Under the pieces are notes generated by a model. It was not told the origin of the DNA. It saw nothing but the letters and a program-made list of their open reading frames with translations, and did not search any database. Positions 1 to 64,000 of a stretch of 64,000 bases of DNA are shown piece after piece. This DNA comes from an uncultured Verrucomicrobiae bacterium (GTDB lineage: Bacteria > Verrucomicrobiota > Verrucomicrobiia > Limisphaerales > Palsa-1400): assembly GCA_963702845.1 (NCBI GenBank), contig OY969763.1, forward strand, positions 192,001-256,000, in the 5' to 3' direction. Every line of letters begins with the position of its first letter. Position 1 is the stretch's first letter. The position numbers were made by a program, and so were the translations under genes.

Positions 1-3000
1 TTGGATATTACTGTGTCACAAGTCATGAGCGGCACCGGTGCGTTGAACAAAACTGGAACCGCCGCGCTGACGCTTAGCGGAGCCAATACTTTCAGCGGCG
101 GAACTGTTTTGACGGCGGGCACATTGAACCTCGGCAATGCCGCCGCGGCTGGAACTGGAACGTTGACGCTCAACGGTGGCACGATCACGGCGAGCGGTGC
201 CGCGCGAACTTTGAGCAATCCTGTGACTGTGGGAGGGAATTTCACGGTAGGGGGAACGAATGCGCTGACATTCTCCGGCAGCGCCAATCTTGGTAGCGCG
301 ACCTGGTCGATCAGTGCCGCTAATACTGCGACGACTACGCTTTCGGGAATCGTGAGTGGAACTGGTGGTTTGACGAAAGATGGTTCCGGGACATTGCAAC
401 TTTCGGGCAGCAGTGCGAACACCTATTCGGGGGTGACGACAGTCGATTCAGGAACGCTGTTGCTGGCAAAAAGCGCTGGTGTAAATGCGATCGGTGGAAG
501 TTTGACTGTCGGTGACGGCACTGGTGGAGCAGGCGCGGACATAGTTCGCCTCAGCGCGGCCGATCAAATCGCGACCACCGCGGTGACCGTTTCTGCCAGC
601 GGATTGTTGGATCTCAATGGATTTAATGAAACGATCGGTTCGTTGTCCGCCAGCGCAGGCGCGCAAGTCGGCCTCGGCGCGGGAACTCTGACCGTCGGTG
701 ACAGCACTTCAACGACTTATCCTGGCAGTATTTCTGGCACGGGCAGCGTGGTTAAAGCCGGTTCCGGGACGTTGACCTTGACCGGTGCGAGCACTTTTAG
801 CGGTGCTTCTACGGTCAGTGCCGGCGTTTTGAATATTCAGAATGCAACTGCCCTTGGCGGAACTGGGGCGGTAAGCGTGAGCAGCGGTGCAGCGTTGGAA
901 TTACCAAGCGGAATTACGATCAGCGGCCAATCGCTGACGCTGAATGGCAGTGGCATTAGCGGAAACGGTGCATTGCGAAATGTTAGCGGCAATAACACTT
1001 GGACGGGTGCTGTGACTTTGGGTAGCGCGTCGACGGTTCAATCCGATTCTGGAACGTTGACGATCAGTGGGGGCGTCAGTGGCGGTCAAACGCTCACGGT
1101 GGAAGGCGCGGGCAATACAACAGTCAGCGGCGTCATCAGCGGAGCAGGTGCGCTAACGAAGAACGATGCTGGAACGGTTACGTTGATTGGCGCGAATACA
1201 TATTCGGGTAACACCACTATAAACGCGGGCACATTGAACGTCGGCAACGCCGCGGCTGGAACCGGAACGTTGACGCTCAACGGTGGCACGATCACGGCAA
1301 GTGGTGCCGCGCAAACTTTGAGCAATCCTGTGACTGTGGGGGGAAATTTCACGGTGGGCGGAACGAATGCGCTGACACTCTCCGGCAGCGCCAATCTTGG
1401 AAGCGCGACCTGGTCGATCAATGCCGCTAATGCTGCGACGACTACGCTTTCGGGAATCGTCAGTGGCACTGGTGGTTTGACGAAAGATGGTTCCGGAACA
1501 TTGCAACTTTCGGGCAGCGGCGCGAACACGTATTCGGGCGCGACGACGGTTGATTCGGGAACGCTTTTGTTGGCAAAGACTGCTGGCGTAAATGCGATCG
1601 CTGGAAGTTTGACTGTCGGTGATGGCACTGGTGGAGCAGGCGCGGACATAGTTCGCCTCAGCGCAGCTGATCAAATCGCAACTACCGCGGTAACAGTTTC
1701 CGCGAGCGGTTTGTTGGATCTCAATGGATTTAATGAAACGATCGGTTCGTTGTCAGGCAGCGCAGGTGCGCAAGTCGGCCTCGGCGCGGGAACTTTGACC
1801 GTCGGTGACAGCACTTCAACGACTTATCCTGGCAGTATTTCTGGCACGGGCAGTGTGGTTAAAACCGGTTCTGGCACATTGACCTTAACCAGTGCGAGCA
1901 CATTTAGCGGTGCCGCCACGGTCAGTGCCGGCGTTTTGAATGTTCAGAATGCAACTGCGCTTGGCGGAACTGGGGCGGTAAGCGTGAGCAGCGGCGCGGC
2001 GCTTGAATTAGTGGGCGGCATTACGGTCAGCGGCCAACCGTTGATGCTGAATGGCAGCGGTATCAGCGGGAATGGTGCGCTGCGAAACGTTAGCGGCAAT
2101 AATACATGGGCTGGTGCTGTGACGTTGGGCAGCGCGTCGACAGTTCAATCTGATTCTGGAACTTTGACGATCGGCGGTGGGGTCAGTGGCGGTCAAACGC
2201 TGACGGTAGAAGGCGCGGGCAATACAACGGTCAGCGGCGTTATCAGCGGAACGGGTGCGTTAACGAAGAATGATGCTGGAACGGTTACGTTGAGCGGCGC
2301 GAATACATATTCGGGTAACACCACCATCAACGCGGGAACTGTCGCACTCGGGGCGACCGGTGCGATTGCATCGCCGACAATTACTGTTGCGAGCGGCGCG
2401 ACTTATAATGTTTCTGCAGTGACGGGTTATACGTTGGGAGCGACTCAAATACTTGCGCGTAATGCGACGAGCGGTGCGGGTACTGTTTCCGGTTCGATGA
2501 CGCTTGCTTCGGGGGCGAAGATTTCCCTGCAAGCTGATGGCAGCGCCAGCAGCGTCGGGACTTTGAGCGTCAGTGGTGGCCTCACGCTGAATAACAACAC
2601 GATCACGATCAACGTCACCGGAGCGGCTCTTGGCATTGGCACTTATACGCTCGTCACATATAGCGGAGCGCGGACTGGTGCTTTCAGTAACACTCCGACA
2701 ATCACAGGTTCGGGTGTCGGTTCAGGACTAACCGCGACTCTCGTGCAAGGCTCGGGGACAATCTCGTTGCAAGTTGCCGCGCCGGGACATGGTATTGCTG
2801 CGGCTCGAATTAAAGTTGTTGAAAACGATTTAGCTAACAACAACACGTCGGTGACTGTCAGCACGGTTGTTTCGGTCAACGGTATGTCTGTACGTGACGG
2901 CTCAAGCCGCGGCGATTACACGATTCAAATCGGCTCAACTGAGACGGATGATTTTACCTCTGGTGCGGTGATGACTTGTGTCGCCGAAAATGGGCGCGAT

Positions 3001-5424
3001 AACGGTGAAGATTCGGGAATCAATTACTGCACGAGTTCGATCAGCAGCAGTTCTGGAGTTTCGTATTTTATTCCGACGTCGCAGGCTCCGACAGGCGCTG
3101 AGTATAACATCAATGTTGCTGCTGCGTATTTTCCATACAATCGATACCTGGCCGGCTTTGCGAAAAATTCAGCAGGCACATCGGGCGGCCCGAACGATTC
3201 GCTGACAGGATCGCCAGGTTTGGTTTTGGGAACGCATTTCATCGACCATGGCGACGGCACTTCGACAGTGAATCTAACCAGCATGGGAATCAATTCGCAG
3301 ACAGATGGCATCCTGCTCGTGACGGCGGCGGCGAATAATAACGAATACGCGGTCACGCAGGCGAATGCAGACGGCACTTGGACGATCCTGGTAAAAGACA
3401 ACGGAACGAATGGCACCGCGACTACACAGGGCCCGGTTTCGTTTGCTTTCGTGCCGCTGTCGAATCCTTCGATCATTACCGGCAAATTCCACAGTGACGG
3501 AACTATCCTGATGTATAACGGAGCTTCGCCGCGCTTCAACGTGGTCAGTAATTCAACGGGCACATGGACGTTGACCATCCCCGGCTATTCGCCATCCACA
3601 GGTGTTCTCGTGCTTTCGCCAGAAACGGCCGGAGGCGCTAACTCGGACAACGTTGTGAGTTATCAGCCCAGTGGTAGTTCGTGGGTAATCACCTCCCGCG
3701 ACCTGCCGGGGCTCGGCTTGCAGACGCCGGGCGATCCAGTTTGTTCATTCGTATTCGTTCCGGCACCGACGGCGGCTCTCGTAGCGCCTGCGAATGGCAG
3801 CACGATTTCGTCGGCTCCAACCTTAACGGTAACGGCGAGCAATCCGGGAACGGGTAATGTTAAGGTGACCTTCTTCGGTCATCGCGCGACAATCCTTGGA
3901 CCGGGTCCCGACTTTATGATCCCCGTTTTGCCTGACACACAAAACTACGCTCGTGAAGATTCGTCCAATGGACACGCCACGCGGCAGATGTGGTATGCGC
4001 AGACGGATTGGATCGTCTCGCATCGTGATTCGGACAACATTCCGTTTGTAGCGACGCTGGGGGATTGCGTGCAGAACGGTGATACACTCAGCGGCAATCC
4101 AAATGAAGGCGAATGGCAAATTGCGACAAATGCTTATTATCGATTGGAGGACCAGGACAACACCAAACGCCTCGATGGTATTCCGTATCTTGTTAGCGTC
4201 GGCAACCATGATCAGGATCCGAACGGTGATCCGGATGGCACGACTACCCTCTATAACAAATATTTCGGCTCATCACATTTCACCGGCAAGTCGTATTATG
4301 GCGGCCATTACAGTACGAACAATGACACTTGGTATGCATTATACAGCGCCGGCAATTTGGACTTTCTTGTCATCTCGTTTGAATACGGTCGTTACGGTCA
4401 AACGGTTCTGGATTGGGCACAGGGTATCATTGATCTATACCCAACGCGTCGGATTCTGGTGCTGACACATTTTGCGGGTGATGACACACCTGACGACACG
4501 ACTTCTTCACCATTCAGCGCGCAAGGGCAGGCGATTTACACCGCGCTTAAGGGCAATGCGAACTTTTTCATGATGCTCGGTGGCCACGTCTTCAATGAAG
4601 GTGGTGAAGGACGCCGCTCCGATACATTCAATGGCCATACCGTTCGTACATTGATCTCGGATTACCAGGGCAGGTTCAACGGTGGCAACGGTTTGATGCG
4701 TCTGATGTATTTCTCGCCGAGCAATAATATCATCAACATTAAAACGTTTTCACCGTACACCGGCTTGTTTGAAACGGATGCAAATAGCCAGTTCAGTTAC
4801 ACCTACAATATGCAACCGAACGGCGCAGGTTCACCGGCAACTGCATACGTGGCGCTCGGGACGAATTCGAACGTCACGTCCGGCAGCCAGACAAGTGTCG
4901 TATGGAATGGGCTGACAGCCAGCAAGCCGTACGAATGGTATGTTACTGTGACGGATCAAAACGGGGATTACTCAACAAGTGTTGTCTGGACTTTCCAGAC
5001 CGGCGTGGGCTTTGCGCTGCACCAGGTTCCGCCAGCGGACGCCAACGGCGACGGACTGCCGGACGCATGGGAGAGCAAATACAATGTTACCAATCCGACT
5101 GCGGATGATGATGGTGACGGGCAGTCGAACTACGCCGAATATATTGCGGGCACAAACCCACGGGACGCAACGTCGGTATTGAGGATCATCAACACGGCAT
5201 GCAACTCAGAAGGCCAGGTCACGCTCACGTGGTCTTCAGTTGGTGGGACGCAATATCGAATTCAGGTCGCCGATAGCGCGACCGCTGGTTTCACAGATAT
5301 CGTGCGCGATGCTGAAGCAGAAACAGATTCGGCACCAGCTGGACAAGCGTCGACGCAGACGTATACGGATACGACATCGTCGCCGAACGCGATCAGGTTC
5401 TACCGCGTGGAAGTCGTGCACTGA
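1..5424 (+). CDS. Giant surface protein (5' end outside window): passenger-associated beta-strand repeats, a triple ~100-aa repeat domain, a calcineurin-like metallophosphoesterase, a Ca-binding-like DxNGDG/GTNP motif and a C-terminal FYR-type domain
   Basis: Open frame from base 1. Repeats of the type G-x-L-T-K-x-G-x-G-T-L-x-L-S-G-x-N-T-Y-S-G. Phosphoesterase motifs PDTQ, GDCVQ, GNHD, THF and GGH. Ends RFYRVEVVH. No autotransporter beta-barrel. Confidence 0.9.
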   Translation: MDITVSQVMSGTGALNKTGTAALTLSGANTFSGGTVLTAGTLNLGNAAAAGTGTLTLNGGTITASGAARTLSNPVTVGGNFTVGGTNALTFSGSANLGSATWSISAANTATTTLSGIVSGTGGLTKDGSGTLQLSGSSANTYSGVTTVDSGTLLLAKSAGVNAIGGSLTVGDGTGGAGADIVRLSAADQIATTAVTVSASGLLDLNGFNETIGSLSASAGAQVGLGAGTLTVGDSTSTTYPGSISGTGSVVKAGSGTLTLTGASTFSGASTVSAGVLNIQNATALGGTGAVSVSSGAALELPSGITISGQSLTLNGSGISGNGALRNVSGNNTWTGAVTLGSASTVQSDSGTLTISGGVSGGQTLTVEGAGNTTVSGVISGAGALTKNDAGTVTLIGANTYSGNTTINAGTLNVGNAAAGTGTLTLNGGTITASGAAQTLSNPVTVGGNFTVGGTNALTLSGSANLGSATWSINAANAATTTLSGIVSGTGGLTKDGSGTLQLSGSGANTYSGATTVDSGTLLLAKTAGVNAIAGSLTVGDGTGGAGADIVRLSAADQIATTAVTVSASGLLDLNGFNETIGSLSGSAGAQVGLGAGTLTVGDSTSTTYPGSISGTGSVVKTGSGTLTLTSASTFSGAATVSAGVLNVQNATALGGTGAVSVSSGAALELVGGITVSGQPLMLNGSGISGNGALRNVSGNNTWAGAVTLGSASTVQSDSGTLTIGGGVSGGQTLTVEGAGNTTVSGVISGTGALTKNDAGTVTLSGANTYSGNTTINAGTVALGATGAIASPTITVASGATYNVSAVTGYTLGATQILARNATSGAGTVSGSMTLASGAKISLQADGSASSVGTLSVSGGLTLNNNTITINVTGAALGIGTYTLVTYSGARTGAFSNTPTITGSGVGSGLTATLVQGSGTISLQVAAPGHGIAAARIKVVENDLANNNTSVTVSTVVSVNGMSVRDGSSRGDYTIQIGSTETDDFTSGAVMTCVAENGRDNGEDSGINYCTSSISSSSGVSYFIPTSQAPTGAEYNINVAAAYFPYNRYLAGFAKNSAGTSGGPNDSLTGSPGLVLGTHFIDHGDGTSTVNLTSMGINSQTDGILLVTAAANNNEYAVTQANADGTWTILVKDNGTNGTATTQGPVSFAFVPLSNPSIITGKFHSDGTILMYNGASPRFNVVSNSTGTWTLTIPGYSPSTGVLVLSPETAGGANSDNVVSYQPSGSSWVITSRDLPGLGLQTPGDPVCSFVFVPAPTAALVAPANGSTISSAPTLTVTASNPGTGNVKVTFFGHRATILGPGPDFMIPVLPDTQNYAREDSSNGHATRQMWYAQTDWIVSHRDSDNIPFVATLGDCVQNGDTLSGNPNEGEWQIATNAYYRLEDQDNTKRLDGIPYLVSVGNHDQDPNGDPDGTTTLYNKYFGSSHFTGKSYYGGHYSTNNDTWYALYSAGNLDFLVISFEYGRYGQTVLDWAQGIIDLYPTRRILVLTHFAGDDTPDDTTSSPFSAQGQAIYTALKGNANFFMMLGGHVFNEGGEGRRSDTFNGHTVRTLISDYQGRFNGGNGLMRLMYFSPSNNIINIKTFSPYTGLFETDANSQFSYTYNMQPNGAGSPATAYVALGTNSNVTSGSQTSVVWNGLTASKPYEWYVTVTDQNGDYSTSVVWTFQTGVGFALHQVPPADANGDGLPDAWESKYNVTNPTADDDGDGQSNYAEYIAGTNPRDATSVLRIINTACNSEGQVTLTWSSVGGTQYRIQVADSATAGFTDIVRDAEAETDSAPAGQASTQTYTDTTSSPNAIRFYRVEVVH
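115..2335 (+). repeat. Intragenic tandem duplication, two copies of ~1.11 kb (~370 aa)
   Basis: gcgggcacattgaacctcggcaatgc at ~115 recurs as gcgggcacattgaacgtcggcaacgc at ~1225. The translations are near-identical through ...NTYSGNTTINAGT, with a one-codon indel. Confidence 0.9.
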
Positions 5425-5548
5425 GTTTGGAATTTCCCGGCGTGGTGCCGGGAAGACAGGCAAAAGGGCAACAACTGATTTCCGTGTGGGGTTCCCTGTT
5501 GCCTGTCGCTTTTGACCCGGTTGTGCGTATTCAACCGCGTCTGTCAGG

Positions 5549-5585
5549 CCGCTACACCGCCAATCGGTGTAGCGGTCTCTTTTTC
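5549..5585 (+). terminator. Intrinsic terminator after the giant protein gene
   Basis: Perfect 11-bp stem ccgctacaccg/cggtgtagcgg, 5-nt loop, followed by tctcttttt. Confidence 0.75.
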
Positions 5586-5687
5586 GGCTGTATCGCGCTG
5601 TGCGAGCAGGAGGAATTGATTCATTTTGGGCCTGTCTTCGACAACGGTTTTGGTTATTATCTTCGCAAACCAAAACACCTGCCATCA

Positions 5688-8600
5688 GTGCAACTCAGAT
5701 TGACGACATTCATACGCGTGAGCGTAGCGGCGATTGCTGTCCTCAGCGTTCATGCTAAGACGAACGATGAAACCGGTGACGCCTCGGCTGTGGCTGCGAC
5801 GAATCGCGATACCGCGGCAGCTTCCGAGTTCGTGACGAGTAATTGGCGGACGAGTGACGGACTTCCGGCTAATGACATTCTCGATTTGAGAGAGACCGCC
5901 GACGGCTACTTATGGGTTGGAAGTTATCAGGGGCTGGTTCGATTCGATGGATTGCATTTCAAGAGCTATTTCAACACGCCCGTTGGCCAGCGGTTTAGCG
6001 CGAGGGTCGGGCCGTTGGAACTGGATACGAAGGGACGGCTCTGGATCGCGCCCGACGAGGTGGGAGTTTTGCGACGTGACGTCGATGGTTTCACCGAAGC
6101 GTTGACGAACGGCACCTCTTTAAAAGCGCGACCAGTCAGCTTGTGCAGCGACGGCCAGAACAAATTTTTTTGGGTGGACCTTGCGGGAAATGCTGGTTGG
6201 TTTTCGACGGACAATCCTGAACAGGCGCAAACGATCGCGGGTGCGAAAGCGTCGATTGCTTCGCGATGGATTCGTGATTACGAGGGCAAAATGTGGTTGG
6301 CCGATCAACGGGCGTTGAAGCGTTACGAGGAGGGAGTTTGGAAAACGGTGGAGGTGGCGGGGACGGCAACAATGGTTGTGACGCCACGGCGGGATGGCGG
6401 CATGTGGATTGCACGCGATGCCCAGCTACGGTTTGTTACTGCAGGTGGTGTTGAACGGGAGGTTTCGGATTTTCCGTGGAAAGGCCTGTCGCGCGTTACT
6501 TGCATGTTTGAGGACCGATGGAAACGGGTATGGATCGGCACCCTGGGTGAGGGGTTGTTTTATTATGCCGATGGCCAGATCAAACATGCTCTCACTACGG
6601 CGAGTAGCATTTCGTGCCTGCTTGATGACGAACACGACAACATTTGGGCTGGGACTCGTGGCGGCGGATTATTCCGGATTCGGCCGAGGCAGTTCTTCGT
6701 TTCCAATCGGGCGACCGGCCTACAAAACGAATTCGTCCGCAGTTTGGCGGAAGACAAGGCAGGGCACGTGTGGATGTCGTGCGCCGATGGCCGACTTGGC
6801 TGGTGGGACAAAGGTATGTGGCATGCGGTGACCGAAGAAGATGGCTGGCGCCATTTTGATTCGTTGTGTTTATTGCCGGCCCGCGATGGGAGCGTTTGGA
6901 TTTCGACGATGCATCGTGGAATTTGGCGGTGGGTGAACGGCAAAGTAACGCGGCAGCGGTTGGCTGGCAAACTCCCGAACGAACCGGTGGAGGATTTTCT
7001 TGAGGACGGGAAGGAACGCCTCTGGATGGTGACGGATAACTCGGGTCTTTACTGTTTTGACGGGCACAAAGTCGCCCATTATGGCGTCCAAGAGGGTTTG
7101 CCCAGTAAACACATTCGCGCATTGGCCGAGGATGAAACGGGCGCCGTTTGGGCCGGAGACTGGGAAGGGAGTTTAGCGCGCTTTAGTAATCACCATTGGG
7201 AAACGATGCGGAAGCCAAGCGGACATGCTGATTCAGTTCGTTGCCTTGTTGCGTCAAAGGACGGTATTTGGGTCGGAACGAGTAACGGTGGGCTGCTTCG
7301 TTACAAAGATGGCAAGACGGTTCGCATCAGCATGGAGCAAGGGGCGCCGGACTTTTGCGTCCAACAATTAATTGTGGACGAACAGGGGCGCGTTTGGGGG
7401 GGCACCTCGCATCAATTATTCCAGATTTCGATTAACCAGGTGAACGAACTCGCTGCTGGCAAACGGCAGAAAGTGGATGCGATCACATACGGCCACAGCG
7501 ACGGGTTGCCGGATGTTTCTTTTGCGAGCTTGTGCGATCCAAAATCGTGCCGTGCTGCCGATGGGCAGCTTTGGTTTGCTACGGCGAGCGGTGCGCTTCA
7601 TTTTCAACCGTCCGCGTTGCGAGCGAGCAAGCCGCCACAGGCGGCAATTGATGAAACGTTGTGGGATGGGAAGACGGTTGGGGCGTCGGTTGTGGAGCAT
7701 CTTCGTCCCGGCGCAGGCCGACTTGAATTTCGTTATACCGCGCCATGCCTGACAGCGCCTGAGCGGGTGCGCTTCCGCTACCAGTTGGTCGGTGTCGATT
7801 CGGACTGGGTTGACGCCGGTAATGTGCGGGCAGCGACATACGCCAGTCTTCCTGCTGGGAAACACACATTTCGAGTGATGGCATCGAGCCCTGAGGGTGT
7901 TTGGAGCCCAGTTAGTGCTTCTATCGACGTGGTGGTTCATCCCTACTTCTGGCAGACGGACTGGTTTATCGCACTGGTAGCGGCCGCGGCGGCAGGTGGG
8001 GTGGTTTGGCTGGTGCGCCGTGCGACGGTACGGCGGTTGCGGACTCGGCTGGCGCAGTTGCACCAACTACAGGCGATTGATCGGGAGCGGACGCGTATTG
8101 CACAAGACATTCACGATGAATTGGGCGCGAACCTGACCAGTATTGGCCTATTGGCCGACATTGGAAAACGGCACAAGTTCGATTCGTCTGTGGTCTCGCG
8201 GGACCTTAGCCAAATTTCCGATACGGCACGCGAAAGTGTCGCTGCGATGGACGCGATTGTTTGGGCGCTCAATCCACGCAACGATTCGCTGGATAATTTT
8301 GCTAACTACATTGCGCAGTTCACTCGTGACTTTTTCCGTCCCACCGAATTGCGGACGCGTTTGAACTTGCCGACGAATTTGCCGGATCGTCCGATGACGA
8401 CGGAAATGCGGCACCAGTTGTTCCTGCTGGTGAAAGAGTCGTTCAACAACATTGTGCGGCACGCCGAGGCGAAGGAAGTGAACGTTGAAATCGCCTGCGA
8501 CAATGGTCATCTGCGGATGGTCATTGCCGATGATGGCAAAGGAATACACAAACAAACGAGTGACACCGGCCAGGATGGTTTAATGAATTTGCGCGACCGC

Positions 8601-8699
8601 GTGGGTCGGATGGGTGGGACGGTGGACATCGGTAACAACAACGGACATGGGACGAAGCTGGAGTTTCGCGTCCCAATTGATAAAGCCAGAATGAACTAA
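5688..8699 (+). CDS. Sensor histidine kinase: periplasmic Reg_prop beta-propeller repeats, Y_Y_Y domain, TM helix, HisKA_3 and HATPase domains
   Basis: Motifs DGLP..GYLWVGSYQGLVRFDG, RFRYQLVGVDSDW..ATYASLPAGKHTFRV, ERTRIAQDIHDELG and DDGKG. GTG at 5688 is preferred over 5427 because a terminator lies between them and a signal-like stretch follows 5688. Confidence 0.9.
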   Translation: MQLRLTTFIRVSVAAIAVLSVHAKTNDETGDASAVAATNRDTAAASEFVTSNWRTSDGLPANDILDLRETADGYLWVGSYQGLVRFDGLHFKSYFNTPVGQRFSARVGPLELDTKGRLWIAPDEVGVLRRDVDGFTEALTNGTSLKARPVSLCSDGQNKFFWVDLAGNAGWFSTDNPEQAQTIAGAKASIASRWIRDYEGKMWLADQRALKRYEEGVWKTVEVAGTATMVVTPRRDGGMWIARDAQLRFVTAGGVEREVSDFPWKGLSRVTCMFEDRWKRVWIGTLGEGLFYYADGQIKHALTTASSISCLLDDEHDNIWAGTRGGGLFRIRPRQFFVSNRATGLQNEFVRSLAEDKAGHVWMSCADGRLGWWDKGMWHAVTEEDGWRHFDSLCLLPARDGSVWISTMHRGIWRWVNGKVTRQRLAGKLPNEPVEDFLEDGKERLWMVTDNSGLYCFDGHKVAHYGVQEGLPSKHIRALAEDETGAVWAGDWEGSLARFSNHHWETMRKPSGHADSVRCLVASKDGIWVGTSNGGLLRYKDGKTVRISMEQGAPDFCVQQLIVDEQGRVWGGTSHQLFQISINQVNELAAGKRQKVDAITYGHSDGLPDVSFASLCDPKSCRAADGQLWFATASGALHFQPSALRASKPPQAAIDETLWDGKTVGASVVEHLRPGAGRLEFRYTAPCLTAPERVRFRYQLVGVDSDWVDAGNVRAATYASLPAGKHTFRVMASSPEGVWSPVSASIDVVVHPYFWQTDWFIALVAAAAAGGVVWLVRRATVRRLRTRLAQLHQLQAIDRERTRIAQDIHDELGANLTSIGLLADIGKRHKFDSSVVSRDLSQISDTARESVAAMDAIVWALNPRNDSLDNFANYIAQFTRDFFRPTELRTRLNLPTNLPDRPMTTEMRHQLFLLVKESFNNIVRHAEAKEVNVEIACDNGHLRMVIADDGKGIHKQTSDTGQDGLMNLRDRVGRMGGTVDIGNNNGHGTKLEFRVPIDKARMN

Positions 8700-8701
8700 T
8701 C

Positions 8702-9334
8702 ATGACCTTGAAAGTTGCCATTGTTGAAGATGATTTGCGCTGGCGGACGAATGTTGAGCTGTTGCTGCGGGAGACGGAAGGTTTGGAATTTGTTGGAAGT
8801 TTCAAAAGCGGCGAAGACGCCATTCGTGACCTGCCTGCGCGCCGGCCACAGGTCGTGTTGATGGACATCAACTTGCCAAAAATGTCGGGGGTCGAATGCA
8901 CGCGGCAGCTCCGTGAGCTGTTGCCGGCGGTGCATATTGTTATGCTTACTGTCTACGACGACAGCGATCGAATTTTTCAAGCATTGCAAATGGGGGCGAG
9001 CGGTTACTTGTTGAAACGCGCGTCGGCGGATGAAATTTTGCAGGCGATCGAGGATGTGCATCGGGGTGGAGCGCCGATGTCGGCCTATATCGCGCGCAAA
9101 GTGGTGCAGTCGTTTCAGCGTGAGGTTCCTGCGGGAAAGCCGGACGAAACGCTTTCCAAACGCGAAACGGAAGTGCTCGGTTATGTTGCACGCGGTTATA
9201 GTGACAAAGAGGTGGCTGAGGCGCTCGGGTTAACACCTTCGACGGTGCGCAGTTATCTGAAAAACATTTACGCGAAGCTCCACGTTCATTCGCGGACGCA
9301 GGCCATTTTGAAGGCAGGCGGACGCAATGCTTAG
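8702..9334 (+). CDS. NarL/LuxR-family response regulator
   Basis: Receiver domain (VEDD, LMDINLP) plus LuxR HTH (LSKRETEVL..GYSDKEVA..TVRSYLKNIYAKLHV). Starts 3 nt after the kinase stop. Confidence 0.95.
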   Translation: MTLKVAIVEDDLRWRTNVELLLRETEGLEFVGSFKSGEDAIRDLPARRPQVVLMDINLPKMSGVECTRQLRELLPAVHIVMLTVYDDSDRIFQALQMGASGYLLKRASADEILQAIEDVHRGGAPMSAYIARKVVQSFQREVPAGKPDETLSKRETEVLGYVARGYSDKEVAEALGLTPSTVRSYLKNIYAKLHVHSRTQAILKAGGRNA

Positions 9335-9338
9335 TCAT

Positions 9339-9356
9339 TACCTCAATTTGGGGGTA
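9339..9356. promoter_or_regulatory. Candidate NarL-family operator (inverted heptamers)
   Basis: TACCTCA-ATTT-GGGGGTA directly after the regulator gene and ahead of the next operon. Resembles TACYYM-type half sites. Confidence 0.4.
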
Positions 9357-9367
9357 TTCGAGGGGCG

Positions 9368-11641
9368 TTGCAGTGTGTTACACTCGGCGACCTGAGTAAA
9401 CTCTTCATTACAAGCCTATTTCGCCTTATACACCCTGTCCTCGCTGGGACAGGTGGTGTTGTCGGATCATTGCGACGTGACGGGGGGCAGTTCGGCGGGG
9501 ACGGGCTTCGGCGTGAACGCGGGGGTCAATTATCAAGTCGCGACGCGGCTTACTGGAACTGCTTCAAACGGATTAAGTTACTTGCAGACGGCGACGACAA
9601 AAGCTGCGTCGAGTTATTCCATTTCGAGCAACAAAATCTCCGTTGCCGTTGCTGCCAATCCCGGCCGGTTTACTTTCACCGCTGATCATGCGACACCGAA
9701 AGATTTAGGAGCCGTGTTGGGAAGTGACATGGCGACGGCGGTTACGCCGAAGATTTATGATCTGGCGGTCAAGATTTCGAATCGTAGCAGTGGCACGGAA
9801 AGGACTTCGTTCGGTGTCGCTACTGCAGACGGCGGTATTCAAGATTGGAGCCTCGGCATGCAGCTGGTGAATAGTGGCACGGATTTAAGTTGTATCGGCG
9901 AGTTGATTCCACGTCGAACCCGACTGCGGCTGACTACAATAACATCATTGCAACATTGCCCGGGCCAAGCGGGAGCGGAAATCACTTTGCGGATTCACGT
10001 CACCGACGCCGGCGCGGAGAGCGGTAGCGCGTATAGCTCGAAATACGAAGTTTTTGTCAATGGAACGCTGGTTTTTAGCAGCGGTGCCGGGGATTTTCGG
10101 TTCGCCAATTCCGCTGCGCGGCTCATTTTGTTCGACACCGCGCCGAGCGCAGGGCCCGTCACTTATGACGATTTTTCGCTGACTGCGGTCACCACGTACG
10201 AACGCGCCGCCGCCGGCAACGAATCGGGTTCTACAGTTAGCTTCACTCCTGTCACCCAAGGGCCGATTCGAGATCGCGTGGGGAAGTAATGTCGGCACCA
10301 ACTACACAGTGCTTATAACTACAAATCCCGGTTCTGCACCGTGGGCGTTGGCGACGAATATCACAGCGACGAATACGTATACGTTGGTGATTGTTGATAA
10401 CATCGTGCAATCACCGTTCGCTTATTTCCGCGTCGCACAGCTTGCTCAAAGCGGTTTGGCGGCCACGAATGTTTCGGCGACGCAAACAGCGCCCGGGACC
10501 GTGAAGATTTCGTATAGCCTTTCGGACCTTTATTTCGGAACAGCGTCGGTTTCCGTTCTGGTCTCGACTGACGGCGGTCTGACGTATTCTGCGCCGGCAG
10601 CGAGTTTCAGCGGAGACGTTGGCGGAGGAATTACGGCTGGAACCGAATCATCAAATCATCTGGAACGTCGGTTCTGATTGGGCGGTGGCGAGCGGTAACG
10701 TGCGGATTAAAATCGTTGTCGATCGTGCGCCTGTTTCCGGCGATATGGCGCTTGTTCCTGGTGGTTCTTTTAACATGGGTGATGCGCAGGCGGAAGGGTT
10801 TGGCGTGTGAAGCGCCCGTGCATTCAGTGAACGTGAGCGACTTTTACATCGAGCGTCATGAAGTCACGAAAGCACTTTGGGACGATGTCATGCAGTGGGC
10901 GACGAATCATGGATACGGTTTCGACAATCCCGGTGTCGCGAGTCAGGCGAGTGATCCCGAGCAGCAGGTGAGTTGGTTTGATGCTGTTAAATGGTGCAAT
11001 GCGCGCTCTGAAAAAGAAGGTATGTCGCCGGCTTATTTTACTGACACGACGTTGGCAAGCTGTTTACCGCACGTGGCCAGGTGAATATTCGCCGAAACAT
11101 GCGTGCGCTGGCAGGGGGCAGGGCTATCGTTTGCCGACGGAAGCCGAGTGGGAAAAGGCTGCGCGCGGTGGGTTGGATGGAAAGACGGTTTCCCTTTGGC
11201 GATACGATAACACAGGCAAAGGCAGATTATTGGAGCACTTCTTTCGAGTCGTACGATGTCAATGGAGCGGACGGCCCGCATCCGTCAGCCCCTGAATTTC
11301 CCAATGTTCTGCCGGTCGGACATTTTCTCCCGACCGGTTACGGGCTGTATGACATGGCTGGCAATATTTGGGAATGGTGCTGGGATTTATATGGTGACAG
11401 TTGGTATTCGGACGCACGCGCGAGCCTCGGTGACACGCACGGGCCAACTTCCGCTTCGTGGGGTGGCGACCGTGTTTATCGGGGCGGCAGCGGAGTGGAT
11501 ATCGCGTGGAAAAGTCGTGTGGCCAATCGCGCTGATGCGCCACCGCGTTTTGCCATGGGACATTTTGGATTTCGTGTGGCATTGCCGGCTGGAGACAATT
11601 TGGTTTCCGCTGTATCGCCTGTATTGACACTGACTCCCTGA
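9368..11641 (+). CDS. Exported multidomain protein, broken by several frameshifts: unnamed N-terminal domain, internal FYR-type domain, Ig-like domain and FGE-sulfatase (SUMF1-like) domain
   Basis: Joined from ORFs 9368, 9453, 10309, 10619, 10716, 10978 and 11081. Motifs VPGGSFNMG, FYIERHEVT, VSWFDAVKWCN, YRLPTEAEWEKAARGG, YGLYDMAGNIWEWC and FGFRV. The start is uncertain. Confidence 0.75.
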
Positions 11642-11647
11642 CCGATC

Positions 11648-13046
11648 ATGAAACGACGAATTACAGCATTATGATGTGCGCGCTGATTTGCGTGTGCGCG
11701 TGCATTGCGGATGCTGCGCAGACGAACAAGCCGAACGTCATTTTTATTCTGATCGACGACATGGGTTACGCGGATACGAGTTGTTATCGGACCAGCGGCA
11801 CGCCTGTCGTTACTACGACGAACATTGATCATTTTGCCACTCAAGGAACGCGATTTACGCAGTATCATGCGACTTCGCCTATTTGCTCGCCTTCGCGCAC
11901 GTCGCTGATCAGCGGTTCGCAGCCAGGGCGTTGGCGCATCACTTCGTACCTCGACAACAAGTCAGTCAATCGGACGAGAAACATGGCTGATTTTGCGGAT
12001 CCGCAAATGCCGTCGATTGCTCGCGCGTTCAAAGCAGCAGGTTATAAGACCGGACATTTTGGCAAATGGCATCTCGACGCAGGTCGAAACGTCGATGATT
12101 CGCCGTTGCCACAAGCTTACGGTTTTGATGAATCGCTCGTTTCATTTGAAGGGCTAGGCAACCGCGAGCTGATCGAAGGCGATTCGCTGTCGACGGTCAA
12201 TGCGCAGTCGAAACAAGGGAACATCGAATGGATGCCGAAATACGAATGCGGGTCGAATCACGTGAACGCTGCCATCGCGTTCCTGACGGCGCACACCAAT
12301 GAACCTTGCTACGTTAATCTGTGGTTTAACGACGTTCATACGGCGTGGCTGCCGCAGGCTGGTACGTGGGACAAATACACTAACTTCACGATCAACGTGG
12401 ATGAGCAGAAGTTTTACGCGGTGCTCGAGAATCTCGATGTGCAGGTCGGTCGGTTTTTGAAGGCGCTGGATACCCTGGGCATCGCGAGTAACTCCATTGT
12501 CATTTATGCCAGTGACAACGGCGCTCCGGGCGATGGCACGACGGCATTCGCGCTGGCCCGCAATGGTGGGTTGCGCGGACGTAAAGGCAGCGTTTACGAA
12601 GGTGGCACGCGCTTGCCGTTTATTGTACGGTGGCCGGGAAAAGTTCCGGCTGGTCGCGTTGACAGTTCTTCGGTCTTAACTGGTGTGGATTTCCTGCCAA
12701 CTTTTTGCTCGCTCGCGAGCGTTAGCCTTCCTTCAAGTTACATTGCCGATGGTGAAAACATGAGCGTGGCGATTCTTGGCGCAAATCAGTCCCGCACGAA
12801 GCCCGCGATTTGGTGGTTTATCAACGATACTGGGCCAGCCGTTGGGAATTACCATCATGCCCCGCCGCTTGCCATGCGCAATCGGCAAGTGGAAGGTGCT
12901 GACAGATTATACGAAGAGCACGATTGAGCTTTATGACATGGACGCGGATCGCGTTTGAAACAACCAATGTCGCGACTAGCCAAAGCGCGACTGCAAATTC
13001 GATGGCCGATCAAGTAATCGCATGGTGGCAAACGATGCCGAAATAA
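11648..13046 (+). CDS. Exported arylsulfatase-family (Cys-type, formylglycine-dependent) sulfatase; frameshifts near both ends
   Basis: KPNVIFILIDDMGY, CSPSRTSLISG (CxPxR), GYKTGHFGKWHL and SDNG..LRGRKGSVYEGG. The C-terminus continues in other frames (GKWKVL..ELYDM..WWQTMPK*). Confidence 0.9.
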
Positions 13047-13083
13047 TTTCCCAAACACGAACCTGCAACCCGACAAGAAAAGT

Positions 13084-16000
13084 ATGAAAATAAAGCACTC
13101 CATCTTCGTAACAATGCTCATTGCGATGCTCGTCGCCATCTCAGCACGGTCGCAAACTATCGTCGTCAGCGATAATTTTACTGCCACAACTGCCGGCACG
13201 GGTTTCGCGCTCGGAGCCGGCGTCAACACCGGCATCAATCCGCCCACAACGCGTATGACCGGGGCGGCGGCGGCGAACCTTCGCTACATCTCGGCAGTCA
13301 CGACGCGCCCGGAAACAAAGTACGATATTAACGCCAATCGTTTACGTTGTGTGACTGACGCAGGGATTGGTCGATTCACGATTTCCGCAAACGGCGCCTC
13401 GGCGTTTGACTTTGGGCCGACACTTGGGTCTGCCTACGCCAGTCCAACCAATCCCGCCATTTACGATATCAAGATCAGCATGCGAAACGATGCAACGAGC
13501 ACCGCGCGGTTCAGCTTTGGCCTTGCAACCGCTGAAGGCGATGCCACGACGTGGGACTTTGGTATCCAACTCTACCGCACCAGCACAACCATCGACTTTT
13601 ATACCATCCAAAAACGTATCGACAGTGCGTCAGCAGGTGTGACAGACGTCAACGCAGTTTTGGGAACCACTGGACCGAACTCAACAAATTCACTCATACC
13701 TTTTACGATTCGTGTCACTGACGCGGGCGCGGAAACGACGGCTTACAGTTCCCGTATCCAAGTGTCGACGAATGCGGGCGCATCGTGGATGTACGACTCT
13801 TCCACAGACGCGGCTCTGCCAAATGGTTTCCGGTTCGACGGCCCCGGTCGCATCATCGATTTTGACCAGGCCGGTAACAGTTCCGGCAATGTGTTCTACG
13901 ACAGCTTCTCCATCACCTCAATTTTTGCCCCAGGACCGCCGCCGGCAGTTACCTGGACCGGCACAGGCGCCAATGACAATTGGTCAACGCCAGAAAATTG
14001 GAGTGGCACTGTAGTTCCCTCCAACGGTCAACCGGTCACCTTCGATGGCACTACACGACAAACGAACTTCAACGATCTCACCGATTTCAGTACTTTAGCA
14101 GTCTCGTTCAATACCGGCGGGTTTTCACTTTCCGGCAACCCATTCTCCATCAACTCGACAGTCAGCAACCTTGCTGGCGTGAACATTTTCAACACAGATA
14201 TCTCCTTTGGCACTACCGCTGCGAAAACCTGGAGCATTGCCAGTGGCAGTGAAGTGCTCGTGAACGGCACCACCACGATTGAGGTGACAGGCGATCACGG
14301 AATCTCGGGTGGCGGCACGTTGCACAACAAGGGCCCGGTTAACATCGGCCAGGCTACGACTGCAAATCCTGCGTTCTCGCTTTTTGAAGGTAAACACTTG
14401 ATCGACGGCGTAGCTTTTGCGACGCGGGGTGGATACCGGATTGGATCGCAACCCTCCGGTATCGGCGGGCAGACTGTGCTGACGAACGGTGCAACTCTTT
14501 CAATCACCGCAACGAGCGGCAATTTACGGGTAGGCGACAGCGCCAATACGAACGCTGCCCGTCTCGACATGGACAACAGCACGTTGTCGTTAGCTGGGAA
14601 TGTTATTTTGGCAGTTTCTTATGCGGCGGGTGCGACAGCAGTCGTCAATCAAAACGGCGGCAGTGTGAGCGCGCCGGTTACCAGCTTCAGTGAGTCAGGC
14701 GCAGGCACTGGCACTTACACGATTAAAAACGGCGCGCTATCCACCCGTGTCATACGCAAAAACAACGCGGGCGGAACGGCCTCGATATATTTCGACAACG
14801 CGACGCTCTCGACCGCTGCTGGGGCGAGTAACGCGTTCTTCTCAGGTCTCAATCTCGCGCAGATTCAACCGGGTGGTTTGAACCTCGACGCCCAGAGTGA
14901 TATTGTGATTGGACAGGTGTTGAGCGGTTCCGGCGGAATTGTGAAGAGCAGTTTTGCCTCGGCGACCCTCACGGGCGCTAACACTTACACCGGCAACACG
15001 GTGGTCTCAGGTGGAAAACTGGCCTTGCCCACGATCCAAACAAACGCCACCACGGTTCAGGTTTTCAGTGGCGCTGAATTTGGGGTGAGCGAACAAACGC
15101 TGGGTAGCACGTTGAATGTTTCGGCGTTGAACTTTGCTTCGTCAGGAACCTTGAGCTTTGACCTTGGCGCGTTCGGTACGCCAACAGCGCCATTGATGAA
15201 GGTGGCAACTCTGTCGGTGGGAGGCACGGTGACGATTAATGTTGCCAATGGTCTGCAGTTGACGCCCGGACAAATTGTCCTCGTCGATTACAATGGCACG
15301 ATCAGCGGCGGTTTCCAATTTCAACTCGGCACCCTGCCACCCGGAGTCACGGCGACATTGGTTAACAACACGGCGAATAGCTCCATTGATTTGAACATTA
15401 CGGGCGTCCCCGGCTTCCGTTGGACGGGAGCCGTGAATGGAGATTGGGATACCTCGACACAGAACTGGATCAATCTGCAGGACGGGTCGGTTTCGGCGTA
15501 TGCAGACGGGTTCCCCGTTGAGTTCCGCGATGGCGCCGCGACAGGCAATATCAACATTCCTGGATTCCCATCGCCGTCAATCATCACGGTTAGCAACAAC
15601 ACGCTTCCTTACGTCTGGAGCAGTGGCGCGTTGACACTGGGCACAATTAAAAAATTCGGTAGCAACACAGTAACACGCGTTGAAATCGGCTCTGATATCA
15701 TCGGCACCTTGGAAATTAACCAAGGCAAGTTTGCCGTCAGCAATGCTTTCGATACTGTTTTCCCGACCCTTCTGACTGACACGAGTGCTGGTACGGGCAC
15801 TTTCGTAAAACAAGGCGCGAGCAAACTAACGATCAATTCGACAAACAGCACCTACGACGGTTCTACGCTCATTCAAGAAGGCACCGTTAAAATTTCGAAT
15901 GACCGCGCATTAGGTTCGGCGAGCGCCAGAATCACAATTGGTTCAGGTGCGACTCTTGATCTGAACGATTTTACGCCCGGTGCTCAGCCCGTAACGGTGT

Positions 16001-17277
16001 CTGGCGCTGGTGTTGGCGGACAGGGTGCAATTATCGATACAACGACAGCCACTGCCGTAGGCGTTAACCTGCGCGATGTGACGATGGTTGGAGACACCAC
16101 GTTTGGTGGCGCGGCCGGTCGTTGGGATATTCGTGTTCGCAACAGCACGGGCCCTGGACCGGGTCTGCGCGGCAACGGATATAATCTGACCAAAGAAGGT
16201 GCCGGTCTCGTCAGCATTGCCTGCCAGCGTGATCTCGGAACAAACACTCCGTATTGGGACATGAACCTCGGAAACATCGTGATTAATGGGGGCACTCTGG
16301 CCCTGGCTGAATCGCTCACTCCGGGTAATTCGGCGAAGACAATCACGATCAACTCTGGGGCGGCGATCCAGTTGTTTGACCTCGGCCTGACGAATCCGCT
16401 CGTTCGAGATATCATTATGTCGGATGGCAAACTCAACGGTGGCGGCGCCAGCACTGACACGAACATTGTCAATGGCACAATCAATCTTACGGGTGCTAAC
16501 AGCACCAAGATGGATCAATGTTTCATGATGTTCAACGGAGGAATCACCGGATCCGGTTCGCTTGCTGTTTCCGCGAATGATCCCGGACGCCTCTATCTCA
16601 ACGGCGCGAACACGTTCGCAGGTGATTTGAACGTGACGAATGGCACTTTGGGCGGCACCGGATCCATCGCCGGTAAACTGATCATGCAGGGCGGAACGTT
16701 GGCTCCGGGTCAGATGGATGTGCTTGGCACATTCACCGTCGGCAGCACCGCAACTTTGGCGGGAACGAACTTGATGGAAATCAATCGCGCTGCCAGCCCG
16801 AATAGTGATCGCTTGAACGTTGGCGGAACGCTGACCTTCGGCGGCATCCTAAAAGTCGTGCTCGGCGTCGGAGCCGCGGTGCCTCAAGCTGGTGATGTTT
16901 ACCAGTTGTTCAACAAAGGTAGCGCGAGTTCGTTCAGCTCGATCATTCTGCCTGACTTGTCGGCGTTGCCCGGCGGGTTGTCCTGGAACACGGGCAATCT
17001 TGTTGTGAACGGATCAATCTCCGTTTCGGGAACCGGTCCCGCAAACCCGCCGACTATCACGTCTGCTTCTGTATCGGGATCAAATTTCGTGTTTAGCGGC
17101 ACGGGCGGCACGCAAGGTAACAACTACATTGTGCTGAGCTCGACGAACGTTGCTCTGTCGATTACGAACTGGACCTCGATCGCGACCAATCAATTTGGAA
17201 CTGGCGGTACCTTTTCGGTGACCAACGCCATCAGACCGAGTGTGCCCGCGTCGTTCTTCGAACTGCGGGTTCCATAG
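13084..17277 (+). CDS. Large exported protein: unnamed N-terminal domain, passenger-associated beta-strand repeats and C-terminal FYR-type domain
   Basis: Signal peptide; WTGTGANDNWSTPENW; LTGANTYTGNT repeats; ends ASFFELRVP; no beta-barrel. Confidence 0.9.
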   Translation: MKIKHSIFVTMLIAMLVAISARSQTIVVSDNFTATTAGTGFALGAGVNTGINPPTTRMTGAAAANLRYISAVTTRPETKYDINANRLRCVTDAGIGRFTISANGASAFDFGPTLGSAYASPTNPAIYDIKISMRNDATSTARFSFGLATAEGDATTWDFGIQLYRTSTTIDFYTIQKRIDSASAGVTDVNAVLGTTGPNSTNSLIPFTIRVTDAGAETTAYSSRIQVSTNAGASWMYDSSTDAALPNGFRFDGPGRIIDFDQAGNSSGNVFYDSFSITSIFAPGPPPAVTWTGTGANDNWSTPENWSGTVVPSNGQPVTFDGTTRQTNFNDLTDFSTLAVSFNTGGFSLSGNPFSINSTVSNLAGVNIFNTDISFGTTAAKTWSIASGSEVLVNGTTTIEVTGDHGISGGGTLHNKGPVNIGQATTANPAFSLFEGKHLIDGVAFATRGGYRIGSQPSGIGGQTVLTNGATLSITATSGNLRVGDSANTNAARLDMDNSTLSLAGNVILAVSYAAGATAVVNQNGGSVSAPVTSFSESGAGTGTYTIKNGALSTRVIRKNNAGGTASIYFDNATLSTAAGASNAFFSGLNLAQIQPGGLNLDAQSDIVIGQVLSGSGGIVKSSFASATLTGANTYTGNTVVSGGKLALPTIQTNATTVQVFSGAEFGVSEQTLGSTLNVSALNFASSGTLSFDLGAFGTPTAPLMKVATLSVGGTVTINVANGLQLTPGQIVLVDYNGTISGGFQFQLGTLPPGVTATLVNNTANSSIDLNITGVPGFRWTGAVNGDWDTSTQNWINLQDGSVSAYADGFPVEFRDGAATGNINIPGFPSPSIITVSNNTLPYVWSSGALTLGTIKKFGSNTVTRVEIGSDIIGTLEINQGKFAVSNAFDTVFPTLLTDTSAGTGTFVKQGASKLTINSTNSTYDGSTLIQEGTVKISNDRALGSASARITIGSGATLDLNDFTPGAQPVTVSGAGVGGQGAIIDTTTATAVGVNLRDVTMVGDTTFGGAAGRWDIRVRNSTGPGPGLRGNGYNLTKEGAGLVSIACQRDLGTNTPYWDMNLGNIVINGGTLALAESLTPGNSAKTITINSGAAIQLFDLGLTNPLVRDIIMSDGKLNGGGASTDTNIVNGTINLTGANSTKMDQCFMMFNGGITGSGSLAVSANDPGRLYLNGANTFAGDLNVTNGTLGGTGSIAGKLIMQGGTLAPGQMDVLGTFTVGSTATLAGTNLMEINRAASPNSDRLNVGGTLTFGGILKVVLGVGAAVPQAGDVYQLFNKGSASSFSSIILPDLSALPGGLSWNTGNLVVNGSISVSGTGPANPPTITSASVSGSNFVFSGTGGTQGNNYIVLSSTNVALSITNWTSIATNQFGTGGTFSVTNAIRPSVPASFFELRVP

Positions 17278-17295
17278 TCCGAACAGTTTAAGTAT

Positions 17296-18093
17296 ATGAA
17301 AAAGCGTATTGGGTCCAGAGGGGCGATCGCGCAGTCCGTAATTGCCGCTGCGCGACGCCCGGCGGTTGCGTCGGTTAAAGCTGCGTTCACGTTGATCGAG
17401 TTGTTGGTGGTTATTGCCATCATTGCGATCCTTGCGTCCATGTTGTTGCCAGCGCTGTCGAAGGCAAAAGCGAAGGGATTGCAAACGCAATGCATCAGCA
17501 ATAACAAACAAATGGCCCTGTCGTTTCAGATGTGGGCCGATGACAACAACGACGGCAAATACCCATGGAACCCTGGACGCGGCCAGGTCGGCGGCGCTGA
17601 TCCAAAGCAACTACGAACAAACTGGGTCGTGATACAGCATTATCTGAATAACCCAAAGGTGTTGACGTGCCCAGCGGATACAAAACGTTCGCCAATTCGC
17701 AGTTGGGTCGATTTCGGGGTTGTATTGGAGTTTCGAACCAACCTTAGTTACACCTTCTGTCTTGATTCAATGCCGAGCCGTCCGGGGGCTCTCCTGACCG
17801 CCGATAACTACTTTTCGAGCGATTATCCCGCCAACAAAACCCTCGCGTTGCCGGACAATGCCGCTAGTGGTTCTGATCATACATTCAATCGCCCGCTCTA
17901 CATTCGACGTGGTTGGTGGGCCAACGTCCGACACATGAATATCGGGGTTGCGAGCTTTTGTGACGGCAGCGCTCGCTCGCTCAAGTCAGAAAAACTGCAG
18001 GAGGCATTCCTCTTCATGTTTGATCATTATCTCACTGACCCGGCGGATAAGTTGACGTTTAAGTTCCCGCAATACACCCCCGTCCCATACTGA
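17296..18093 (+). CDS. Prepilin-type N-terminal cleavage/methylation protein with H-X9-DG motif (pseudopilin-like)
   Basis: [35 protein letters not shown] and H-MNIGVASFC-DG. Confidence 0.9.
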   Translation: MKKRIGSRGAIAQSVIAAARRPAVASVKAAFTLIELLVVIAIIAILASMLLPALSKAKAKGLQTQCISNNKQMALSFQMWADDNNDGKYPWNPGRGQVGGADPKQLRTNWVVIQHYLNNPKVLTCPADTKRSPIRSWVDFGVVLEFRTNLSYTFCLDSMPSRPGALLTADNYFSSDYPANKTLALPDNAASGSDHTFNRPLYIRRGWWANVRHMNIGVASFCDGSARSLKSEKLQEAFLFMFDHYLTDPADKLTFKFPQYTPVPY

Positions 18094-18601
18094 CCACTTG
18101 AGGTTATCGGGGTTTCGGGACCGAGCTGAAACGTTGTTGGTCAGCGCGAAACAATCGTTCGTCATCTTCGGTCGTTTCGTTTATTTGGGATTCACGCGAC
18201 CTGCTAATCGCGTTTTTTTGCCCTGTCGCCCGCCAGGTATTTGTCGCAAATCGAGTTTTCAGGACTGCGAAGCATTGCAAAACCGCTGATTTGAGAATCT
18301 TTTTCTCAACTGCGTTTTCCTCGGTTTTACGAGGGAAAACCGGGTGATCTAAGCTTTTTCCGTAATGTGGCATGAGATTTTCTATTGCAATGAATCGACT
18401 CTATGTCATATAACCGCCCTCGTAATAACCGAAGCGATGAGGATTGTATAAGTTACAATCGTTGTCATGGGACCGAATCGACGAGACACGATTTGGCCAA
18501 GTTACAAACGCTCCGCAGTCCCTGCGGAGCAGAAAGGAGTGTTCGTCCAGGCCCCGAGCATCGGTTCAAGGAGTGTTTTAATTTTTGTTTATTAGTGACG
18601 T

Positions 18602-19291
18602 ATGCCTATTCGCATTAATTTGCTAGCAGAGGCGCAAGCCACTGAAGATCTGCGTCGCCGTGACCCGGTAAAGCGGGGTCTATGGATTGGGGGCTTCCTC
18701 GTTTGTGTGGTTCTTCTCTGGTGCGGCAAACTTCAAATCGACATCTGGCGTGAAGGTATTACTCGAACTCGTCTTGAACGCGATTGGACGAGCAAGGAAC
18801 CTAAATTCAAGGTGCTGCTCGCGACGCAGGAGAGAGCGGATCGTCTTCAGGCGCTGATGGACGGACTGGATCGTTACTCGACCAACCGCTTTTTGTGGGC
18901 AAACGCGCTAAACGCCATCCAGCACAGCACGATTGAAGACATTCAGGTAACACGAATTCGTGGAGATCAGACATACGACATCGTTCGTGCCGAGAATTTG
19001 ACCAACAGCACGCCAAACGGTCCCGCGATCACGCACAAGCCTGGAATTTCCACCGAGCATATCCGGGTCGTGGTGGATGCCCGCGATTTCAACAACCAGA
19101 ACCAGACCTGGACGAAGTACAAAGAGTCGCTGGCTAAAAACGCTTATTTCAAACGCCACCTGAAGCGCGGCGAGGGATTCGTGCTTGACGGTACGCAAGG
19201 TGCCCCTGGCCGCGATCCGCTGGATCCATTACGCGAATTTGTGTCGTTCAGTTTGGTGACACATCTGCCGGAGGTGAAGCGCTATGAATAA
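18602..19291 (+). CDS. PilN/GspL-like inner-membrane alignment protein
   Basis: N-terminal RINLL motif (like the PilM-binding INLLP), one TM helix, coiled coil, then WANALNAI..IQVTRI. First gene of the coupled operon. Confidence 0.7.
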   Translation: MPIRINLLAEAQATEDLRRRDPVKRGLWIGGFLVCVVLLWCGKLQIDIWREGITRTRLERDWTSKEPKFKVLLATQERADRLQALMDGLDRYSTNRFLWANALNAIQHSTIEDIQVTRIRGDQTYDIVRAENLTNSTPNGPAITHKPGISTEHIRVVVDARDFNNQNQTWTKYKESLAKNAYFKRHLKRGEGFVLDGTQGAPGRDPLDPLREFVSFSLVTHLPEVKRYE

Positions 19292-19889
19292 CCTTCCAAA
19301 AGCGAAACGCGATCAATTGATTATAATCGTGGTGTTCACGCTGGCGATTATGGGAGCGCTAATATTTTTCGTAGTCGATGCGCAGAATGCGGAACTGAAG
19401 CGGACAAAATCGAAGACTGACACGGTGCGGGAGAAGCTGCTTCGGGCGGACAAACTGTCGCGAACGGAATCGGATCTCCAGGTCAGGTTCCAAAAGGTAT
19501 CAAAAGAGTTGTCGTCGCAAGAAGTATTGTTGGCCCCGGACCACGACACATATGCATGGCTGTTGCAGACTCTGACGCAGTTCCTCTCGGTGCATCGAGG
19601 TGCTGGAGTTACGCCGGCCGGTATCAGCCAGCCGGATATCGGTGAAGCTACGATGATTCCCAAGTTTGCTTATAAAGCCGCCACGTTCCACGTGAAGGGC
19701 AATGGCCACTTCCATGACGTGGGACGGTTTATCGCCGATCTCGAAACCGATTTCCCATATCTGCGCGTGCAGAACATTGAACTGTCGCGAGCCTCAGCTA
19801 CGTCGTCAGGCGGCGATATCGAGCTGCTGGGTGCTTCGTTTGACCTGGTGATGCTGATGCAACCCACAACTCCGATCGAAAACCGATGA
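19284..19889 (+). CDS. PilO/GspM-like protein
   Basis: TM helix, coiled coil and GHFHDVGRFIADLE..YLRVQNIEL (PilO-like). Overlaps the upstream gene by 8 nt. Confidence 0.75.
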   Translation: MNNLPKAKRDQLIIIVVFTLAIMGALIFFVVDAQNAELKRTKSKTDTVREKLLRADKLSRTESDLQVRFQKVSKELSSQEVLLAPDHDTYAWLLQTLTQFLSVHRGAGVTPAGISQPDIGEATMIPKFAYKAATFHVKGNGHFHDVGRFIADLETDFPYLRVQNIELSRASATSSGGDIELLGASFDLVMLMQPTTPIENR

Positions 19890-20413
19890 GCACGCCAATA
19901 CAATTTAAAGGCCATTTGGTCGGGTTAGTTTCGATAGCGGCGTTGTTTGTTACGACTGCGTTGATCGTCAGCGGTTGTGGTAATGCCCCGACAGGGGCGG
20001 CGCAGACTAAAAAAGGCGATGACAAGGCGAAAGTTTCGCAAAGTTCCACCAACGAGCTGGCGATGGAAACGAAAGCCGAGTTCGATGACGATTTGAAGAC
20101 GACGAAGGACCCATTTTTCCCAAATTCGAAACGTCGATACGGCAAAGCCGCGAATGGCAAGACAGTTGCTCAGCTACCGAGAGTGGCTGACCTCCGGTTG
20201 TACGGTGTGATCGGGTCGCCCGGCAAGTATATCGCCATGATTAACGACAAAACATTTGCAGAAGGGGACAAAACTCAGGTCTCAGTGGGATCCAACCAAT
20301 ACTTCGTAGTCAAGGTCAACCAAATCACCGCCAAATCCGTAACCATTAAGGTTGATGGTGAAGCAGCTCCACGCGACCTACAGTTGGACGCGGCGCAGGA
20401 GGCAAAGAAGTGA
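19886..20413 (+). CDS. PilP/GspC-like (lipo)protein
   Basis: Hydrophobic segment ending VSGC, the KDPFFP motif, and LRLYGVIG..AMINDKTFAEGD..VNQITAKSVTI (HR-domain-like). ATGA overlap with the upstream gene. Confidence 0.7.
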   Translation: MSTPIQFKGHLVGLVSIAALFVTTALIVSGCGNAPTGAAQTKKGDDKAKVSQSSTNELAMETKAEFDDDLKTTKDPFFPNSKRRYGKAANGKTVAQLPRVADLRLYGVIGSPGKYIAMINDKTFAEGDKTQVSVGSNQYFVVKVNQITAKSVTIKVDGEAAPRDLQLDAAQEAKK

Positions 20414-22133
20414 ACACCGGAAACACGAACGAACGTCAGTTGAGAATTGCAGATAAGCCTATGAAAATCAAAATGTCCCTCATTCTCGTCGTTGCACTTG
20501 CCGCAAGTGGCATTTGCCGCGCCGAAGTCCAGGACGCCGCCAAAACTAAAGCCGCCCCCGCTGGTGGCATGAAGGCGGTGGCCAACGCGGCGCCCGAAGA
20601 GATCGCCGCCGTCATCGAGTTTAATTCCGACACTACCTTGCCTCAGGCGGTTCAGACGCTGGCGCGCTCAGCCGGAATCAATATTCAATTTGACCCGGTG
20701 CTAATCAACGCCACAAAACCGGACGGCACGCCAATGCCGGCCCCGGTCGTCAATGCCGTGCGTTGGGAGAACATCACGCCCAAACAGGCGTTGAACGCGC
20801 TGCTTGATAACTACAACTGGCGTTTGGTGCAGGACGTCAATACCGGCATCTCGCGGGTGACACGCAAGGACACGAACTCCGAGCCAATGATCACCACGGT
20901 TGTGCAATTGAGCTACGCCAGCCCGACGAACATTGCTCATGCCGTTACGAACACGCTGTCTAAAACCAGCCGAATCATTCCCGACCTTCGCACCAGCCAA
21001 ATTATCGTTCTCACTCAGGAGAAGGAACTCGAAGGGTTGATTGCGCTGATCAAGAAACTGGACCGCCCAACAAAACAGGTGTTGATCGAAGCCAAGATCA
21101 TGGAAACGGTTCGCAACCCGTCGATCGATCAAAGGAATCAATTGGACGGATACACTTGCCGGGCAAAACTTCACTTTCGGAAATGGAGTTACAACCGGGA
21201 CAGTCAACTCAACGCAGACGACGGGAAGCGGCGGCACAGGTGCTGGCACAACCACGCCGAACGCGGGACACTTCCTATCGGGCGGCGACGGGCTGGCGGG
21301 CGGTTTGACGAACGTCACCCAGCTGATCACGTCAGTTGGCAACGGTGGACTCAGCGTGAACACGGCTCGTGGGTTTAGCCCGGCGACAGCGTTCCTGAAT
21401 GCGGACGGAGTTCATGCCGTGCTCTCGTTCCTGAATTCGGATTCGGACACGAAGTCTCTCGCCTGGCCGCGCACTGTTTCGCTGGATGGCGTCCCGACCG
21501 AACTGTCGGTCGTTCGCAACGTCCCGATTTTCGAACAGGACCAAAGCGGCGCCACCGGTAGCACTGGTCCCGTCGCCACTGCCAAGCCCATTTACGATAA
21601 AAAAGTCGGCAATACCCTGCTCAGCGAAGTGGGTATCAAACTCGCACGTTATTCCGCGCATCGTTGGTATGACCAACGTCTTGTTGGAAGTTGTGCCGGA
21701 AATCTCCGCCCAAGAAGCGCAGCCTGCAGTTCAGACCCTTAACGGTTAGACCTATACTGCGCCTGTTTTCTCGCGTCGCAAGATCACGACTCAGGCGACT
21801 GTCCCGAGCGGCTACACGCTGGTGCTCGGCGGTTTGGACAACGACAACACATCGAAGATCAACACCAAGGTGCCGATCCTCGGCGATATTCCTGGTCTTG
21901 GCATGTTGTTCCGCAGCGATTCGAAGCAACGGACGAAGCAGAACCTACTTATCTTCGTGACGCCAACAATCGTGGAAGACGGCGATTATCAACGCACGCC
22001 GACAGATTTCCTGAAGACGAAGTTTGCTCCGATACCGGAGAAGGATGAGACGGCCTGGGACAGTGCTCAGCCCTATGACTGGACCAAACCAAATAATCCT
22101 GATGAGCCTTGCAAGAGCCCGAAGGCCCAATAA
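20410..22133 (+). CDS. Secretin (PilQ/GspD family); two apparent frameshifts and one in-frame TAG
   Basis: N0/N3-like region (VQLSYA..DLRTSQIIV..IKKLDRPTKQVLIEAKIME) and secretin core (VGIKL..SGYTLVLGGL..KVPILGDIPGLGMLFRS..NLLIFVTPTIV). Breaks near 21125 and 21650; TAG at 21747-21749. Confidence 0.9.
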
Positions 22134-22157
22134 CGCGAACAAACGAACAAGCAACCT

Positions 22158-25100
22158 ATGCAACTAACGCGAATTAAATCCGCAAGCATAGCGAGGCACA
22201 TTATGAATAAAACAATTCGCCCGTTCGCGCCGGTGGCGGCCCTTTCGGTGGCATTGCTCTCCTTCGCACTGGCCGCCGTCGCCGACGTGGACGTGCAGAC
22301 GCTCGGTGGCGGTCGCTTGACCCAGGGCGGTCACGATTACGGTAATGCCAATGGAAATACCTACACCCAGGCGCAGTTTAATACGCCATGGGCAACAGCG
22401 CTTGATTCGTCCGGCACCATGTATATGGCCGATCGCTTGAATAATACGATCCGCCAGATTTCAAAGGTTGGCGATTTGCAGAACAGCCAGACCACCAACT
22501 ACATTAACGGTTTGATTTTGAACGCGCCGATCGGCGTCGTTGTAGATGGCAGCGACAATCTTTACGTTCTGACCAGCGACAACGTTGTTCGCAAATACAA
22601 CCAGTTCAAAAACCTGGTCGCTTCGAATTATCTCGGCAACGTGTCGGGACCGAGCGCGATGACGCTCGCGCCTAATGGCACAAGCCTTTATATCTGCTAC
22701 ACCAGCGGCTGCATTTTCGAGGTTTTCCAAAATGGAACCACGCGCCTGGTGCTAAGTAACTGCGGAACGATGCGCGGTATCGGCGTGTTGCCGAGTGGTG
22801 AAATCGTGGTCAGCCTCGGAAACAGCTCGTCGTTTACAAACGCGATCATTGTTTGCTCCGCTAACAGTCCTGACCCGGCAAATCCGGTGATTCGGTTGTT
22901 AGCCGGCAATAACGGCACGGGATTTGTTGATGGCACGGCTGGTTTCGCGAAGTTCAATGGTCCGCATGGTTTGGCCGTGACGGTCGATGGCAAAGTTATT
23001 GTCGCTGATCGCTACAACAACCGTGTTCGCATCGTTGACGGCGCCGGCACCACGACGACGCTTTACGGCATCGACCCAGCGAATTGGAATAGCTCCTATT
23101 TCCCCGGATGGGTGGATGGCAGTCAAACTGACGCTGCATCACGCGAGCCGGTGAGCGTTTGCATTTCGACAAACGGCTTGGTGTTTACAACAGAAGTCTA
23201 TTACCACCTCTTACGTGAAGTTACTGGCAGTGGGCTGACCACAGGCACTACTGGCGGTGGAACCAACATTGTCCCAGTGACGGTGCTGCCACCAACGTTT
23301 ACTCCGAGTTGCGGCTACTATCCGCAATGCCAAACCATCACGGTCAATACCTCCGGCGGCAACGTGTATTACACCACCGATGGCTCTGAACCGACGACCA
23401 ACAGTTTTTTTGTCGCGACGCCCAACAACGTCGGCACGTTTAACTGGTGCAACTCAACTAACAGCCTGACCAGTCTGCGCATGAAGTCGTTTGTTGGACC
23501 GAATTCGAGCACGACAGTCGCGGGCGGCGCTTGTGGCGACAACGAAATTGGATTCACGAAAGACGTGAACGCCGGTGTTGGCTCGACGGTGGTTGTTCCC
23601 GTTGTGGTTTCGTTGCAAACGAGCGGAGTGCTGAAGTCGCTGCAATTCCGCGTTGAAGTAAATTCTGCGAATGGCACGCCGGACGCGGTGACAGAATTCG
23701 AAGGGTTGTCGGTTGGTGCGAACGACTTCATTTCAGTTGTCGGACCCACAAATGCAACAATTACGAGCTACTCTTACACGAACGCAAGCAACGGCCGAGG
23801 GCTAGTGGTGTCGGCGACTGGGACAAGCGGCTTCAATGTGAAAAACTATGGCGTGGTGGCGATGTTGAAGATCACCATCCCGACCACATGCACGGTCGGA
23901 CAATCGTATTCCTTGAGCATTCTCTACCCGTCGGCGACATCCGATGGCATGCAGGCAGACGTTCCAATGACGACCATGCCGGCGCGCAGTCTCAATATTC
24001 AAACGATTCAGTACTTGGCGGGCGATTCGTCACCTGGGCGTTGGTATAACGCCGGTGATTTTGGCGACTCAGTTCTCACGAGCTCAGACGTTAACAATGC
24101 GCTTTATGCCTCTATGGGTATTCGTAAGCCATGGGAATTCACTGATGCCTTCCAAGCAATGGATACATACCCGGAAACATCTACCCAAATTGGTGACGGC
24201 CGTATTAGATTGCTGGATTGGCAGACGATTCTGTTCCGTTCTGTCGGACTCACTAATGATAACTGGTTGCGTTACTGGGACACGACCGGCGACTTGGCGC
24301 ACGTCCCGACATCCCAGACGGTTACGCCGCATGGTGTGACTCCTCGATTCGTTGCTGCTCCTGGCACGATTTGGTTGCGTCAGGCGGTGATCGGATCAGC
24401 CGTTGCTGCAAATCAGCTTCCGGGCAACGTATGCTCGTTGCCGGTGTATGCAAAAGTCGGAACCGGTTTCAGCCTGGCTGGCTTGCAGTTCCGCGCGACG
24501 CTGCTACCCGAAGGTAATGCTCCGACACCAGGCGCAATAACCTTCACGCCGGCACCGAATATTACAGGTGGCCAGGTGTTGCCGGGGCTCTCCGCAAACG
24601 ACATCGTTTGCGCATGGTCGCTCGGCACGTTGGCTTCGCCGTTGCAGAACAGCAACCTGATCGGCCAAATCACCTTCACCGTACCGGGCGCAGCGCAAGT
24701 GGGACAGCACTATACTTTGCGGTTCTCTTATGTCGATGGCGCCCCCGATATTAATACCCAGTATGATTTGGAGAGTTTCCCCGGTTCAGCTTGGGTGATG
24801 TCCGCGGCTATATCTGCGCCGTCATCCACCTCCGATGAATGGAAGATTAACTTCTTTGGCAGCCTGACCAACGCGCTGGCTGCTGACAATGTTGATGCCG
24901 ATAACGACGGCGTCCCCAACTGGAAAGAATACCGGGCCGGCACAAATCCGAACGACGTGGGTTCGTTCCTCCATTTCACTTCAGCGATTTCTGCTACCGG
25001 TGCCACCACGCTGACGTGGCTAAGCGCCCCGAATAAAACGTATATCATTGAAGGTGCTTCATTAATCAACGCAACAACCTGGACCACTGTCAGCAGTGTT

Positions 25101-25181
25101 GTGGGTGATGGCAACGTGAAACAGGTTACTGAACCCAACACTGGCACAGTCCAATTCTATCGTATCCGCCTGCAACCATGA
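22158..25181 (+). CDS. Exported NHL-propeller protein with CHB_HEX_C-like, cohesin-like, dockerin-like, cohesin-like and FYR-type domains
   Basis: Signal peptide (start may be 22203). AQFNTPWATALD and AKFNGPHGLAV NHL repeats; YYTTDGSEPT; GDFGDSVLTSSDV..AMD..GDGRIRLLDW; DADNDGVPNWKEYRAGTNP; ends QFYRIRLQP. Confidence 0.85.
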   Translation: MQLTRIKSASIARHIMNKTIRPFAPVAALSVALLSFALAAVADVDVQTLGGGRLTQGGHDYGNANGNTYTQAQFNTPWATALDSSGTMYMADRLNNTIRQISKVGDLQNSQTTNYINGLILNAPIGVVVDGSDNLYVLTSDNVVRKYNQFKNLVASNYLGNVSGPSAMTLAPNGTSLYICYTSGCIFEVFQNGTTRLVLSNCGTMRGIGVLPSGEIVVSLGNSSSFTNAIIVCSANSPDPANPVIRLLAGNNGTGFVDGTAGFAKFNGPHGLAVTVDGKVIVADRYNNRVRIVDGAGTTTTLYGIDPANWNSSYFPGWVDGSQTDAASREPVSVCISTNGLVFTTEVYYHLLREVTGSGLTTGTTGGGTNIVPVTVLPPTFTPSCGYYPQCQTITVNTSGGNVYYTTDGSEPTTNSFFVATPNNVGTFNWCNSTNSLTSLRMKSFVGPNSSTTVAGGACGDNEIGFTKDVNAGVGSTVVVPVVVSLQTSGVLKSLQFRVEVNSANGTPDAVTEFEGLSVGANDFISVVGPTNATITSYSYTNASNGRGLVVSATGTSGFNVKNYGVVAMLKITIPTTCTVGQSYSLSILYPSATSDGMQADVPMTTMPARSLNIQTIQYLAGDSSPGRWYNAGDFGDSVLTSSDVNNALYASMGIRKPWEFTDAFQAMDTYPETSTQIGDGRIRLLDWQTILFRSVGLTNDNWLRYWDTTGDLAHVPTSQTVTPHGVTPRFVAAPGTIWLRQAVIGSAVAANQLPGNVCSLPVYAKVGTGFSLAGLQFRATLLPEGNAPTPGAITFTPAPNITGGQVLPGLSANDIVCAWSLGTLASPLQNSNLIGQITFTVPGAAQVGQHYTLRFSYVDGAPDINTQYDLESFPGSAWVMSAAISAPSSTSDEWKINFFGSLTNALAADNVDADNDGVPNWKEYRAGTNPNDVGSFLHFTSAISATGATTLTWLSAPNKTYIIEGASLINATTWTTVSSVVGDGNVKQVTEPNTGTVQFYRIRLQP

Positions 25182-28100
25182 GTACGCACCTGGAAAAAAA
25201 TCTATTGAAAGTGAAAATGAATACGCGTCTCACCACCCTCGCCCTCGGACTAGTCCTGTCGGTTTCGACATCTTTGCACGCGCAAAATGTCGCCACGGTT
25301 ATCTCGTCCAACTTGTTTGAACCGAACAGCGTTGCCGTTGATGCCAACAACATCGCGTATCTGACCGACGGTGCGAACAATCGTATTATGAAATACGACC
25401 CATCCACCGCTGCTGCTACGCTGTTGGCGGGAAATATCGCCGCTAACGGTACCAATAACGGCTTAGGCGCTTCTGCCCGATTTTTTCAGCCGGCCGGAAT
25501 TGTTTACGCCCGAGGCGGGCTCGTGGTTGCAGATTCAGGCAATCAACTGCTGCGCTTCGTCACCTTGAATGGTGTAGTCAGTAACCTTGCTGGTGTTTAC
25601 AGCAGCTCTGGTGGCTATGTCGAGGGTGCGGCGAATTCAGCTCAATTCAGCTTTCCGCTGGGGCTCGCTACCGATGCGAATGGAAATATCTACATTGCAG
25701 ATTCGGGCAACAATGCAATTCGCGTGCTCGATACAAACAACGTTGTCTCTACGTATAAAACTGGGTTCTACCAACCGTCTGCCGTTGCGGTGGGTGATAA
25801 TGGTGATCTCTGGGTGGCGGACACTCGCAATGACATGATCGTTAGGGTGGACTCGAATAAAGTGGCTACGGTGATGGCTGGCGCAAAGAAGGTTGTGGGG
25901 ACGGACGATGGGCTCCCCTCGACGGATGCGCGTCTGAATTTGCCAAGTGGATTGTTGTGGGTAAACACGGCAACGGGGCTTCTGATTTCTGACACAGGTA
26001 ACAATACGATCCGCCGTCTTTATTATGATAACGCTGCGCAAGCGTGGTCGCTGCAAACGGTTGCGGGACAAGCCGGCCAGGCGGGTGAGCTCGATGGCAA
26101 TCCTAACACCGCCAAATTCAATGCGCCACTCGGCCTTACCTTCGACGTTCAGGACAGCGGGTTTTATATAGTTGACAACTCTGGCAATGCGCTGCGTCGC
26201 TTGCAGACAAGCGCGCCGCAGCCGGCCGTTTCCGATCCAGCTTTGGGATGGGTTGATTTCCCGCCGAATAACTTAGGAGAGAGGCTTTCGGTGTTTAAAA
26301 CCGTGGTTCAAAGTGTCTTCAACAATGATGTCATCATTGCGGTCAAGACTGAAACTGGTGTGAAAACGTACATTACTTCGGGTCCGACGCCAACCAACGC
26401 GTTTGTTGATACGATCCCAACTCCCGGTCCAATTACCGGAACGACGCCCCCAACGTACATTGGCGATAATCTTCCGGCATCAGAATGCGCGCCGACGATT
26501 GTTGGACCATTGCCGGATCTGACCATCAAAGCTATCTGTATGGCTGATGGTCGGCGCCCTAGCTCTGTCGTTAGTGCGCGATATCAGTTCCAGGTCGGAA
26601 ACCCGGTCATCTATGGAACAAATGGCTATTTTCTGCAACTTTCGAACATCACTTCGGGTGCAATGATGTATTACACTATCGATGGAAGCGACCCGACGAA
26701 CGATCCGACGGTAAGCCTCGGGCCCGTTGCGAACGGGGACTTTATTACGCTACCTTTTCCCACCAACAGCTTCGTGCTGAAGGTTCGCGGGTATAAGAAT
26801 AACTATGTTTCGAGCGGAGTGGTCGGCCAAACGCTCTCTCCGACGAACTTCATCGCCAACAACTTGACCTTTGGTTTCGGTTCGGGTGAAGCCTCCAGTC
26901 AGTTCATTGCTGCCGCCGGCCAACGTTTTTATGCGCCGGTCACGTTAACTCTCTTGGGCGGTCAGAAAATGTATTCACTGCAATTCAATGCCACGGTGAC
27001 CAACCTGACCGGGCCAGCGGTCGGCACAACGTTTGACTTTCGATCGTTTTTGGAAAAGCCAACATCCAACGGAGTATTCACTATTATACCTCCGGCGATG
27101 TTTGACGGGACCAGTGTTTCAGGCATGGTTTTCACCAACACGAGCGAAAACCTGCTTGGTGTCGGCTGGTTTGAACGCTTTACGCAGACGAACCTTTATA
27201 ACAGCCAAAGCCAAGACTTGATTACCTACTCCCAGCCGCACGATACGCAGTTTCTCAGCGCAAAAGGAAAAGTGGTGCTCGGTGGCTATTCGTTCGTCGT
27301 CCCGACATCAGCAGCAATGGGCCAAACCTACCAAATTCAGCTCGACCGACCGTCGGCGAGCGCTAATGGTATCAACCAGTCTGCGATTATTCTTGCCCCT
27401 ACAAACGGTGCAATAAAGACGGTAACTGTTGGGTCGATCCCTTATGTTGTTGGAAGCGTCGCACCCTTCCAATGGTTCAACGCCGGTGATTTCGGTGACG
27501 GTACCATCAACAACGTCGATGTGCTCCAGGTATTTCAATCAGCGGTTTATGGTTTCAACAGCCCTCCGCCTGGAAGCGACTTCTTTGACGCGATGGATTC
27601 TTCGAATGGCGGCAGCAGTTCGCTGGACGGCGATGACACGCTAATAAATAATATCATGACGGGCGACCAACAACTACAAGTAGATGATATTTACGTTACG
27701 TTCCGCCGCTCTTTAGATCCTTCACTGACTTGGTATGCCCGATATTGGTCGAACGGCGTTCTCAATGTGGTACCTGTGGCTAACATCGGCACCGGCAGCA
27801 TGTCCGCAAGCTCTAAGCAAGCTGTCGCGCCAAAGATTTCGTCGTCACCCCGATGGGCAAACGTTGCTCCGGATGATATTCAAGCGCCAGCTGGTTCGAC
27901 GGTACAAATCCCCGTTCGCGCTTCAATTGCTGGCAACCTGCCCATCCGCGTCATGGCTGTGAATATTGACGTGCAAGGTTTGGACGGTTCTCCGATTATC
28001 AACTCCCAGGTTTTGTTCGCTCCTGCGGCGGGTTTGGGCTCACCAACATTTAGCGCATCACAGGGTGCTGGCAATACGGCGGGTGCATGGCTGGACTCGA

Positions 28101-28654
28101 CGGTTGCCGGCGTTAGTGGGACGAACATTCTGGGCATGTTGACGGTTAGTATACCGACGAACGCAACTGCCAGCTCTGCCTGGAAAGTGCACTTCAGTCA
28201 CTTGAGCGTGTCGCCGAACGGGGTGGGCTTGTTCCCGCTCACGATTCAGGACGCGTTGATCACGACGGCGAATCGCTCCGGTTCAAGCTGGGGTGACGGC
28301 ATCCCTGATTCATGGCGCTTGCGTTGGTTTGGTTCAGTTTCGAACCTGCTCTCAGGCGCGAACCTTGATCCAGACGGCGATGGCCACTCTAACTACGCCG
28401 AGTATGTGGCGGGAACTAATCCGTTGGACGGCATCTCGCACTTGAATGTGACCTGCCCGAGCGGCGCTTTTCGCAGTGCTCTGACATGGCCTTCAGTGTT
28501 CGGTAAGAAATATAGCGTGGAGTGCAGCTCTACGTTGTTTGGCGGAAGCTGGTCGTCAATTGCGACGAACCTGCCTGGCACTGGGCAACCGCAGCAGTTC
28601 GCTGATCCTAATCCGGCGAATGTCATGCGATTCTATCGCGTGAAGGTGCAGTAG
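25178..28654 (+). CDS. Paralogous exported NHL-propeller protein with the same cohesin-like / dockerin-like / cohesin-like / FYR-type architecture
   Basis: ATGA overlap with the previous gene. NHL repeats; YYTIDGSDPT; WFNAGDFGDGTINNVDV..FDAMD..GDQQLQVDDI; DPDGDGHSNYAEYVAGTNP; ends RFYRVKVQ. Confidence 0.85.
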   Translation: MSTHLEKNLLKVKMNTRLTTLALGLVLSVSTSLHAQNVATVISSNLFEPNSVAVDANNIAYLTDGANNRIMKYDPSTAAATLLAGNIAANGTNNGLGASARFFQPAGIVYARGGLVVADSGNQLLRFVTLNGVVSNLAGVYSSSGGYVEGAANSAQFSFPLGLATDANGNIYIADSGNNAIRVLDTNNVVSTYKTGFYQPSAVAVGDNGDLWVADTRNDMIVRVDSNKVATVMAGAKKVVGTDDGLPSTDARLNLPSGLLWVNTATGLLISDTGNNTIRRLYYDNAAQAWSLQTVAGQAGQAGELDGNPNTAKFNAPLGLTFDVQDSGFYIVDNSGNALRRLQTSAPQPAVSDPALGWVDFPPNNLGERLSVFKTVVQSVFNNDVIIAVKTETGVKTYITSGPTPTNAFVDTIPTPGPITGTTPPTYIGDNLPASECAPTIVGPLPDLTIKAICMADGRRPSSVVSARYQFQVGNPVIYGTNGYFLQLSNITSGAMMYYTIDGSDPTNDPTVSLGPVANGDFITLPFPTNSFVLKVRGYKNNYVSSGVVGQTLSPTNFIANNLTFGFGSGEASSQFIAAAGQRFYAPVTLTLLGGQKMYSLQFNATVTNLTGPAVGTTFDFRSFLEKPTSNGVFTIIPPAMFDGTSVSGMVFTNTSENLLGVGWFERFTQTNLYNSQSQDLITYSQPHDTQFLSAKGKVVLGGYSFVVPTSAAMGQTYQIQLDRPSASANGINQSAIILAPTNGAIKTVTVGSIPYVVGSVAPFQWFNAGDFGDGTINNVDVLQVFQSAVYGFNSPPPGSDFFDAMDSSNGGSSSLDGDDTLINNIMTGDQQLQVDDIYVTFRRSLDPSLTWYARYWSNGVLNVVPVANIGTGSMSASSKQAVAPKISSSPRWANVAPDDIQAPAGSTVQIPVRASIAGNLPIRVMAVNIDVQGLDGSPIINSQVLFAPAAGLGSPTFSASQGAGNTAGAWLDSTVAGVSGTNILGMLTVSIPTNATASSAWKVHFSHLSVSPNGVGLFPLTIQDALITTANRSGSSWGDGIPDSWRLRWFGSVSNLLSGANLDPDGDGHSNYAEYVAGTNPLDGISHLNVTCPSGAFRSALTWPSVFGKKYSVECSSTLFGGSWSSIATNLPGTGQPQQFADPNPANVMRFYRVKVQ

Positions 28655-28671
28655 CCCAAACAACAAATCAT

Positions 28672-28712
28672 AAGCAAGAACCCAGGAATATTTTCCTGGG
28701 TTCTTTGCTTTT
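28672..28712 (+). terminator. Intrinsic terminator closing the secretin/NHL operon
   Basis: gaacccaggaa-tatt-ttcctgggttc followed by tttgctttt. Confidence 0.8.
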
Positions 28713-28718
28713 GACTTT

Positions 28719-28878
28719 CAACGCAAAGACGCAAAGGAGCAGAGACGCAAAAGAGTGAGGCGAGTTATGGTCTGTTTACGGCGGGTGAGTTCCATGTTGA
28801 TGGTCGAAGCGTCTTGCCAGTCCGAGCGTCCAACCCCTCATGATCTTCGCGCCTTTGCCTCTTGGCGTCTTTGCGTTG
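28719..28878. repeat. ~160-bp element bounded by imperfect ~34-bp inverted repeats made of 9-nt units (MITE/REP-like)
   Basis: Left end caacgcaaagacgcaaaggagcagagacgcaaaag. Reverse complement of the right end is caacgcaaagacgccaagaggcaaaggcgcgaag; the first 14 nt are identical. Confidence 0.65.
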
Positions 28879-28879
28879 T

Positions 28880-30323
28880 CTATTTTACTGCAATTTCTTG
28901 TTTGATCTGGAACTTCTCAATGCGTTTGCGGAGCGTCGCGCGTGTGATTCCCAGAAGTTTCGCCGCCTGGACCTGGTTCCCTTTGGTTTCGAGCAGTGCC
29001 TGAATGATCAACTCGCGTTCGACCGCTGGGAGAACTTTCAGTTTACTGTTCTCACGAGCCCAGGAAAAGAGCGTCTTGCTGATAGATGCAAAATCGGGAG
29101 AACCGGACGCCGTGCCTGTGCTCGTTGATGTTGGCGCAGGGGCGGTGAACTGTCCTTTCGAAATTTCCCCCGGCAAATCGCCCGGCAAAATAACATCACC
29201 TTTGGAAACAACCGTGGCGCGCTCAATGACGTTCTCAAGCTCACGAACATTTCCCGGCCAGGTGAATTCCTGCAATAGCCTGAGAGTTTTCTCCGAGATT
29301 GCTTTCGGGCTGCCGTTCTGTTCTGAGGCGAATTTTTTTAAGAAATAGCTGACGAGCAGGGGGATATCGTCTCGGCCGCTCGCGTAAAGGCGGGATGCGC
29401 ACGCGGACGACGTTGAGTCGATAAAACAAATCTTCGCGGAACGCGCGGGCTTCCACCGCCTTCTCTAACGGCCGATGTGTCGCCGCAATGACTCGAACAT
29501 CTACCCGGATAGGCTGATTGCCACCAACGCGTTCAAATGTGCCATTCTGTAGGACGCGCAGAATTTTTGCCTGTGTCGGCAACGACATGTCACCAATTTC
29601 ATCTAGGAAAATGGTGCCGCCATTGCACTGTTCGAATTTGCCGATGCGCTGCGAAACCGCGCCTGTAAAAGCCCCTTTTTCGTAACCAAACAATTCGCTC
29701 TCGAGCAAGGTATCGGGAATAGCTGCGCAATTGATTGCGAGGAAAGCTTTGTCACCGCGTTTGCTGTGATTGTAAATCGCTCGCGCGACCAATTCTTTTC
29801 CGGTGCCGCTCTCGCCGGTGATCAGTGCCGTGGCATCGCTGGCGGCGAGTTGGCCGATCAACTTGAACACATTCTGCATCGGTTCGCTTCGACCGATGAT
29901 TCCCAAATCGTAATCTTCCGATTCGAGCAGCGGTTGATAGGAGACAACCTGCTTCATGTCACGCGCGGCTTTTAGCGCATCGAGAACGAGTTGTTTCAGC
30001 TTCGGGACATCGAACGGCTTGAGCAAATAATCGTAGGCACCCAGCTTCATCGCTTCGATAGCCGTTTGCGTGCTGCCGTAAGCGGTCATCATGATGACCA
30101 TTTGTTTGGAATTAAACTGGCGCAGTCGCCGCAATGTCTCCAGGCCGCTGATTCCACCCATACGAACGTCCATGATCACGAGATCAGGCTTAACTTTTGG
30201 GATGAGTTTGAGCCCTTCTTCGCCGCTGTTGGCAGTGGTGAGTTCGATGTTCGCGCCGTCGAAAATGCGGCGGAACGAGTATTGCACGTCCGCTTCATCA
30301 TCGATTAGCAGCAGTTTATCCAT
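28880..30323 (-). CDS. Sigma-54-dependent response regulator (NtrC/AtoC family); one frameshift near 29370
   Basis: Receiver LLLIDDE, GESGTGKE, GAFTGA, FLDEIGD, WPGNVRELEN and Fis HTH (GNQVQAAKLLGITRATL). Confidence 0.92.
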
Positions 30324-30411
30324 TGCTACGAGGATAGGAGCGCGGCGCCATCTTTGCAATCGCCGAGCCGATTTGCCAAATGCCCGCCGTACCTTATCCT
30401 TAACAAGTCAT

Positions 30412-31961
30412 ATGAATCGCCCCGTTCACGCCGGCCCGCCAAGCCCGGAAGAGTTTCAACGCCAATTGCAGGAATTCATGCGCCAGCACCTGTCTGGTGG
30501 CGCGATGCCCAAGTCCGACGTGTCCGATAACACCGAACAGACCGCGCCCGATGGTGAGGCTGCCGCATTCGAATTCGACAAAAAACCGCGCGATATCAAA
30601 GCTTACCTCGACCGCTTCGTCATCAAACAAGAAGACGCCAAAAAAGTCCTAAGCGTCGCGATATGCGATCATTACCATCACGTGCGGCTGGGCGATGGAA
30701 GGCAGGGAGCAGTCGAATTACGCCAAGCAGAATATTATTTTGGTCGGCCCAACAGGCGTCGGTAAAACGTATCTCATCAAAAACGCCGCCGATCTTATCG
30801 GCGTGCCGTTCGTCAAAGGCGATGCGACGAAGTTTTCCGAAACCGGCTATGTCGGAGCGGATGTCGAAGATCTCGTGCGCGAGTTGGTTCGTCGCGCGGA
30901 TGGGAATGTCGAGCGCGCTCAATACGGCATTATATACATAGATGAGATCGACAAAATCGCATCTGCTTCGAACGCGCACGGGCGCGACGTGAGTGGCCGC
31001 GGTGTTCAAACCAATTTGCTTAAGCTAATGGAAGAAACCGAAGTGCCCGCGCGTTCGCCGAACGACATCTCTGGCCAAATCCAGGCGATGATGGACATGA
31101 CCCAACGCAACAAGAAATCGGCCTCGACCATCAACACCAAGCACATTTTGTTCATCGTCAGCGGCGCGTTCGATGGTTTGGAAAAGATCGTCAACAAACG
31201 CGTTCGCGAAGCGCATATTGGCTTCGCTCATCAGGATCAGCAAGTGAGCCGCCGATTCCGTGATGATTCAGGCGCAAACACGCGACTTCATCGAGTTCGG
31301 GTTTGAACCGGAATTCATCGGGCGCCTTCCAGTGCGTGTTGTCTGCCAGCCTTTGGACGAAAGCGATCTCTTCACGATCCTGAAATCTTCGGAAGGCAGC
31401 ATCATCCGTCAATATGAGCAAACCTTCGCTGCTTACGGCATCGAAGTGCTGTTCCGAGATGACGGCCTGCGCCGGATCGCCGAACTGGCGGTCGCCGAAC
31501 AAACTGGCGCGCGCGGTTTGATGACCGTTTGCGAACGCATTTTCCGCGATTTCAAATTCGAACTGCCGTCAACGCTTGTGAAACGCTTTGTCGTTACGCG
31601 TGAACTGGTCGACAATCCGCAAGCCGAACTGGAGAAACTTTTTGCCGAACACAAAAACGAAGAACGGATCGTCGCGCGCCAGATCGTTCACGATTTTGCC
31701 GAGCGCTTTCGCGAAAACCACAAACTCACTATTCGTTTTTCCGAAGCGGCTGCCGACAAAATCGTTTCACAATCCTTCGCAGAGGGTATCCATATCCGCG
31801 ATCTTTGCGCCGCGCGTTTTAAGGATTTTCAATTCGGCCTCAAATTAATCGCGCAAAACACCGGCCAAACCGAGTTCCAAATCGACGCCGATGCCGTCGA
31901 TACGCCGGACAAGGTGCTGAGTGAATGGGTGGTGAAGAGTTATCGGACACCTAATTCGTAA
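30412..31961 (+). CDS. ClpX-like AAA+ ATPase lacking the N-terminal zinc-binding domain, with a C-terminal extension; two frameshifts
   Basis: [53 protein letters not shown] loop, PEFIGRLP and TGARGL. Confidence 0.85.
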
Positions 31962-31995
31962 AGCTTGTTCAGCCGCTGAACTTCTTTGAAATCGA

Positions 31996-32589
31996 TTACC
32001 GCTTTATGCCGGCCTGCATATCTTCCAAAAATTGGCGTTCCAAAGCCAAAACCTTCCTGCTGCGATCCTTAATTCGTTTCGCGGGAACGCCGAAGTACAC
32101 GCCCCACGCTTCGCAATTTCGCAACACCAGTGAATGCGCGCCGACGGATGCCCCATCGTCGAGGGTCACGCCGGACAGAACCGTTGAGTTGCTTCCGACA
32201 ATGGCGTGACGACGCAGAATGATTTTGCCGCCTCGATACCCTGGCTTGTAATTCTGCGGGACCGTTGGGTTCGTGAGCGATTCGCCGGAAAAATCGTCAG
32301 ACTCTGAGTAAAGTGAAACGCGACCCGACAACGTTGTGAAATCCCCCATCTCGATCCCACTCGCGCCAAACAACGCGCAGTAAGGCGCGATATGAATGTA
32401 GCTGCCGAGCTTGATTCCGCCGCTGCCAGACAGGATGCAAAAGTCGTCGATACGAACATCGTTGCCGATTTCGATTTTATCTGGCGTGTAGATGCTGGCC
32501 TTACGGCTGATCAGGACGTTCTCGCCGAATTTGCGCAATCCGAGCTCACCTAATTCGGCTGCTGTATAAAAACTGGTGGGGTTATTCAT
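31996..32589 (-). CDS. Hexapeptide-repeat (left-handed beta-helix) acyltransferase, sugar-acyltransferase type
   Basis: IEIGNDVRIDDFCILSG, SDDFSGESLTNPTVP and VYFGVPAKRIK. The start overlaps the lysS stop (TGATG). Confidence 0.85.
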   Translation of the reverse strand: MNNPTSFYTAAELGELGLRKFGENVLISRKASIYTPDKIEIGNDVRIDDFCILSGSGGIKLGSYIHIAPYCALFGASGIEMGDFTTLSGRVSLYSESDDFSGESLTNPTVPQNYKPGYRGGKIILRRHAIVGSNSTVLSGVTLDDGASVGAHSLVLRNCEAWGVYFGVPAKRIKDRSRKVLALERQFLEDMQAGIKR

Positions 32590-34455
32590 CACGCGAATCG
32601 TGTCACTGTCGTCGGCGAAACCGTGAGCTGACAAAGCGGAAACGTTTTGCGCAGGAACGCCATCAACGAGATCTCGAGCTTGCCATGGAAAAAATGCTTC
32701 GCTTCGTCGTCGCTGATCGCTTTTGGCAACTCCACCGAATAGCCAGTCAGATGAACAATATTGTCCGCGACAAAACTCTCGATATCGACATGCCCACTAA
32801 TTCTGCCATCAGCCCAGACGCGCAAGTGGGGTTTGATCGTCAAATGTGTCGTCTGCGGCTTGAACACGCCGTCACGGCAGAGCGATTCAAAATCACCGGA
32901 CGATAGTGCAATGTTCTCCACAGGTGCCAGCGGTTGTTCGCGGATGCCGTAAACTTGCGAATTGATGTGCGAAACAGACGGGCGCATCAACGGGAAAAAA
33001 ATGATGTCATCAATGTTTTCCTGGCCGGTGAAAATCATCGCCATGCGTTCGATACCGGGACCGATGCCGGTCGTGGGCGGCATACCGTATTCGAGCGCCT
33101 CAATAAAATCGAAATCCAACGTGTGGAATTTTCCGGCATCGCGTTCCTCCGACTTGTAGGATTTGCGCCAGGTTTCGAGCAGGTTAACGGGATCGTTTTG
33201 CTCCGACCAATTGTCGCCACATTCCATACCAGCGATGAAAATCTCGAAACGCTCCACATAACGCGGATCATTCGCCATCGGTTTGGCCAACGGAGAAATT
33301 TCGATCGGATGACCGTAAACGAGCGTCGGTTGGATTAATTCTTTTTCCACACCTTCGAATGCTTTGACCAGAGCTTCGCCGATGCTCGACTGCGCTTCGT
33401 TCATGCCGAGACTGGCGAGCTTTTCGTTCGCTTCCTCGACGGTTTTGATTTCGCGGAAGTCGATGCCGTATTTTTGTTTCACGGCATCAGGCATGGAAAC
33501 GCGCCGCCACGGTTTGCCGAAATCAATCGTATGCCCGAGCACTTTGAACTCGGTGCGACCGAAGACGCTCGTGGCGATGTGCCGGAACATGTCCTCGATC
33601 AGGTCCATGTTATATTCGTAGTTCTCGTAGGCGGCCATCGTTTCGACCATTGAGAACTCAGGGTGATGGCTGCGATCGATACCCTCGTTTCGAAAATAAC
33701 GACCAATCGTATAAACCTTGTCATAACCCGCAACGATCAGGCGTTTCAGGTAAAGCTCGTGCGAAATCGCCAGATACATATCGCAGCCAAGCGCGTTGAC
33801 ATGCGTCTTGAACGGCTTGGCCGTTCCGCCGCCGTATTGTGGTTGGATGACCGGCGTGTTGAATTCCAGGAACCCGCGTTGATTGAGAAATTCGCGAATG
33901 GACGCAACCATTTTGCTGATGTGCGTGTAACGTTGCGCCGCTTCAGGTTCGAGCGTCGTGTCGAGATAACGCTTGCGCAAAACTTGTTCGCGATCTTTAA
34001 GGCCGGACCATTGGTCGGGCAGGGGACGAATAGCCTTGGTCAACAGGCGAATTTCTTCGACCATCACGGAAATTTCACCGCGTTCGGTGCGCATGACTTT
34101 GCCCGTGCCTTCGATAATGTCGCCTGAGATCGATCAGGTTCGTTTCGGCGTAACCCAAAGTGGCGGTCGCGGGGTCGGTCGGCTTGACCAGGTTCTTGCG
34201 CAGAAAGAACTGAATCTTCCCCGTTTGGTCCTGTACGTGCGCAAAGGCGAGCGCTCCTTGTTTGCGCCAGGACATGAGCCGGCCCGCGACCGTGACCGTC
34301 TGGCCATCGAGCGCGGTAAATTCATCCAGGATTTGCTTGGTGTAGTGGGTTCGTTTGCTCTTGGACGGGTAAGGGTTGAGTCCTAGTTTACGCAAAGCAT
34401 CGGCCTTGGCCACGCGGCCATTGCGGATTTCGATTAGAGGGTTGTTGGTCGCCAC
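32589..34455 (-). CDS. lysS: Lysine--tRNA ligase (class II) with a ~130-aa C-terminal extension; frameshift near 34125
   Basis: OB-fold (VAGRLMSWRKQG..DQTGKIQFF), RKRYLD, AKPFKTH, ELYLKRLIVAG, FRNEGIDRSHHPEF, ERFEIFI and GIGPGIERM. Confidence 0.9.
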
Positions 34456-34634
34456 GGTTCTTTCTATTTAGACAGTAAATTAGCCGGTTACGAATACCTG
34501 CCAAGTGGGGGAATGGCAAGCATCCACAAAATGGTTCTGCTGCTCTATCTTCGGTGAAACCAATAAACGGCCTCAGCCGTCTTATTCGCAATCAGCTTGA
34601 CCGCATTCGCAGTTTAGGCCGACAATTTCAACCT

Positions 34635-35994
34635 ATGACGCCAGATTCTCCTGCATTTCAAACTCGCCGTTCATTCATCAAAAAAGCCGCGACTGCCGCC
34701 ACCGCTGCCGCTGCTGTCGGCACGAACATTTTTAAAACGCCCGTTTACGGCCAGACCCAGGCGCCATCGCCCGGCCGCGTCATTGGCGCGAATGATCGAA
34801 TCGTGGTTGGTTTTGTCGGCACCGGCAAACAAGGCCGCACCCATGTTCGTTCTCAACGAGGCCACGCCGCCGAAAACAACATCGCCATTGCCGCAGTATC
34901 CGACCTTTACACGAAGAATCTGGAGCGTGGCGCCAAAAGAAGCCGGCGTGGACGCGGCGAATAGCTACGCCGACTACGAAAGATTACTCGAACGTAAAGA
35001 CATCGACGCCATCACCGTCGCGACGGTCGACAATTGGCACGCGCAAGTAGCTTCGACGCCATGAACGCCGGCAAACACGTCTATGGCGAAAAACCGATGG
35101 CGCGTTACTTGATGGAAGGTTTCGACATCTACGACACGCAAAAGAAGACCGGCAAAGTTTTCGTGGTCGGTTCGCAATATTGCGCTGATGCCCAGGTCCA
35201 CAAAGCCGCCGAATGGATCAAGGCCGGCAAAATCGGGCAACTCGCGTGGGCGCAAGGTTCCTATTGCCGCAATAATCCCAAGAACGATGAGTGGGAATTT
35301 GAAGTTGAAAAGGACCTTAGCGAAGCGAATGTCAATTGGCTTAAGTGGCAGGGCAAAGCGAAAAAAGTTCCGTTTGACGGCCATCGTTATTCGAGTTGGC
35401 ACAAGTATTTTACCTACAACTCAGGCATTCTCGGCAACCTGCTCTCGCATCTTGCCCTTCCGTTATTGATGGCGACCGGCAATGCCGAATTCCCACGCCG
35501 CGTCGTTTGCACCGGCACACGCAAGATTTCGACCAATCGCGAAATTCCCGACACAACTCATTTGCTCGCCGAATACCCGAGCGGCCTCACGGTCTCGCTC
35601 GCCGGCAGCACTGTGAACGAACTCGGCGTTCCGCAAGATCATTCGTGGACGCAAAGGAAGCATCTTCTTCGCCCAAAGCCAAAATCACGCCGAACTCAAA
35701 CCCGAGCGCATTTTCGCCGAGGACATCGAAGCAGAACAATTTTCGTCACCTGCCGCAATCGGCAAAATCGAAAATCTTGAGAAAAACTTCTTCGATTGCA
35801 TTCGCAACGGTAAAACGCCTTACGCCAACGTTGATCTCGCGTTGAAAGTTCACACCACCTTGTGCCTCGCCGAAATGTCCGAACGCTTGCAAATGACCAT
35901 GCTGTTCGACGATAAGACCCGTAAAATCAGCAGCGGTGACGGGCGAGAAATTCTGGCGATGACTTACGACACGGAAGTCCCCCCGCACGCATAA
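34635..35994 (+). CDS. Tat-exported Gfo/Idh/MocA-family oxidoreductase; three frameshifts
   Basis: TRRSFIKK Tat motif, GANDRIVVGFVGTG, IDAITVATVDNWH and GKHVYGEKP. Confidence 0.88.
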
Positions 35995-36028
35995 TTAGCT
36001 TTCTCCCGAATGGGGATATGAAACATAG

Positions 36029-36054
36029 CCCGGCGTTTTTTACGCCGGGTTTTT
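36029..36054 (+). terminator. Intrinsic terminator
   Basis: cccggcgt-ttttt-acgccggg followed by ttttt. Confidence 0.7.
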
Positions 36055-36108
36055 GTCGATACATCTGACTAAGCTCGCGGAGCTATTTTCGATCGCTCTA
36101 AGTGGCAA

Positions 36109-37039
36109 CTATGCCGCACCGACGGCGCCGACTGTTGCTTCTAAACTCGCGATATCGGACACGTTCAATGATTGCGCATTCTTATCGATGCGCTTCATGA
36201 ACCCTGTCAACGCAGCGCCCGGCCCCAGTTCGATAAACCGCGTAAAACCTTGCGCCAGCAGATAGCGCATCGAATCTTCCCAGCGGACCGACGACGTGAC
36301 TTGGTCGACTAGTCGCTCTGCGATTTCGCCTGTTGTGCCGTGCGGTTGGGCTGTGACATTCGAAATCACCGGCACTTTCGGCGCAGACATCTGCACTGCA
36401 GCCAGCATGTTTGCACTTTCGGCTTTGCACTCGCCATCAAACGCGAGTGATACGCGCCAGCCACCGGCAGTGCCAGCGCGCGCTTCGCGCCTTTGGCTTT
36501 GGCCAGTTCGCAAGCTCTCGCGATTTTGTCGGCTTCACCTGAAATGACAATTTGGCCGGGGCAATTCAGATTTGCCATTTCGACATCAGCTTCCTGCAAA
36601 CTTCGCGACAATGGCCGGCTCTAGATTCAACACCGCCGCCATACCACCTTTTGTGACGTCGCACGCTTCCTGCATGAAACGACCGCGTTGACGCGCAATG
36701 CGCACGCCGTTGTCGAACGAGAAAACATCCGCAGCCGCGAGCGCAGTCAGTTCGCCAAGAGACAAACCAGCCGTCGCTTCGAAATTGCAGTTCGGGACGC
36801 GTTGCTTGAGCAACTTGAAATGCGACCCAACTCACGACAAAAATTCCGGGTTGGCAATTTTCGGTCTTTGTCAGTTCGGTTTCGGGGCCGTTGAAACAGA
36901 TGTTGGCGAGATCGAACCCGAGAATTTCATTGGCGCGATCGAACCATTTTTTAGCATCAGGAATTTGTTCGGCAAAATCTTTGCCCATGCCGACGTATTG
37001 CGCGCCTTGTCCAGCGAAGATGAGTGCGGTTTTGGTCAT
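36109..37039 (-). CDS. fabD: Malonyl-CoA:ACP transacylase; three frameshifts
   Basis: FAGQGAQYVGMG, AGLSLGE, ANLNCPGQIVISG, LPVAGAYHS, QVTSSVRW and FIELGPG. Confidence 0.93.
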
Positions 37040-37134
37040 ATTTTCTTTTATCAGAGCCGCGCGCGTGAGCAAGCGGTTTGCATGCTAGATCGCCGCGTTA
37101 CCGCTTGCTCACGCACGCGGCTCTGCTTTGGTGA

Positions 37135-38546
37135 TTAGCAGTTATCCTTACACCCAAACAAATTGCGTTCACGAATGATTTTGGCGACTTGCAGCGGAAC
37201 AAGCGTTTCCCAACGTGCTTATCGCCGGCGCGGATTTTTTGCAAGACGTCGCGTGACGAAATGCCCAGACAGGCCTGATCGTAATCTCTCAGATTTTCAA
37301 TCAGCCGATTTTCAATAGCGTAAGCGTGCAAGTGTTGCAAGATTCGCCGCCACACGCAAATTGGTCGCAGTGATCAACGCGCCCGACTTCGGGTCAAGCC
37401 AAGGATAGACGTAAAGGCGCAGGTCATTTTTAAACATGCGTCCGAACGATTCGAGAATGCCGCCGTCGAGATTCGCGTAATATTTCTCGTCAAAAATTTC
37501 TTTCAAGACTCGGAACGCCCATCGCGATACCGATCATCTTTTTGGTGTAACGGAAAAAATATTGCGCGACGCGATAGTATTCGAGGAAATCGGAGACCAG
37601 CACCGTCTTGCCAAGCGTTCTGAGAATATCGACGCGGGCAAGAAAATCGTCGTAGTCGATGGCGTTGCCTTCGGTGAGGCTCTTCAACGTCATCTCCATG
37701 ATCGTCAGCACTTCTTCACCTTGCACTTTTGGGTCTTGGACGAATTGCGCTTGGGCGCAACGGAACATGTCGAGCGTCAGATTCGTGATCGGACGAAAAC
37801 TGCCACGTTCAACGAGAAGCGATTTTTTGTAAAATGCGTCCGCGGGTTGAACAACTTCGCCTTCGGTCGTGAACAGAGTCGGCGTTGGTCAATCCGTTTT
37901 GCACCAGCTTTAGCGCCATGATGCGATTATCGACTTTTGCGAACGCCGGACCGGAGAAGCGAATCATGTCCACTTCGATTCGTTCGGCGCCGACATTATC
38001 GACAAGCGATTGAATCAACGTTTCCGGATCATCGCGCAAATACATCGCGCCATGCACGAGGTTGACTCCGACAATGCCGAGCGCTTCCTGTTCCTGCACG
38101 TTCTCTTTGTCCCAAAGCCGAACGTGCATGACGATCTGCGACGGCTGTTGTTGCGGTTCGGTTTGGAATCGGATGCCAAGCCAGCCATGCGCATCGTCGT
38201 GACGCGAATAGCTCCGCGCAGCGACCGTGTCCGCGAACACAAAAAACCTCGTTGTGCTGGCGCGCGTTTTGGAAAGCCGTTCGAGCAGGAGATTGTATTC
38301 GTACTCGAGCATCGTCTCCAGCCGTTCCTGGCTGACATAGCGCGGGGCGTGGCCGTAAATGGCGTCGCTCACGACCATGTCGTAGGCGGAAATGGATTTG
38401 GCGATCGTGCCGGAAGCGCCGCCGACGCGGAAAAACCAGCGCGCGACTTCCTGGCCGGCGCCGATTTCGGCAAAGGTGCCGTATTTCGTCGGATCAAGAT
38501 TGATCTGCAGCGCTTTTTGGTGCGTGCCTAAAACTTCGCGTGTCAT
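37135..38546 (-). CDS. Conserved cytoplasmic protein: CinA-like N-terminal half plus nucleotidyltransferase (NadD-like) C-terminal half; frameshifted
   Basis: YGTFAEIGAGQEVARWFFRVGGASGTIAKSISAYD, then ERGSFRPIT, GISSRDVLQKI and W..LVP..VAKII joined across four ORF pieces. The fold assignment is by motif resemblance only. Confidence 0.6.
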
Positions 38547-38609
38547 TTTTAGTAAAATACATCTGACTGCGCGCGGAGTTTGGGGCAAAGGCGGCGCTAT
38601 GGCAAGTGG

Positions 38610-38690
38610 GGTAGGGCGAGGCTCCGCGCGCGCCGTTTCATCGCGAAATTAAGACAGGCTCGGCAGGGCCGCGGAGCGACACGCCACCCC
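38610..38690. repeat. Inverted pair of degenerate GTAG-type REP-like palindromes
   Basis: ggtagggcgaggctccgcgcgcgcc on +, and ggggtggcgtgtcgctccgcggccctgccgagcc on -. Related to the copy at 50188. Confidence 0.5.
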
Positions 38691-41037
38691 TCAGTCCTGC
38701 GGGTAAACAAGAATCCGGTCGTGTACCAGAATGATTAAGTCATTCTTTTTGTCGCCGGTGACGTCTTCGACCAACGCTTCGCGAGGTTCATTGGAATCAT
38801 TGCGGCGTGAACGGAACGTGCGCTCTTCAAAAACCTGCCAACGATTGGCGGGAACCAACTTATGCGGCGGTTCGAAGGTGACGAGGTCCAGATAGCTGCG
38901 CGCGGTTTCCAGAAACACGAGATCTTTGCGTCCATCGTTATTCAAATCGCCAGTGACGACATCGTTCAGGTGCGCGTCTTTAATCGGCGTTTCGTAACCG
39001 TCGAGAACATTGTATTCCCAAACTTTGCCGTCGAGCGCCATCGTGGCGATGGCATTGACGCCGATAAACGCGAGGCTGTTTTTATTGGTGCCGCCGAGGG
39101 CGATGCTCTGCGACGTCGGAGAAGTCGGTCACCGGCAGCGAAATGTTGCGCACGGCTTGCCATGTGCCGGATTTATCGCGCTCGCAAAGCGTGAGGCATT
39201 TGCGTTCGGCATCGAGCAGGAACAAGCGAAGGCACAGAGTTTGTGCCGTTGCGCAACGGCGTCGCGCCAACGATGCGCGAGTTGGACGACGCGCCGTTGA
39301 TTTGTTCTTTAACGAAGAACGACCAAGTCGGCTTTGGCATTCGTGCCGCGATCGGCGTCGGGCTTCAAAACAACAGCGCGCAGGAAGTTTTTCTGGGCGA
39401 GCAGCAGTTCGTCTTTTCCGTCGCCATCCACGTCGGAGAGGCTGAACCACGGCTGCTCACTGTTGCCGCCGGGCGGCAAGACGTCTTGTTCGTCGAAATC
39501 AGCTTTGTCCTTTTGCGCGAGGAGCACTTTGATCTTTTCGTAAGGAATCAACACGACGAGGTCAGCCATGCCGTCCTGATTGATGTCGAGCATCGTCATC
39601 GAACTTGGGTTCGATTTGAAATCTTCACTCAGCTTTTGCGTGTGGCTCTTGCCGTCCGCGGTGCGAGTCACGATGACGCGGCGTGTTTCATTGTTGCTGA
39701 CGACTTCGGAGATCACCGCAAGCGTCGGCTTTTCGCCGGGATGCAAAGTGCCAATGGCCATCGCGAGCGGTTTGCCATCGATCGGCAAAATCGTGGGGAA
39801 GGGGATGTGACCGTTCTTATCGCGATGCGTCATGCCAATCTGTCGCTCTTCAGAACTGAGCAGGAAAATTTCCGGCGTTGCCATCGCCATTCCAATCGTT
39901 CACCGCGATATCGCTGACGCCGGTCAGCGTTGGGAAAGATTGCGGCGCGGCCAGCGTGCCATCCGGTTTTTGCAGCCAGACCGTGAGTTGGCCGCTGTCT
40001 GGTTCGGCGACGAGCAGGTCGGGCAAATGATCGCCATTAATGTCCGCCCATTCGATCCCGCGACGCGCACGCGTCGTTTTATTCAAAGGGAACACTTGAA
40101 ACTGGCCTTGCTTAAATGAGCCAGCGAGAGACTCGGCCGGTTTCTGGATGAAATTGGCCACTTCAGCGCGACCAGAGTTTTGCGCGATTGTGACGATTTC
40201 CGTTCGGTGATCGCCATCGAGATCATCGGAAGCATACGAGCGAATCGCCGGCAGCGTGAAATGCACTTCGGGCCCGAGCTGGCCTTCGCTGTTTTGCAGT
40301 CGGAACCGGAACGGATTCGGGCTGTCCCAATTGACGAGCAGCAAATCATCGCGCCCATCGCCATCGATGTCGAGGACATGAACGGCTTTAACCGTTCCGG
40401 AGAGCGAAATTTTCTGCGGCTCGCCGAGGGTATGGTCGGCTTGTTGCGGCAGGAAATACACATTGTTTTCGCCAAGCAGGACGAGGTCCGTGCGTTTGTC
40501 GCCGTTGAGATCGCCGGAGACAAGGGCGTTCGCGGTGAGTTGTCCGTCGTCGATGGGCCAGCGTTTCGGTGCGCTCCAGCCGTTGGTGCCTTCATTATAT
40601 TGGACGACGAGTTCTTTCGGGTCACCGTAGTAAGCAAGGTCCGGCTTGCCGTCGCCATTCAGGTCGGCGACAACGAGAGAGGTGATGCGCTTTTCGGACG
40701 CAATCGAATCGATGCGAAAGCGAGCGTCCGGCGGCAGTTCGTTCAGTTCTTTTTTGTGGTTCTTGTCTTCCACGATCGCGTTGGTCTTGCCGGTGCGATT
40801 GTAGAGCAGCTTGATTTTGGAGCGCAGATTATTGACCATGATCAGGTCCTTGAGTCCGTCTCCGTCGAGGTCAGCGACATGCAAGAGACTGATTTGTTGG
40901 TCGATCGGGAAAATTTCGGGCCCGGTAAAGCCGAATTTGTTCGTTTCATCGGCCGCTTGCAAACCAACGCAGAACCCGAGCGCAGCAACAATTGTAACAA
41001 TATTTAATCGGAGTCTCGCCACAGAAAAAGGAGCCAT
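38691..41037 (-). CDS. Exported FG-GAP/VCBS-repeat beta-propeller protein; frameshifts at ~39.0-39.9 kb
   Basis: Many D-[LIV]-[DN]-G-D-G-x-x-D-L repeats from DLDGDGLKDL to DVTGDKKNDL, plus a signal peptide. Confidence 0.88.
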
Positions 41038-41112
41038 AAAATTCCGTCCAAGATGCCGCAACACCGCCGCTATCGCCAGTTTTATTGTGGTTTCTGACGT
41101 TTAATGGCACCG

Positions 41113-41155
41113 AAAAAATGAAACAGCCGACGCGAACTGGTCGCGTCGGCTGTTT
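41113..41155 (-). terminator. Intrinsic terminator after the PPIase gene
   Basis: 15-bp perfect stem aaacagccgacgcga/tcgcgtcggctgttt, with a T-run following on the minus strand. Confidence 0.8.
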
Positions 41156-41171
41156 GAATTATTTATTTTGA

Positions 41172-41198
41172 GGACGGCGCTGAGCGACCGTCGCTACC
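41172..41198 (-). repeat. GTAG-type REP-like palindrome
   Basis: Minus strand reads ggtagc-gacggtcgctcagcgccgtc. Confidence 0.5.
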
Positions 41199-41201
41199 TA
41201 A

Positions 41202-42242
41202 TTAGTTCGCTTTGACGATCTGGACGTCGGCGTCTTTTTTCAATTTGTCGAAATAGGTCGGGAGCTTCTTTTGGAATTCCTGGGAGGTCAGATATTCTTT
41301 GATCTTCGGTTCGACTTTGGCGAAATCCACTTTGGCTGCCGGCAACTTTTCGAGCGTCTTGATGATGTGATAACCGAAACGGGTCTCGACGAGGTCGCTG
41401 ATTTGGCCGGGCTTCATCGAGAAAGCGGCGGCTTCGAATTCAGGGACCATCTGGCCTTTGGGGAAGGTGTATTCGCCACCTTTGTCCTTGGAGCCGGGGT
41501 CTTCGGAGAATTCTTTGGCGAGCTTGGCGAAGTCTTCACCTTTGTCGGCGCGGGCTTTTACTTCTTTCGCGAGTTTTTCTTTTTCAGCTTTTTTCGAGGG
41601 CGGCAACGGTTGTTGCGTGTCCTTGTCCAAGGTCGAAATCAGGACGTGCGCGGCGCGGACTTGTTCCGGCTTTTCGAACTCGGCCGGGTTTTCGTCGTAG
41701 AACTTTTTGACGTCGGCATCGGCGATTTTGATGGATGGTTTCACTTCGCGGTCGAGGACGATTTCACAAACGTTTTGTTCGAGAGCACGTTTGCGGAACT
41801 GGTCCATGGTCATGCCGGTGGACTTCACTTGTGCTTCAAACACAGTCTCGCTGCCGATTTGTTTTTTGACGCCGGCGATGTATGTGTCGGTGTCGGCCTC
41901 GGCTTTGGTCTTGTCTGCGGCTGTGCCTTTCTGCAGCAGCAGCTCGGTGAAGATGAGGCGGTCGAGCAAATTGGATTTAATGACCGAACGCTGATCCTCG
42001 CTGACGGGCGGCGCTTTCGGATTCAGATTCGCCTTGTAGACAATGAAGGCGTCTTCGAGTTTGCTCTTTTTGATCTCGAAATTTTTTCCTTTCGCGACGA
42101 CAGGGTCAGCGAAGGAATCGGCCGGCGCGGCGGCGGTTTTATCAGCTGTTTTAGTGGTGTCCACGGGTTTGTCAGCGGTGACAGCGTAGGTCGCGAGCGT
42201 CATGCCCGCGAGGAACGCGAGGGTCGAGGTGATGTGTTTCAT
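41202..42242 (-). CDS. Exported parvulin-type peptidyl-prolyl isomerase (PrsA/SurA-like)
   Basis: Signal peptide; VRAAHVLI, DFAKLAKEFSEDPGSKDKGG, MVPEFEAAAF and VETRFGYHII. Confidence 0.93.
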   Translation of the reverse strand: MKHITSTLAFLAGMTLATYAVTADKPVDTTKTADKTAAAPADSFADPVVAKGKNFEIKKSKLEDAFIVYKANLNPKAPPVSEDQRSVIKSNLLDRLIFTELLLQKGTAADKTKAEADTDTYIAGVKKQIGSETVFEAQVKSTGMTMDQFRKRALEQNVCEIVLDREVKPSIKIADADVKKFYDENPAEFEKPEQVRAAHVLISTLDKDTQQPLPPSKKAEKEKLAKEVKARADKGEDFAKLAKEFSEDPGSKDKGGEYTFPKGQMVPEFEAAAFSMKPGQISDLVETRFGYHIIKTLEKLPAAKVDFAKVEPKIKEYLTSQEFQKKLPTYFDKLKKDADVQIVKAN

Positions 42243-42276
42243 TCAGTGTTTTCTAGTGCTTCCTTGTGTTGCCCGC

Positions 42277-43875
42277 TCAGAGTTTGACCACGCGGACGTT
42301 GCTTATATCGGGGTCTTTTTGGATTTCGTCAAGGAGTGCGGTAGGCGGAACGCTATCCAAATTTAAAACGGTCAGGGCTTTGCCACCCTCGGCGTCGCGG
42401 CTCAGGCTCATGTTAGCGATGTTGATGTTATATTTGCCCATCATCGTGCCGATGTAACCGACGATGCCCGGACGATCCTTGTTGTTCATGATGAACAGCA
42501 CGCCCTCCGGATGAATCTCAACGGGTAGGCTGAAAAGGCGAACGATGCGCGGATTGTTCGGTGAACCGAAGAATGTGCCGCCAGCGGAAACGACTTTCTG
42601 GTCGCCCGAATAGACGGTGACATGGAGCCACTCATTGAAGGTGACTGGTTCGTCCGATTTCTTTTCTTCAACGGTAATACCGGCAGCGGCAGCCGCAGCG
42701 CGGACGTTGACGTTATTAACATCCTTCAACGCGCCGGCTTGCAAAAAGCCCATCATGATAGCGCGCGTAATCGGATCGATATTCGGCAACTCACGCGCTT
42801 TGCCACCATAAGTAATATAAACGCGATCAGCATTCGACGGCGCAAGTTGGCGCAGCAGCTTGCCCATGTTCTCGCCCAAAACCAGGTAAGGCTTAACTTG
42901 CTCGTAGGTCTTGGCATCGAGGAAGGGCAGGTTGACGGCGTTGCGGACTTCGCCGGTGAGCAGATAGGCGGCGATAATTTCAGCGACTTCAATGCCGCAT
43001 TTTTCCTGCGCTTCGTTCGTGCTGGCGCCAAGGTGCGGGGTCAGCAAAACATTCGGCAACTTACGCAACGGGTGGTCGGCGGCTAAAGGTTCTTCGGAGA
43101 ACACGTCGAGTGCCGCGCCCCCGATCTTGCCGGATTGGAGCGCTGCGATGAGATCCTTTTCCTCAACGATTTCGCCGCGCGCACAATTAACGATGCGCAC
43201 GCCGGGCTTCATTTTGGTAAACGCTTCCGCGTTGAGCATCCCGCGCGTTTGATCGGTCACCGGCATGTGTACTGTGATGAAATCGGCGGCGCGATAAATC
43301 GCATCCGGATCGGGCGCCAGTTCGACGCCGAGTTGGCGCGCGCGCGCTTCCGTCAGGTAAGGATCGTAGGCAATCACGCGCATGCCGAAAGCAAGAGCGC
43401 GTTTGGCGACTTCACCGCCGATGCGGCCCATGCCGAGAACCCCGAGCGTTTTGCCGGCGACTTCGGTGCCCTGGAACAATTTGCGGTCCCATTTGCCGGC
43501 GGTCATGGAAGCGTGAGCGGGCGCGATATGTCGCGCCAGTGCGCCGAGCATGAAAAACGAAAGTTCAGCCGTGGTGGTGGTGTTCCCGCCAGGCGTGTTC
43601 ATGACGACCACGCCGCGTTGCGTTGCCGCTTCGACGTCGACGTTATCAATGCCGACACCGGCGCGTCCGACGACTTTGAGGTTCGGCGCGGCGTCGATGA
43701 TTTTTTTGGTCACCTTCGTTTCGGACCGGACGACCATAGCGTGGACATCTTTGACGATGTTGAGCAGTTCCGCTTCGGGCGTCTTGGCCTTAAGAACGGT
43801 GACTTTGAACTCGGGCCGCTGTTGCAGCAGAGCAATGCCCTTTGGTGAAATTGGATCGCAAACAAGGACGTTCAT
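42277..43875 (-). CDS. serA: D-3-phosphoglycerate dehydrogenase (long form with ACT domain)
   Basis: VGRAGVGIDNVD, GMGRIG, NCARG, TPHLGAST.EAQ and DRPGIVG..NINIANM. Confidence 0.95.
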   Translation of the reverse strand: MNVLVCDPISPKGIALLQQRPEFKVTVLKAKTPEAELLNIVKDVHAMVVRSETKVTKKIIDAAPNLKVVGRAGVGIDNVDVEAATQRGVVVMNTPGGNTTTTAELSFFMLGALARHIAPAHASMTAGKWDRKLFQGTEVAGKTLGVLGMGRIGGEVAKRALAFGMRVIAYDPYLTEARARQLGVELAPDPDAIYRAADFITVHMPVTDQTRGMLNAEAFTKMKPGVRIVNCARGEIVEEKDLIAALQSGKIGGAALDVFSEEPLAADHPLRKLPNVLLTPHLGASTNEAQEKCGIEVAEIIAAYLLTGEVRNAVNLPFLDAKTYEQVKPYLVLGENMGKLLRQLAPSNADRVYITYGGKARELPNIDPITRAIMMGFLQAGALKDVNNVNVRAAAAAAGITVEEKKSDEPVTFNEWLHVTVYSGDQKVVSAGGTFFGSPNNPRIVRLFSLPVEIHPEGVLFIMNNKDRPGIVGYIGTMMGKYNINIANMSLSRDAEGGKALTVLNLDSVPPTALLDEIQKDPDISNVRVVKL

Positions 43876-44030
43876 AGAAAATCGAGCGGGCAGTCTATGG
43901 CAATGGGTGGAGACGGCAAGCACGAAGGGAGAGCGAGGAACGTGAGGGTGTTGGTCGGTGAATTTGTGAGTCGGATTGAACAGGATGAAGCGGAGGCGCG
44001 AGGTTGGTGAATATGAGGAAAACTGTTTTG

Positions 44031-44483
44031 GTTCCGTTTACTCCTATTTAGTCCCGGTTGCTCCCGGTTTCGTCGAAGAAGATTAACCAAGGATGGACCG
44101 GAGCGCCCGGCTCGCAATAGATGAACACCGATTGGGAAAAAAATAATTTTCAATTTTACCGTGAAAAAGCGTGAAAAGGCGTGAAAAAGCGTCATGAGGC
44201 GTGTTTTTGTAACGGATTTCGCGCGAAGAACGTGAAAGACGCGGAGATCCGGAAATTTTTTTGTTAAAGGTGTGTTTTGCTATATTTAGGTGTATCTCGG
44301 TGCAGTTGGACGTGTCAAATTTGCGGTCCATTTCAGATGGTGAGGCGGTTGTAACTGGCTCGCTAATAATCATTTCGGTGTTCGTAAAGTGGTTATGTGA
44401 ATAAAATTTTTATGGGCAAATTTGATGACAAGTCATGACAAACGAGGACTTGTTATGACTTTCTGTGACCGGGTGATGACAAA
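44031..44483. repeat. Four clusters of 10-bp-period degenerate direct repeats in a non-coding region
   Basis: Clusters at 44031-44070, 44160-44192 (cgtgaaaa[a/g]g x3), 44269-44308 and 44423-44483 (tgatgacaag/tcatgacaaa...). Confidence 0.6.
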
Positions 44484-44773
44484 ACGAGATAGTTCGAAGC
44501 GAAAGGTGATCGCAAACGGCAGCCAAGAGCGTGGGAGAGCCGCGCTTTGTGCAGTAAGGTTTTCGGCTAACGGCTGATTGTTTTCTTTATGTTGTATTGT
44601 TCGCATTTGCTCAGGGTGTAAAAACTTCAAAATTCAAACTCCGAGCTCCAGGGAAACTTCAAAATCCAAACTTCACAGGATTCAGGACGGGTCCTTGATG
44701 AATCTCTAACTTGAAACTTCTGGACGAGATGATTGGTTGTTACGTTTTCTGCATCAGTGGCATTTAAGTATAG

Positions 44774-46219
44774 ATGCAGGAACTCGACGACATCAGCCTG
44801 TTGCGGCAATACACGGAACGAAATTCCGAGGATGCCTTCGCCGTGATCGTCGCCCGGCATGTCAACAAAGTCTATTCGGTGGCTTTGCGTTACAGTCGCA
44901 ATTCGCATCAAGCCGAGGAAATCACACAAGCCGTTTTCGTCGTTCTCGCGAAGAAGGCTCATACGTTGAACTCGCGAGTTATCCTATCCGGCTGGCTGTA
45001 TGAAACCGCGCGATTAACGGCAATGACTTTCATCCGTAGCGAGATCCGTCGCGCCCGTCGCGAACAGGAAGCTCACATGCAAAACGTTTTGAATGAAAAC
45101 GAATCCGACGTGTGGCCTCAAATCGCGCCACTGCTCGACTCCGCGGTCGCCGGACTGAGCTCCACGGATAAACACGCGATCGTGCTCCGGTATTTCGATG
45201 GCAAAAGCACGAACGAAGTCGGCGTTGCCCTGGGTGTGAGTGAAGATGCGGCGAAGATGCGTTTAAGTCGTGCGGTGGAGAAGCTGCGCCGTTTCTTCAC
45301 CAAACGCGGCATTCTCGTTCCCTCTGCGGTTTTAACATCTGCAATCGCGGCTAATTCAGTTCAAGCGGCGCCCGCAACGCTGGCACAATCGGCGACCGCC
45401 GTTGCATTCGCCAAGGCTGCGACGTCTTCAACTTCAACCCTCACCCTCGTCAAAGGAGCATTAAAAATCATGGCATGGACAAAAGCAAAATCAGCAATCG
45501 TCGTCGTTGCGAGCGTGCTGCTCGCGGCGGGAACGGCCACTGTAGTAGTTAAAGAAATCACTGCACCCCGCGGTGAAGGCTGGCAGAAGAAATACGATCT
45601 GTCCGGTCTGGGAAAAGTGCGGCCCCAGGCCACGATTCTTCCTGCGATTCCTTCCCGACCCGGAGGGAGCTGGGGGAACGGATCATACGGTCTGCTTGGT
45701 CTTGGTGTAAGAGCAATGGACGTTCTCCAATGCGCTTACGGAGGCACATTGGGACGAATGATTTTTTCCGCTCCGATTCCCGACGGGAGCTACGATTTCA
45801 TTTCCAACATCCAAAATCCACGCAAAGCTTTGCAGCAGGAAATCAGAAATAAATTCGGCCTGAGTGGCCGCCGCCAACTCATCGAAACAAATGTGTTGGT
45901 GTTGACCGTCCGAACCCGCAACGCCGCCGGATTAAAACCCAGTTCCGTTTCAGGAAAGGGCGGTTATGCCAATCGAGATAGAAGCACTGGTTCGTACCAA
46001 TGCACGCGTCAACCGATCTTAAACTTAGTCGAATTTCTCGAAGATTACCTTGGAACTCCCGTGGTCGATCGAACGGGATTAACAGGCGCCTTTGACCTCC
46101 ATCTTGTGGGTGATTCGACACCGGAGGGGTTAAAACATTCCGTGTTCAACGAACTTGGCCTGGAACTCGTCCCGACCCACGATTCCATCGAATACCTCAT
46201 CATCGAAAAAGCGAACTGA
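44774..46219 (+). CDS. ECF sigma factor fused through a TM segment to a TIGR03435/DUF3738-type extracytoplasmic domain
   Basis: AEEITQAVF..LSGWLY (region 2), AIVLRYF..DAAKMRLSRAVEKLR (region 4), a TM helix, and PVVDRTGLTGAFD..ELGLELVP..YLIIEK. Confidence 0.88.
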   Translation: MQELDDISLLRQYTERNSEDAFAVIVARHVNKVYSVALRYSRNSHQAEEITQAVFVVLAKKAHTLNSRVILSGWLYETARLTAMTFIRSEIRRARREQEAHMQNVLNENESDVWPQIAPLLDSAVAGLSSTDKHAIVLRYFDGKSTNEVGVALGVSEDAAKMRLSRAVEKLRRFFTKRGILVPSAVLTSAIAANSVQAAPATLAQSATAVAFAKAATSSTSTLTLVKGALKIMAWTKAKSAIVVVASVLLAAGTATVVVKEITAPRGEGWQKKYDLSGLGKVRPQATILPAIPSRPGGSWGNGSYGLLGLGVRAMDVLQCAYGGTLGRMIFSAPIPDGSYDFISNIQNPRKALQQEIRNKFGLSGRRQLIETNVLVLTVRTRNAAGLKPSSVSGKGGYANRDRSTGSYQCTRQPILNLVEFLEDYLGTPVVDRTGLTGAFDLHLVGDSTPEGLKHSVFNELGLELVPTHDSIEYLIIEKAN

Positions 46220-46290
46220 CCACAACCGCTGTTGGATTGCTTTCATTGACAGCGGAATTACCCTCGGATCGCTGAAGCGGGAAACATTTC

Positions 46291-47076
46291 ATGCGGAGAG
46301 CGTTCATCATGATCCGTAATCACAAAAGAGGCAAAAGTCCGCAGACGGGCGGCATAGCGTTCACGTTGATCGAGCTTTTGGTCGTTATCGCAATCATTGC
46401 TATTCTTGCTGCTCTGCTTTTACCGGTTCTATCCAGCGCAAAAGCAAAGGCGAAGCGAACGGCCTGCTTGAACAACCTGACGCAAATCAATCGCGGACTG
46501 CGTATGTATTGCGATGACCACAACGACAAGTCGCCCGCACTTGGCGCGATCACGTTTATCAATTACAGGGAGGTTGTGAAAAGTTACGTCGGTTTGAATG
46601 GGCCGTCGTCGTCGCAGGACAGAGTTTTTGCCTGTCCGGCAGACACATTTTACTATGACGAAACTTCCGTTACCTATGTGCCGAAGGGCCATCACGAACA
46701 AATGGCTTATGATTTTTCGAGCTATTCGTTTAATGGGCTGAATTTGCTGACAAATTTCGCCGCGAGCCGCTTCGGTGTGACATTGCCAGGGATTGGCGGG
46801 CGTTCATTTAGTTCGATCAAAGATCCGACAAAAACGGTCTTGATTGCGGAATCTGCGGCGCTGCTTCCCTATTCGTGGCATGAGCCGAGAACACCTTCCA
46901 CCGGTCAACCGCCCGTTTTCAATGATTCCAAAGACGCGGTCAGTTTTGTGGACGGTCATGTTAACTATATCAAAATGTATTGGAACAGCACGCTTCGCTA
47001 TCCAGATGGATCTGGATCCCTTGCTGCTTATTACGACCCACCTGCCGGATATGAATACAAATGGAGCGGCGATTAG
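46291..47076 (+). CDS. Prepilin-type N-terminal cleavage/methylation protein
   Basis: [30 protein letters not shown] and SFVDGHV. Confidence 0.9.
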
Positions 47077-47238
47077 CTCAAACGACTGCCAGGCAAAAAC
47101 TTCAAAAGAAATTTCAGCGGATTAAGACGGGTCGAGTCGGGTTTCTGTGCGCTCGTGACCCGCAACGAGAGCGCGAAAGACGACGCGTTTGGAAAGAGCG
47201 GCACGGGGTCGATCCTTACTGTTGACAACTCGCACGTT

Positions 47239-47745
47239 TCAAACTGTTTCTAATCTGAAATTCTTTTCGGACTCCAAATTCAGCAGGAAGGCTTTGACGG
47301 TGAGCCCTCCGGCAAAGCCCGTAAGTTTGCCATTAGCGCCGATGACACGGTGGCACGGAGCTACGATTGAAATTGGATTTTTGCCGTTGGCGGCACCGAC
47401 TGCCCGGGCCAATGATGGGTCACCCAGTAGTTTCGCAAGCTGGCCGTAAGTGCGCGTTTCCCCGTATGGGATGGTGAGCAAGGCCTGCCATACTTGCTTA
47501 TTGAAATCAGTGCCGGTGAAATCCAAAGGCAAAGCGAATTTCTTGCGAGTTCCGGCAAAGTATTCCGTTAGTTGCTTTTCGGCTTCGCAAAGTACGGGAT
47601 GATCGTTTCCCACAACAGCGGAGTTTAGGTGGGGAACGCGCCGGCTCTTGTCATTTTCCCACAAAATGCCAGCAAGGCCACGAGTGCTTGCAACGAGCTT
47701 CAATTTCCCAACTGGTGAGGGCATCGTCTTGTAAACGTAGTTCAT
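47239..47745 (-). CDS. ogt: Methylated-DNA--protein-cysteine methyltransferase
   Basis: IPYGETRTY, ARAVGAANGKNP and PCHRV active site. RBS-like AGAGGA before the ATG at 47745. Confidence 0.95.
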   Translation of the reverse strand: MNYVYKTMPSPVGKLKLVASTRGLAGILWENDKSRRVPHLNSAVVGNDHPVLCEAEKQLTEYFAGTRKKFALPLDFTGTDFNKQVWQALLTIPYGETRTYGQLAKLLGDPSLARAVGAANGKNPISIVAPCHRVIGANGKLTGFAGGLTVKAFLLNLESEKNFRLETV

Positions 47746-47801
47746 ATTCATTCCTCTCGGTTCTTTATCCATGCACATCATGCATCAGGCTTGAATATAA
47801 C

Positions 47802-47857
47802 GCTGGCCGTTTTCGGACATGATATTGAATAAAATTGAATGTCCGAAAATGGCGAGC
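47802..47857. promoter_or_regulatory. Two inverted 19-bp boxes in the divergent ogt / ada-alkA promoter (candidate Ada-type operator)
   Basis: atgtccgaaaatggcgagc on + at 47839 and atgtccgaaaacggccagc on - at 47820-47802; 17/19 identical. Confidence 0.6.
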
Positions 47858-47873
47858 AGAGGTTCGTCGGATA

Positions 47874-49358
47874 ATGAATATTGAGAACGTGAACGATCAA
47901 TCAGAACCGAAAAAGATAGAGCATAATGCGGCATACAAGGCACTCACGTCCCGCGACCCGCGGTTTGACGGCGTCTTTTTTGTCGGCGTCACCTCGACTG
48001 GTATTTATTGCCGTCCGATCTGCCCGGTCAAAACGCCGATGCAGAAGAATTGCCGTTTCTTCGAAACAGCAGAGGCGGCTGAAAAGAATGGCTTCCGACC
48101 ATGTTTGCGTTGCCGCCCGGAATTAGCGCCTGGGGCTGCGCCGGTCGATGACGCCCGGCGTATCGCGCATTTGATTGCTCATCGCATCGCGGAAGGATTG
48201 GCTGACGATGGAGCGAGCCTTGAAGAGATCGCGGCGCAATTCGATTTGAGCTCGCGTCAGTTGCGGCGAATCGTGCAAAAGGAGATTGGGGTTTCGCCCG
48301 TTGAATTGCTTCAAACGCGTCGTCTGTTGCTGGCCAAGCAACTGCTGACCGAAACGAAGTTGCCGATTATCGAAATTGCGTTTGCCAGCGGTTTCTCGTC
48401 GTTGCGCCGCTTCAACGATTCCTTCAACAAACATTACCGGATGCCGCCATCACGCTTGCGTAAAGAAGCGGCGATGAGGCAAATCACCGCTGCGGTCACC
48501 GACACGTCGACCCTGCAACTCGCCTACCGGCCACCATACGACTGGCAGAGCATCCTTGAGTTCCTTCGCACGCGTCAGATCAAGGAGGTCGAGCACATTA
48601 CAGACGAGTTTTACGCGCGAACGGTGCGACTTGGCAAACATAGCGGTTGGATCAAGGTGACGCATTCCCCCGAAAAGCGCTCGTTATTCGTGGAGGTCGC
48701 CTCGTCGCTGACGCCGGTACTGCCAGCGTTGTTGGGGCGCTTGCGTAATCTGTTCGATCTTTCCGCGAGGCCGGACGTCATTGCCGGACATTTGAAAAAA
48801 GATGAGCGTCTCAAAGCAGGCATCATCAAACATCCCGGTTTGCGCGTGCCGGGAGCGTTTGACGGCTTTGAGATGGCGGTGCGAGCGATTCTTGGCCAGC
48901 AAATCACCGTCAAGGCGGCGACGACTGTCGCATGCCGATTCGTGGAAGCATTTGGTGCACGAATCGTTACACCGTTTACCGAACTTTCACGGCTATCACC
49001 TACTGCGGAGCGTGTTGCCAAAGCGACTGTAGATGACGTCGCGAAACTTGGGATTATCAGCGCTCGCGCCAGAAGCATTTTAGCGTTAGCCAAGGCGCAC
49101 GCTGCGGGAGAATTGCAGTTGGACGCCGGACTTAATCCGGAAAAAGCGATTCAGCAACTGGTGAGTTTGCCCGGCTTCGGCCAATGGACGGCGCATTACA
49201 TCGCCATGCGGGCTCTACGCTGGCCAGACGCATTCCCAAAAGAGGACGTTGCACTACGCAACAAACTTGGCGGTATCACGGCGAAGAAGGCTGAGGAAAT
49301 GTCGCAAGCATGGCGTCCCTGGCGCAGCTACGCGGTGTTGCATATTTGGAAAAGCTGA
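47874..49358 (+). CDS. alkA: Ada-AlkA fusion: Ada Zn-binding domain, AraC HTH and 3-methyladenine DNA glycosylase II
   Basis: TGIYCRPICP..GFRPCLRCRP, FASGFSSLRRFN, LAYRPPYDW, RAILGQQ and LPGFGQWTAHYIAMR..DAFP. Confidence 0.93.
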   Translation: MNIENVNDQSEPKKIEHNAAYKALTSRDPRFDGVFFVGVTSTGIYCRPICPVKTPMQKNCRFFETAEAAEKNGFRPCLRCRPELAPGAAPVDDARRIAHLIAHRIAEGLADDGASLEEIAAQFDLSSRQLRRIVQKEIGVSPVELLQTRRLLLAKQLLTETKLPIIEIAFASGFSSLRRFNDSFNKHYRMPPSRLRKEAAMRQITAAVTDTSTLQLAYRPPYDWQSILEFLRTRQIKEVEHITDEFYARTVRLGKHSGWIKVTHSPEKRSLFVEVASSLTPVLPALLGRLRNLFDLSARPDVIAGHLKKDERLKAGIIKHPGLRVPGAFDGFEMAVRAILGQQITVKAATTVACRFVEAFGARIVTPFTELSRLSPTAERVAKATVDDVAKLGIISARARSILALAKAHAAGELQLDAGLNPEKAIQQLVSLPGFGQWTAHYIAMRALRWPDAFPKEDVALRNKLGGITAKKAEEMSQAWRPWRSYAVLHIWKS

Positions 49359-49381
49359 ACGAATCGAAAAGTCGTCGAACG

Positions 49382-49599
49382 CTACTTCAACCGCCAGGTA
49401 ATCCGCCCTTTTGTCAGGTCATAAGGCGAATCTCCATTCGGACCCTGTCGCCCGCGGTCAACCGCACCCAGCGCTTACGCATTTTGCCGCAGATATGCGC
49501 CAAAACTTCATGCTTATTATTGTCTAACGTCACCCGAAACATCGTGCCCGGCAACACGACCTTGATCGTTCCTTCTACTTCCAAATGTTGTTCACTCAT
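49382..49599 (-). CDS. infA: Translation initiation factor IF-1; one-base frameshift near the 3' end
   Basis: EVEGTIKVVLPGTMFRV..LAHICGKMRK..GDRV. Restoring one base gives SPYDLTKGRITWRLK*. Confidence 0.93.
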
Positions 49600-49630
49600 A
49601 ATTAAAAAACCGCACCGCACCGCTCGACTG

Positions 49631-49666
49631 AAAAAGAAAAGAGCGGGACCGAGAACGATCCCGCTC
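49631..49666 (-). terminator. Intrinsic terminator between the RRM gene and infA
   Basis: Minus strand gagcgggatcg-ttct-cggtcccgctc followed by ttttcttttt. Confidence 0.75.
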
Positions 49667-49697
49667 GTGAAATGAGTCTAAAAAGGATTAGTCAGAA

Positions 49698-50006
49698 TTA
49701 ACGGCGCGAATAACCGCCACCGCCACCGCCACCGCCACGTGAACCGCCGCCGCCGCCTTCTTCACGGGGGCGAGCTTCGTTGACAGTCAAGGGACGTCCG
49801 CCGACCATTTTGCCGGAGAGCTCTTTGATCGCCGCTGCAGCGCCTTCAGCTGTGCCCATGGTGACGAAACCAAAGCCACGAGGGCGATTGGTCATGCGAT
49901 CCATGATCAGGGCCACTTCAGTGACCGGTCCGCAAGCTTCGAACATCTCGCGCAATTGATTTTCAGTGGTGTCGAAGGAAAAATTTCCAACGTATAATTT
50001 ACTCAT
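49698..50006 (-). CDS. RRM (RNP-1) RNA-binding protein with Gly-rich tail
   Basis: KLYVGNF (RNP-2), RGFGFVTM (RNP-1) and LTVNEARPREEGGGG. Confidence 0.95.
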   Translation of the reverse strand: MSKLYVGNFSFDTTENQLREMFEACGPVTEVALIMDRMTNRPRGFGFVTMGTAEGAAAAIKELSGKMVGGRPLTVNEARPREEGGGGGSRGGGGGGGGYSRR

Positions 50007-50187
50007 GATAATTTGATAGATACCACGCGTTCTTCCTGGACTGTACCCGACGATCGGGTTTTCAAATCCCCACTGAAGTTCATTCACCCCGCGATTACCA
50101 TGCCCCGAGAAATCAAACAGCGTATCTAATTCACCCACAAAGTGACACCACTTCTCAAAATAGCCAGCGCTATTTTCAAGCACCAGC

Positions 50188-50212
50188 GACTCGGCGGGAG
50201 CCTCGCACTACC
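50188..50212 (-). repeat. GTAG-type REP-like element
   Basis: Minus strand ggtagtgcgaggctcccgccgagtc, similar to ggtagggcgaggctcc at 38610. Confidence 0.55.
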
Positions 50213-50268
50213 ACTCACGGTTGCCGCCACGCGGCAAAGGCGAATGGTTAGATGCTTGTCCGGCAAGG

Positions 50269-50811
50269 TTATTTCGTTGTCATCGGTTGGAATTTGAACT
50301 TTTGACCACCGACAGCGGCTTCTGCCATCAGTCCCTTTCTGGCTAATGTGAAGATGGCGACTCCATTGTCATACTTCGCAACCTTGGATGCTCCTGCCGA
50401 AGCTGCCACGGCGCTGACTCCCGCACGCATCTCAAAATTGCCGCTCTTGAAGTCATTGAGCGCAGTCTGATTTTGGAAAATGATGAGTTCCGAATACGAT
50501 TGTCCGCCCGCCTGGGCGCCAATGGTGGCCTGAGTCATTGTCGCTCGTCCGGTGACTTTGCCTTGTTCGAAAACACAGCCTTTGCCACGAGCGCCGCCAA
50601 CGATGAATCCGCCTTTACCCACGTTTGGAAATACCGCGCAGCCAGCCGAACTGTCGATCAGACTTTGTATTCCCGGATCCGTGGACCTGAAGTTCGCGAG
50701 CGCTTGTTCACAATCAGCGGGCGTGTCTTCAGCAGCTTGAACGGTAAAAACGGAAAGTGCGGTTGCTGCAGCAAAAGCAACCACTGCCATATTATACATT
50801 TTTCTTTTCAT
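50269..50811 (-). CDS. Exported Ysc84/SYLF-domain (putative lipid-binding) protein
   Basis: AVFPNVGKGGFIVGGARGKG, IGAQAGGQ and GLMAEAAVGGQKF. RBS aggagg upstream. Confidence 0.88.
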   Translation of the reverse strand: MKRKMYNMAVVAFAAATALSVFTVQAAEDTPADCEQALANFRSTDPGIQSLIDSSAGCAVFPNVGKGGFIVGGARGKGCVFEQGKVTGRATMTQATIGAQAGGQSYSELIIFQNQTALNDFKSGNFEMRAGVSAVAASAGASKVAKYDNGVAIFTLARKGLMAEAAVGGQKFKFQPMTTK

Positions 50812-51097
50812 AGCTTTCTTTATCCTCCTGTTGTGTCCATTCCCGTTTTGTTTTATCCGTTCCCGACCTCGTTCGTTGCGCGACGGACTGAGCACAACGA
50901 ATTCCAAATGAGAGCAGTTTCCTTTGCGTAGGTCGCTCGGCAACCGCTCGATTCATTCAATCCCCTCAGCCCCAATTTCATCGGAATTTGTTGCCGCGCA
51001 ATTAGGCGAATAGCCGAAGTTGCCATCAACAAGCGGATGAACCGCAGAGGCACTCGTTCCAATGCATGAACGCGCAGCGTGAGTGTTCTCCGGCTCG

Positions 51098-51601
51098 TTA
51101 TTGCTCAGCAGTCAGACTCGCTGCCAATTGGGAAAGGGCGGTTTTCAATTGGGCTTTGGTGAAGGCGGATTTGATTTTGGCGATGGCTTCGTTGGCGAGG
51201 AGGTCGCAGCGTTCGTTGCCGGTGTGGCCAGCGTGGCCTTTGACCCATTGCCACTTCACTTTGTGCTGTGCTACGGCGAGGTCAAGGGCGCGCCAGAGGT
51301 CGGAGTTTTTGACGGGTTGTTTGGTTTTGGTCCGCCAGCCGTTTCGTTTCCAACCGGCCAGCCAACTGGTGACGCCGCTTTTCAAGTAGGTGGAGTCGGT
51401 GAAGAATTCGACGTCGCACGGTTCTTTGAGGGCGCTGAGGGCTTCGATGGCGGCCTGAAGCTCCATGCGGTTGTTGGTGGTGGCAGGTTCACCACCGCTG
51501 AGTTCGCGCATGTGCGGGCCGTATGTAAGGGTCGCCGCCCAGCCGCCGGGGCCCGGATTGCCGTGGCAACCGCCGTCGGTGTGGATGACGACTTTTTTCA
51601 T
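51098..51601 (-). CDS. rnhA: Ribonuclease HI
   Basis: [25 protein letters not shown] and [18 protein letters not shown]. Confidence 0.97.
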
Positions 51602-51794
51602 GTGGGGAGTTTGCAGAAATTTTGGAACAAAGAAATTAGGAAAGAAGGTTTTGGACTAGAAAATTGCACGAGTCGAGGGGACGAATGCTACCGGATTAGA
51701 CAAGTGGTTTTAAAGTGACTGGTGAGGAATGTGGGAACTTCTGCGTTGGCCACACCTCATACAGATACTGCCTGATGAGAAAGGAAACCTTGGT

Positions 51795-52559
51795 ATGCGC
51801 GGCAAGAGCAATTTTTTATCGCTTTTAATGGGGAGCGGACTGGCGATGTTTTTCGCAACGGATTCCGCGCACGCCACTTTCCACTTGTGGAGCGTTACCG
51901 AGCTGTATTCCAGCGCAGATGGTTCGGTGCAATTTATCGAGCTGTCCACGACGGCAACCCTTGAGAATGCGCTGGCAGGACATGTAATCAGTTGTAATGG
52001 GCCGCAAGGGACTCACACGTTCACCTTTCCCAGCAACCTGTCGACGACTGATACAGCTAATAAGACGTTCCTGATCGGGACAACTAACCTGGCGCATATA
52101 CCGGGCGGGGTTACGCCAGACTACGTTTTTACGAACACGACGCCGTTCCTATTTATCAACGGCAGTTCGGCCATTACGGTCGGCATCGTTGGTTCGCTCG
52201 AACCACCTGCCGTCTATACGAACCTTCCGACGGATGGCAGCTTGTCGTTAAATGGTTCGTCCAGCAACCTGACGGCTGCCGTTAATACGCCGAAGAATTT
52301 CAACAGCCAATCCAACACGATCGTGCCGGTCAAATTCTCGTCCGACAATGTCGTCGGGACGAATTTCGTGATGACATTTCCCACGGCGAAGGGTGTGAAT
52401 GGCAGCTCTGGAACCAATTATAACGTGGACTTCAAAAACTCGCTATCGGATGCGACCTGGACCCTGCTCACGACGGTGATCGGCGACGGAACGAGCAAAT
52501 CGGTCACGAACGCAATTTCTACCGCACTACAGCGGAGTTATCGGCTGCACGCCCCGTAG
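51795..52559 (+). CDS. Small exported protein: FHLW..ELYSSADGSVQFIEL domain plus C-terminal FYR-type domain
   Basis: Signal peptide ending SAHA after the ATG at 51795; ends QRSYRLHAP. Confidence 0.8.
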   Translation: MRGKSNFLSLLMGSGLAMFFATDSAHATFHLWSVTELYSSADGSVQFIELSTTATLENALAGHVISCNGPQGTHTFTFPSNLSTTDTANKTFLIGTTNLAHIPGGVTPDYVFTNTTPFLFINGSSAITVGIVGSLEPPAVYTNLPTDGSLSLNGSSSNLTAAVNTPKNFNSQSNTIVPVKFSSDNVVGTNFVMTFPTAKGVNGSSGTNYNVDFKNSLSDATWTLLTTVIGDGTSKSVTNAISTALQRSYRLHAP

Positions 52560-52568
52560 TTTATAACG

Positions 52569-53285
52569 TTAGTAGCGCCAGTGGCCGCCGCGATGGTACC
52601 AACCATGACCGCCATGGACCCAAACGCCGCCGACCCACACTGCTCCGGGGCGAGGACCGCGGAGCCAATGGCCAGGTGCCCAAACCCAGCGTCCGTGCCA
52701 GACCCATTCGCCGCCGGCCCAAACGTAATCGGGGCCGGGCGCCACGTAGACGGTCTCAGATTGCGGTGGTGGCGGCGGTGCATTGACGACTTCCGGCTCG
52801 GGTGCTGCTTGCGGGCCGTTGGCGGTGTTGATCATGAAGTTGATGACGTTTTGGCTGACGCCGGCGTTATGGAGGTCGATGATGTCGGGGGCGCTCAGAT
52901 GATAAATGGAGCGGGTGCTTCGGATTTGGCTGATGATGACGTCCTCGGGCACGCCGGAAGCGACCATGGCTTTGATGTCGTTCGGGTAAAGCGGTTGGGC
53001 TTGTTCGATTCGTCGGTAGGTTTGCGGTGCCTGGGCGCGAAGGCGAGCGCGTTCGTCCTGGTCCATGGCGTTGCCAACGATCGCGCCGGTGGCCGCGCCG
53101 AATGCGCCTCCGATCAGCGCTGCTTCACCAGCATGGCGGCCGCCAAGCAATGCTCCGAGGGCAGCTCCACCGCCCGCGCCGATCAGCGCGCCGCTGCCTG
53201 TGTGGTTGACGGTGCCGTTTGGGTTTTCACAGCCAGTGAAAATTAGGCCCGCTGCGGCTAGGAAAGTGAGTGCAGAATTCTTCAT
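52569..53285 (-). CDS. Glycine-zipper lipoprotein with YXWGXW repeats
   Basis: Lipobox FTGC, GALIGAGGGAALGA, a Pro-rich linker, and YVWAGGEW/WVWAPGHW/VWVGGVW repeats. Confidence 0.88.
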   Translation of the reverse strand: MKNSALTFLAAAGLIFTGCENPNGTVNHTGSGALIGAGGGAALGALLGGRHAGEAALIGGAFGAATGAIVGNAMDQDERARLRAQAPQTYRRIEQAQPLYPNDIKAMVASGVPEDVIISQIRSTRSIYHLSAPDIIDLHNAGVSQNVINFMINTANGPQAAPEPEVVNAPPPPPQSETVYVAPGPDYVWAGGEWVWHGRWVWAPGHWLRGPRPGAVWVGGVWVHGGHGWYHRGGHWRY

Positions 53286-53318
53286 ATATAATGTGCGGAC
53301 ATGAATGTCGTTGTTCCA

Positions 53319-53347
53319 TTAGACAGCGCAACCAGTGGAGACATTCA
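53319..53347 (-). promoter_or_regulatory. Candidate ECF (sigmaE-like) promoter of the lipoprotein gene
   Basis: Minus strand TGAATG-N17-GTCTAA about 35 nt upstream of the ATG. Confidence 0.3.
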
Positions 53348-53457
53348 ATTCGCGCAACGGGTTTGCCCTGAGGCCGTTGTGCGGAGCTTGATCCAGAACA
53401 AGAAAGACTAATCTTGCGACTCGCCTTGCAGCGACGATTAGGATTAACTTTTGCGGC

Positions 53458-53484
53458 GGACGACGCAGCGCGATCGTCCCTACC
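53458..53484 (-). repeat. GTAG-type REP-like palindrome
   Basis: Minus strand ggtag-ggacga-tcgcgctgcg-tcgtcc. Confidence 0.55.
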
Positions 53485-53505
53485 TTGAAATCGACTTATT
53501 AATTT

Positions 53506-54822
53506 ATGGCTTATAAAGATATTACCCCGCCTGTCGGCTCGAAAATCACGATTGCGAATGGAAAATTAACTGTGCCGGAGAATCCGATTTTGCCGTTCAT
53601 TCGCGGCGACGGCACGGGGTCGGATATTTGGGCGGCGAGTGTGCGCGTGTTTGATGCGGCGGTCGAGAAGGCTTACGGCGGCAAGCGCAAGGTGAGTTGG
53701 TTTGAGGTGTTCGCGGGTGAGGAATCGTTCAAGCGGTTTAATAATTGGTTGCCGGACGATACCGTTGAGGCGTTTAAGGATTATCTCGTCGGAATCAAGG
53801 GCCCGCTGACCACGCCGATTGGTGGCGGTATTCGTTCGCTGAATGTGGCGTTGCGACAGATGCTGGATCTCTACGTTTGTTTGCGGCCGGTGCAATATTT
53901 CCAAGGCGTGCCGTCGCCGGTGAAACATCCGGAGAAGGTCGATATGACGATTTTCCGTGAGAACACGGAAGATATTTATGCGGGGATCGAATTCGCCGCT
54001 GGTTCTCCTGAAGCGCAGAAGGTGCTCGACTTTTTTGCGAAGGAATTTCCGAAGCAGTTCGACAAGATTCGTTTCGGCACGAAGGAAAAAGCGGAGAAGT
54101 TTTGGGCGGCAGTTGGTGATAAGAATTTTCCGTCGGACGTGAAGGTCGGCGTTGGTTTGAAGCCGATCAGCTATAGCGGCGCGGTGCGTTTGATCCACAG
54201 CGCGATTGGTTACGCGATTAAATTTAATCGCAAGAGCGTCACGCTGGTACACAAGGGGAACATCATGAAGTTTACGGAAGGCGGCTTCCGCGATTGGGGT
54301 TATGAGACAGCCAAGAAATATTTTGGTGCGGTGGAAATCGACGGCGGACCATGGTGCAGGATTCCAGAAGGCAAACCGGGGGCCGGTCTTGTCATCAAAG
54401 ACGCGATTGCGGACATCACGTTGCAGCAGGTGCTGACGCGTCCGGAGGAATTCGACGTCATCGCGACCCCGAATTTGAATGGTGATTATCTTTCTGACGC
54501 GCTAGCTGCGCAAGTTGGCGGCATCGGCATCGCGCCGGGGGGAAACATCAATTACATCACCGGCCACGCGATTTTTGAAGCGACGCACGGCACTGCGCCG
54601 AAGTATGCGAATCAGGACCGCGTTAACCCCGGCAGCGTGGTGTTGAGCGGCGAGATGATGTTCCGATACCTGGGTTGGGTGGAGGTTGCGGATTTGATTT
54701 TGAAAGGCCTGAACGGCGCGATTGGTTCGAAGAAGGTGACCTACGATTTCGCGCGGCAGATGCAGGGCGCGACGGAAATCAAGTGCTCGCAGTTTGGCGA
54801 TAATATTATCGCACACATGTGA
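53506..54822 (+). CDS. icd: NADP-dependent isocitrate dehydrogenase
   Basis: [44 protein letters not shown] and [11 protein letters not shown]. Confidence 0.97.
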
Positions 54823-55628
54823 TGAACCTTTTCGATTTACACGGGGACGTGGCAGTGGTGATCGGCGCGACGGGTAGTCTCGGGGGCGCGATTGCCGAAG
54901 GGCTCGCGTCGGCTGGGGCGAAGGTGGCGGTGCTCGGACGCAATGCGGAGAAAGGGCAGGCATGCGTCGCGCGGATTCATAAGGCCAAAGGTGATGCGGC
55001 GTTTTTTGCCGCGGATGCATTGTCGCGTGAGTCGTTGCAGGAGGCGCATGAGCAAATTACCAAGGCGATGGGATCGCCGACGGTTCTCGTGAATGCTGCC
55101 GGTGGCAACGATCCGAAGGTGACGGTGAACGCGGACATGAAGTTTGAGAGTATCTCGCTTAAGGATTGGCAGCACAATTTTGATTTGAACCTCGTTGGCG
55201 GCGTTTTGTTGCCGTGCCAGGTGTTTGGGCCGGGGATGGTGGCGCGTGGCAAGGGGAGCATTATTAATATCGCCAGCATTTCTGCGCACATTCCGCTGTC
55301 ACGGGTGGTGGCTTATTCGGCTTCGAAGGCGGCGGTGATTAGTTTGACGCAGTTTCTCGCGCGAGAGTGGGCGCAAAAAGGTGTACGAGTGAATTCGCTC
55401 ACGCCGGGTTTCTTTCCTGCGGAGCAAAACAAAAAATTGTTGTTCAATGAAGACGGCACGCCGACGCCACGTGCGCAGTCGATTTTAACGCACACGCCGA
55501 TGGGACGGTTGGGTGAAAAGAACGAGTTGATCGGCGCGGCCATTTTCCTGGCGAGCGCGAAAGCGAGCGGGTTTGTGACTGGCTCCGATATCCGCGTCGA
55601 TGGTGGCTTTCTGGCCCAAACCATCTAA
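54822..55628 (+). CDS. SDR-family oxidoreductase (sugar-acid dehydrogenase-like)
   Basis: GATGSLG, VNAAGGN, YSASK and PGFFPAEQN. The start overlaps the icd stop. Confidence 0.88.
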   Translation: MNLFDLHGDVAVVIGATGSLGGAIAEGLASAGAKVAVLGRNAEKGQACVARIHKAKGDAAFFAADALSRESLQEAHEQITKAMGSPTVLVNAAGGNDPKVTVNADMKFESISLKDWQHNFDLNLVGGVLLPCQVFGPGMVARGKGSIINIASISAHIPLSRVVAYSASKAAVISLTQFLAREWAQKGVRVNSLTPGFFPAEQNKKLLFNEDGTPTPRAQSILTHTPMGRLGEKNELIGAAIFLASAKASGFVTGSDIRVDGGFLAQTI

Positions 55629-55637
55629 AATAGTCCG

Positions 55638-56921
55638 ATGGATAAGCCGCTGAGTTACGTCGCCAAGTCCGGCCAGCAAATCACCGTCGCGCAAGTAAAC
55701 GACGTTGTTTCACGGGCATGCCCGGCCGCGAATTATCGGGGCAAGAAGGTGCTCGTGATCGTTCCGGATGCGACGCGGACGGCGCCGATTGGGACGGTTT
55801 TCAAAGCGCTCCATCAGCAACTTGGCGACGTCACGAAATCTCTGGATGTGATCATCGCGCTGGGGACGCATCAACCGATGCCTGAGGCAGCAATCTGCAA
55901 GCGCCTGGAAATGTCGGAAGAAGATCGGCGTACGGCTTTTCGGCGGGTGAAATTTTTCAATCATGCGTGGAATAATCCTGCGGCGTTGAAAAACATCGGG
56001 AGCATTCCAGCGGACGAAATTAGCAAATTGTCGAACGGGCTTTTTGCGATGGATGTGCCGGTGGAAATTAACCGGCTTATTTTCGAATACGACCAGTTGA
56101 TTGTTATTGGGCCAGTGTTTCCGCATGAAGTTGTCGGGTTTTCAGGCGGTAACAAATATCTCTTTCCAGGAATCAGCGGGCCGCAGATTTTAAATTTCTT
56201 CCATTGGCTTGGCGCGGTGGTCACCAACCCGATGATCATCGGCAACAAGTGGACGCCGGTGCGCGCGGTTGTTGATCGCGCGGCTTCGATGGTCAATGTT
56301 AGCAAGCTTTGCTTCTGTCTGGTGATTGATGGCCACGATTTCTCGGGAATTTTTGCAGGGCCGCCCGAAGCGGCGTGGGATCAGGCGAGCGATTTGTCCG
56401 ATAAGCTCAACATCACGTATAAGGACAAACCGTTTCACACGATTTTGTCCTGTGCGCCGGAGATGTATGACGAGGTTTGGACGGCGGGCAAGTGCATGTA
56501 CAAGCTTGAGCCGGTGCTGGCCGATGGCGGAGAGCTGATCATTTACGCGCCGCACGTGTCGGAAGTTTGCGTGACACATAAGGCGACGATCGAAACGGTG
56601 GGCTATCATTGTCGCGATTATTTTCTCCGGCAATGGGACAAATTTAAGAATTATCCGTGGGGCGTGTTGGCGCACAGTTGCCATGTCTATGGTTGCGGCA
56701 CATACGAGAACGGAATCGAAACACCGCGCGCACGCGTGACACTCGCGACGCAAATCCCGCCGAAAATGTGCAAGCAAATCAATTTGGGTTATCGCGATCC
56801 GAAGACGATTCGCATTGAGGATTACGCCAACCGCGAACACGAAGGTGTGTTGCTCGTGCCGAAAGCTGGCGAGGAACTTTTCCGCCTGAAGAATCCGCCA
56901 AAATGGGCCGGCGGAAAATAA
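55638..56921 (+). CDS. LarA-family (lactate racemase domain) hydroxy-acid racemase/epimerase
   Basis: IVPDATRTAP, IALGTH, FPHEVVGFSGGNKYLFPG and ADGGELIIYAP. Confidence 0.85.
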   Translation: MDKPLSYVAKSGQQITVAQVNDVVSRACPAANYRGKKVLVIVPDATRTAPIGTVFKALHQQLGDVTKSLDVIIALGTHQPMPEAAICKRLEMSEEDRRTAFRRVKFFNHAWNNPAALKNIGSIPADEISKLSNGLFAMDVPVEINRLIFEYDQLIVIGPVFPHEVVGFSGGNKYLFPGISGPQILNFFHWLGAVVTNPMIIGNKWTPVRAVVDRAASMVNVSKLCFCLVIDGHDFSGIFAGPPEAAWDQASDLSDKLNITYKDKPFHTILSCAPEMYDEVWTAGKCMYKLEPVLADGGELIIYAPHVSEVCVTHKATIETVGYHCRDYFLRQWDKFKNYPWGVLAHSCHVYGCGTYENGIETPRARVTLATQIPPKMCKQINLGYRDPKTIRIEDYANREHEGVLLVPKAGEELFRLKNPPKWAGGK

Positions 56922-56922
56922 A

Positions 56923-58509
56923 TTATTGCTCTGTCACTTTGTAGTAACGCTGCGCTGAATTTGTCCACACGTCCTGCAACAGGACGGAGCCGTTGGTCAA
57001 CGTCAGTGCGTTTGTCAATTGAATCCAATCAACCATGTTTGAGCTCGCGGATACCGTGAACGTCGCCAGGTCGTTTGTTGTCAGGATCGCTCCACCATCC
57101 GCGTCGCTGAACAGTAGCCCGAGCGTGCCGTTGTTTTGAACCGAAGGCGGAGTTAGCCGCGGCGGAATCAGCACACGAATGAGGGCATTGCTACTTTGCA
57201 CCGTTGCCATCGCATTAGAGATCGCGACGGAATACATTCCCGAATCGACGCGCGCTGCATTCGGCAAAACCAAAGTCGGACCCGTCGCACCGGGTTTGTT
57301 AGTTCCGTTCTCTTTCCATTGATAGGTCAACCCACCCGGAGCCGTTGACGCAACGCCTACGTTTAACGTGACGTTCGTTGGACCGATAACAATTTGACTC
57401 TGCGGTTGGTTCACGATCGTTGGCAGAATGCTGTAGACGTGCACCCCGTAACCTGCTGCATAACCGAGCGTAGGGCTGACGAATCGAATGCGATTCATGA
57501 AAGTGGTGACATTGTACCCCGCACCGGACCATGTCGCACCGCCGTCAGTGGTGTGCAAAAAGTTGAAAGGAGCAGCCGTCGACGCGCCCCCAATCCAGCC
57601 CTCATTGGTCGAAACGAAACCAATGGCCTGCAGGTAAAACGATGAGAGCCCCAGCGCGCTAAAGGGAATACCGTTGGATACCCATGTGTTTCCGCCATCA
57701 ATGGTTTTGTAAAAAATGATTGGGTCTTCGTTTACGTTTTTCTGCAACGAACAGTAACCGATGTTCGTGCTCGGCCAGGTCATTTTCCAGAAATAACATT
57801 GCGTGATCGAAGTTGTTACCTGCGGTGTCCATGTTTGACCGCCATCAGTGGTTTTCGAAATGCGCCCGTGATAAACACCGCTCGCATATGTGTTTGTGTC
57901 CATGCCGACAACCCAACCGGTATTCGTATCGCGGAAGTAAACGTCCATGATACCGTTCTGGACACCTTGCGCAGTGAGATTTACGGTTGTCCAGTTCGTG
58001 CCGCCGTCTTCGCTCTTCGCAAAAAATGCCGGGCCGCGCACTCGTCCACCTCCGTAAATGTGTTGCGAGTCCAAAACATTCATCGCGCAAAAACCTTTCA
58101 TGCCGGCTTCGGCGAGACCTGAAACAGGCGCCCACGATTGGCCGCCGTTGAACGTGCGATAGAGAACGTTGGTGTCGGTCACGCCGCCGTCGTACGAGCC
58201 GGGGCCGAGGTTTCCGCAAAAACCAACGTTCGAACTCAGGAACGTGACGGAGCGGAAGTGCGCGCCAACTTTGGTGAAGTTGGTCGTCCATGTTATGCCG
58301 CCATTGGTCGTGTGATAAATATTAGCGTTTTGCGAAACCCAGCCGTTCTGTGCGTCGATGAACTGGACGTCGTCGTGACGCGGTCCGCTAGTGCCGCCGG
58401 GGACGACGGGTAGCTGCCGCCAGACCGGTGCGGGATCGGCGAGTGACGATAAGACGGAAACTAGAGCGAATATGGCGAAAGATGTTCGCAGGCCGATAGC
58501 GAGTTTCAT
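56923..58509 (-). CDS. Exported BNR/Ycf48-like beta-propeller with Ig-like domain and C-terminal FYR-type domain
   Basis: Signal peptide; repeated T-x-[DN]-G-G-x-[TSN]-W; PTIVNQPQSQ..LTYQWKENG..DSGMYSV; ends QRYYKVTEQ. Confidence 0.88.
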   Translation of the reverse strand: MKLAIGLRTSFAIFALVSVLSSLADPAPVWRQLPVVPGGTSGPRHDDVQFIDAQNGWVSQNANIYHTTNGGITWTTNFTKVGAHFRSVTFLSSNVGFCGNLGPGSYDGGVTDTNVLYRTFNGGQSWAPVSGLAEAGMKGFCAMNVLDSQHIYGGGRVRGPAFFAKSEDGGTNWTTVNLTAQGVQNGIMDVYFRDTNTGWVVGMDTNTYASGVYHGRISKTTDGGQTWTPQVTTSITQCYFWKMTWPSTNIGYCSLQKNVNEDPIIFYKTIDGGNTWVSNGIPFSALGLSSFYLQAIGFVSTNEGWIGGASTAAPFNFLHTTDGGATWSGAGYNVTTFMNRIRFVSPTLGYAAGYGVHVYSILPTIVNQPQSQIVIGPTNVTLNVGVASTAPGGLTYQWKENGTNKPGATGPTLVLPNAARVDSGMYSVAISNAMATVQSSNALIRVLIPPRLTPPSVQNNGTLGLLFSDADGGAILTTNDLATFTVSASSNMVDWIQLTNALTLTNGSVLLQDVWTNSAQRYYKVTEQ

Positions 58510-58763
58510 AAAGGCAGCAAGCTATAGTGACATCTCGACAGGGTTACGGCGAGATTATTTCAGAGTTGAATGGCATACACTGAACTCGGAATTACAAATG
58601 GAAGCGTTTCGCAAGTTGTGCTCATTAACAAAAACGATGTCTAAAACAGTTTCCCCTTGTAAGACGGGCGCGCGCGAATTAAATTCAGACGTGGCCGATA
58701 CAACAGCGTTTGCAAATCTGCACTACATAACGCGAGTCCACTTTGGGGAGAGCCGGACGCAAA

Positions 58764-59525
58764 ATGATTGAATTGATCCAAGTTCCCTGGAGCCCGTTCT
58801 GCCTGGTGCAGAAGCGCATTTTGGAATATGGCGGTGTTCCTTTCAAAACGGTTAGCATTCCCAATCACGATCGTGCGCTCGTTTGGAAATTGACGCGCGA
58901 GCGGTATTACGGAGTGCCGATTATCCGCGACGGGAAAACCGTTGTTTTCGAGACCGATGACGATTCGCAAATCATCGCGAAGTATCTGGACGGAAAATTT
59001 GAATTAGGCCTATTCCCGCATTATTGGACCGGAACAGAAACAATTCTCTGGCATTACATTGAGAACGAGATCGAAGGCGTTTGCTTCAAGTTAAACGACG
59101 TGTTCTGGAAAGAATTTGTCCCGAAATCCGATCAACTTGGATTTCTCCGCCACAAAGAACGCAAATTCGGCCGCGGTTGCATTAACCAATGGCGCGCTCA
59201 AATGCCGCAATTGCGCCAACAGCTCGAGCATCTTCTTTCACCCTTTGAAGTGATGCTCGAAGACCGGCCATATTTGCTCGATCAATCGCCGCACTTCGTC
59301 GACTTCGATCTTTACGGGATGCTGGCGAATTTACTGTACAGCGGACATCACAAGCTGCCCGCCATTCACACGCGCTTGAACGAGTGGTTCCCGCGCATAG
59401 CTAAACTGAAAATTTCGCAGGACCGGGCCAGCGCTGACCTGCGAAGGTCAAATCCAAATCAACTCAGTGAAAAATTACATTCTCGACACAAACGTCCTGC
59501 TGCACGACCCAAACTGCCTCACTAA
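58764..59525 (+). CDS. Glutathione S-transferase-fold protein
   Basis: WSPFC..KRIL, GVPII, DSQIIAKYLD and PYLL..DFDLYGML. Confidence 0.85.
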   Translation: MIELIQVPWSPFCLVQKRILEYGGVPFKTVSIPNHDRALVWKLTRERYYGVPIIRDGKTVVFETDDDSQIIAKYLDGKFELGLFPHYWTGTETILWHYIENEIEGVCFKLNDVFWKEFVPKSDQLGFLRHKERKFGRGCINQWRAQMPQLRQQLEHLLSPFEVMLEDRPYLLDQSPHFVDFDLYGMLANLLYSGHHKLPAIHTRLNEWFPRIAKLKISQDRASADLRRSNPNQLSEKLHSRHKRPAARPKLPH

Positions 59526-60777
59526 ATTCGAGGATAATTGCGTTCTTATCCCGATTCAGGTCATTGAGGAAATCGACCGCTTCAAAAGGGAATCATCGGA
59601 ACTTGGCCAGAATGCGCGAAGCGTGTCGCGAGCGTTAGACGGGCTACGCACGAGCGGTAGCTTGAGCAAAGGAGTGAAACTGGAGACCGGCGGCAAACTT
59701 CGCATTATTTTTCCCCAGGCCCAGAACGGTGAGACGAAAACGATGTTCGGCAACAAGACCGTCGATAGTCAAATTGTTGCCGTCGCAAAGGAAGTTCAGG
59801 AGGCCGAGCCGAAGAATAAGGTGATTCTGGTCACCAAAGACATCAACCTGCGCATCAAGGCCGACGCCGTTGGTTTGCAAGCGGAAGATTACGAAAACGA
59901 CCGCGTTTTTCTGCACGATCTCTACACTGGTATGCTCGAACTGCAGGTGCCGCCAGAGAAGATCGCGAAGTTTCGTACGGAAGGCGAATTGGACCTGAAT
60001 GGATACGGAAAATATTTTCCGAACGAATATTGCTCGCTCATTGATCAGACGAATCCGAAGCGCACTGCGCTCACCAAAGTTGATCCGACTGGGACGCGAT
60101 TGATTCCGATCCTCGACGTCCGCGAAGGCATCTGGGGTATTAAGCCGCGCAATCGCGAACAACATTTTGCCTTTGATGCGTTGCTCGACGACCGCATCAA
60201 GTTAGTCACATTGATGGGCAAAGCCGGCACCGGCAAAACTTTGATGGCCATGGCGGCTGGTTTGAAGCGCACTGTGTTGGATCGGGAATTCCGGCGGCTG
60301 GTTGTGGCGCGTCCAACTATTTCGATGGGTAAAGAACTGGGCTTCTTGCCCGGCTCCCTGGAAGAAAAGCTCAGCCCATGGATGCAGCCAATTCACGACG
60401 CGTTGGAACTTTTGAGCGACTTGAATATGGGCAGTGATCATCGCCGCAGCGCTGACTTGATGCGCTCCGGCACAATTGTTGTCGAAGCGCTCAGTTACAT
60501 TCGTGGGCGTAGTATTGCCAATCAGTTTATGGTGATCGACGAGGCGCAGAACCTCACGCCTCTGGAAGTGAAGACCATTATCACGCGCGTAGGGCAGGGG
60601 ACAAAAGTCGTGTTCACGGGCGACCCGTATCAGATTGATAACCCTTACGTCGATTCGTCGTCGAACGGTTTCAACTACATCATCAGCAAATTCCGCGAAC
60701 AAGCCATTGCCGCGCATATAGAATTGCAGAAGGGCGAGCGTTCGGAGTTGGCGGAGCTGGCGGCGAATATTTTGTAA
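59467..60777 (+). CDS. PIN-PhoH fusion ATPase (YlaK/PhoH2-like)
   Basis: ILDTNVLLHDP, VTKDINLRIKA, GKAGTGKT, GFLPG, RGRS, DEAQN and GDPYQID. Confidence 0.93.
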   Translation: MKNYILDTNVLLHDPNCLTKFEDNCVLIPIQVIEEIDRFKRESSELGQNARSVSRALDGLRTSGSLSKGVKLETGGKLRIIFPQAQNGETKTMFGNKTVDSQIVAVAKEVQEAEPKNKVILVTKDINLRIKADAVGLQAEDYENDRVFLHDLYTGMLELQVPPEKIAKFRTEGELDLNGYGKYFPNEYCSLIDQTNPKRTALTKVDPTGTRLIPILDVREGIWGIKPRNREQHFAFDALLDDRIKLVTLMGKAGTGKTLMAMAAGLKRTVLDREFRRLVVARPTISMGKELGFLPGSLEEKLSPWMQPIHDALELLSDLNMGSDHRRSADLMRSGTIVVEALSYIRGRSIANQFMVIDEAQNLTPLEVKTIITRVGQGTKVVFTGDPYQIDNPYVDSSSNGFNYIISKFREQAIAAHIELQKGERSELAELAANIL

Positions 60778-60806
60778 ACTTCCGAACCGTAAGTTTTCGG
60801 GCTGTG

Positions 60807-60832
60807 GAGTGCGGACGATGGCGTCCGCACTC
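60807..60832. terminator. Perfect hairpin between convergent genes (bidirectional terminator or REP-like)
   Basis: gagtgcggacg-atgg-cgtccgcactc; no clear T-tail. Confidence 0.5.
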
Positions 60833-60839
60833 GGAACTG

Positions 60840-61853
60840 CTACCCCTTTTTCTTCACGCGCTTCACCCATTCCTGGTTGCTCAAGTACCATTGAATCGTT
60901 TCACGGATTCCGGTTTCGAAGGTGTGGGCGGGCGTCCAGCCGAGTTCGCGTTGGATCTTGCTGGCGTCGATGGCGTAGCGTCGGTCGTGGCCGGGGCGAT
61001 CTTTGACGAAGGTGATTAGTTTGCGGGAGGTGCCACCAAGGTGCGGTGCGAACTCGTCCATCAAATCGCAGATCAACTCAACAATGCGGATGTTGGCCCA
61101 TTCGTTGTGGCCACCGATGTTGTAGGTCTCGCCTTCTTTGCCGTGCGTGAGCACTTGCCATAAGGCTTCGGCGTGGTCGCGAACATAAAGCCAGTCGCGC
61201 ACGTTCATGCCGTCGCCGTAAACTGGAATCGCTTTGCGCGTGCAGACACTTTCGATGATGACCGGAATTAGTTTTTCGGGAAATTGGTAAGGACCATAAT
61301 TATTCGAACAATTGGTCGTCACAACGGGCAAACCGTAGGTGTGGTGATAGGCGCGGACGAGCAAGTCGCTCGAGGCTTTGCTCGCCGAGTACGGCGAGTT
61401 CGGGGCATAAGGAGTTTCTTCAGTAAAGAAACCGGTCGCACCAAGGCTGCCGTAGACTTCGTCGGTTGAAACGTGATGGAAACGCTTGCCCTTAACGTTT
61501 TGCGCCCAGTGGCCGCGCACGGCTTCGAGCAAGTTGAATGTGCCGACGATGTTCGTGCTGATGAAATCGCCTGGGCCGGTGATGGAACGGTCCACGTGCG
61601 ATTCGGCCGCTAGATGCAGGACGTGGGTTATGTCGTGCTTTTTGACAACGTCGAGAACGGCTTGTTTTTCGCGCAGATCGACTTTTTCGAAAGCGTATTT
61701 TGAATTTTTGGCAACGCGTTCGAGGTTCTCAGGATGACCGGCGTAGGTGAGGCAGTCGAGGTTGACCAGGCGGGTGATTTCAGGACGTTCAATGACGTGG
61801 TGGATGAGATTCGAGCCGATGAAACCGGCGCCGCCTGTGACGAGCAAATTCAT
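60840..61853 (-). CDS. rfbB: dTDP-glucose 4,6-dehydratase
   Basis: [32 protein letters not shown] and DRPGHDRRY. Confidence 0.97.
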
Positions 61854-61878
61854 AATTCAGAATTTTAAAATATAAAAC

Positions 61879-62829
61879 TTAAGGCGTTTGCACCCAGTTG
61901 GTGAGCGCTTCGTCGAGAGCTTCTTCGACAGGGCGCATCGTAACGCCGGCTTTCAAAAGTTTGGTGACATCCATGACGCAATTCGAGCGCGGGGTCTTTG
62001 CCGCTTGCGCATAGAACTCGGCGTCGTCGCTCCAGAATTTAAATGCCCGCGTCGGCTGCAAAATTCTTTGGATCATCGTCACGACTTGCGCGCTGGAAAC
62101 AAAGCCCGGATTTGTGACGTTGTAGATGCCGTAAGCAGCCTTGCGTTCCCAGGTGTCGAGGCAGGCGCGAACAAAATCGCCACGGTGCGACAACGAGTTC
62201 ACGTTGTTATAGACCTTCGGATAATACTGCAGCTTGCTTAAAAAATTGCGTGGGCTGTTGATGTGATCAAACGGGATGCGCAGGCGCCAGATGTAGTTTT
62301 CCGGCAGATCGCGCAACGCTTCTTCAGCCATTGCTTTTGTGCCGCTGTAAAAACTGCACGGCGGCTGACGAAAGGTAAAATTTGGTTCGTCCTCTTCTGT
62401 AAAGCCTTGGATGTATTGCGGGTTTTTGTCGATGACCTTGCGGACTTCGGGCGCGGTCAGATCGCGTTCGACACGGGTCTGTCCATTGATGACAATTTTT
62501 GCGCCGCTGTAAATGCAGCCGGAAGAAACGTGGCCGAAAGGAATGCTCAGACTCGCGCAAACATGCCCGACCATCGCCGGAAACAGCGTGTTGCCTTGTA
62601 ACGTGTCCGCACGATTTATTTCGCAGGCGTCGACGTTCGGTTTGCCGGTGAACCCTGCTGCGTTGATAAGGAAACTTGGTCTGGTCGCTTGAAGATACGT
62701 CCGAAGCGCCTGAAAATTGGTGTAATCAACTTGCTGGCGCGTGGGCGCTTGCACGGCCCAACCGCGTTTAGCAATCGCTTGCAAAAACGCTTGGCCGATA
62801 TAACCAGTGCTGCCTAAAAGAATAACCAT
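61879..62829 (-). CDS. RmlD-fold NDP-sugar reductase of the NRS/ER (UER1-like epimerase-reductase) type
   Basis: GSTGYIG, TGKPNVDACE, SSGCIY, SFYSGTK and PRNFLSKL. Confidence 0.8.
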   Translation of the reverse strand: MVILLGSTGYIGQAFLQAIAKRGWAVQAPTRQQVDYTNFQALRTYLQATRPSFLINAAGFTGKPNVDACEINRADTLQGNTLFPAMVGHVCASLSIPFGHVSSGCIYSGAKIVINGQTRVERDLTAPEVRKVIDKNPQYIQGFTEEDEPNFTFRQPPCSFYSGTKAMAEEALRDLPENYIWRLRIPFDHINSPRNFLSKLQYYPKVYNNVNSLSHRGDFVRACLDTWERKAAYGIYNVTNPGFVSSAQVVTMIQRILQPTRAFKFWSDDAEFYAQAAKTPRSNCVMDVTKLLKAGVTMRPVEEALDEALTNWVQTP

Positions 62830-62868
62830 GCGAGAGCCGAGTATGACTGCTTTTTCAGCGTGAGACAA

Positions 62869-64000
62869 TCACGACGTTGTCTGCACTGCGGCGAGTTCGC
62901 GCCGGGTGAAAAATGTGATGCCGAGCACGGTAAAAATTCCACCCATCAAGAAAACAATCTGAGCAACGGCAGTCCCGAGTTGGAGCCAGGTGATGCTTCG
63001 GCCGGCACTCAATGAATCAATCGGCGAGAAGGCTTGGACCAGTTTGACTACCGTCACGATTTTCGAAAGAAGCCCGGCAACAGCATTGTCGAGAATGGTC
63101 GGTTGAGGTGCGCCGGAATGTTCGATGAAGGATGAGACCGGCGTGCGCGACTCCACTGCGGCGCTCATGGTGCCACTGGAAAAACCAACGACGAGAACAG
63201 CGAGCGAAAAAAACGCCGCCACCGGGAACGAAAGCAAGCTACCCGCCGCAAGCCCAATGGTGGCCAACAACGTTAACCAGCAAAAAATGATACTGAGCCC
63301 GCGCACAAAATTTATGCCGAACGAGCTTTCCGGATAAAGCACTTCGAGGCCGTCGTTAGCGTCGAAAAGCAAATCAACTCCATTAGAAGGAGGGTTGGCG
63401 ACGTCGATCGTCAACTTGCCATTGCTATCGATGAGGTTTGGGATGTTGAATTCCTGAAACGACTCAGGCGGAAGTATCTGGGTGATGCGTGTGGAACTGG
63501 GGGAATCCGGATCACCGATAACCCAGACAGTCGGGTACGTTTCGCCGTCATTGTAACGAGACGTGCGAAATCGAACGCGCAACTGCAGAGGCTTGTCCTG
63601 CACGAAATTCTTCAGCACACCCGTATCGATCGTCCAACGTTTCATGTATCCCGGAGGGACGATCTCGCTACCGGCCTTGATACGATCCAAAAACATTTTG
63701 CGCACTTCCGGAATTTGTTGTTCCGGAATGTTGTTCAGCTTGAGTGCCTCCTGGAGTGCATTGTTTGCTTCGGCCGCGTAGTCAGGCGCCGGTTGCTTGA
63801 ACGACGCGCGCGCAACGAAAATATCCTGACGTAATACTTTCTGTTGGTCAGCGGGCAAATGACTGGCGCGGTTTGTGAGTAGAAAGAAAACGGCGGCACC
63901 CGAAATCGCAAGGAGCACGGCATTTAAACCCAGAATACCAAGCCATTTGCCGACCCAGATTTGCCAGCGGCTGATCGGCTTCGTCGTCACCATTTGCATC
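62869..64000 (-). CDS. ABC-2-type membrane permease with a large extracytoplasmic loop (5' end outside window)
   Basis: VTTKPISRWQIWVGKWLG, several TM helices and C-terminal FTRRELA. Confidence 0.8.
   Translation of the reverse strand, partial: MQMVTTKPISRWQIWVGKWLGILGLNAVLLAISGAAVFFLLTNRASHLPADQQKVLRQDIFVARASFKQPAPDYAAEANNALQEALKLNNIPEQQIPEVRKMFLDRIKAGSEIVPPGYMKRWTIDTGVLKNFVQDKPLQLRVRFRTSRYNDGETYPTVWVIGDPDSPSSTRITQILPPESFQEFNIPNLIDSNGKLTIDVANPPSNGVDLLFDANDGLEVLYPESSFGINFVRGLSIIFCWLTLLATIGLAAGSLLSFPVAAFFSLAVLVVGFSSGTMSAAVESRTPVSSFIEHSGAPQPTILDNAVAGLLSKIVTVVKLVQAFSPIDSLSAGRSITWLQLGTAVAQIVFLMGGIFTVLGITFFTRRELAAVQTTS

Follow-up and report, generated by a model that had tools for sequence, protein, structure and literature searches.

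PilN-, PilO- and PilP-like genes and an interrupted secretin gene lie beside genes for large NHL-propeller proteins in a member of the Limisphaerales

We analyzed a cluster of six same-strand genes in a DNA stretch of 64,000 nucleotides (hereafter the window, genome positions 192001-256000; coordinates are those of the window unless the genome is named). Three small genes precede a secretin gene with a broken reading frame and two genes for large NHL-repeat proteins, and a convergent regulator gene lies beyond the closing hairpin. The features are as follows:

18602..19291, forward strand: PilN-like protein of 229 aa, with an MPIRINLL N-terminus, one membrane helix and a periplasmic domain
19284..19889, forward strand: PilO-like protein of 201 aa, with a membrane helix and a coiled coil, then two alpha-beta-beta motifs
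19886..20413, forward strand: PilP-like lipoprotein of 175 aa, with a lipobox, VSGC, at residue 28
20410..22133, forward strand: interrupted secretin gene of the short N0-N1-secretin type, with Secretin_N in its first piece and Secretin in its last
~21120, forward strand: lesion 1 of the secretin gene, one extra base (frame 1 to frame 2), placed by alignment with two same-genus orthologues
~21643, forward strand: lesion 2, a second single-base insertion (from frame 2 into frame 0), placed by alignment with the same two orthologues
21747..21749, forward strand: lesion 3, an in-frame TAG where relatives have CAG or TTC
22158..25181, forward strand: NHL1, 1007 aa, with a signal peptide, a six-bladed NHL propeller, and Pfam matches to NHL, CHB_HEX_C_1 and Fn3_assoc
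25178..28654, forward strand: NHL2, 1158 aa, a paralogue with the C-terminal architecture of NHL1 and Pfam matches to NHL and TSP3_bac
28676-28705, both strands: hairpin with a 13-bp stem, then a T-rich tail, 22 nt past the NHL2 stop
28883..30359, reverse strand: sigma-54-dependent response regulator gene (NtrC type), the convergent neighbour, frame-split

Apart from the secretin, the cluster genes are same-strand entries in the list of open reading frames (ORFs) of the window. Start and stop codons overlap at 19284 (8 nt) and at 19886, 20410 and 25178 (4 nt each), and a spacer of 24 nt separates the secretin from NHL1 (22133 to 22158). Where translation of the secretin, NHL1 and NHL2 starts is ambiguous, since in all three the signal peptide opens with an internal Met, and the overlaps and the 24-nt gap therefore vary with the starts chosen. 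The hairpin is terminator-like on either strand, and it closes both the cluster and the regulator gene. An earlier sequence-only reading had described this layout, from the six same-strand genes to the hairpin, and had listed PilM, ATPase, platform and prepilin peptidase genes as missing from the window; both descriptions hold, as PilM_2, T2SSE, T2SSF and Peptidase_A24 profiles gave no match in the window. In the regulator, the Receiver and Sigma54_activat domains are encoded in 29241-30356, and the AAA lid and HTH_8 in 28883-29272 in a different frame; its full-length orthologue has 485 aa. It adjoins the cluster in 10 of 20 related loci.

The three small genes are PilN-, PilO- and PilP-like, as had been proposed, judging from profile and predicted-fold matches to type IVa pilus proteins of Myxococcus. 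The PilN-like protein carries MPIRINLL as residues 1-8, and an INLL-type motif is present in 14/17 orthologues. The top PDB match of the profile of these 17 sequences was Myxococcus xanthus PilN (3jc8_Na, E 4.4e-5, residues 1-133); the protein itself had no Pfam or NCBIfam match, with Pfam PilN absent even at E up to 5. The AlphaFold2 model of the PilO-like protein (pLDDT 76.3) had as top Foldseek matches M. xanthus PilO (3jc8_Oa, 5.2e-6) and P. aeruginosa PilO (5uvr, 6.2e-4; 2rjz, 8.7e-4), with Amuc_1100 at 0.026, while NCBIfam GspM matched its sequence at E 9.4e-6 (25 bits against a cut-off of 60). The PilP part of the assignment is weak: the top PDB matches of its profile were M. xanthus PilP (3jc8_Pa, E 0.037) and the GspC HR domain (2lnv, E 0.079), and a lipobox-like motif was found in 9/12 orthologues.

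The domain content and the profile matches also support the proposal that the fourth gene is a secretin. In its first piece Pfam gives just Secretin_N and a weak STN, with no AMIN domain, and positions 96-169 of the Secretin profile are matched in its last piece. Against the PDB, the secretin profile matched GspD best (5wln, 2.6e-47), with PilQ at about 3e-34. The window protein falls under every NCBIfam cut-off; it scored 86.5 bits against the Amuc_1098 family NF042912 (cut-off 750), over the C-terminal 76 residues only, and an intact orthologue scored 168 bits against the GspD equivalog TIGR02517 (cut-off 351). In the secretin tree, the 19 orthologues formed one clade (100/100), separate from the other secretins of the genome.

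The sequence-only reading had taken this gene as one ORF and had missed that the frame is broken by two +1 insertions and a TAG. The coding sequence runs in frame 1 from 20410 to ~21126, in frame 2 from ~21128 to 21643, and in frame 0 from 21645 to 22133, and a whole-genome scan flagged one TAG in the secretin. The longest ORF in the region has 322 aa, against gene calls of 561-650 aa from 19 related loci. The frame is intact in these 19 relatives, and the same-genus orthologues (574 and 578 aa) are without interruption. The public sequencing runs located had no coverage of the lesion positions.

The two large genes downstream encode paralogues predicted to be exported, as had been proposed: both proteins have N-terminal signal peptides and extracellular-type domains, and NHL2 aligns with NHL1 at 25.5% identity over 709 columns of the C-terminal part. 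The NHL-repeat six-bladed beta-propeller was confirmed by sequence (Pfam PF01436, 2.5e-14 in NHL1 and 1.6e-24 in NHL2) and by the predicted fold, which matched the NHL domains of TRIM71, TRIM2 and Lin41 with VIA (Z 30-33, rmsd 2.2-2.5 over 260-290 residues) and with Foldseek (E about 1e-12). Structure searches with whole NHL proteins were dominated by propeller matches. In the AlphaFold2 model of NHL1 (pLDDT 76.7; domains 45-356, 380-446, 462-614, 642-718, 743-880 and 941-1005), the propeller is followed by a small beta-sandwich, a cohesin-like module, a three-helix dockerin-like stretch, a second cohesin-like module, a TSP3 repeat and a C-terminal beta-sandwich.

The cohesin-dockerin-cohesin arrangement proposed earlier is weakly supported. 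The two cohesin-like modules are homologous to each other (hhalign 97.6%, E 3e-12), and cohesins were 4 of the top 6 and 6 of the top 9 PDB matches of the beta-sandwich module profiles, though weakly (E 0.01-0.05); the Pfam cohesin score was 10.7 bits against 24.1 (PF00963, E 0.63, profile positions 7-132 of 139). The dockerin was not recovered by sequence, with no Pfam match at E up to 5 and no PDB profile match at E up to 10. The modelled stretch between the two modules has three helices at 642-695, with an Asp/Gly-rich loop before each outer helix (two D-x-D/G-type loops). This predicted geometry is compatible with a dockerin and proves nothing.

The gene order is conserved within the Limisphaerales, an order of soil Verrucomicrobia, and two loci of cultured Limisphaera (L092, L143) are among those that carry the cluster. 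The synteny of secretin and NHL genes, which had been suggested as a check, was found in most of the Verrucomicrobiota loci compared. PilN-, PilO- and PilP-like genes, secretin and NHL gene follow one another in 19/20 loci from relatives of the same genus, family and order. We then considered 80 named Verrucomicrobiota loci, 67 of which have at least 3 kb of downstream DNA. Among these 67, an NHL gene starts within 500 nt of the secretin in 54, only an RCC1 propeller is found in 8, and neither in 5, so that a propeller gene of one kind or the other follows the secretin in 62. The next large same-strand ORF begins at most 45 nt after the secretin stop in 58/73 loci (median 17 nt). The NHL paralogues number two or three per cluster in a fixed order, with NHL2 orthologues as the last gene. 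In a sample of 300 genomes of the phylum, the PilN type occurred in six, each labelled same class or same phylum, and one locus labelled same phylum (G141) encodes an NHL-like protein of 3402 aa 3' of a related secretin. From spacing alone, the NHL genes are likely co-transcribed with the machine genes.

The search for pilM, pilB and pilC elsewhere in the genome was successful. An intact PilM orthologue lies at genome positions 4994486-4995631, 4.8 Mb from the cluster, accompanied by pseudopilin-like genes. In relatives with enough upstream DNA, PilM is directly 5' of the PilN-like gene in 41/63 loci, and the orthologue was found in 5/5 family genomes searched. A pilB-pilT-pilB-pilC cluster is located at genome 6.5-12.4 kb, about 200 kb from the window cluster, and encodes two PilB-like proteins (565 and 566 aa), a PilC-like protein (438 aa) and a PilT-family protein (450 bits, cut-off 319). 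The genome also has Peptidase_A24 (prepilin peptidase) at two loci, about 60 prepilin-type N-terminal (N_methyl) matches, several ATPase and platform paralogues, a full type II secretion system (T2SS), and an Amuc_1098/Amuc_1101-type set at 3.485-3.492 Mb. In this set, Amuc_1101_fam scored 488 bits, and the genome's own Amuc_1098 member (locus L039), with TPR present, scored 364 bits over the C-terminal half. Thus, of the possibility raised earlier that this is the only canonical pilMNOPQ of the genome, with pilM displaced, the displacement is borne out and the uniqueness is not.

The cluster shares the gene order of the type IVa PilM-PilN-PilO-PilP-PilQ genes (M. xanthus 3jc8; P. aeruginosa 2rjz/5uvr), with the secretin last. 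The likeness extends to the INLL N-terminus of PilN, the PilO fold, the putative PilP lipoprotein and the PilM gene that adjoins in most relatives, and type IVa machines are the source of the best PDB matches for three of the four window proteins. However, compared with type IVa PilQ, the window secretin is short (about 575 aa, with N0, one N domain and the secretin domain), has no reported AMIN domain and is slightly closer to GspD by profile score. AMIN domains at the N-terminus are typical of proteobacterial PilQ and not universal. The displacement of PilM in the host's family and the two or three giant propeller genes after pilQ are further differences.

The likeness to a T2SS is a secretin gate with genes for large folded Sec-dependent cargo alongside, if the NHL proteins are indeed cargo; T2SSs with adjacent cargo genes include PulA with the pul genes and SslE/YghJ with the E. 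coli T2SS-beta. Conversely, the partners in the window are of the split PilN/PilO/PilP type rather than GspL/GspM/GspC, and the GspD and GspM scores (168 and 25 bits) are under their cut-offs. The likeness to cohesin and dockerin systems is putative: in NHL1, two homologous beta-sandwich modules, with cohesins as best PDB matches, flank three helices, but the modules have no significant match and no attached enzymes. Non-cellulosomal cohesin-like and dockerin-like modules were reportedly described by Peer et al. in 2009 as widespread outside clostridia. The pili-like cluster Amuc_1098-Amuc_1102 of Akkermansia muciniphila, of the same phylum, has a PilM/PilO-like/secretin set, an Amuc_1100 fold resembling that of the window PilO-like protein, and a PilQ, Amuc_1098, that was localized to the outer membrane (PMC4960237). 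In contrast, the Amuc type is a separate set in the genome studied here, the window secretin is without the TPR N-terminus, and the Amuc cluster is without NHL genes. In the consulted passages of the literature, the gene for TcpF of Vibrio cholerae belongs to the TCP operon, and the TCP pilus secretes the protein via the minor pilin (PMC9565799, PMC10120004); CofJ of ETEC CFA/III is likewise a soluble exported protein encoded in a pilus operon with pilus-dependent exit (PMC9565799, PMC10120004, PMC6048534). The shared trait is a gene for an exported protein within a pilus-machine operon. Those are type IVb systems with small proteins whose N-terminal segment binds the tip minor pilin, whereas the NHL proteins are multi-domain, longer than 1000 aa and present as two or three paralogues.

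We weighed a reading, to which we give an even chance, in which the PilN/O/P-like proteins and the secretin belong to a type IV pilus-like machine that would take the NHL proteins, from genes likely co-transcribed with its own, across the outer membrane or retain them there. Synteny suggests that the machine may export or display them. PilM, encoded 4.8 Mb away, would bind the INLL N-terminus of PilN, and on this scaffold PilB, PilC, PilT and prepilin-type proteins from elsewhere would build a short fibre. The NHL proteins, exported by Sec and folded, would leave the periplasm via the secretin, like T2SS cargo or the pilus-secreted TcpF and CofJ, and would stay on the surface, possibly joined via their cohesin-like and dockerin-like modules. 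Against this reading count the five loci without a propeller gene 3' of the secretin, the weak PilP match and the low secretin scores.

A rather unlikely alternative is that the secretin, and the system with it, is a true pseudogene, so that neither the gate nor the adjacent regulator would function and the NHL genes would be relics or gate-independent. Three lesions fall inside 630 bp of one gene, next to 19.4 kb of intact large neighbouring ORFs; three hits in 1.7 kb would not be expected from independent errors at ~1 lesion per 27 kb (a rate derived from about 55 sulfatase genes, of which 3 are split), and other secretion-system parts, namely T2SSE, T2SSF and GspD, are split too. However, conserved window genes show the same kind of breaks, among them the sigma-54 activator and the normally indispensable ClpX/HslU-like ATPase and FabD-like acyltransferase genes, and a squalene-hopene cyclase has five frame changes although its pieces are 80-96% identical to the same-genus orthologue. 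Moreover, 11/13 frame-changing indels examined genome-wide are +1 insertions, the reverse of the deletion bias of bacterial pseudogenes, and the secretin pieces are as conserved (76-83%) as the intact NHL1 (76%). Because neighbouring conserved genes are broken and the indels are mostly insertions, the three breaks are probably assembly errors rather than decay, and the gate is probably intact in the organism itself. The sequence-only reading had favoured a stand-alone accessory gate, borrowing the motor of another system and serving only the two NHL proteins, which is coherent with the missing machine genes of the window and with the ATPase and platform paralogues elsewhere. This claim was not sustained and now appears improbable: a cognate PilM exists, displaced in this genome, conserved in the family and adjacent in most related loci. 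Model type IVa pilus systems as a rule keep pilMNOPQ in an operon of its own, separate from pilB, pilC and pilD, so the absence of ATPase and platform genes from the window is ordinary.

It is also conceivable, albeit somewhat unlikely, that the NHL proteins, rather than being cargo of the machine, are surface or secreted proteins: exported by Sec, they would take another route (the T2SS or an unknown path shared by the many proteins with the same C-terminal module) and would merely be switched on together with the machine, for instance when the adjacent sigma-54 regulator acts during attachment. Indeed, their C-terminal module of TSP3 and beta-sandwich is unspecific to the system, being found on 55 ORFs of the genome (at the very end in 44) and in 106/300 sampled genomes of the phylum, against the 6/300 with the PilN type. 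One genome (G031, 96% complete) has 16 matches to the module and none to the secretin N-part or the PilN type, so proteins with this module reach their destination without the gate in many lineages. The complete T2SS could export the NHL proteins, and the sigma-54 activator is a conserved neighbour. Conversely, the short gaps after the secretin and the order-wide pairing with NHL or RCC1 genes fit a functional unit better, and the DNA 5' of the cluster showed no sigma-54 promoter pattern exceeding chance. Alternatively, the NHL proteins could be machine parts, that is, pilus-tip or secretin-associated adhesins like PilY1/PilC, built into or onto the fibre. PilY1 is a beta-propeller pilus-tip adhesin, and a beta-propeller with a TSP3 repeat of calcium-binding type, in two or three paralogues of fixed order within a pilus gene cluster, would agree with this. 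We consider it quite doubtful, given that no PilY1/PilC family match was obtained in Pfam or NCBIfam, that the propeller is N-terminal rather than C-terminal, and that no minor pilins adjoin, the pseudopilin-like genes being with PilM at 4.99 Mb.

If the lesions are true, this strain has a dead gate next to two intact NHL genes, which would argue against dependence on the gate. Under the reading of a pilus-like machine that carries or holds the NHL proteins, a bolder and highly speculative extension can be drawn: the Limisphaerales machine would solely deliver two or three giant NHL/RCC1 proteins, which would link to one another via cohesin and dockerin into a branched surface lattice. In this Gram-negative phylum, the lattice would amount to a scaffold in the style of a cellulosome, supplied through a secretin.

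The host genome is a single contig of 6.03 Mb. ORF calls in the window bore out the stop/start overlaps at 19284, 19886, 20410 and 25178 and the 24-nt gap ahead of 22158 that had been noticed from the sequence alone, and the terminator proposed to close the cluster was found as a hairpin with a T-rich tail. The anatomy drawn in that sequence-only reading was mostly right: five of its six same-strand genes were recovered, while the fourth, the secretin, is broken across frames in the present sequence. The intact features of the cluster are the following.

Cluster features (window coordinates)
18602-19291, plus strand, PilN-like ORF, 229 aa
19284-19889, plus strand, PilO-like ORF, 201 aa
19886-20413, plus strand, PilP-like ORF, 175 aa
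22158-25181, plus strand, NHL1 ORF, 1007 aa
25178-28654, plus strand, NHL2 ORF, 1158 aa
28676-28705, 3' end of the cluster, hairpin, 13-bp stem, T-rich tail

The whole window holds 15 terminator-like hairpins against 17.8 expected, and that at 28676-28705 alone stands out by stem length. A sigma-70 promoter scan of the window remained at chance level (10 matches, 9.1 expected), and the sigma-54 pattern with up to two mismatches gave 40 matches against 36 expected. A sigma-54 promoter ahead of the cluster was dropped as evidence, the single match in the 18093-18602 spacer (18368) lacking the -12 GC.

The PilN-like protein starts with MPIRINLL and has one membrane helix; for its 17-sequence profile, the best solved relative was PilN of M. 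xanthus (E 4.4e-5). The model of the PilO-like protein (pLDDT 76.3) consists of a long helix and two alpha-beta-beta motifs, and its top Foldseek matches were PilO of M. xanthus (5.2e-6) and of P. aeruginosa (6.2e-4 and 8.7e-4), with Amuc_1100 ranking lower. A lipobox was present in 9/12 orthologues of the PilP-like protein, for whose profile PilP and GspC HR domains ranked best at non-significant values.

The longest version of the ORF opening at 20410 ends at 21378. Secretin homology then moves on in frame 2 (about 21128-21643) and frame 0 (21645-22133), the latter piece containing an in-frame TAG at 21747-49. Pfam placed Secretin_N in the first piece, and the last piece covers only positions 96-169 of the Secretin profile. 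The two same-genus orthologues, of 574 and 578 aa, are uninterrupted; compared to them, the gene carries one extra base near 21120, another near 21643, and a TAG replacing CAG or TTC. Public runs yielded only small-share soil-metagenome contigs, with no RNA data set listed; over 20300-22300 these were pieces of 151-260 nt, none spanning 21120, 21643 or 21747. An intact orthologue missed every NCBIfam cut-off (GspD 168 vs 351 bits, PilQ 146 vs 284, Amuc_1098 family 86 vs 750), and its nearest PDB relatives were GspD (2.6e-47) and PilQ (about 3e-34). In a small tree, to be read with long-branch caveats, the 19 secretin orthologues grouped as one clade (100/100) borne by a long stem, and the genome's other secretins fell outside it.

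The cluster is widely conserved. A relative of the N-terminal part of the secretin was found in 38/41 genomes of the genus, family and order, and the order PilN-PilO-PilP-secretin-NHL1-(extra NHL)-NHL2 was kept in 19/20 fetched loci, the twentieth having a 1551-aa RCC1-repeat protein in the NHL place. A scan of contigs from named genomes returned 222 relatives, of which the best 80 were analysed; the named relatives are Verrucomicrobiota and, where a lower rank was given, Limisphaerales, Limisphaera, Pedosphaera or "subdivision 3". Among the 80, upstream DNA of 3.5 kb or more was available for 69 loci, 64 of which had PilN- and PilO-like genes there. Behind the secretin, 54 of the 67 loci whose downstream sequence spans 3 kb or more had an NHL paralogue within 500 nt, eight an RCC1 protein alone and five neither, so that synteny with an NHL or RCC1 protein holds in 62/67. 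From the secretin stop to the next large same-strand ORF the distance was at most 45 nt in 58/73 loci (median 17 nt). The PilN type occurred in only 6/300 further sampled phylum genomes (those listed being labelled same class or same phylum), all matches being weak. The cluster is a real, order-wide and undescribed form of a machine whose general kind is known.

Genes past the convergent regulator showed no conserved neighbourhood with the relatives tested, and the upstream prepilin-type gene (17296-18093) and PATR protein recurred as neighbours in one weak case in 20 loci. The former encodes an N_methyl protein, one among about 60 matches that tblastn gave genome-wide, and terminator-like hairpins lie downstream of it at 18112-18213. 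In one of those six PilN-type genomes, a distant relative labelled "same phylum" (G141, locus L152:2289-15324), we also observed a PilM/N-PilO-like-secretin (700 aa) set; 731 nt further on lies the gene for a protein of 3402 aa that carries NHL-like repeats together with the C-terminal module of the NHL proteins.

Genome scans with PilM_2, T2SSE, T2SSF and Peptidase_A24 had no match inside the window, in agreement with the reported absence of PilM, ATPase, platform and prepilin peptidase genes. In two order-level relatives, PilM directly precedes the PilN-like gene, and a search elsewhere in this genome located its orthologue at 4994486-4995631 (48% identity). In the family, PilM was intact in 5/5 genomes searched and never beside the cluster. 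Of the best 80 of 222 relatives, 63 named loci had upstream sequence of 5.5 kb or more, and PilM adjoins the cluster in 41 of them; the other 22 comprise 18 at 49-76% identity to the query, including the fetched loci of this genome's genus and family, and four divergent ones. The cluster is thus best read as a pilMNOPQ operon whose pilM was relocated in one family. This makes the proposal of an "accessory gate" superfluous.

The displaced PilM is the last gene of a small minus-strand operon (L038:8451-13023, genome about 4994450-4999020), preceded by a 234-aa gene, a prepilin-type gene with weak likeness to Verru_Chthon cassette protein C, and a gene encoding a DUF7305 protein of 734 aa; in 2/3 family genomes examined, PilM likewise has a DUF7305-like gene ahead of it. 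The genome has two prepilin peptidase loci and the following further machine parts.

Other machine genes (genome coordinates)
6.5-12.4 kb, pilB-pilT-pilB-pilC
1.05-1.07 Mb, full T2SS
3.485-3.492 Mb, Amuc_1098/Amuc_1101-type PilM/secretin set
near 3.98 Mb, second T2SS-like set

Furthermore, a tandem array of four paralogues (430-535 aa) was seen at L043:3745-10899 (genome about 2874700-2881900). They combine ECF-type sigma-70 regions 2 and 4 with a long extension at the C-terminus, which in one of them has a weak Secretin profile match (positions 51-119, E 4.6e-6).

The frame breaks of the secretin probably derive from assembly error. A true pseudogene, decaying in this strain, would fit the clustering of three lesions within 630 bp beside 19.4 kb of intact large ORFs; against it, conserved genes of the same window are also frame-broken. 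The convergent sigma-54 (NtrC-type) regulator (28883-30359, minus strand) is divided over two frames, with the split at about 29250-29370; the ClpX/HslU-like ATPase (30653-31958, plus strand) has AAA_2 in 30653-31303 and D2-small in 31248-31958, the split lying at about 31250-31300; and the FabD-like acyltransferase (36369-37084, minus strand), split at about 36570-36620, has profile positions 3-78 and 144-203 in different frames. Such splits point to single-base assembly errors that occur in clusters. When 75 ORFs of one genome of the same genus were compared with their orthologues here (27.8 thousand aligned residues), three genes proved multi-frame in this genome, those for the secretin, a membrane protein of 444 aa and a squalene-hopene cyclase; a fourth was ambiguous. 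The cyclase (genome 5591613-5593678) changes frame five times, its pieces still being 80-96% identical to the same-genus orthologue; public-run contigs over its region were short pieces from other organisms only. In these three genes, 11/13 frame-changing indels are single-base insertions, whereas bacterial pseudogenes show a deletion bias. Conserved genes broken nearby and elsewhere, together with this excess of insertions, favour error, and decay in this strain is unlikely. Since single-base insertions cluster in conserved genes, broken genes in the OY969763.1 assembly should be given no biological reading without read-level checks.

Other splits were recorded as well: probably the GFO/IDH/MocA oxidoreductase of the window (34998-35777, plus strand), the 444-aa membrane protein (genome 3682411-3683702), a T2SSE ATPase gene in three pieces (3980854-3982015), a T2SSF platform gene in two (3992356-3993328) and a T2SS GspD in two parts of 520 and 437 aa (L042:12029-14919). 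Genome-wide, about 3/55 sulfatase genes are split.

The predicted model of NHL1 (pLDDT 76.7, pTM 0.41) gave the following arrangement.

Predicted modules of NHL1 (residues)
N-terminus, signal peptide
45-356, six-bladed NHL propeller
380-446, small beta-sandwich
462-614, larger beta-sandwich, cohesin-like 1
642-695, three helices, dockerin-like stretch
743-880, larger beta-sandwich, cohesin-like 2
following 880, TSP3 region
941-1005, final beta-sandwich

The propeller matched NHL domains (VIA Z 30-33; Foldseek about 1e-12) and filled the match lists of Foldseek and VIA-align when the whole 1007-aa model was used. By hhalign, the two larger sandwiches are homologues of one another (97.6%, E 3e-12), and cohesins were the best PDB matches of each, at E 0.01-0.05, with Pfam Cohesin below threshold. 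Of the cohesin-dockerin-cohesin order previously proposed, these values lend the putative cohesin-like parts weak support; the helical stretch, without a match in sequence searches, is only compatible with a dockerin.

The last ~95 residues, TSP3 plus a beta-sandwich ending RFYRV, form a C-terminal module common to NHL and RCC1 proteins. Its sandwich of about 70 aa, ending RFYRV/RLQP, has no Pfam family.

Copies of the C-terminal module in the window
5137-5421
24894-25178
28367-28651

Genome-wide the module closes 55 ORFs, in 44 of which it lies at most nine residues from the stop; in eight the distance is about 330 residues. An export signal of this gate was ruled out, the module occurring in 106/300 sampled phylum genomes vs 6/300 for the PilN type, and in one relative (G031) that has no cluster. 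Because it is present in 40/41 relatives and in those 106 phylum genomes, the module is, by its distribution, general to the phylum, with no apparent tie to this gate. It would seem to serve the sorting or anchoring of surface proteins in Verrucomicrobiota.

In the best-supported reading, the cluster would encode the alignment complex and gate of a type IVa pilus-like machine, and the large NHL surface proteins, whose genes are probably co-transcribed with it, would be its likely cargo or passengers, as their conserved order and spacing suggest. That the NHL genes are co-regulated with the gate without depending on it seems somewhat doubtful, and a structural or tip role of their products in the machine is improbable. 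For the preferred reading of the NHL proteins as cargo, T2SS cargo encoded beside its machine is a known parallel. A second parallel is that of TcpF and CofJ, which are reported to have their genes within pilus operons and to leave the cell by way of the pilus (PMC9565799, PMC10120004, PMC6048534); those systems are type IVb pili, whereas the machine here would be type IVa-like. The nearest published system is the Akkermansia PilQ cluster (PMC4960237), a different set, which is present in this genome as well. Our literature searches returned no published link of Verrucomicrobia, a secretin and NHL proteins, and nothing relevant on Limisphaerales with type IV pili, Limisphaera with pili, or Verrucomicrobia with cohesin, dockerin or secretin.

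Soils and peat are rich in Verrucomicrobia of subdivision 3 (Limisphaerales/Pedosphaera), whose attachment to surfaces and whose transfer of many giant surface proteins across the outer membrane call for an explanation. The cluster, which cultured Limisphaera isolates carry as pilM-N-O-P-secretin-NHL(-RCC1) (loci L092, L143), is a concrete candidate route for such proteins over the outer membrane. Should the NHL proteins indeed need the gate, it would represent a type IVa-like machine whose giant cargo is encoded in its own operon.
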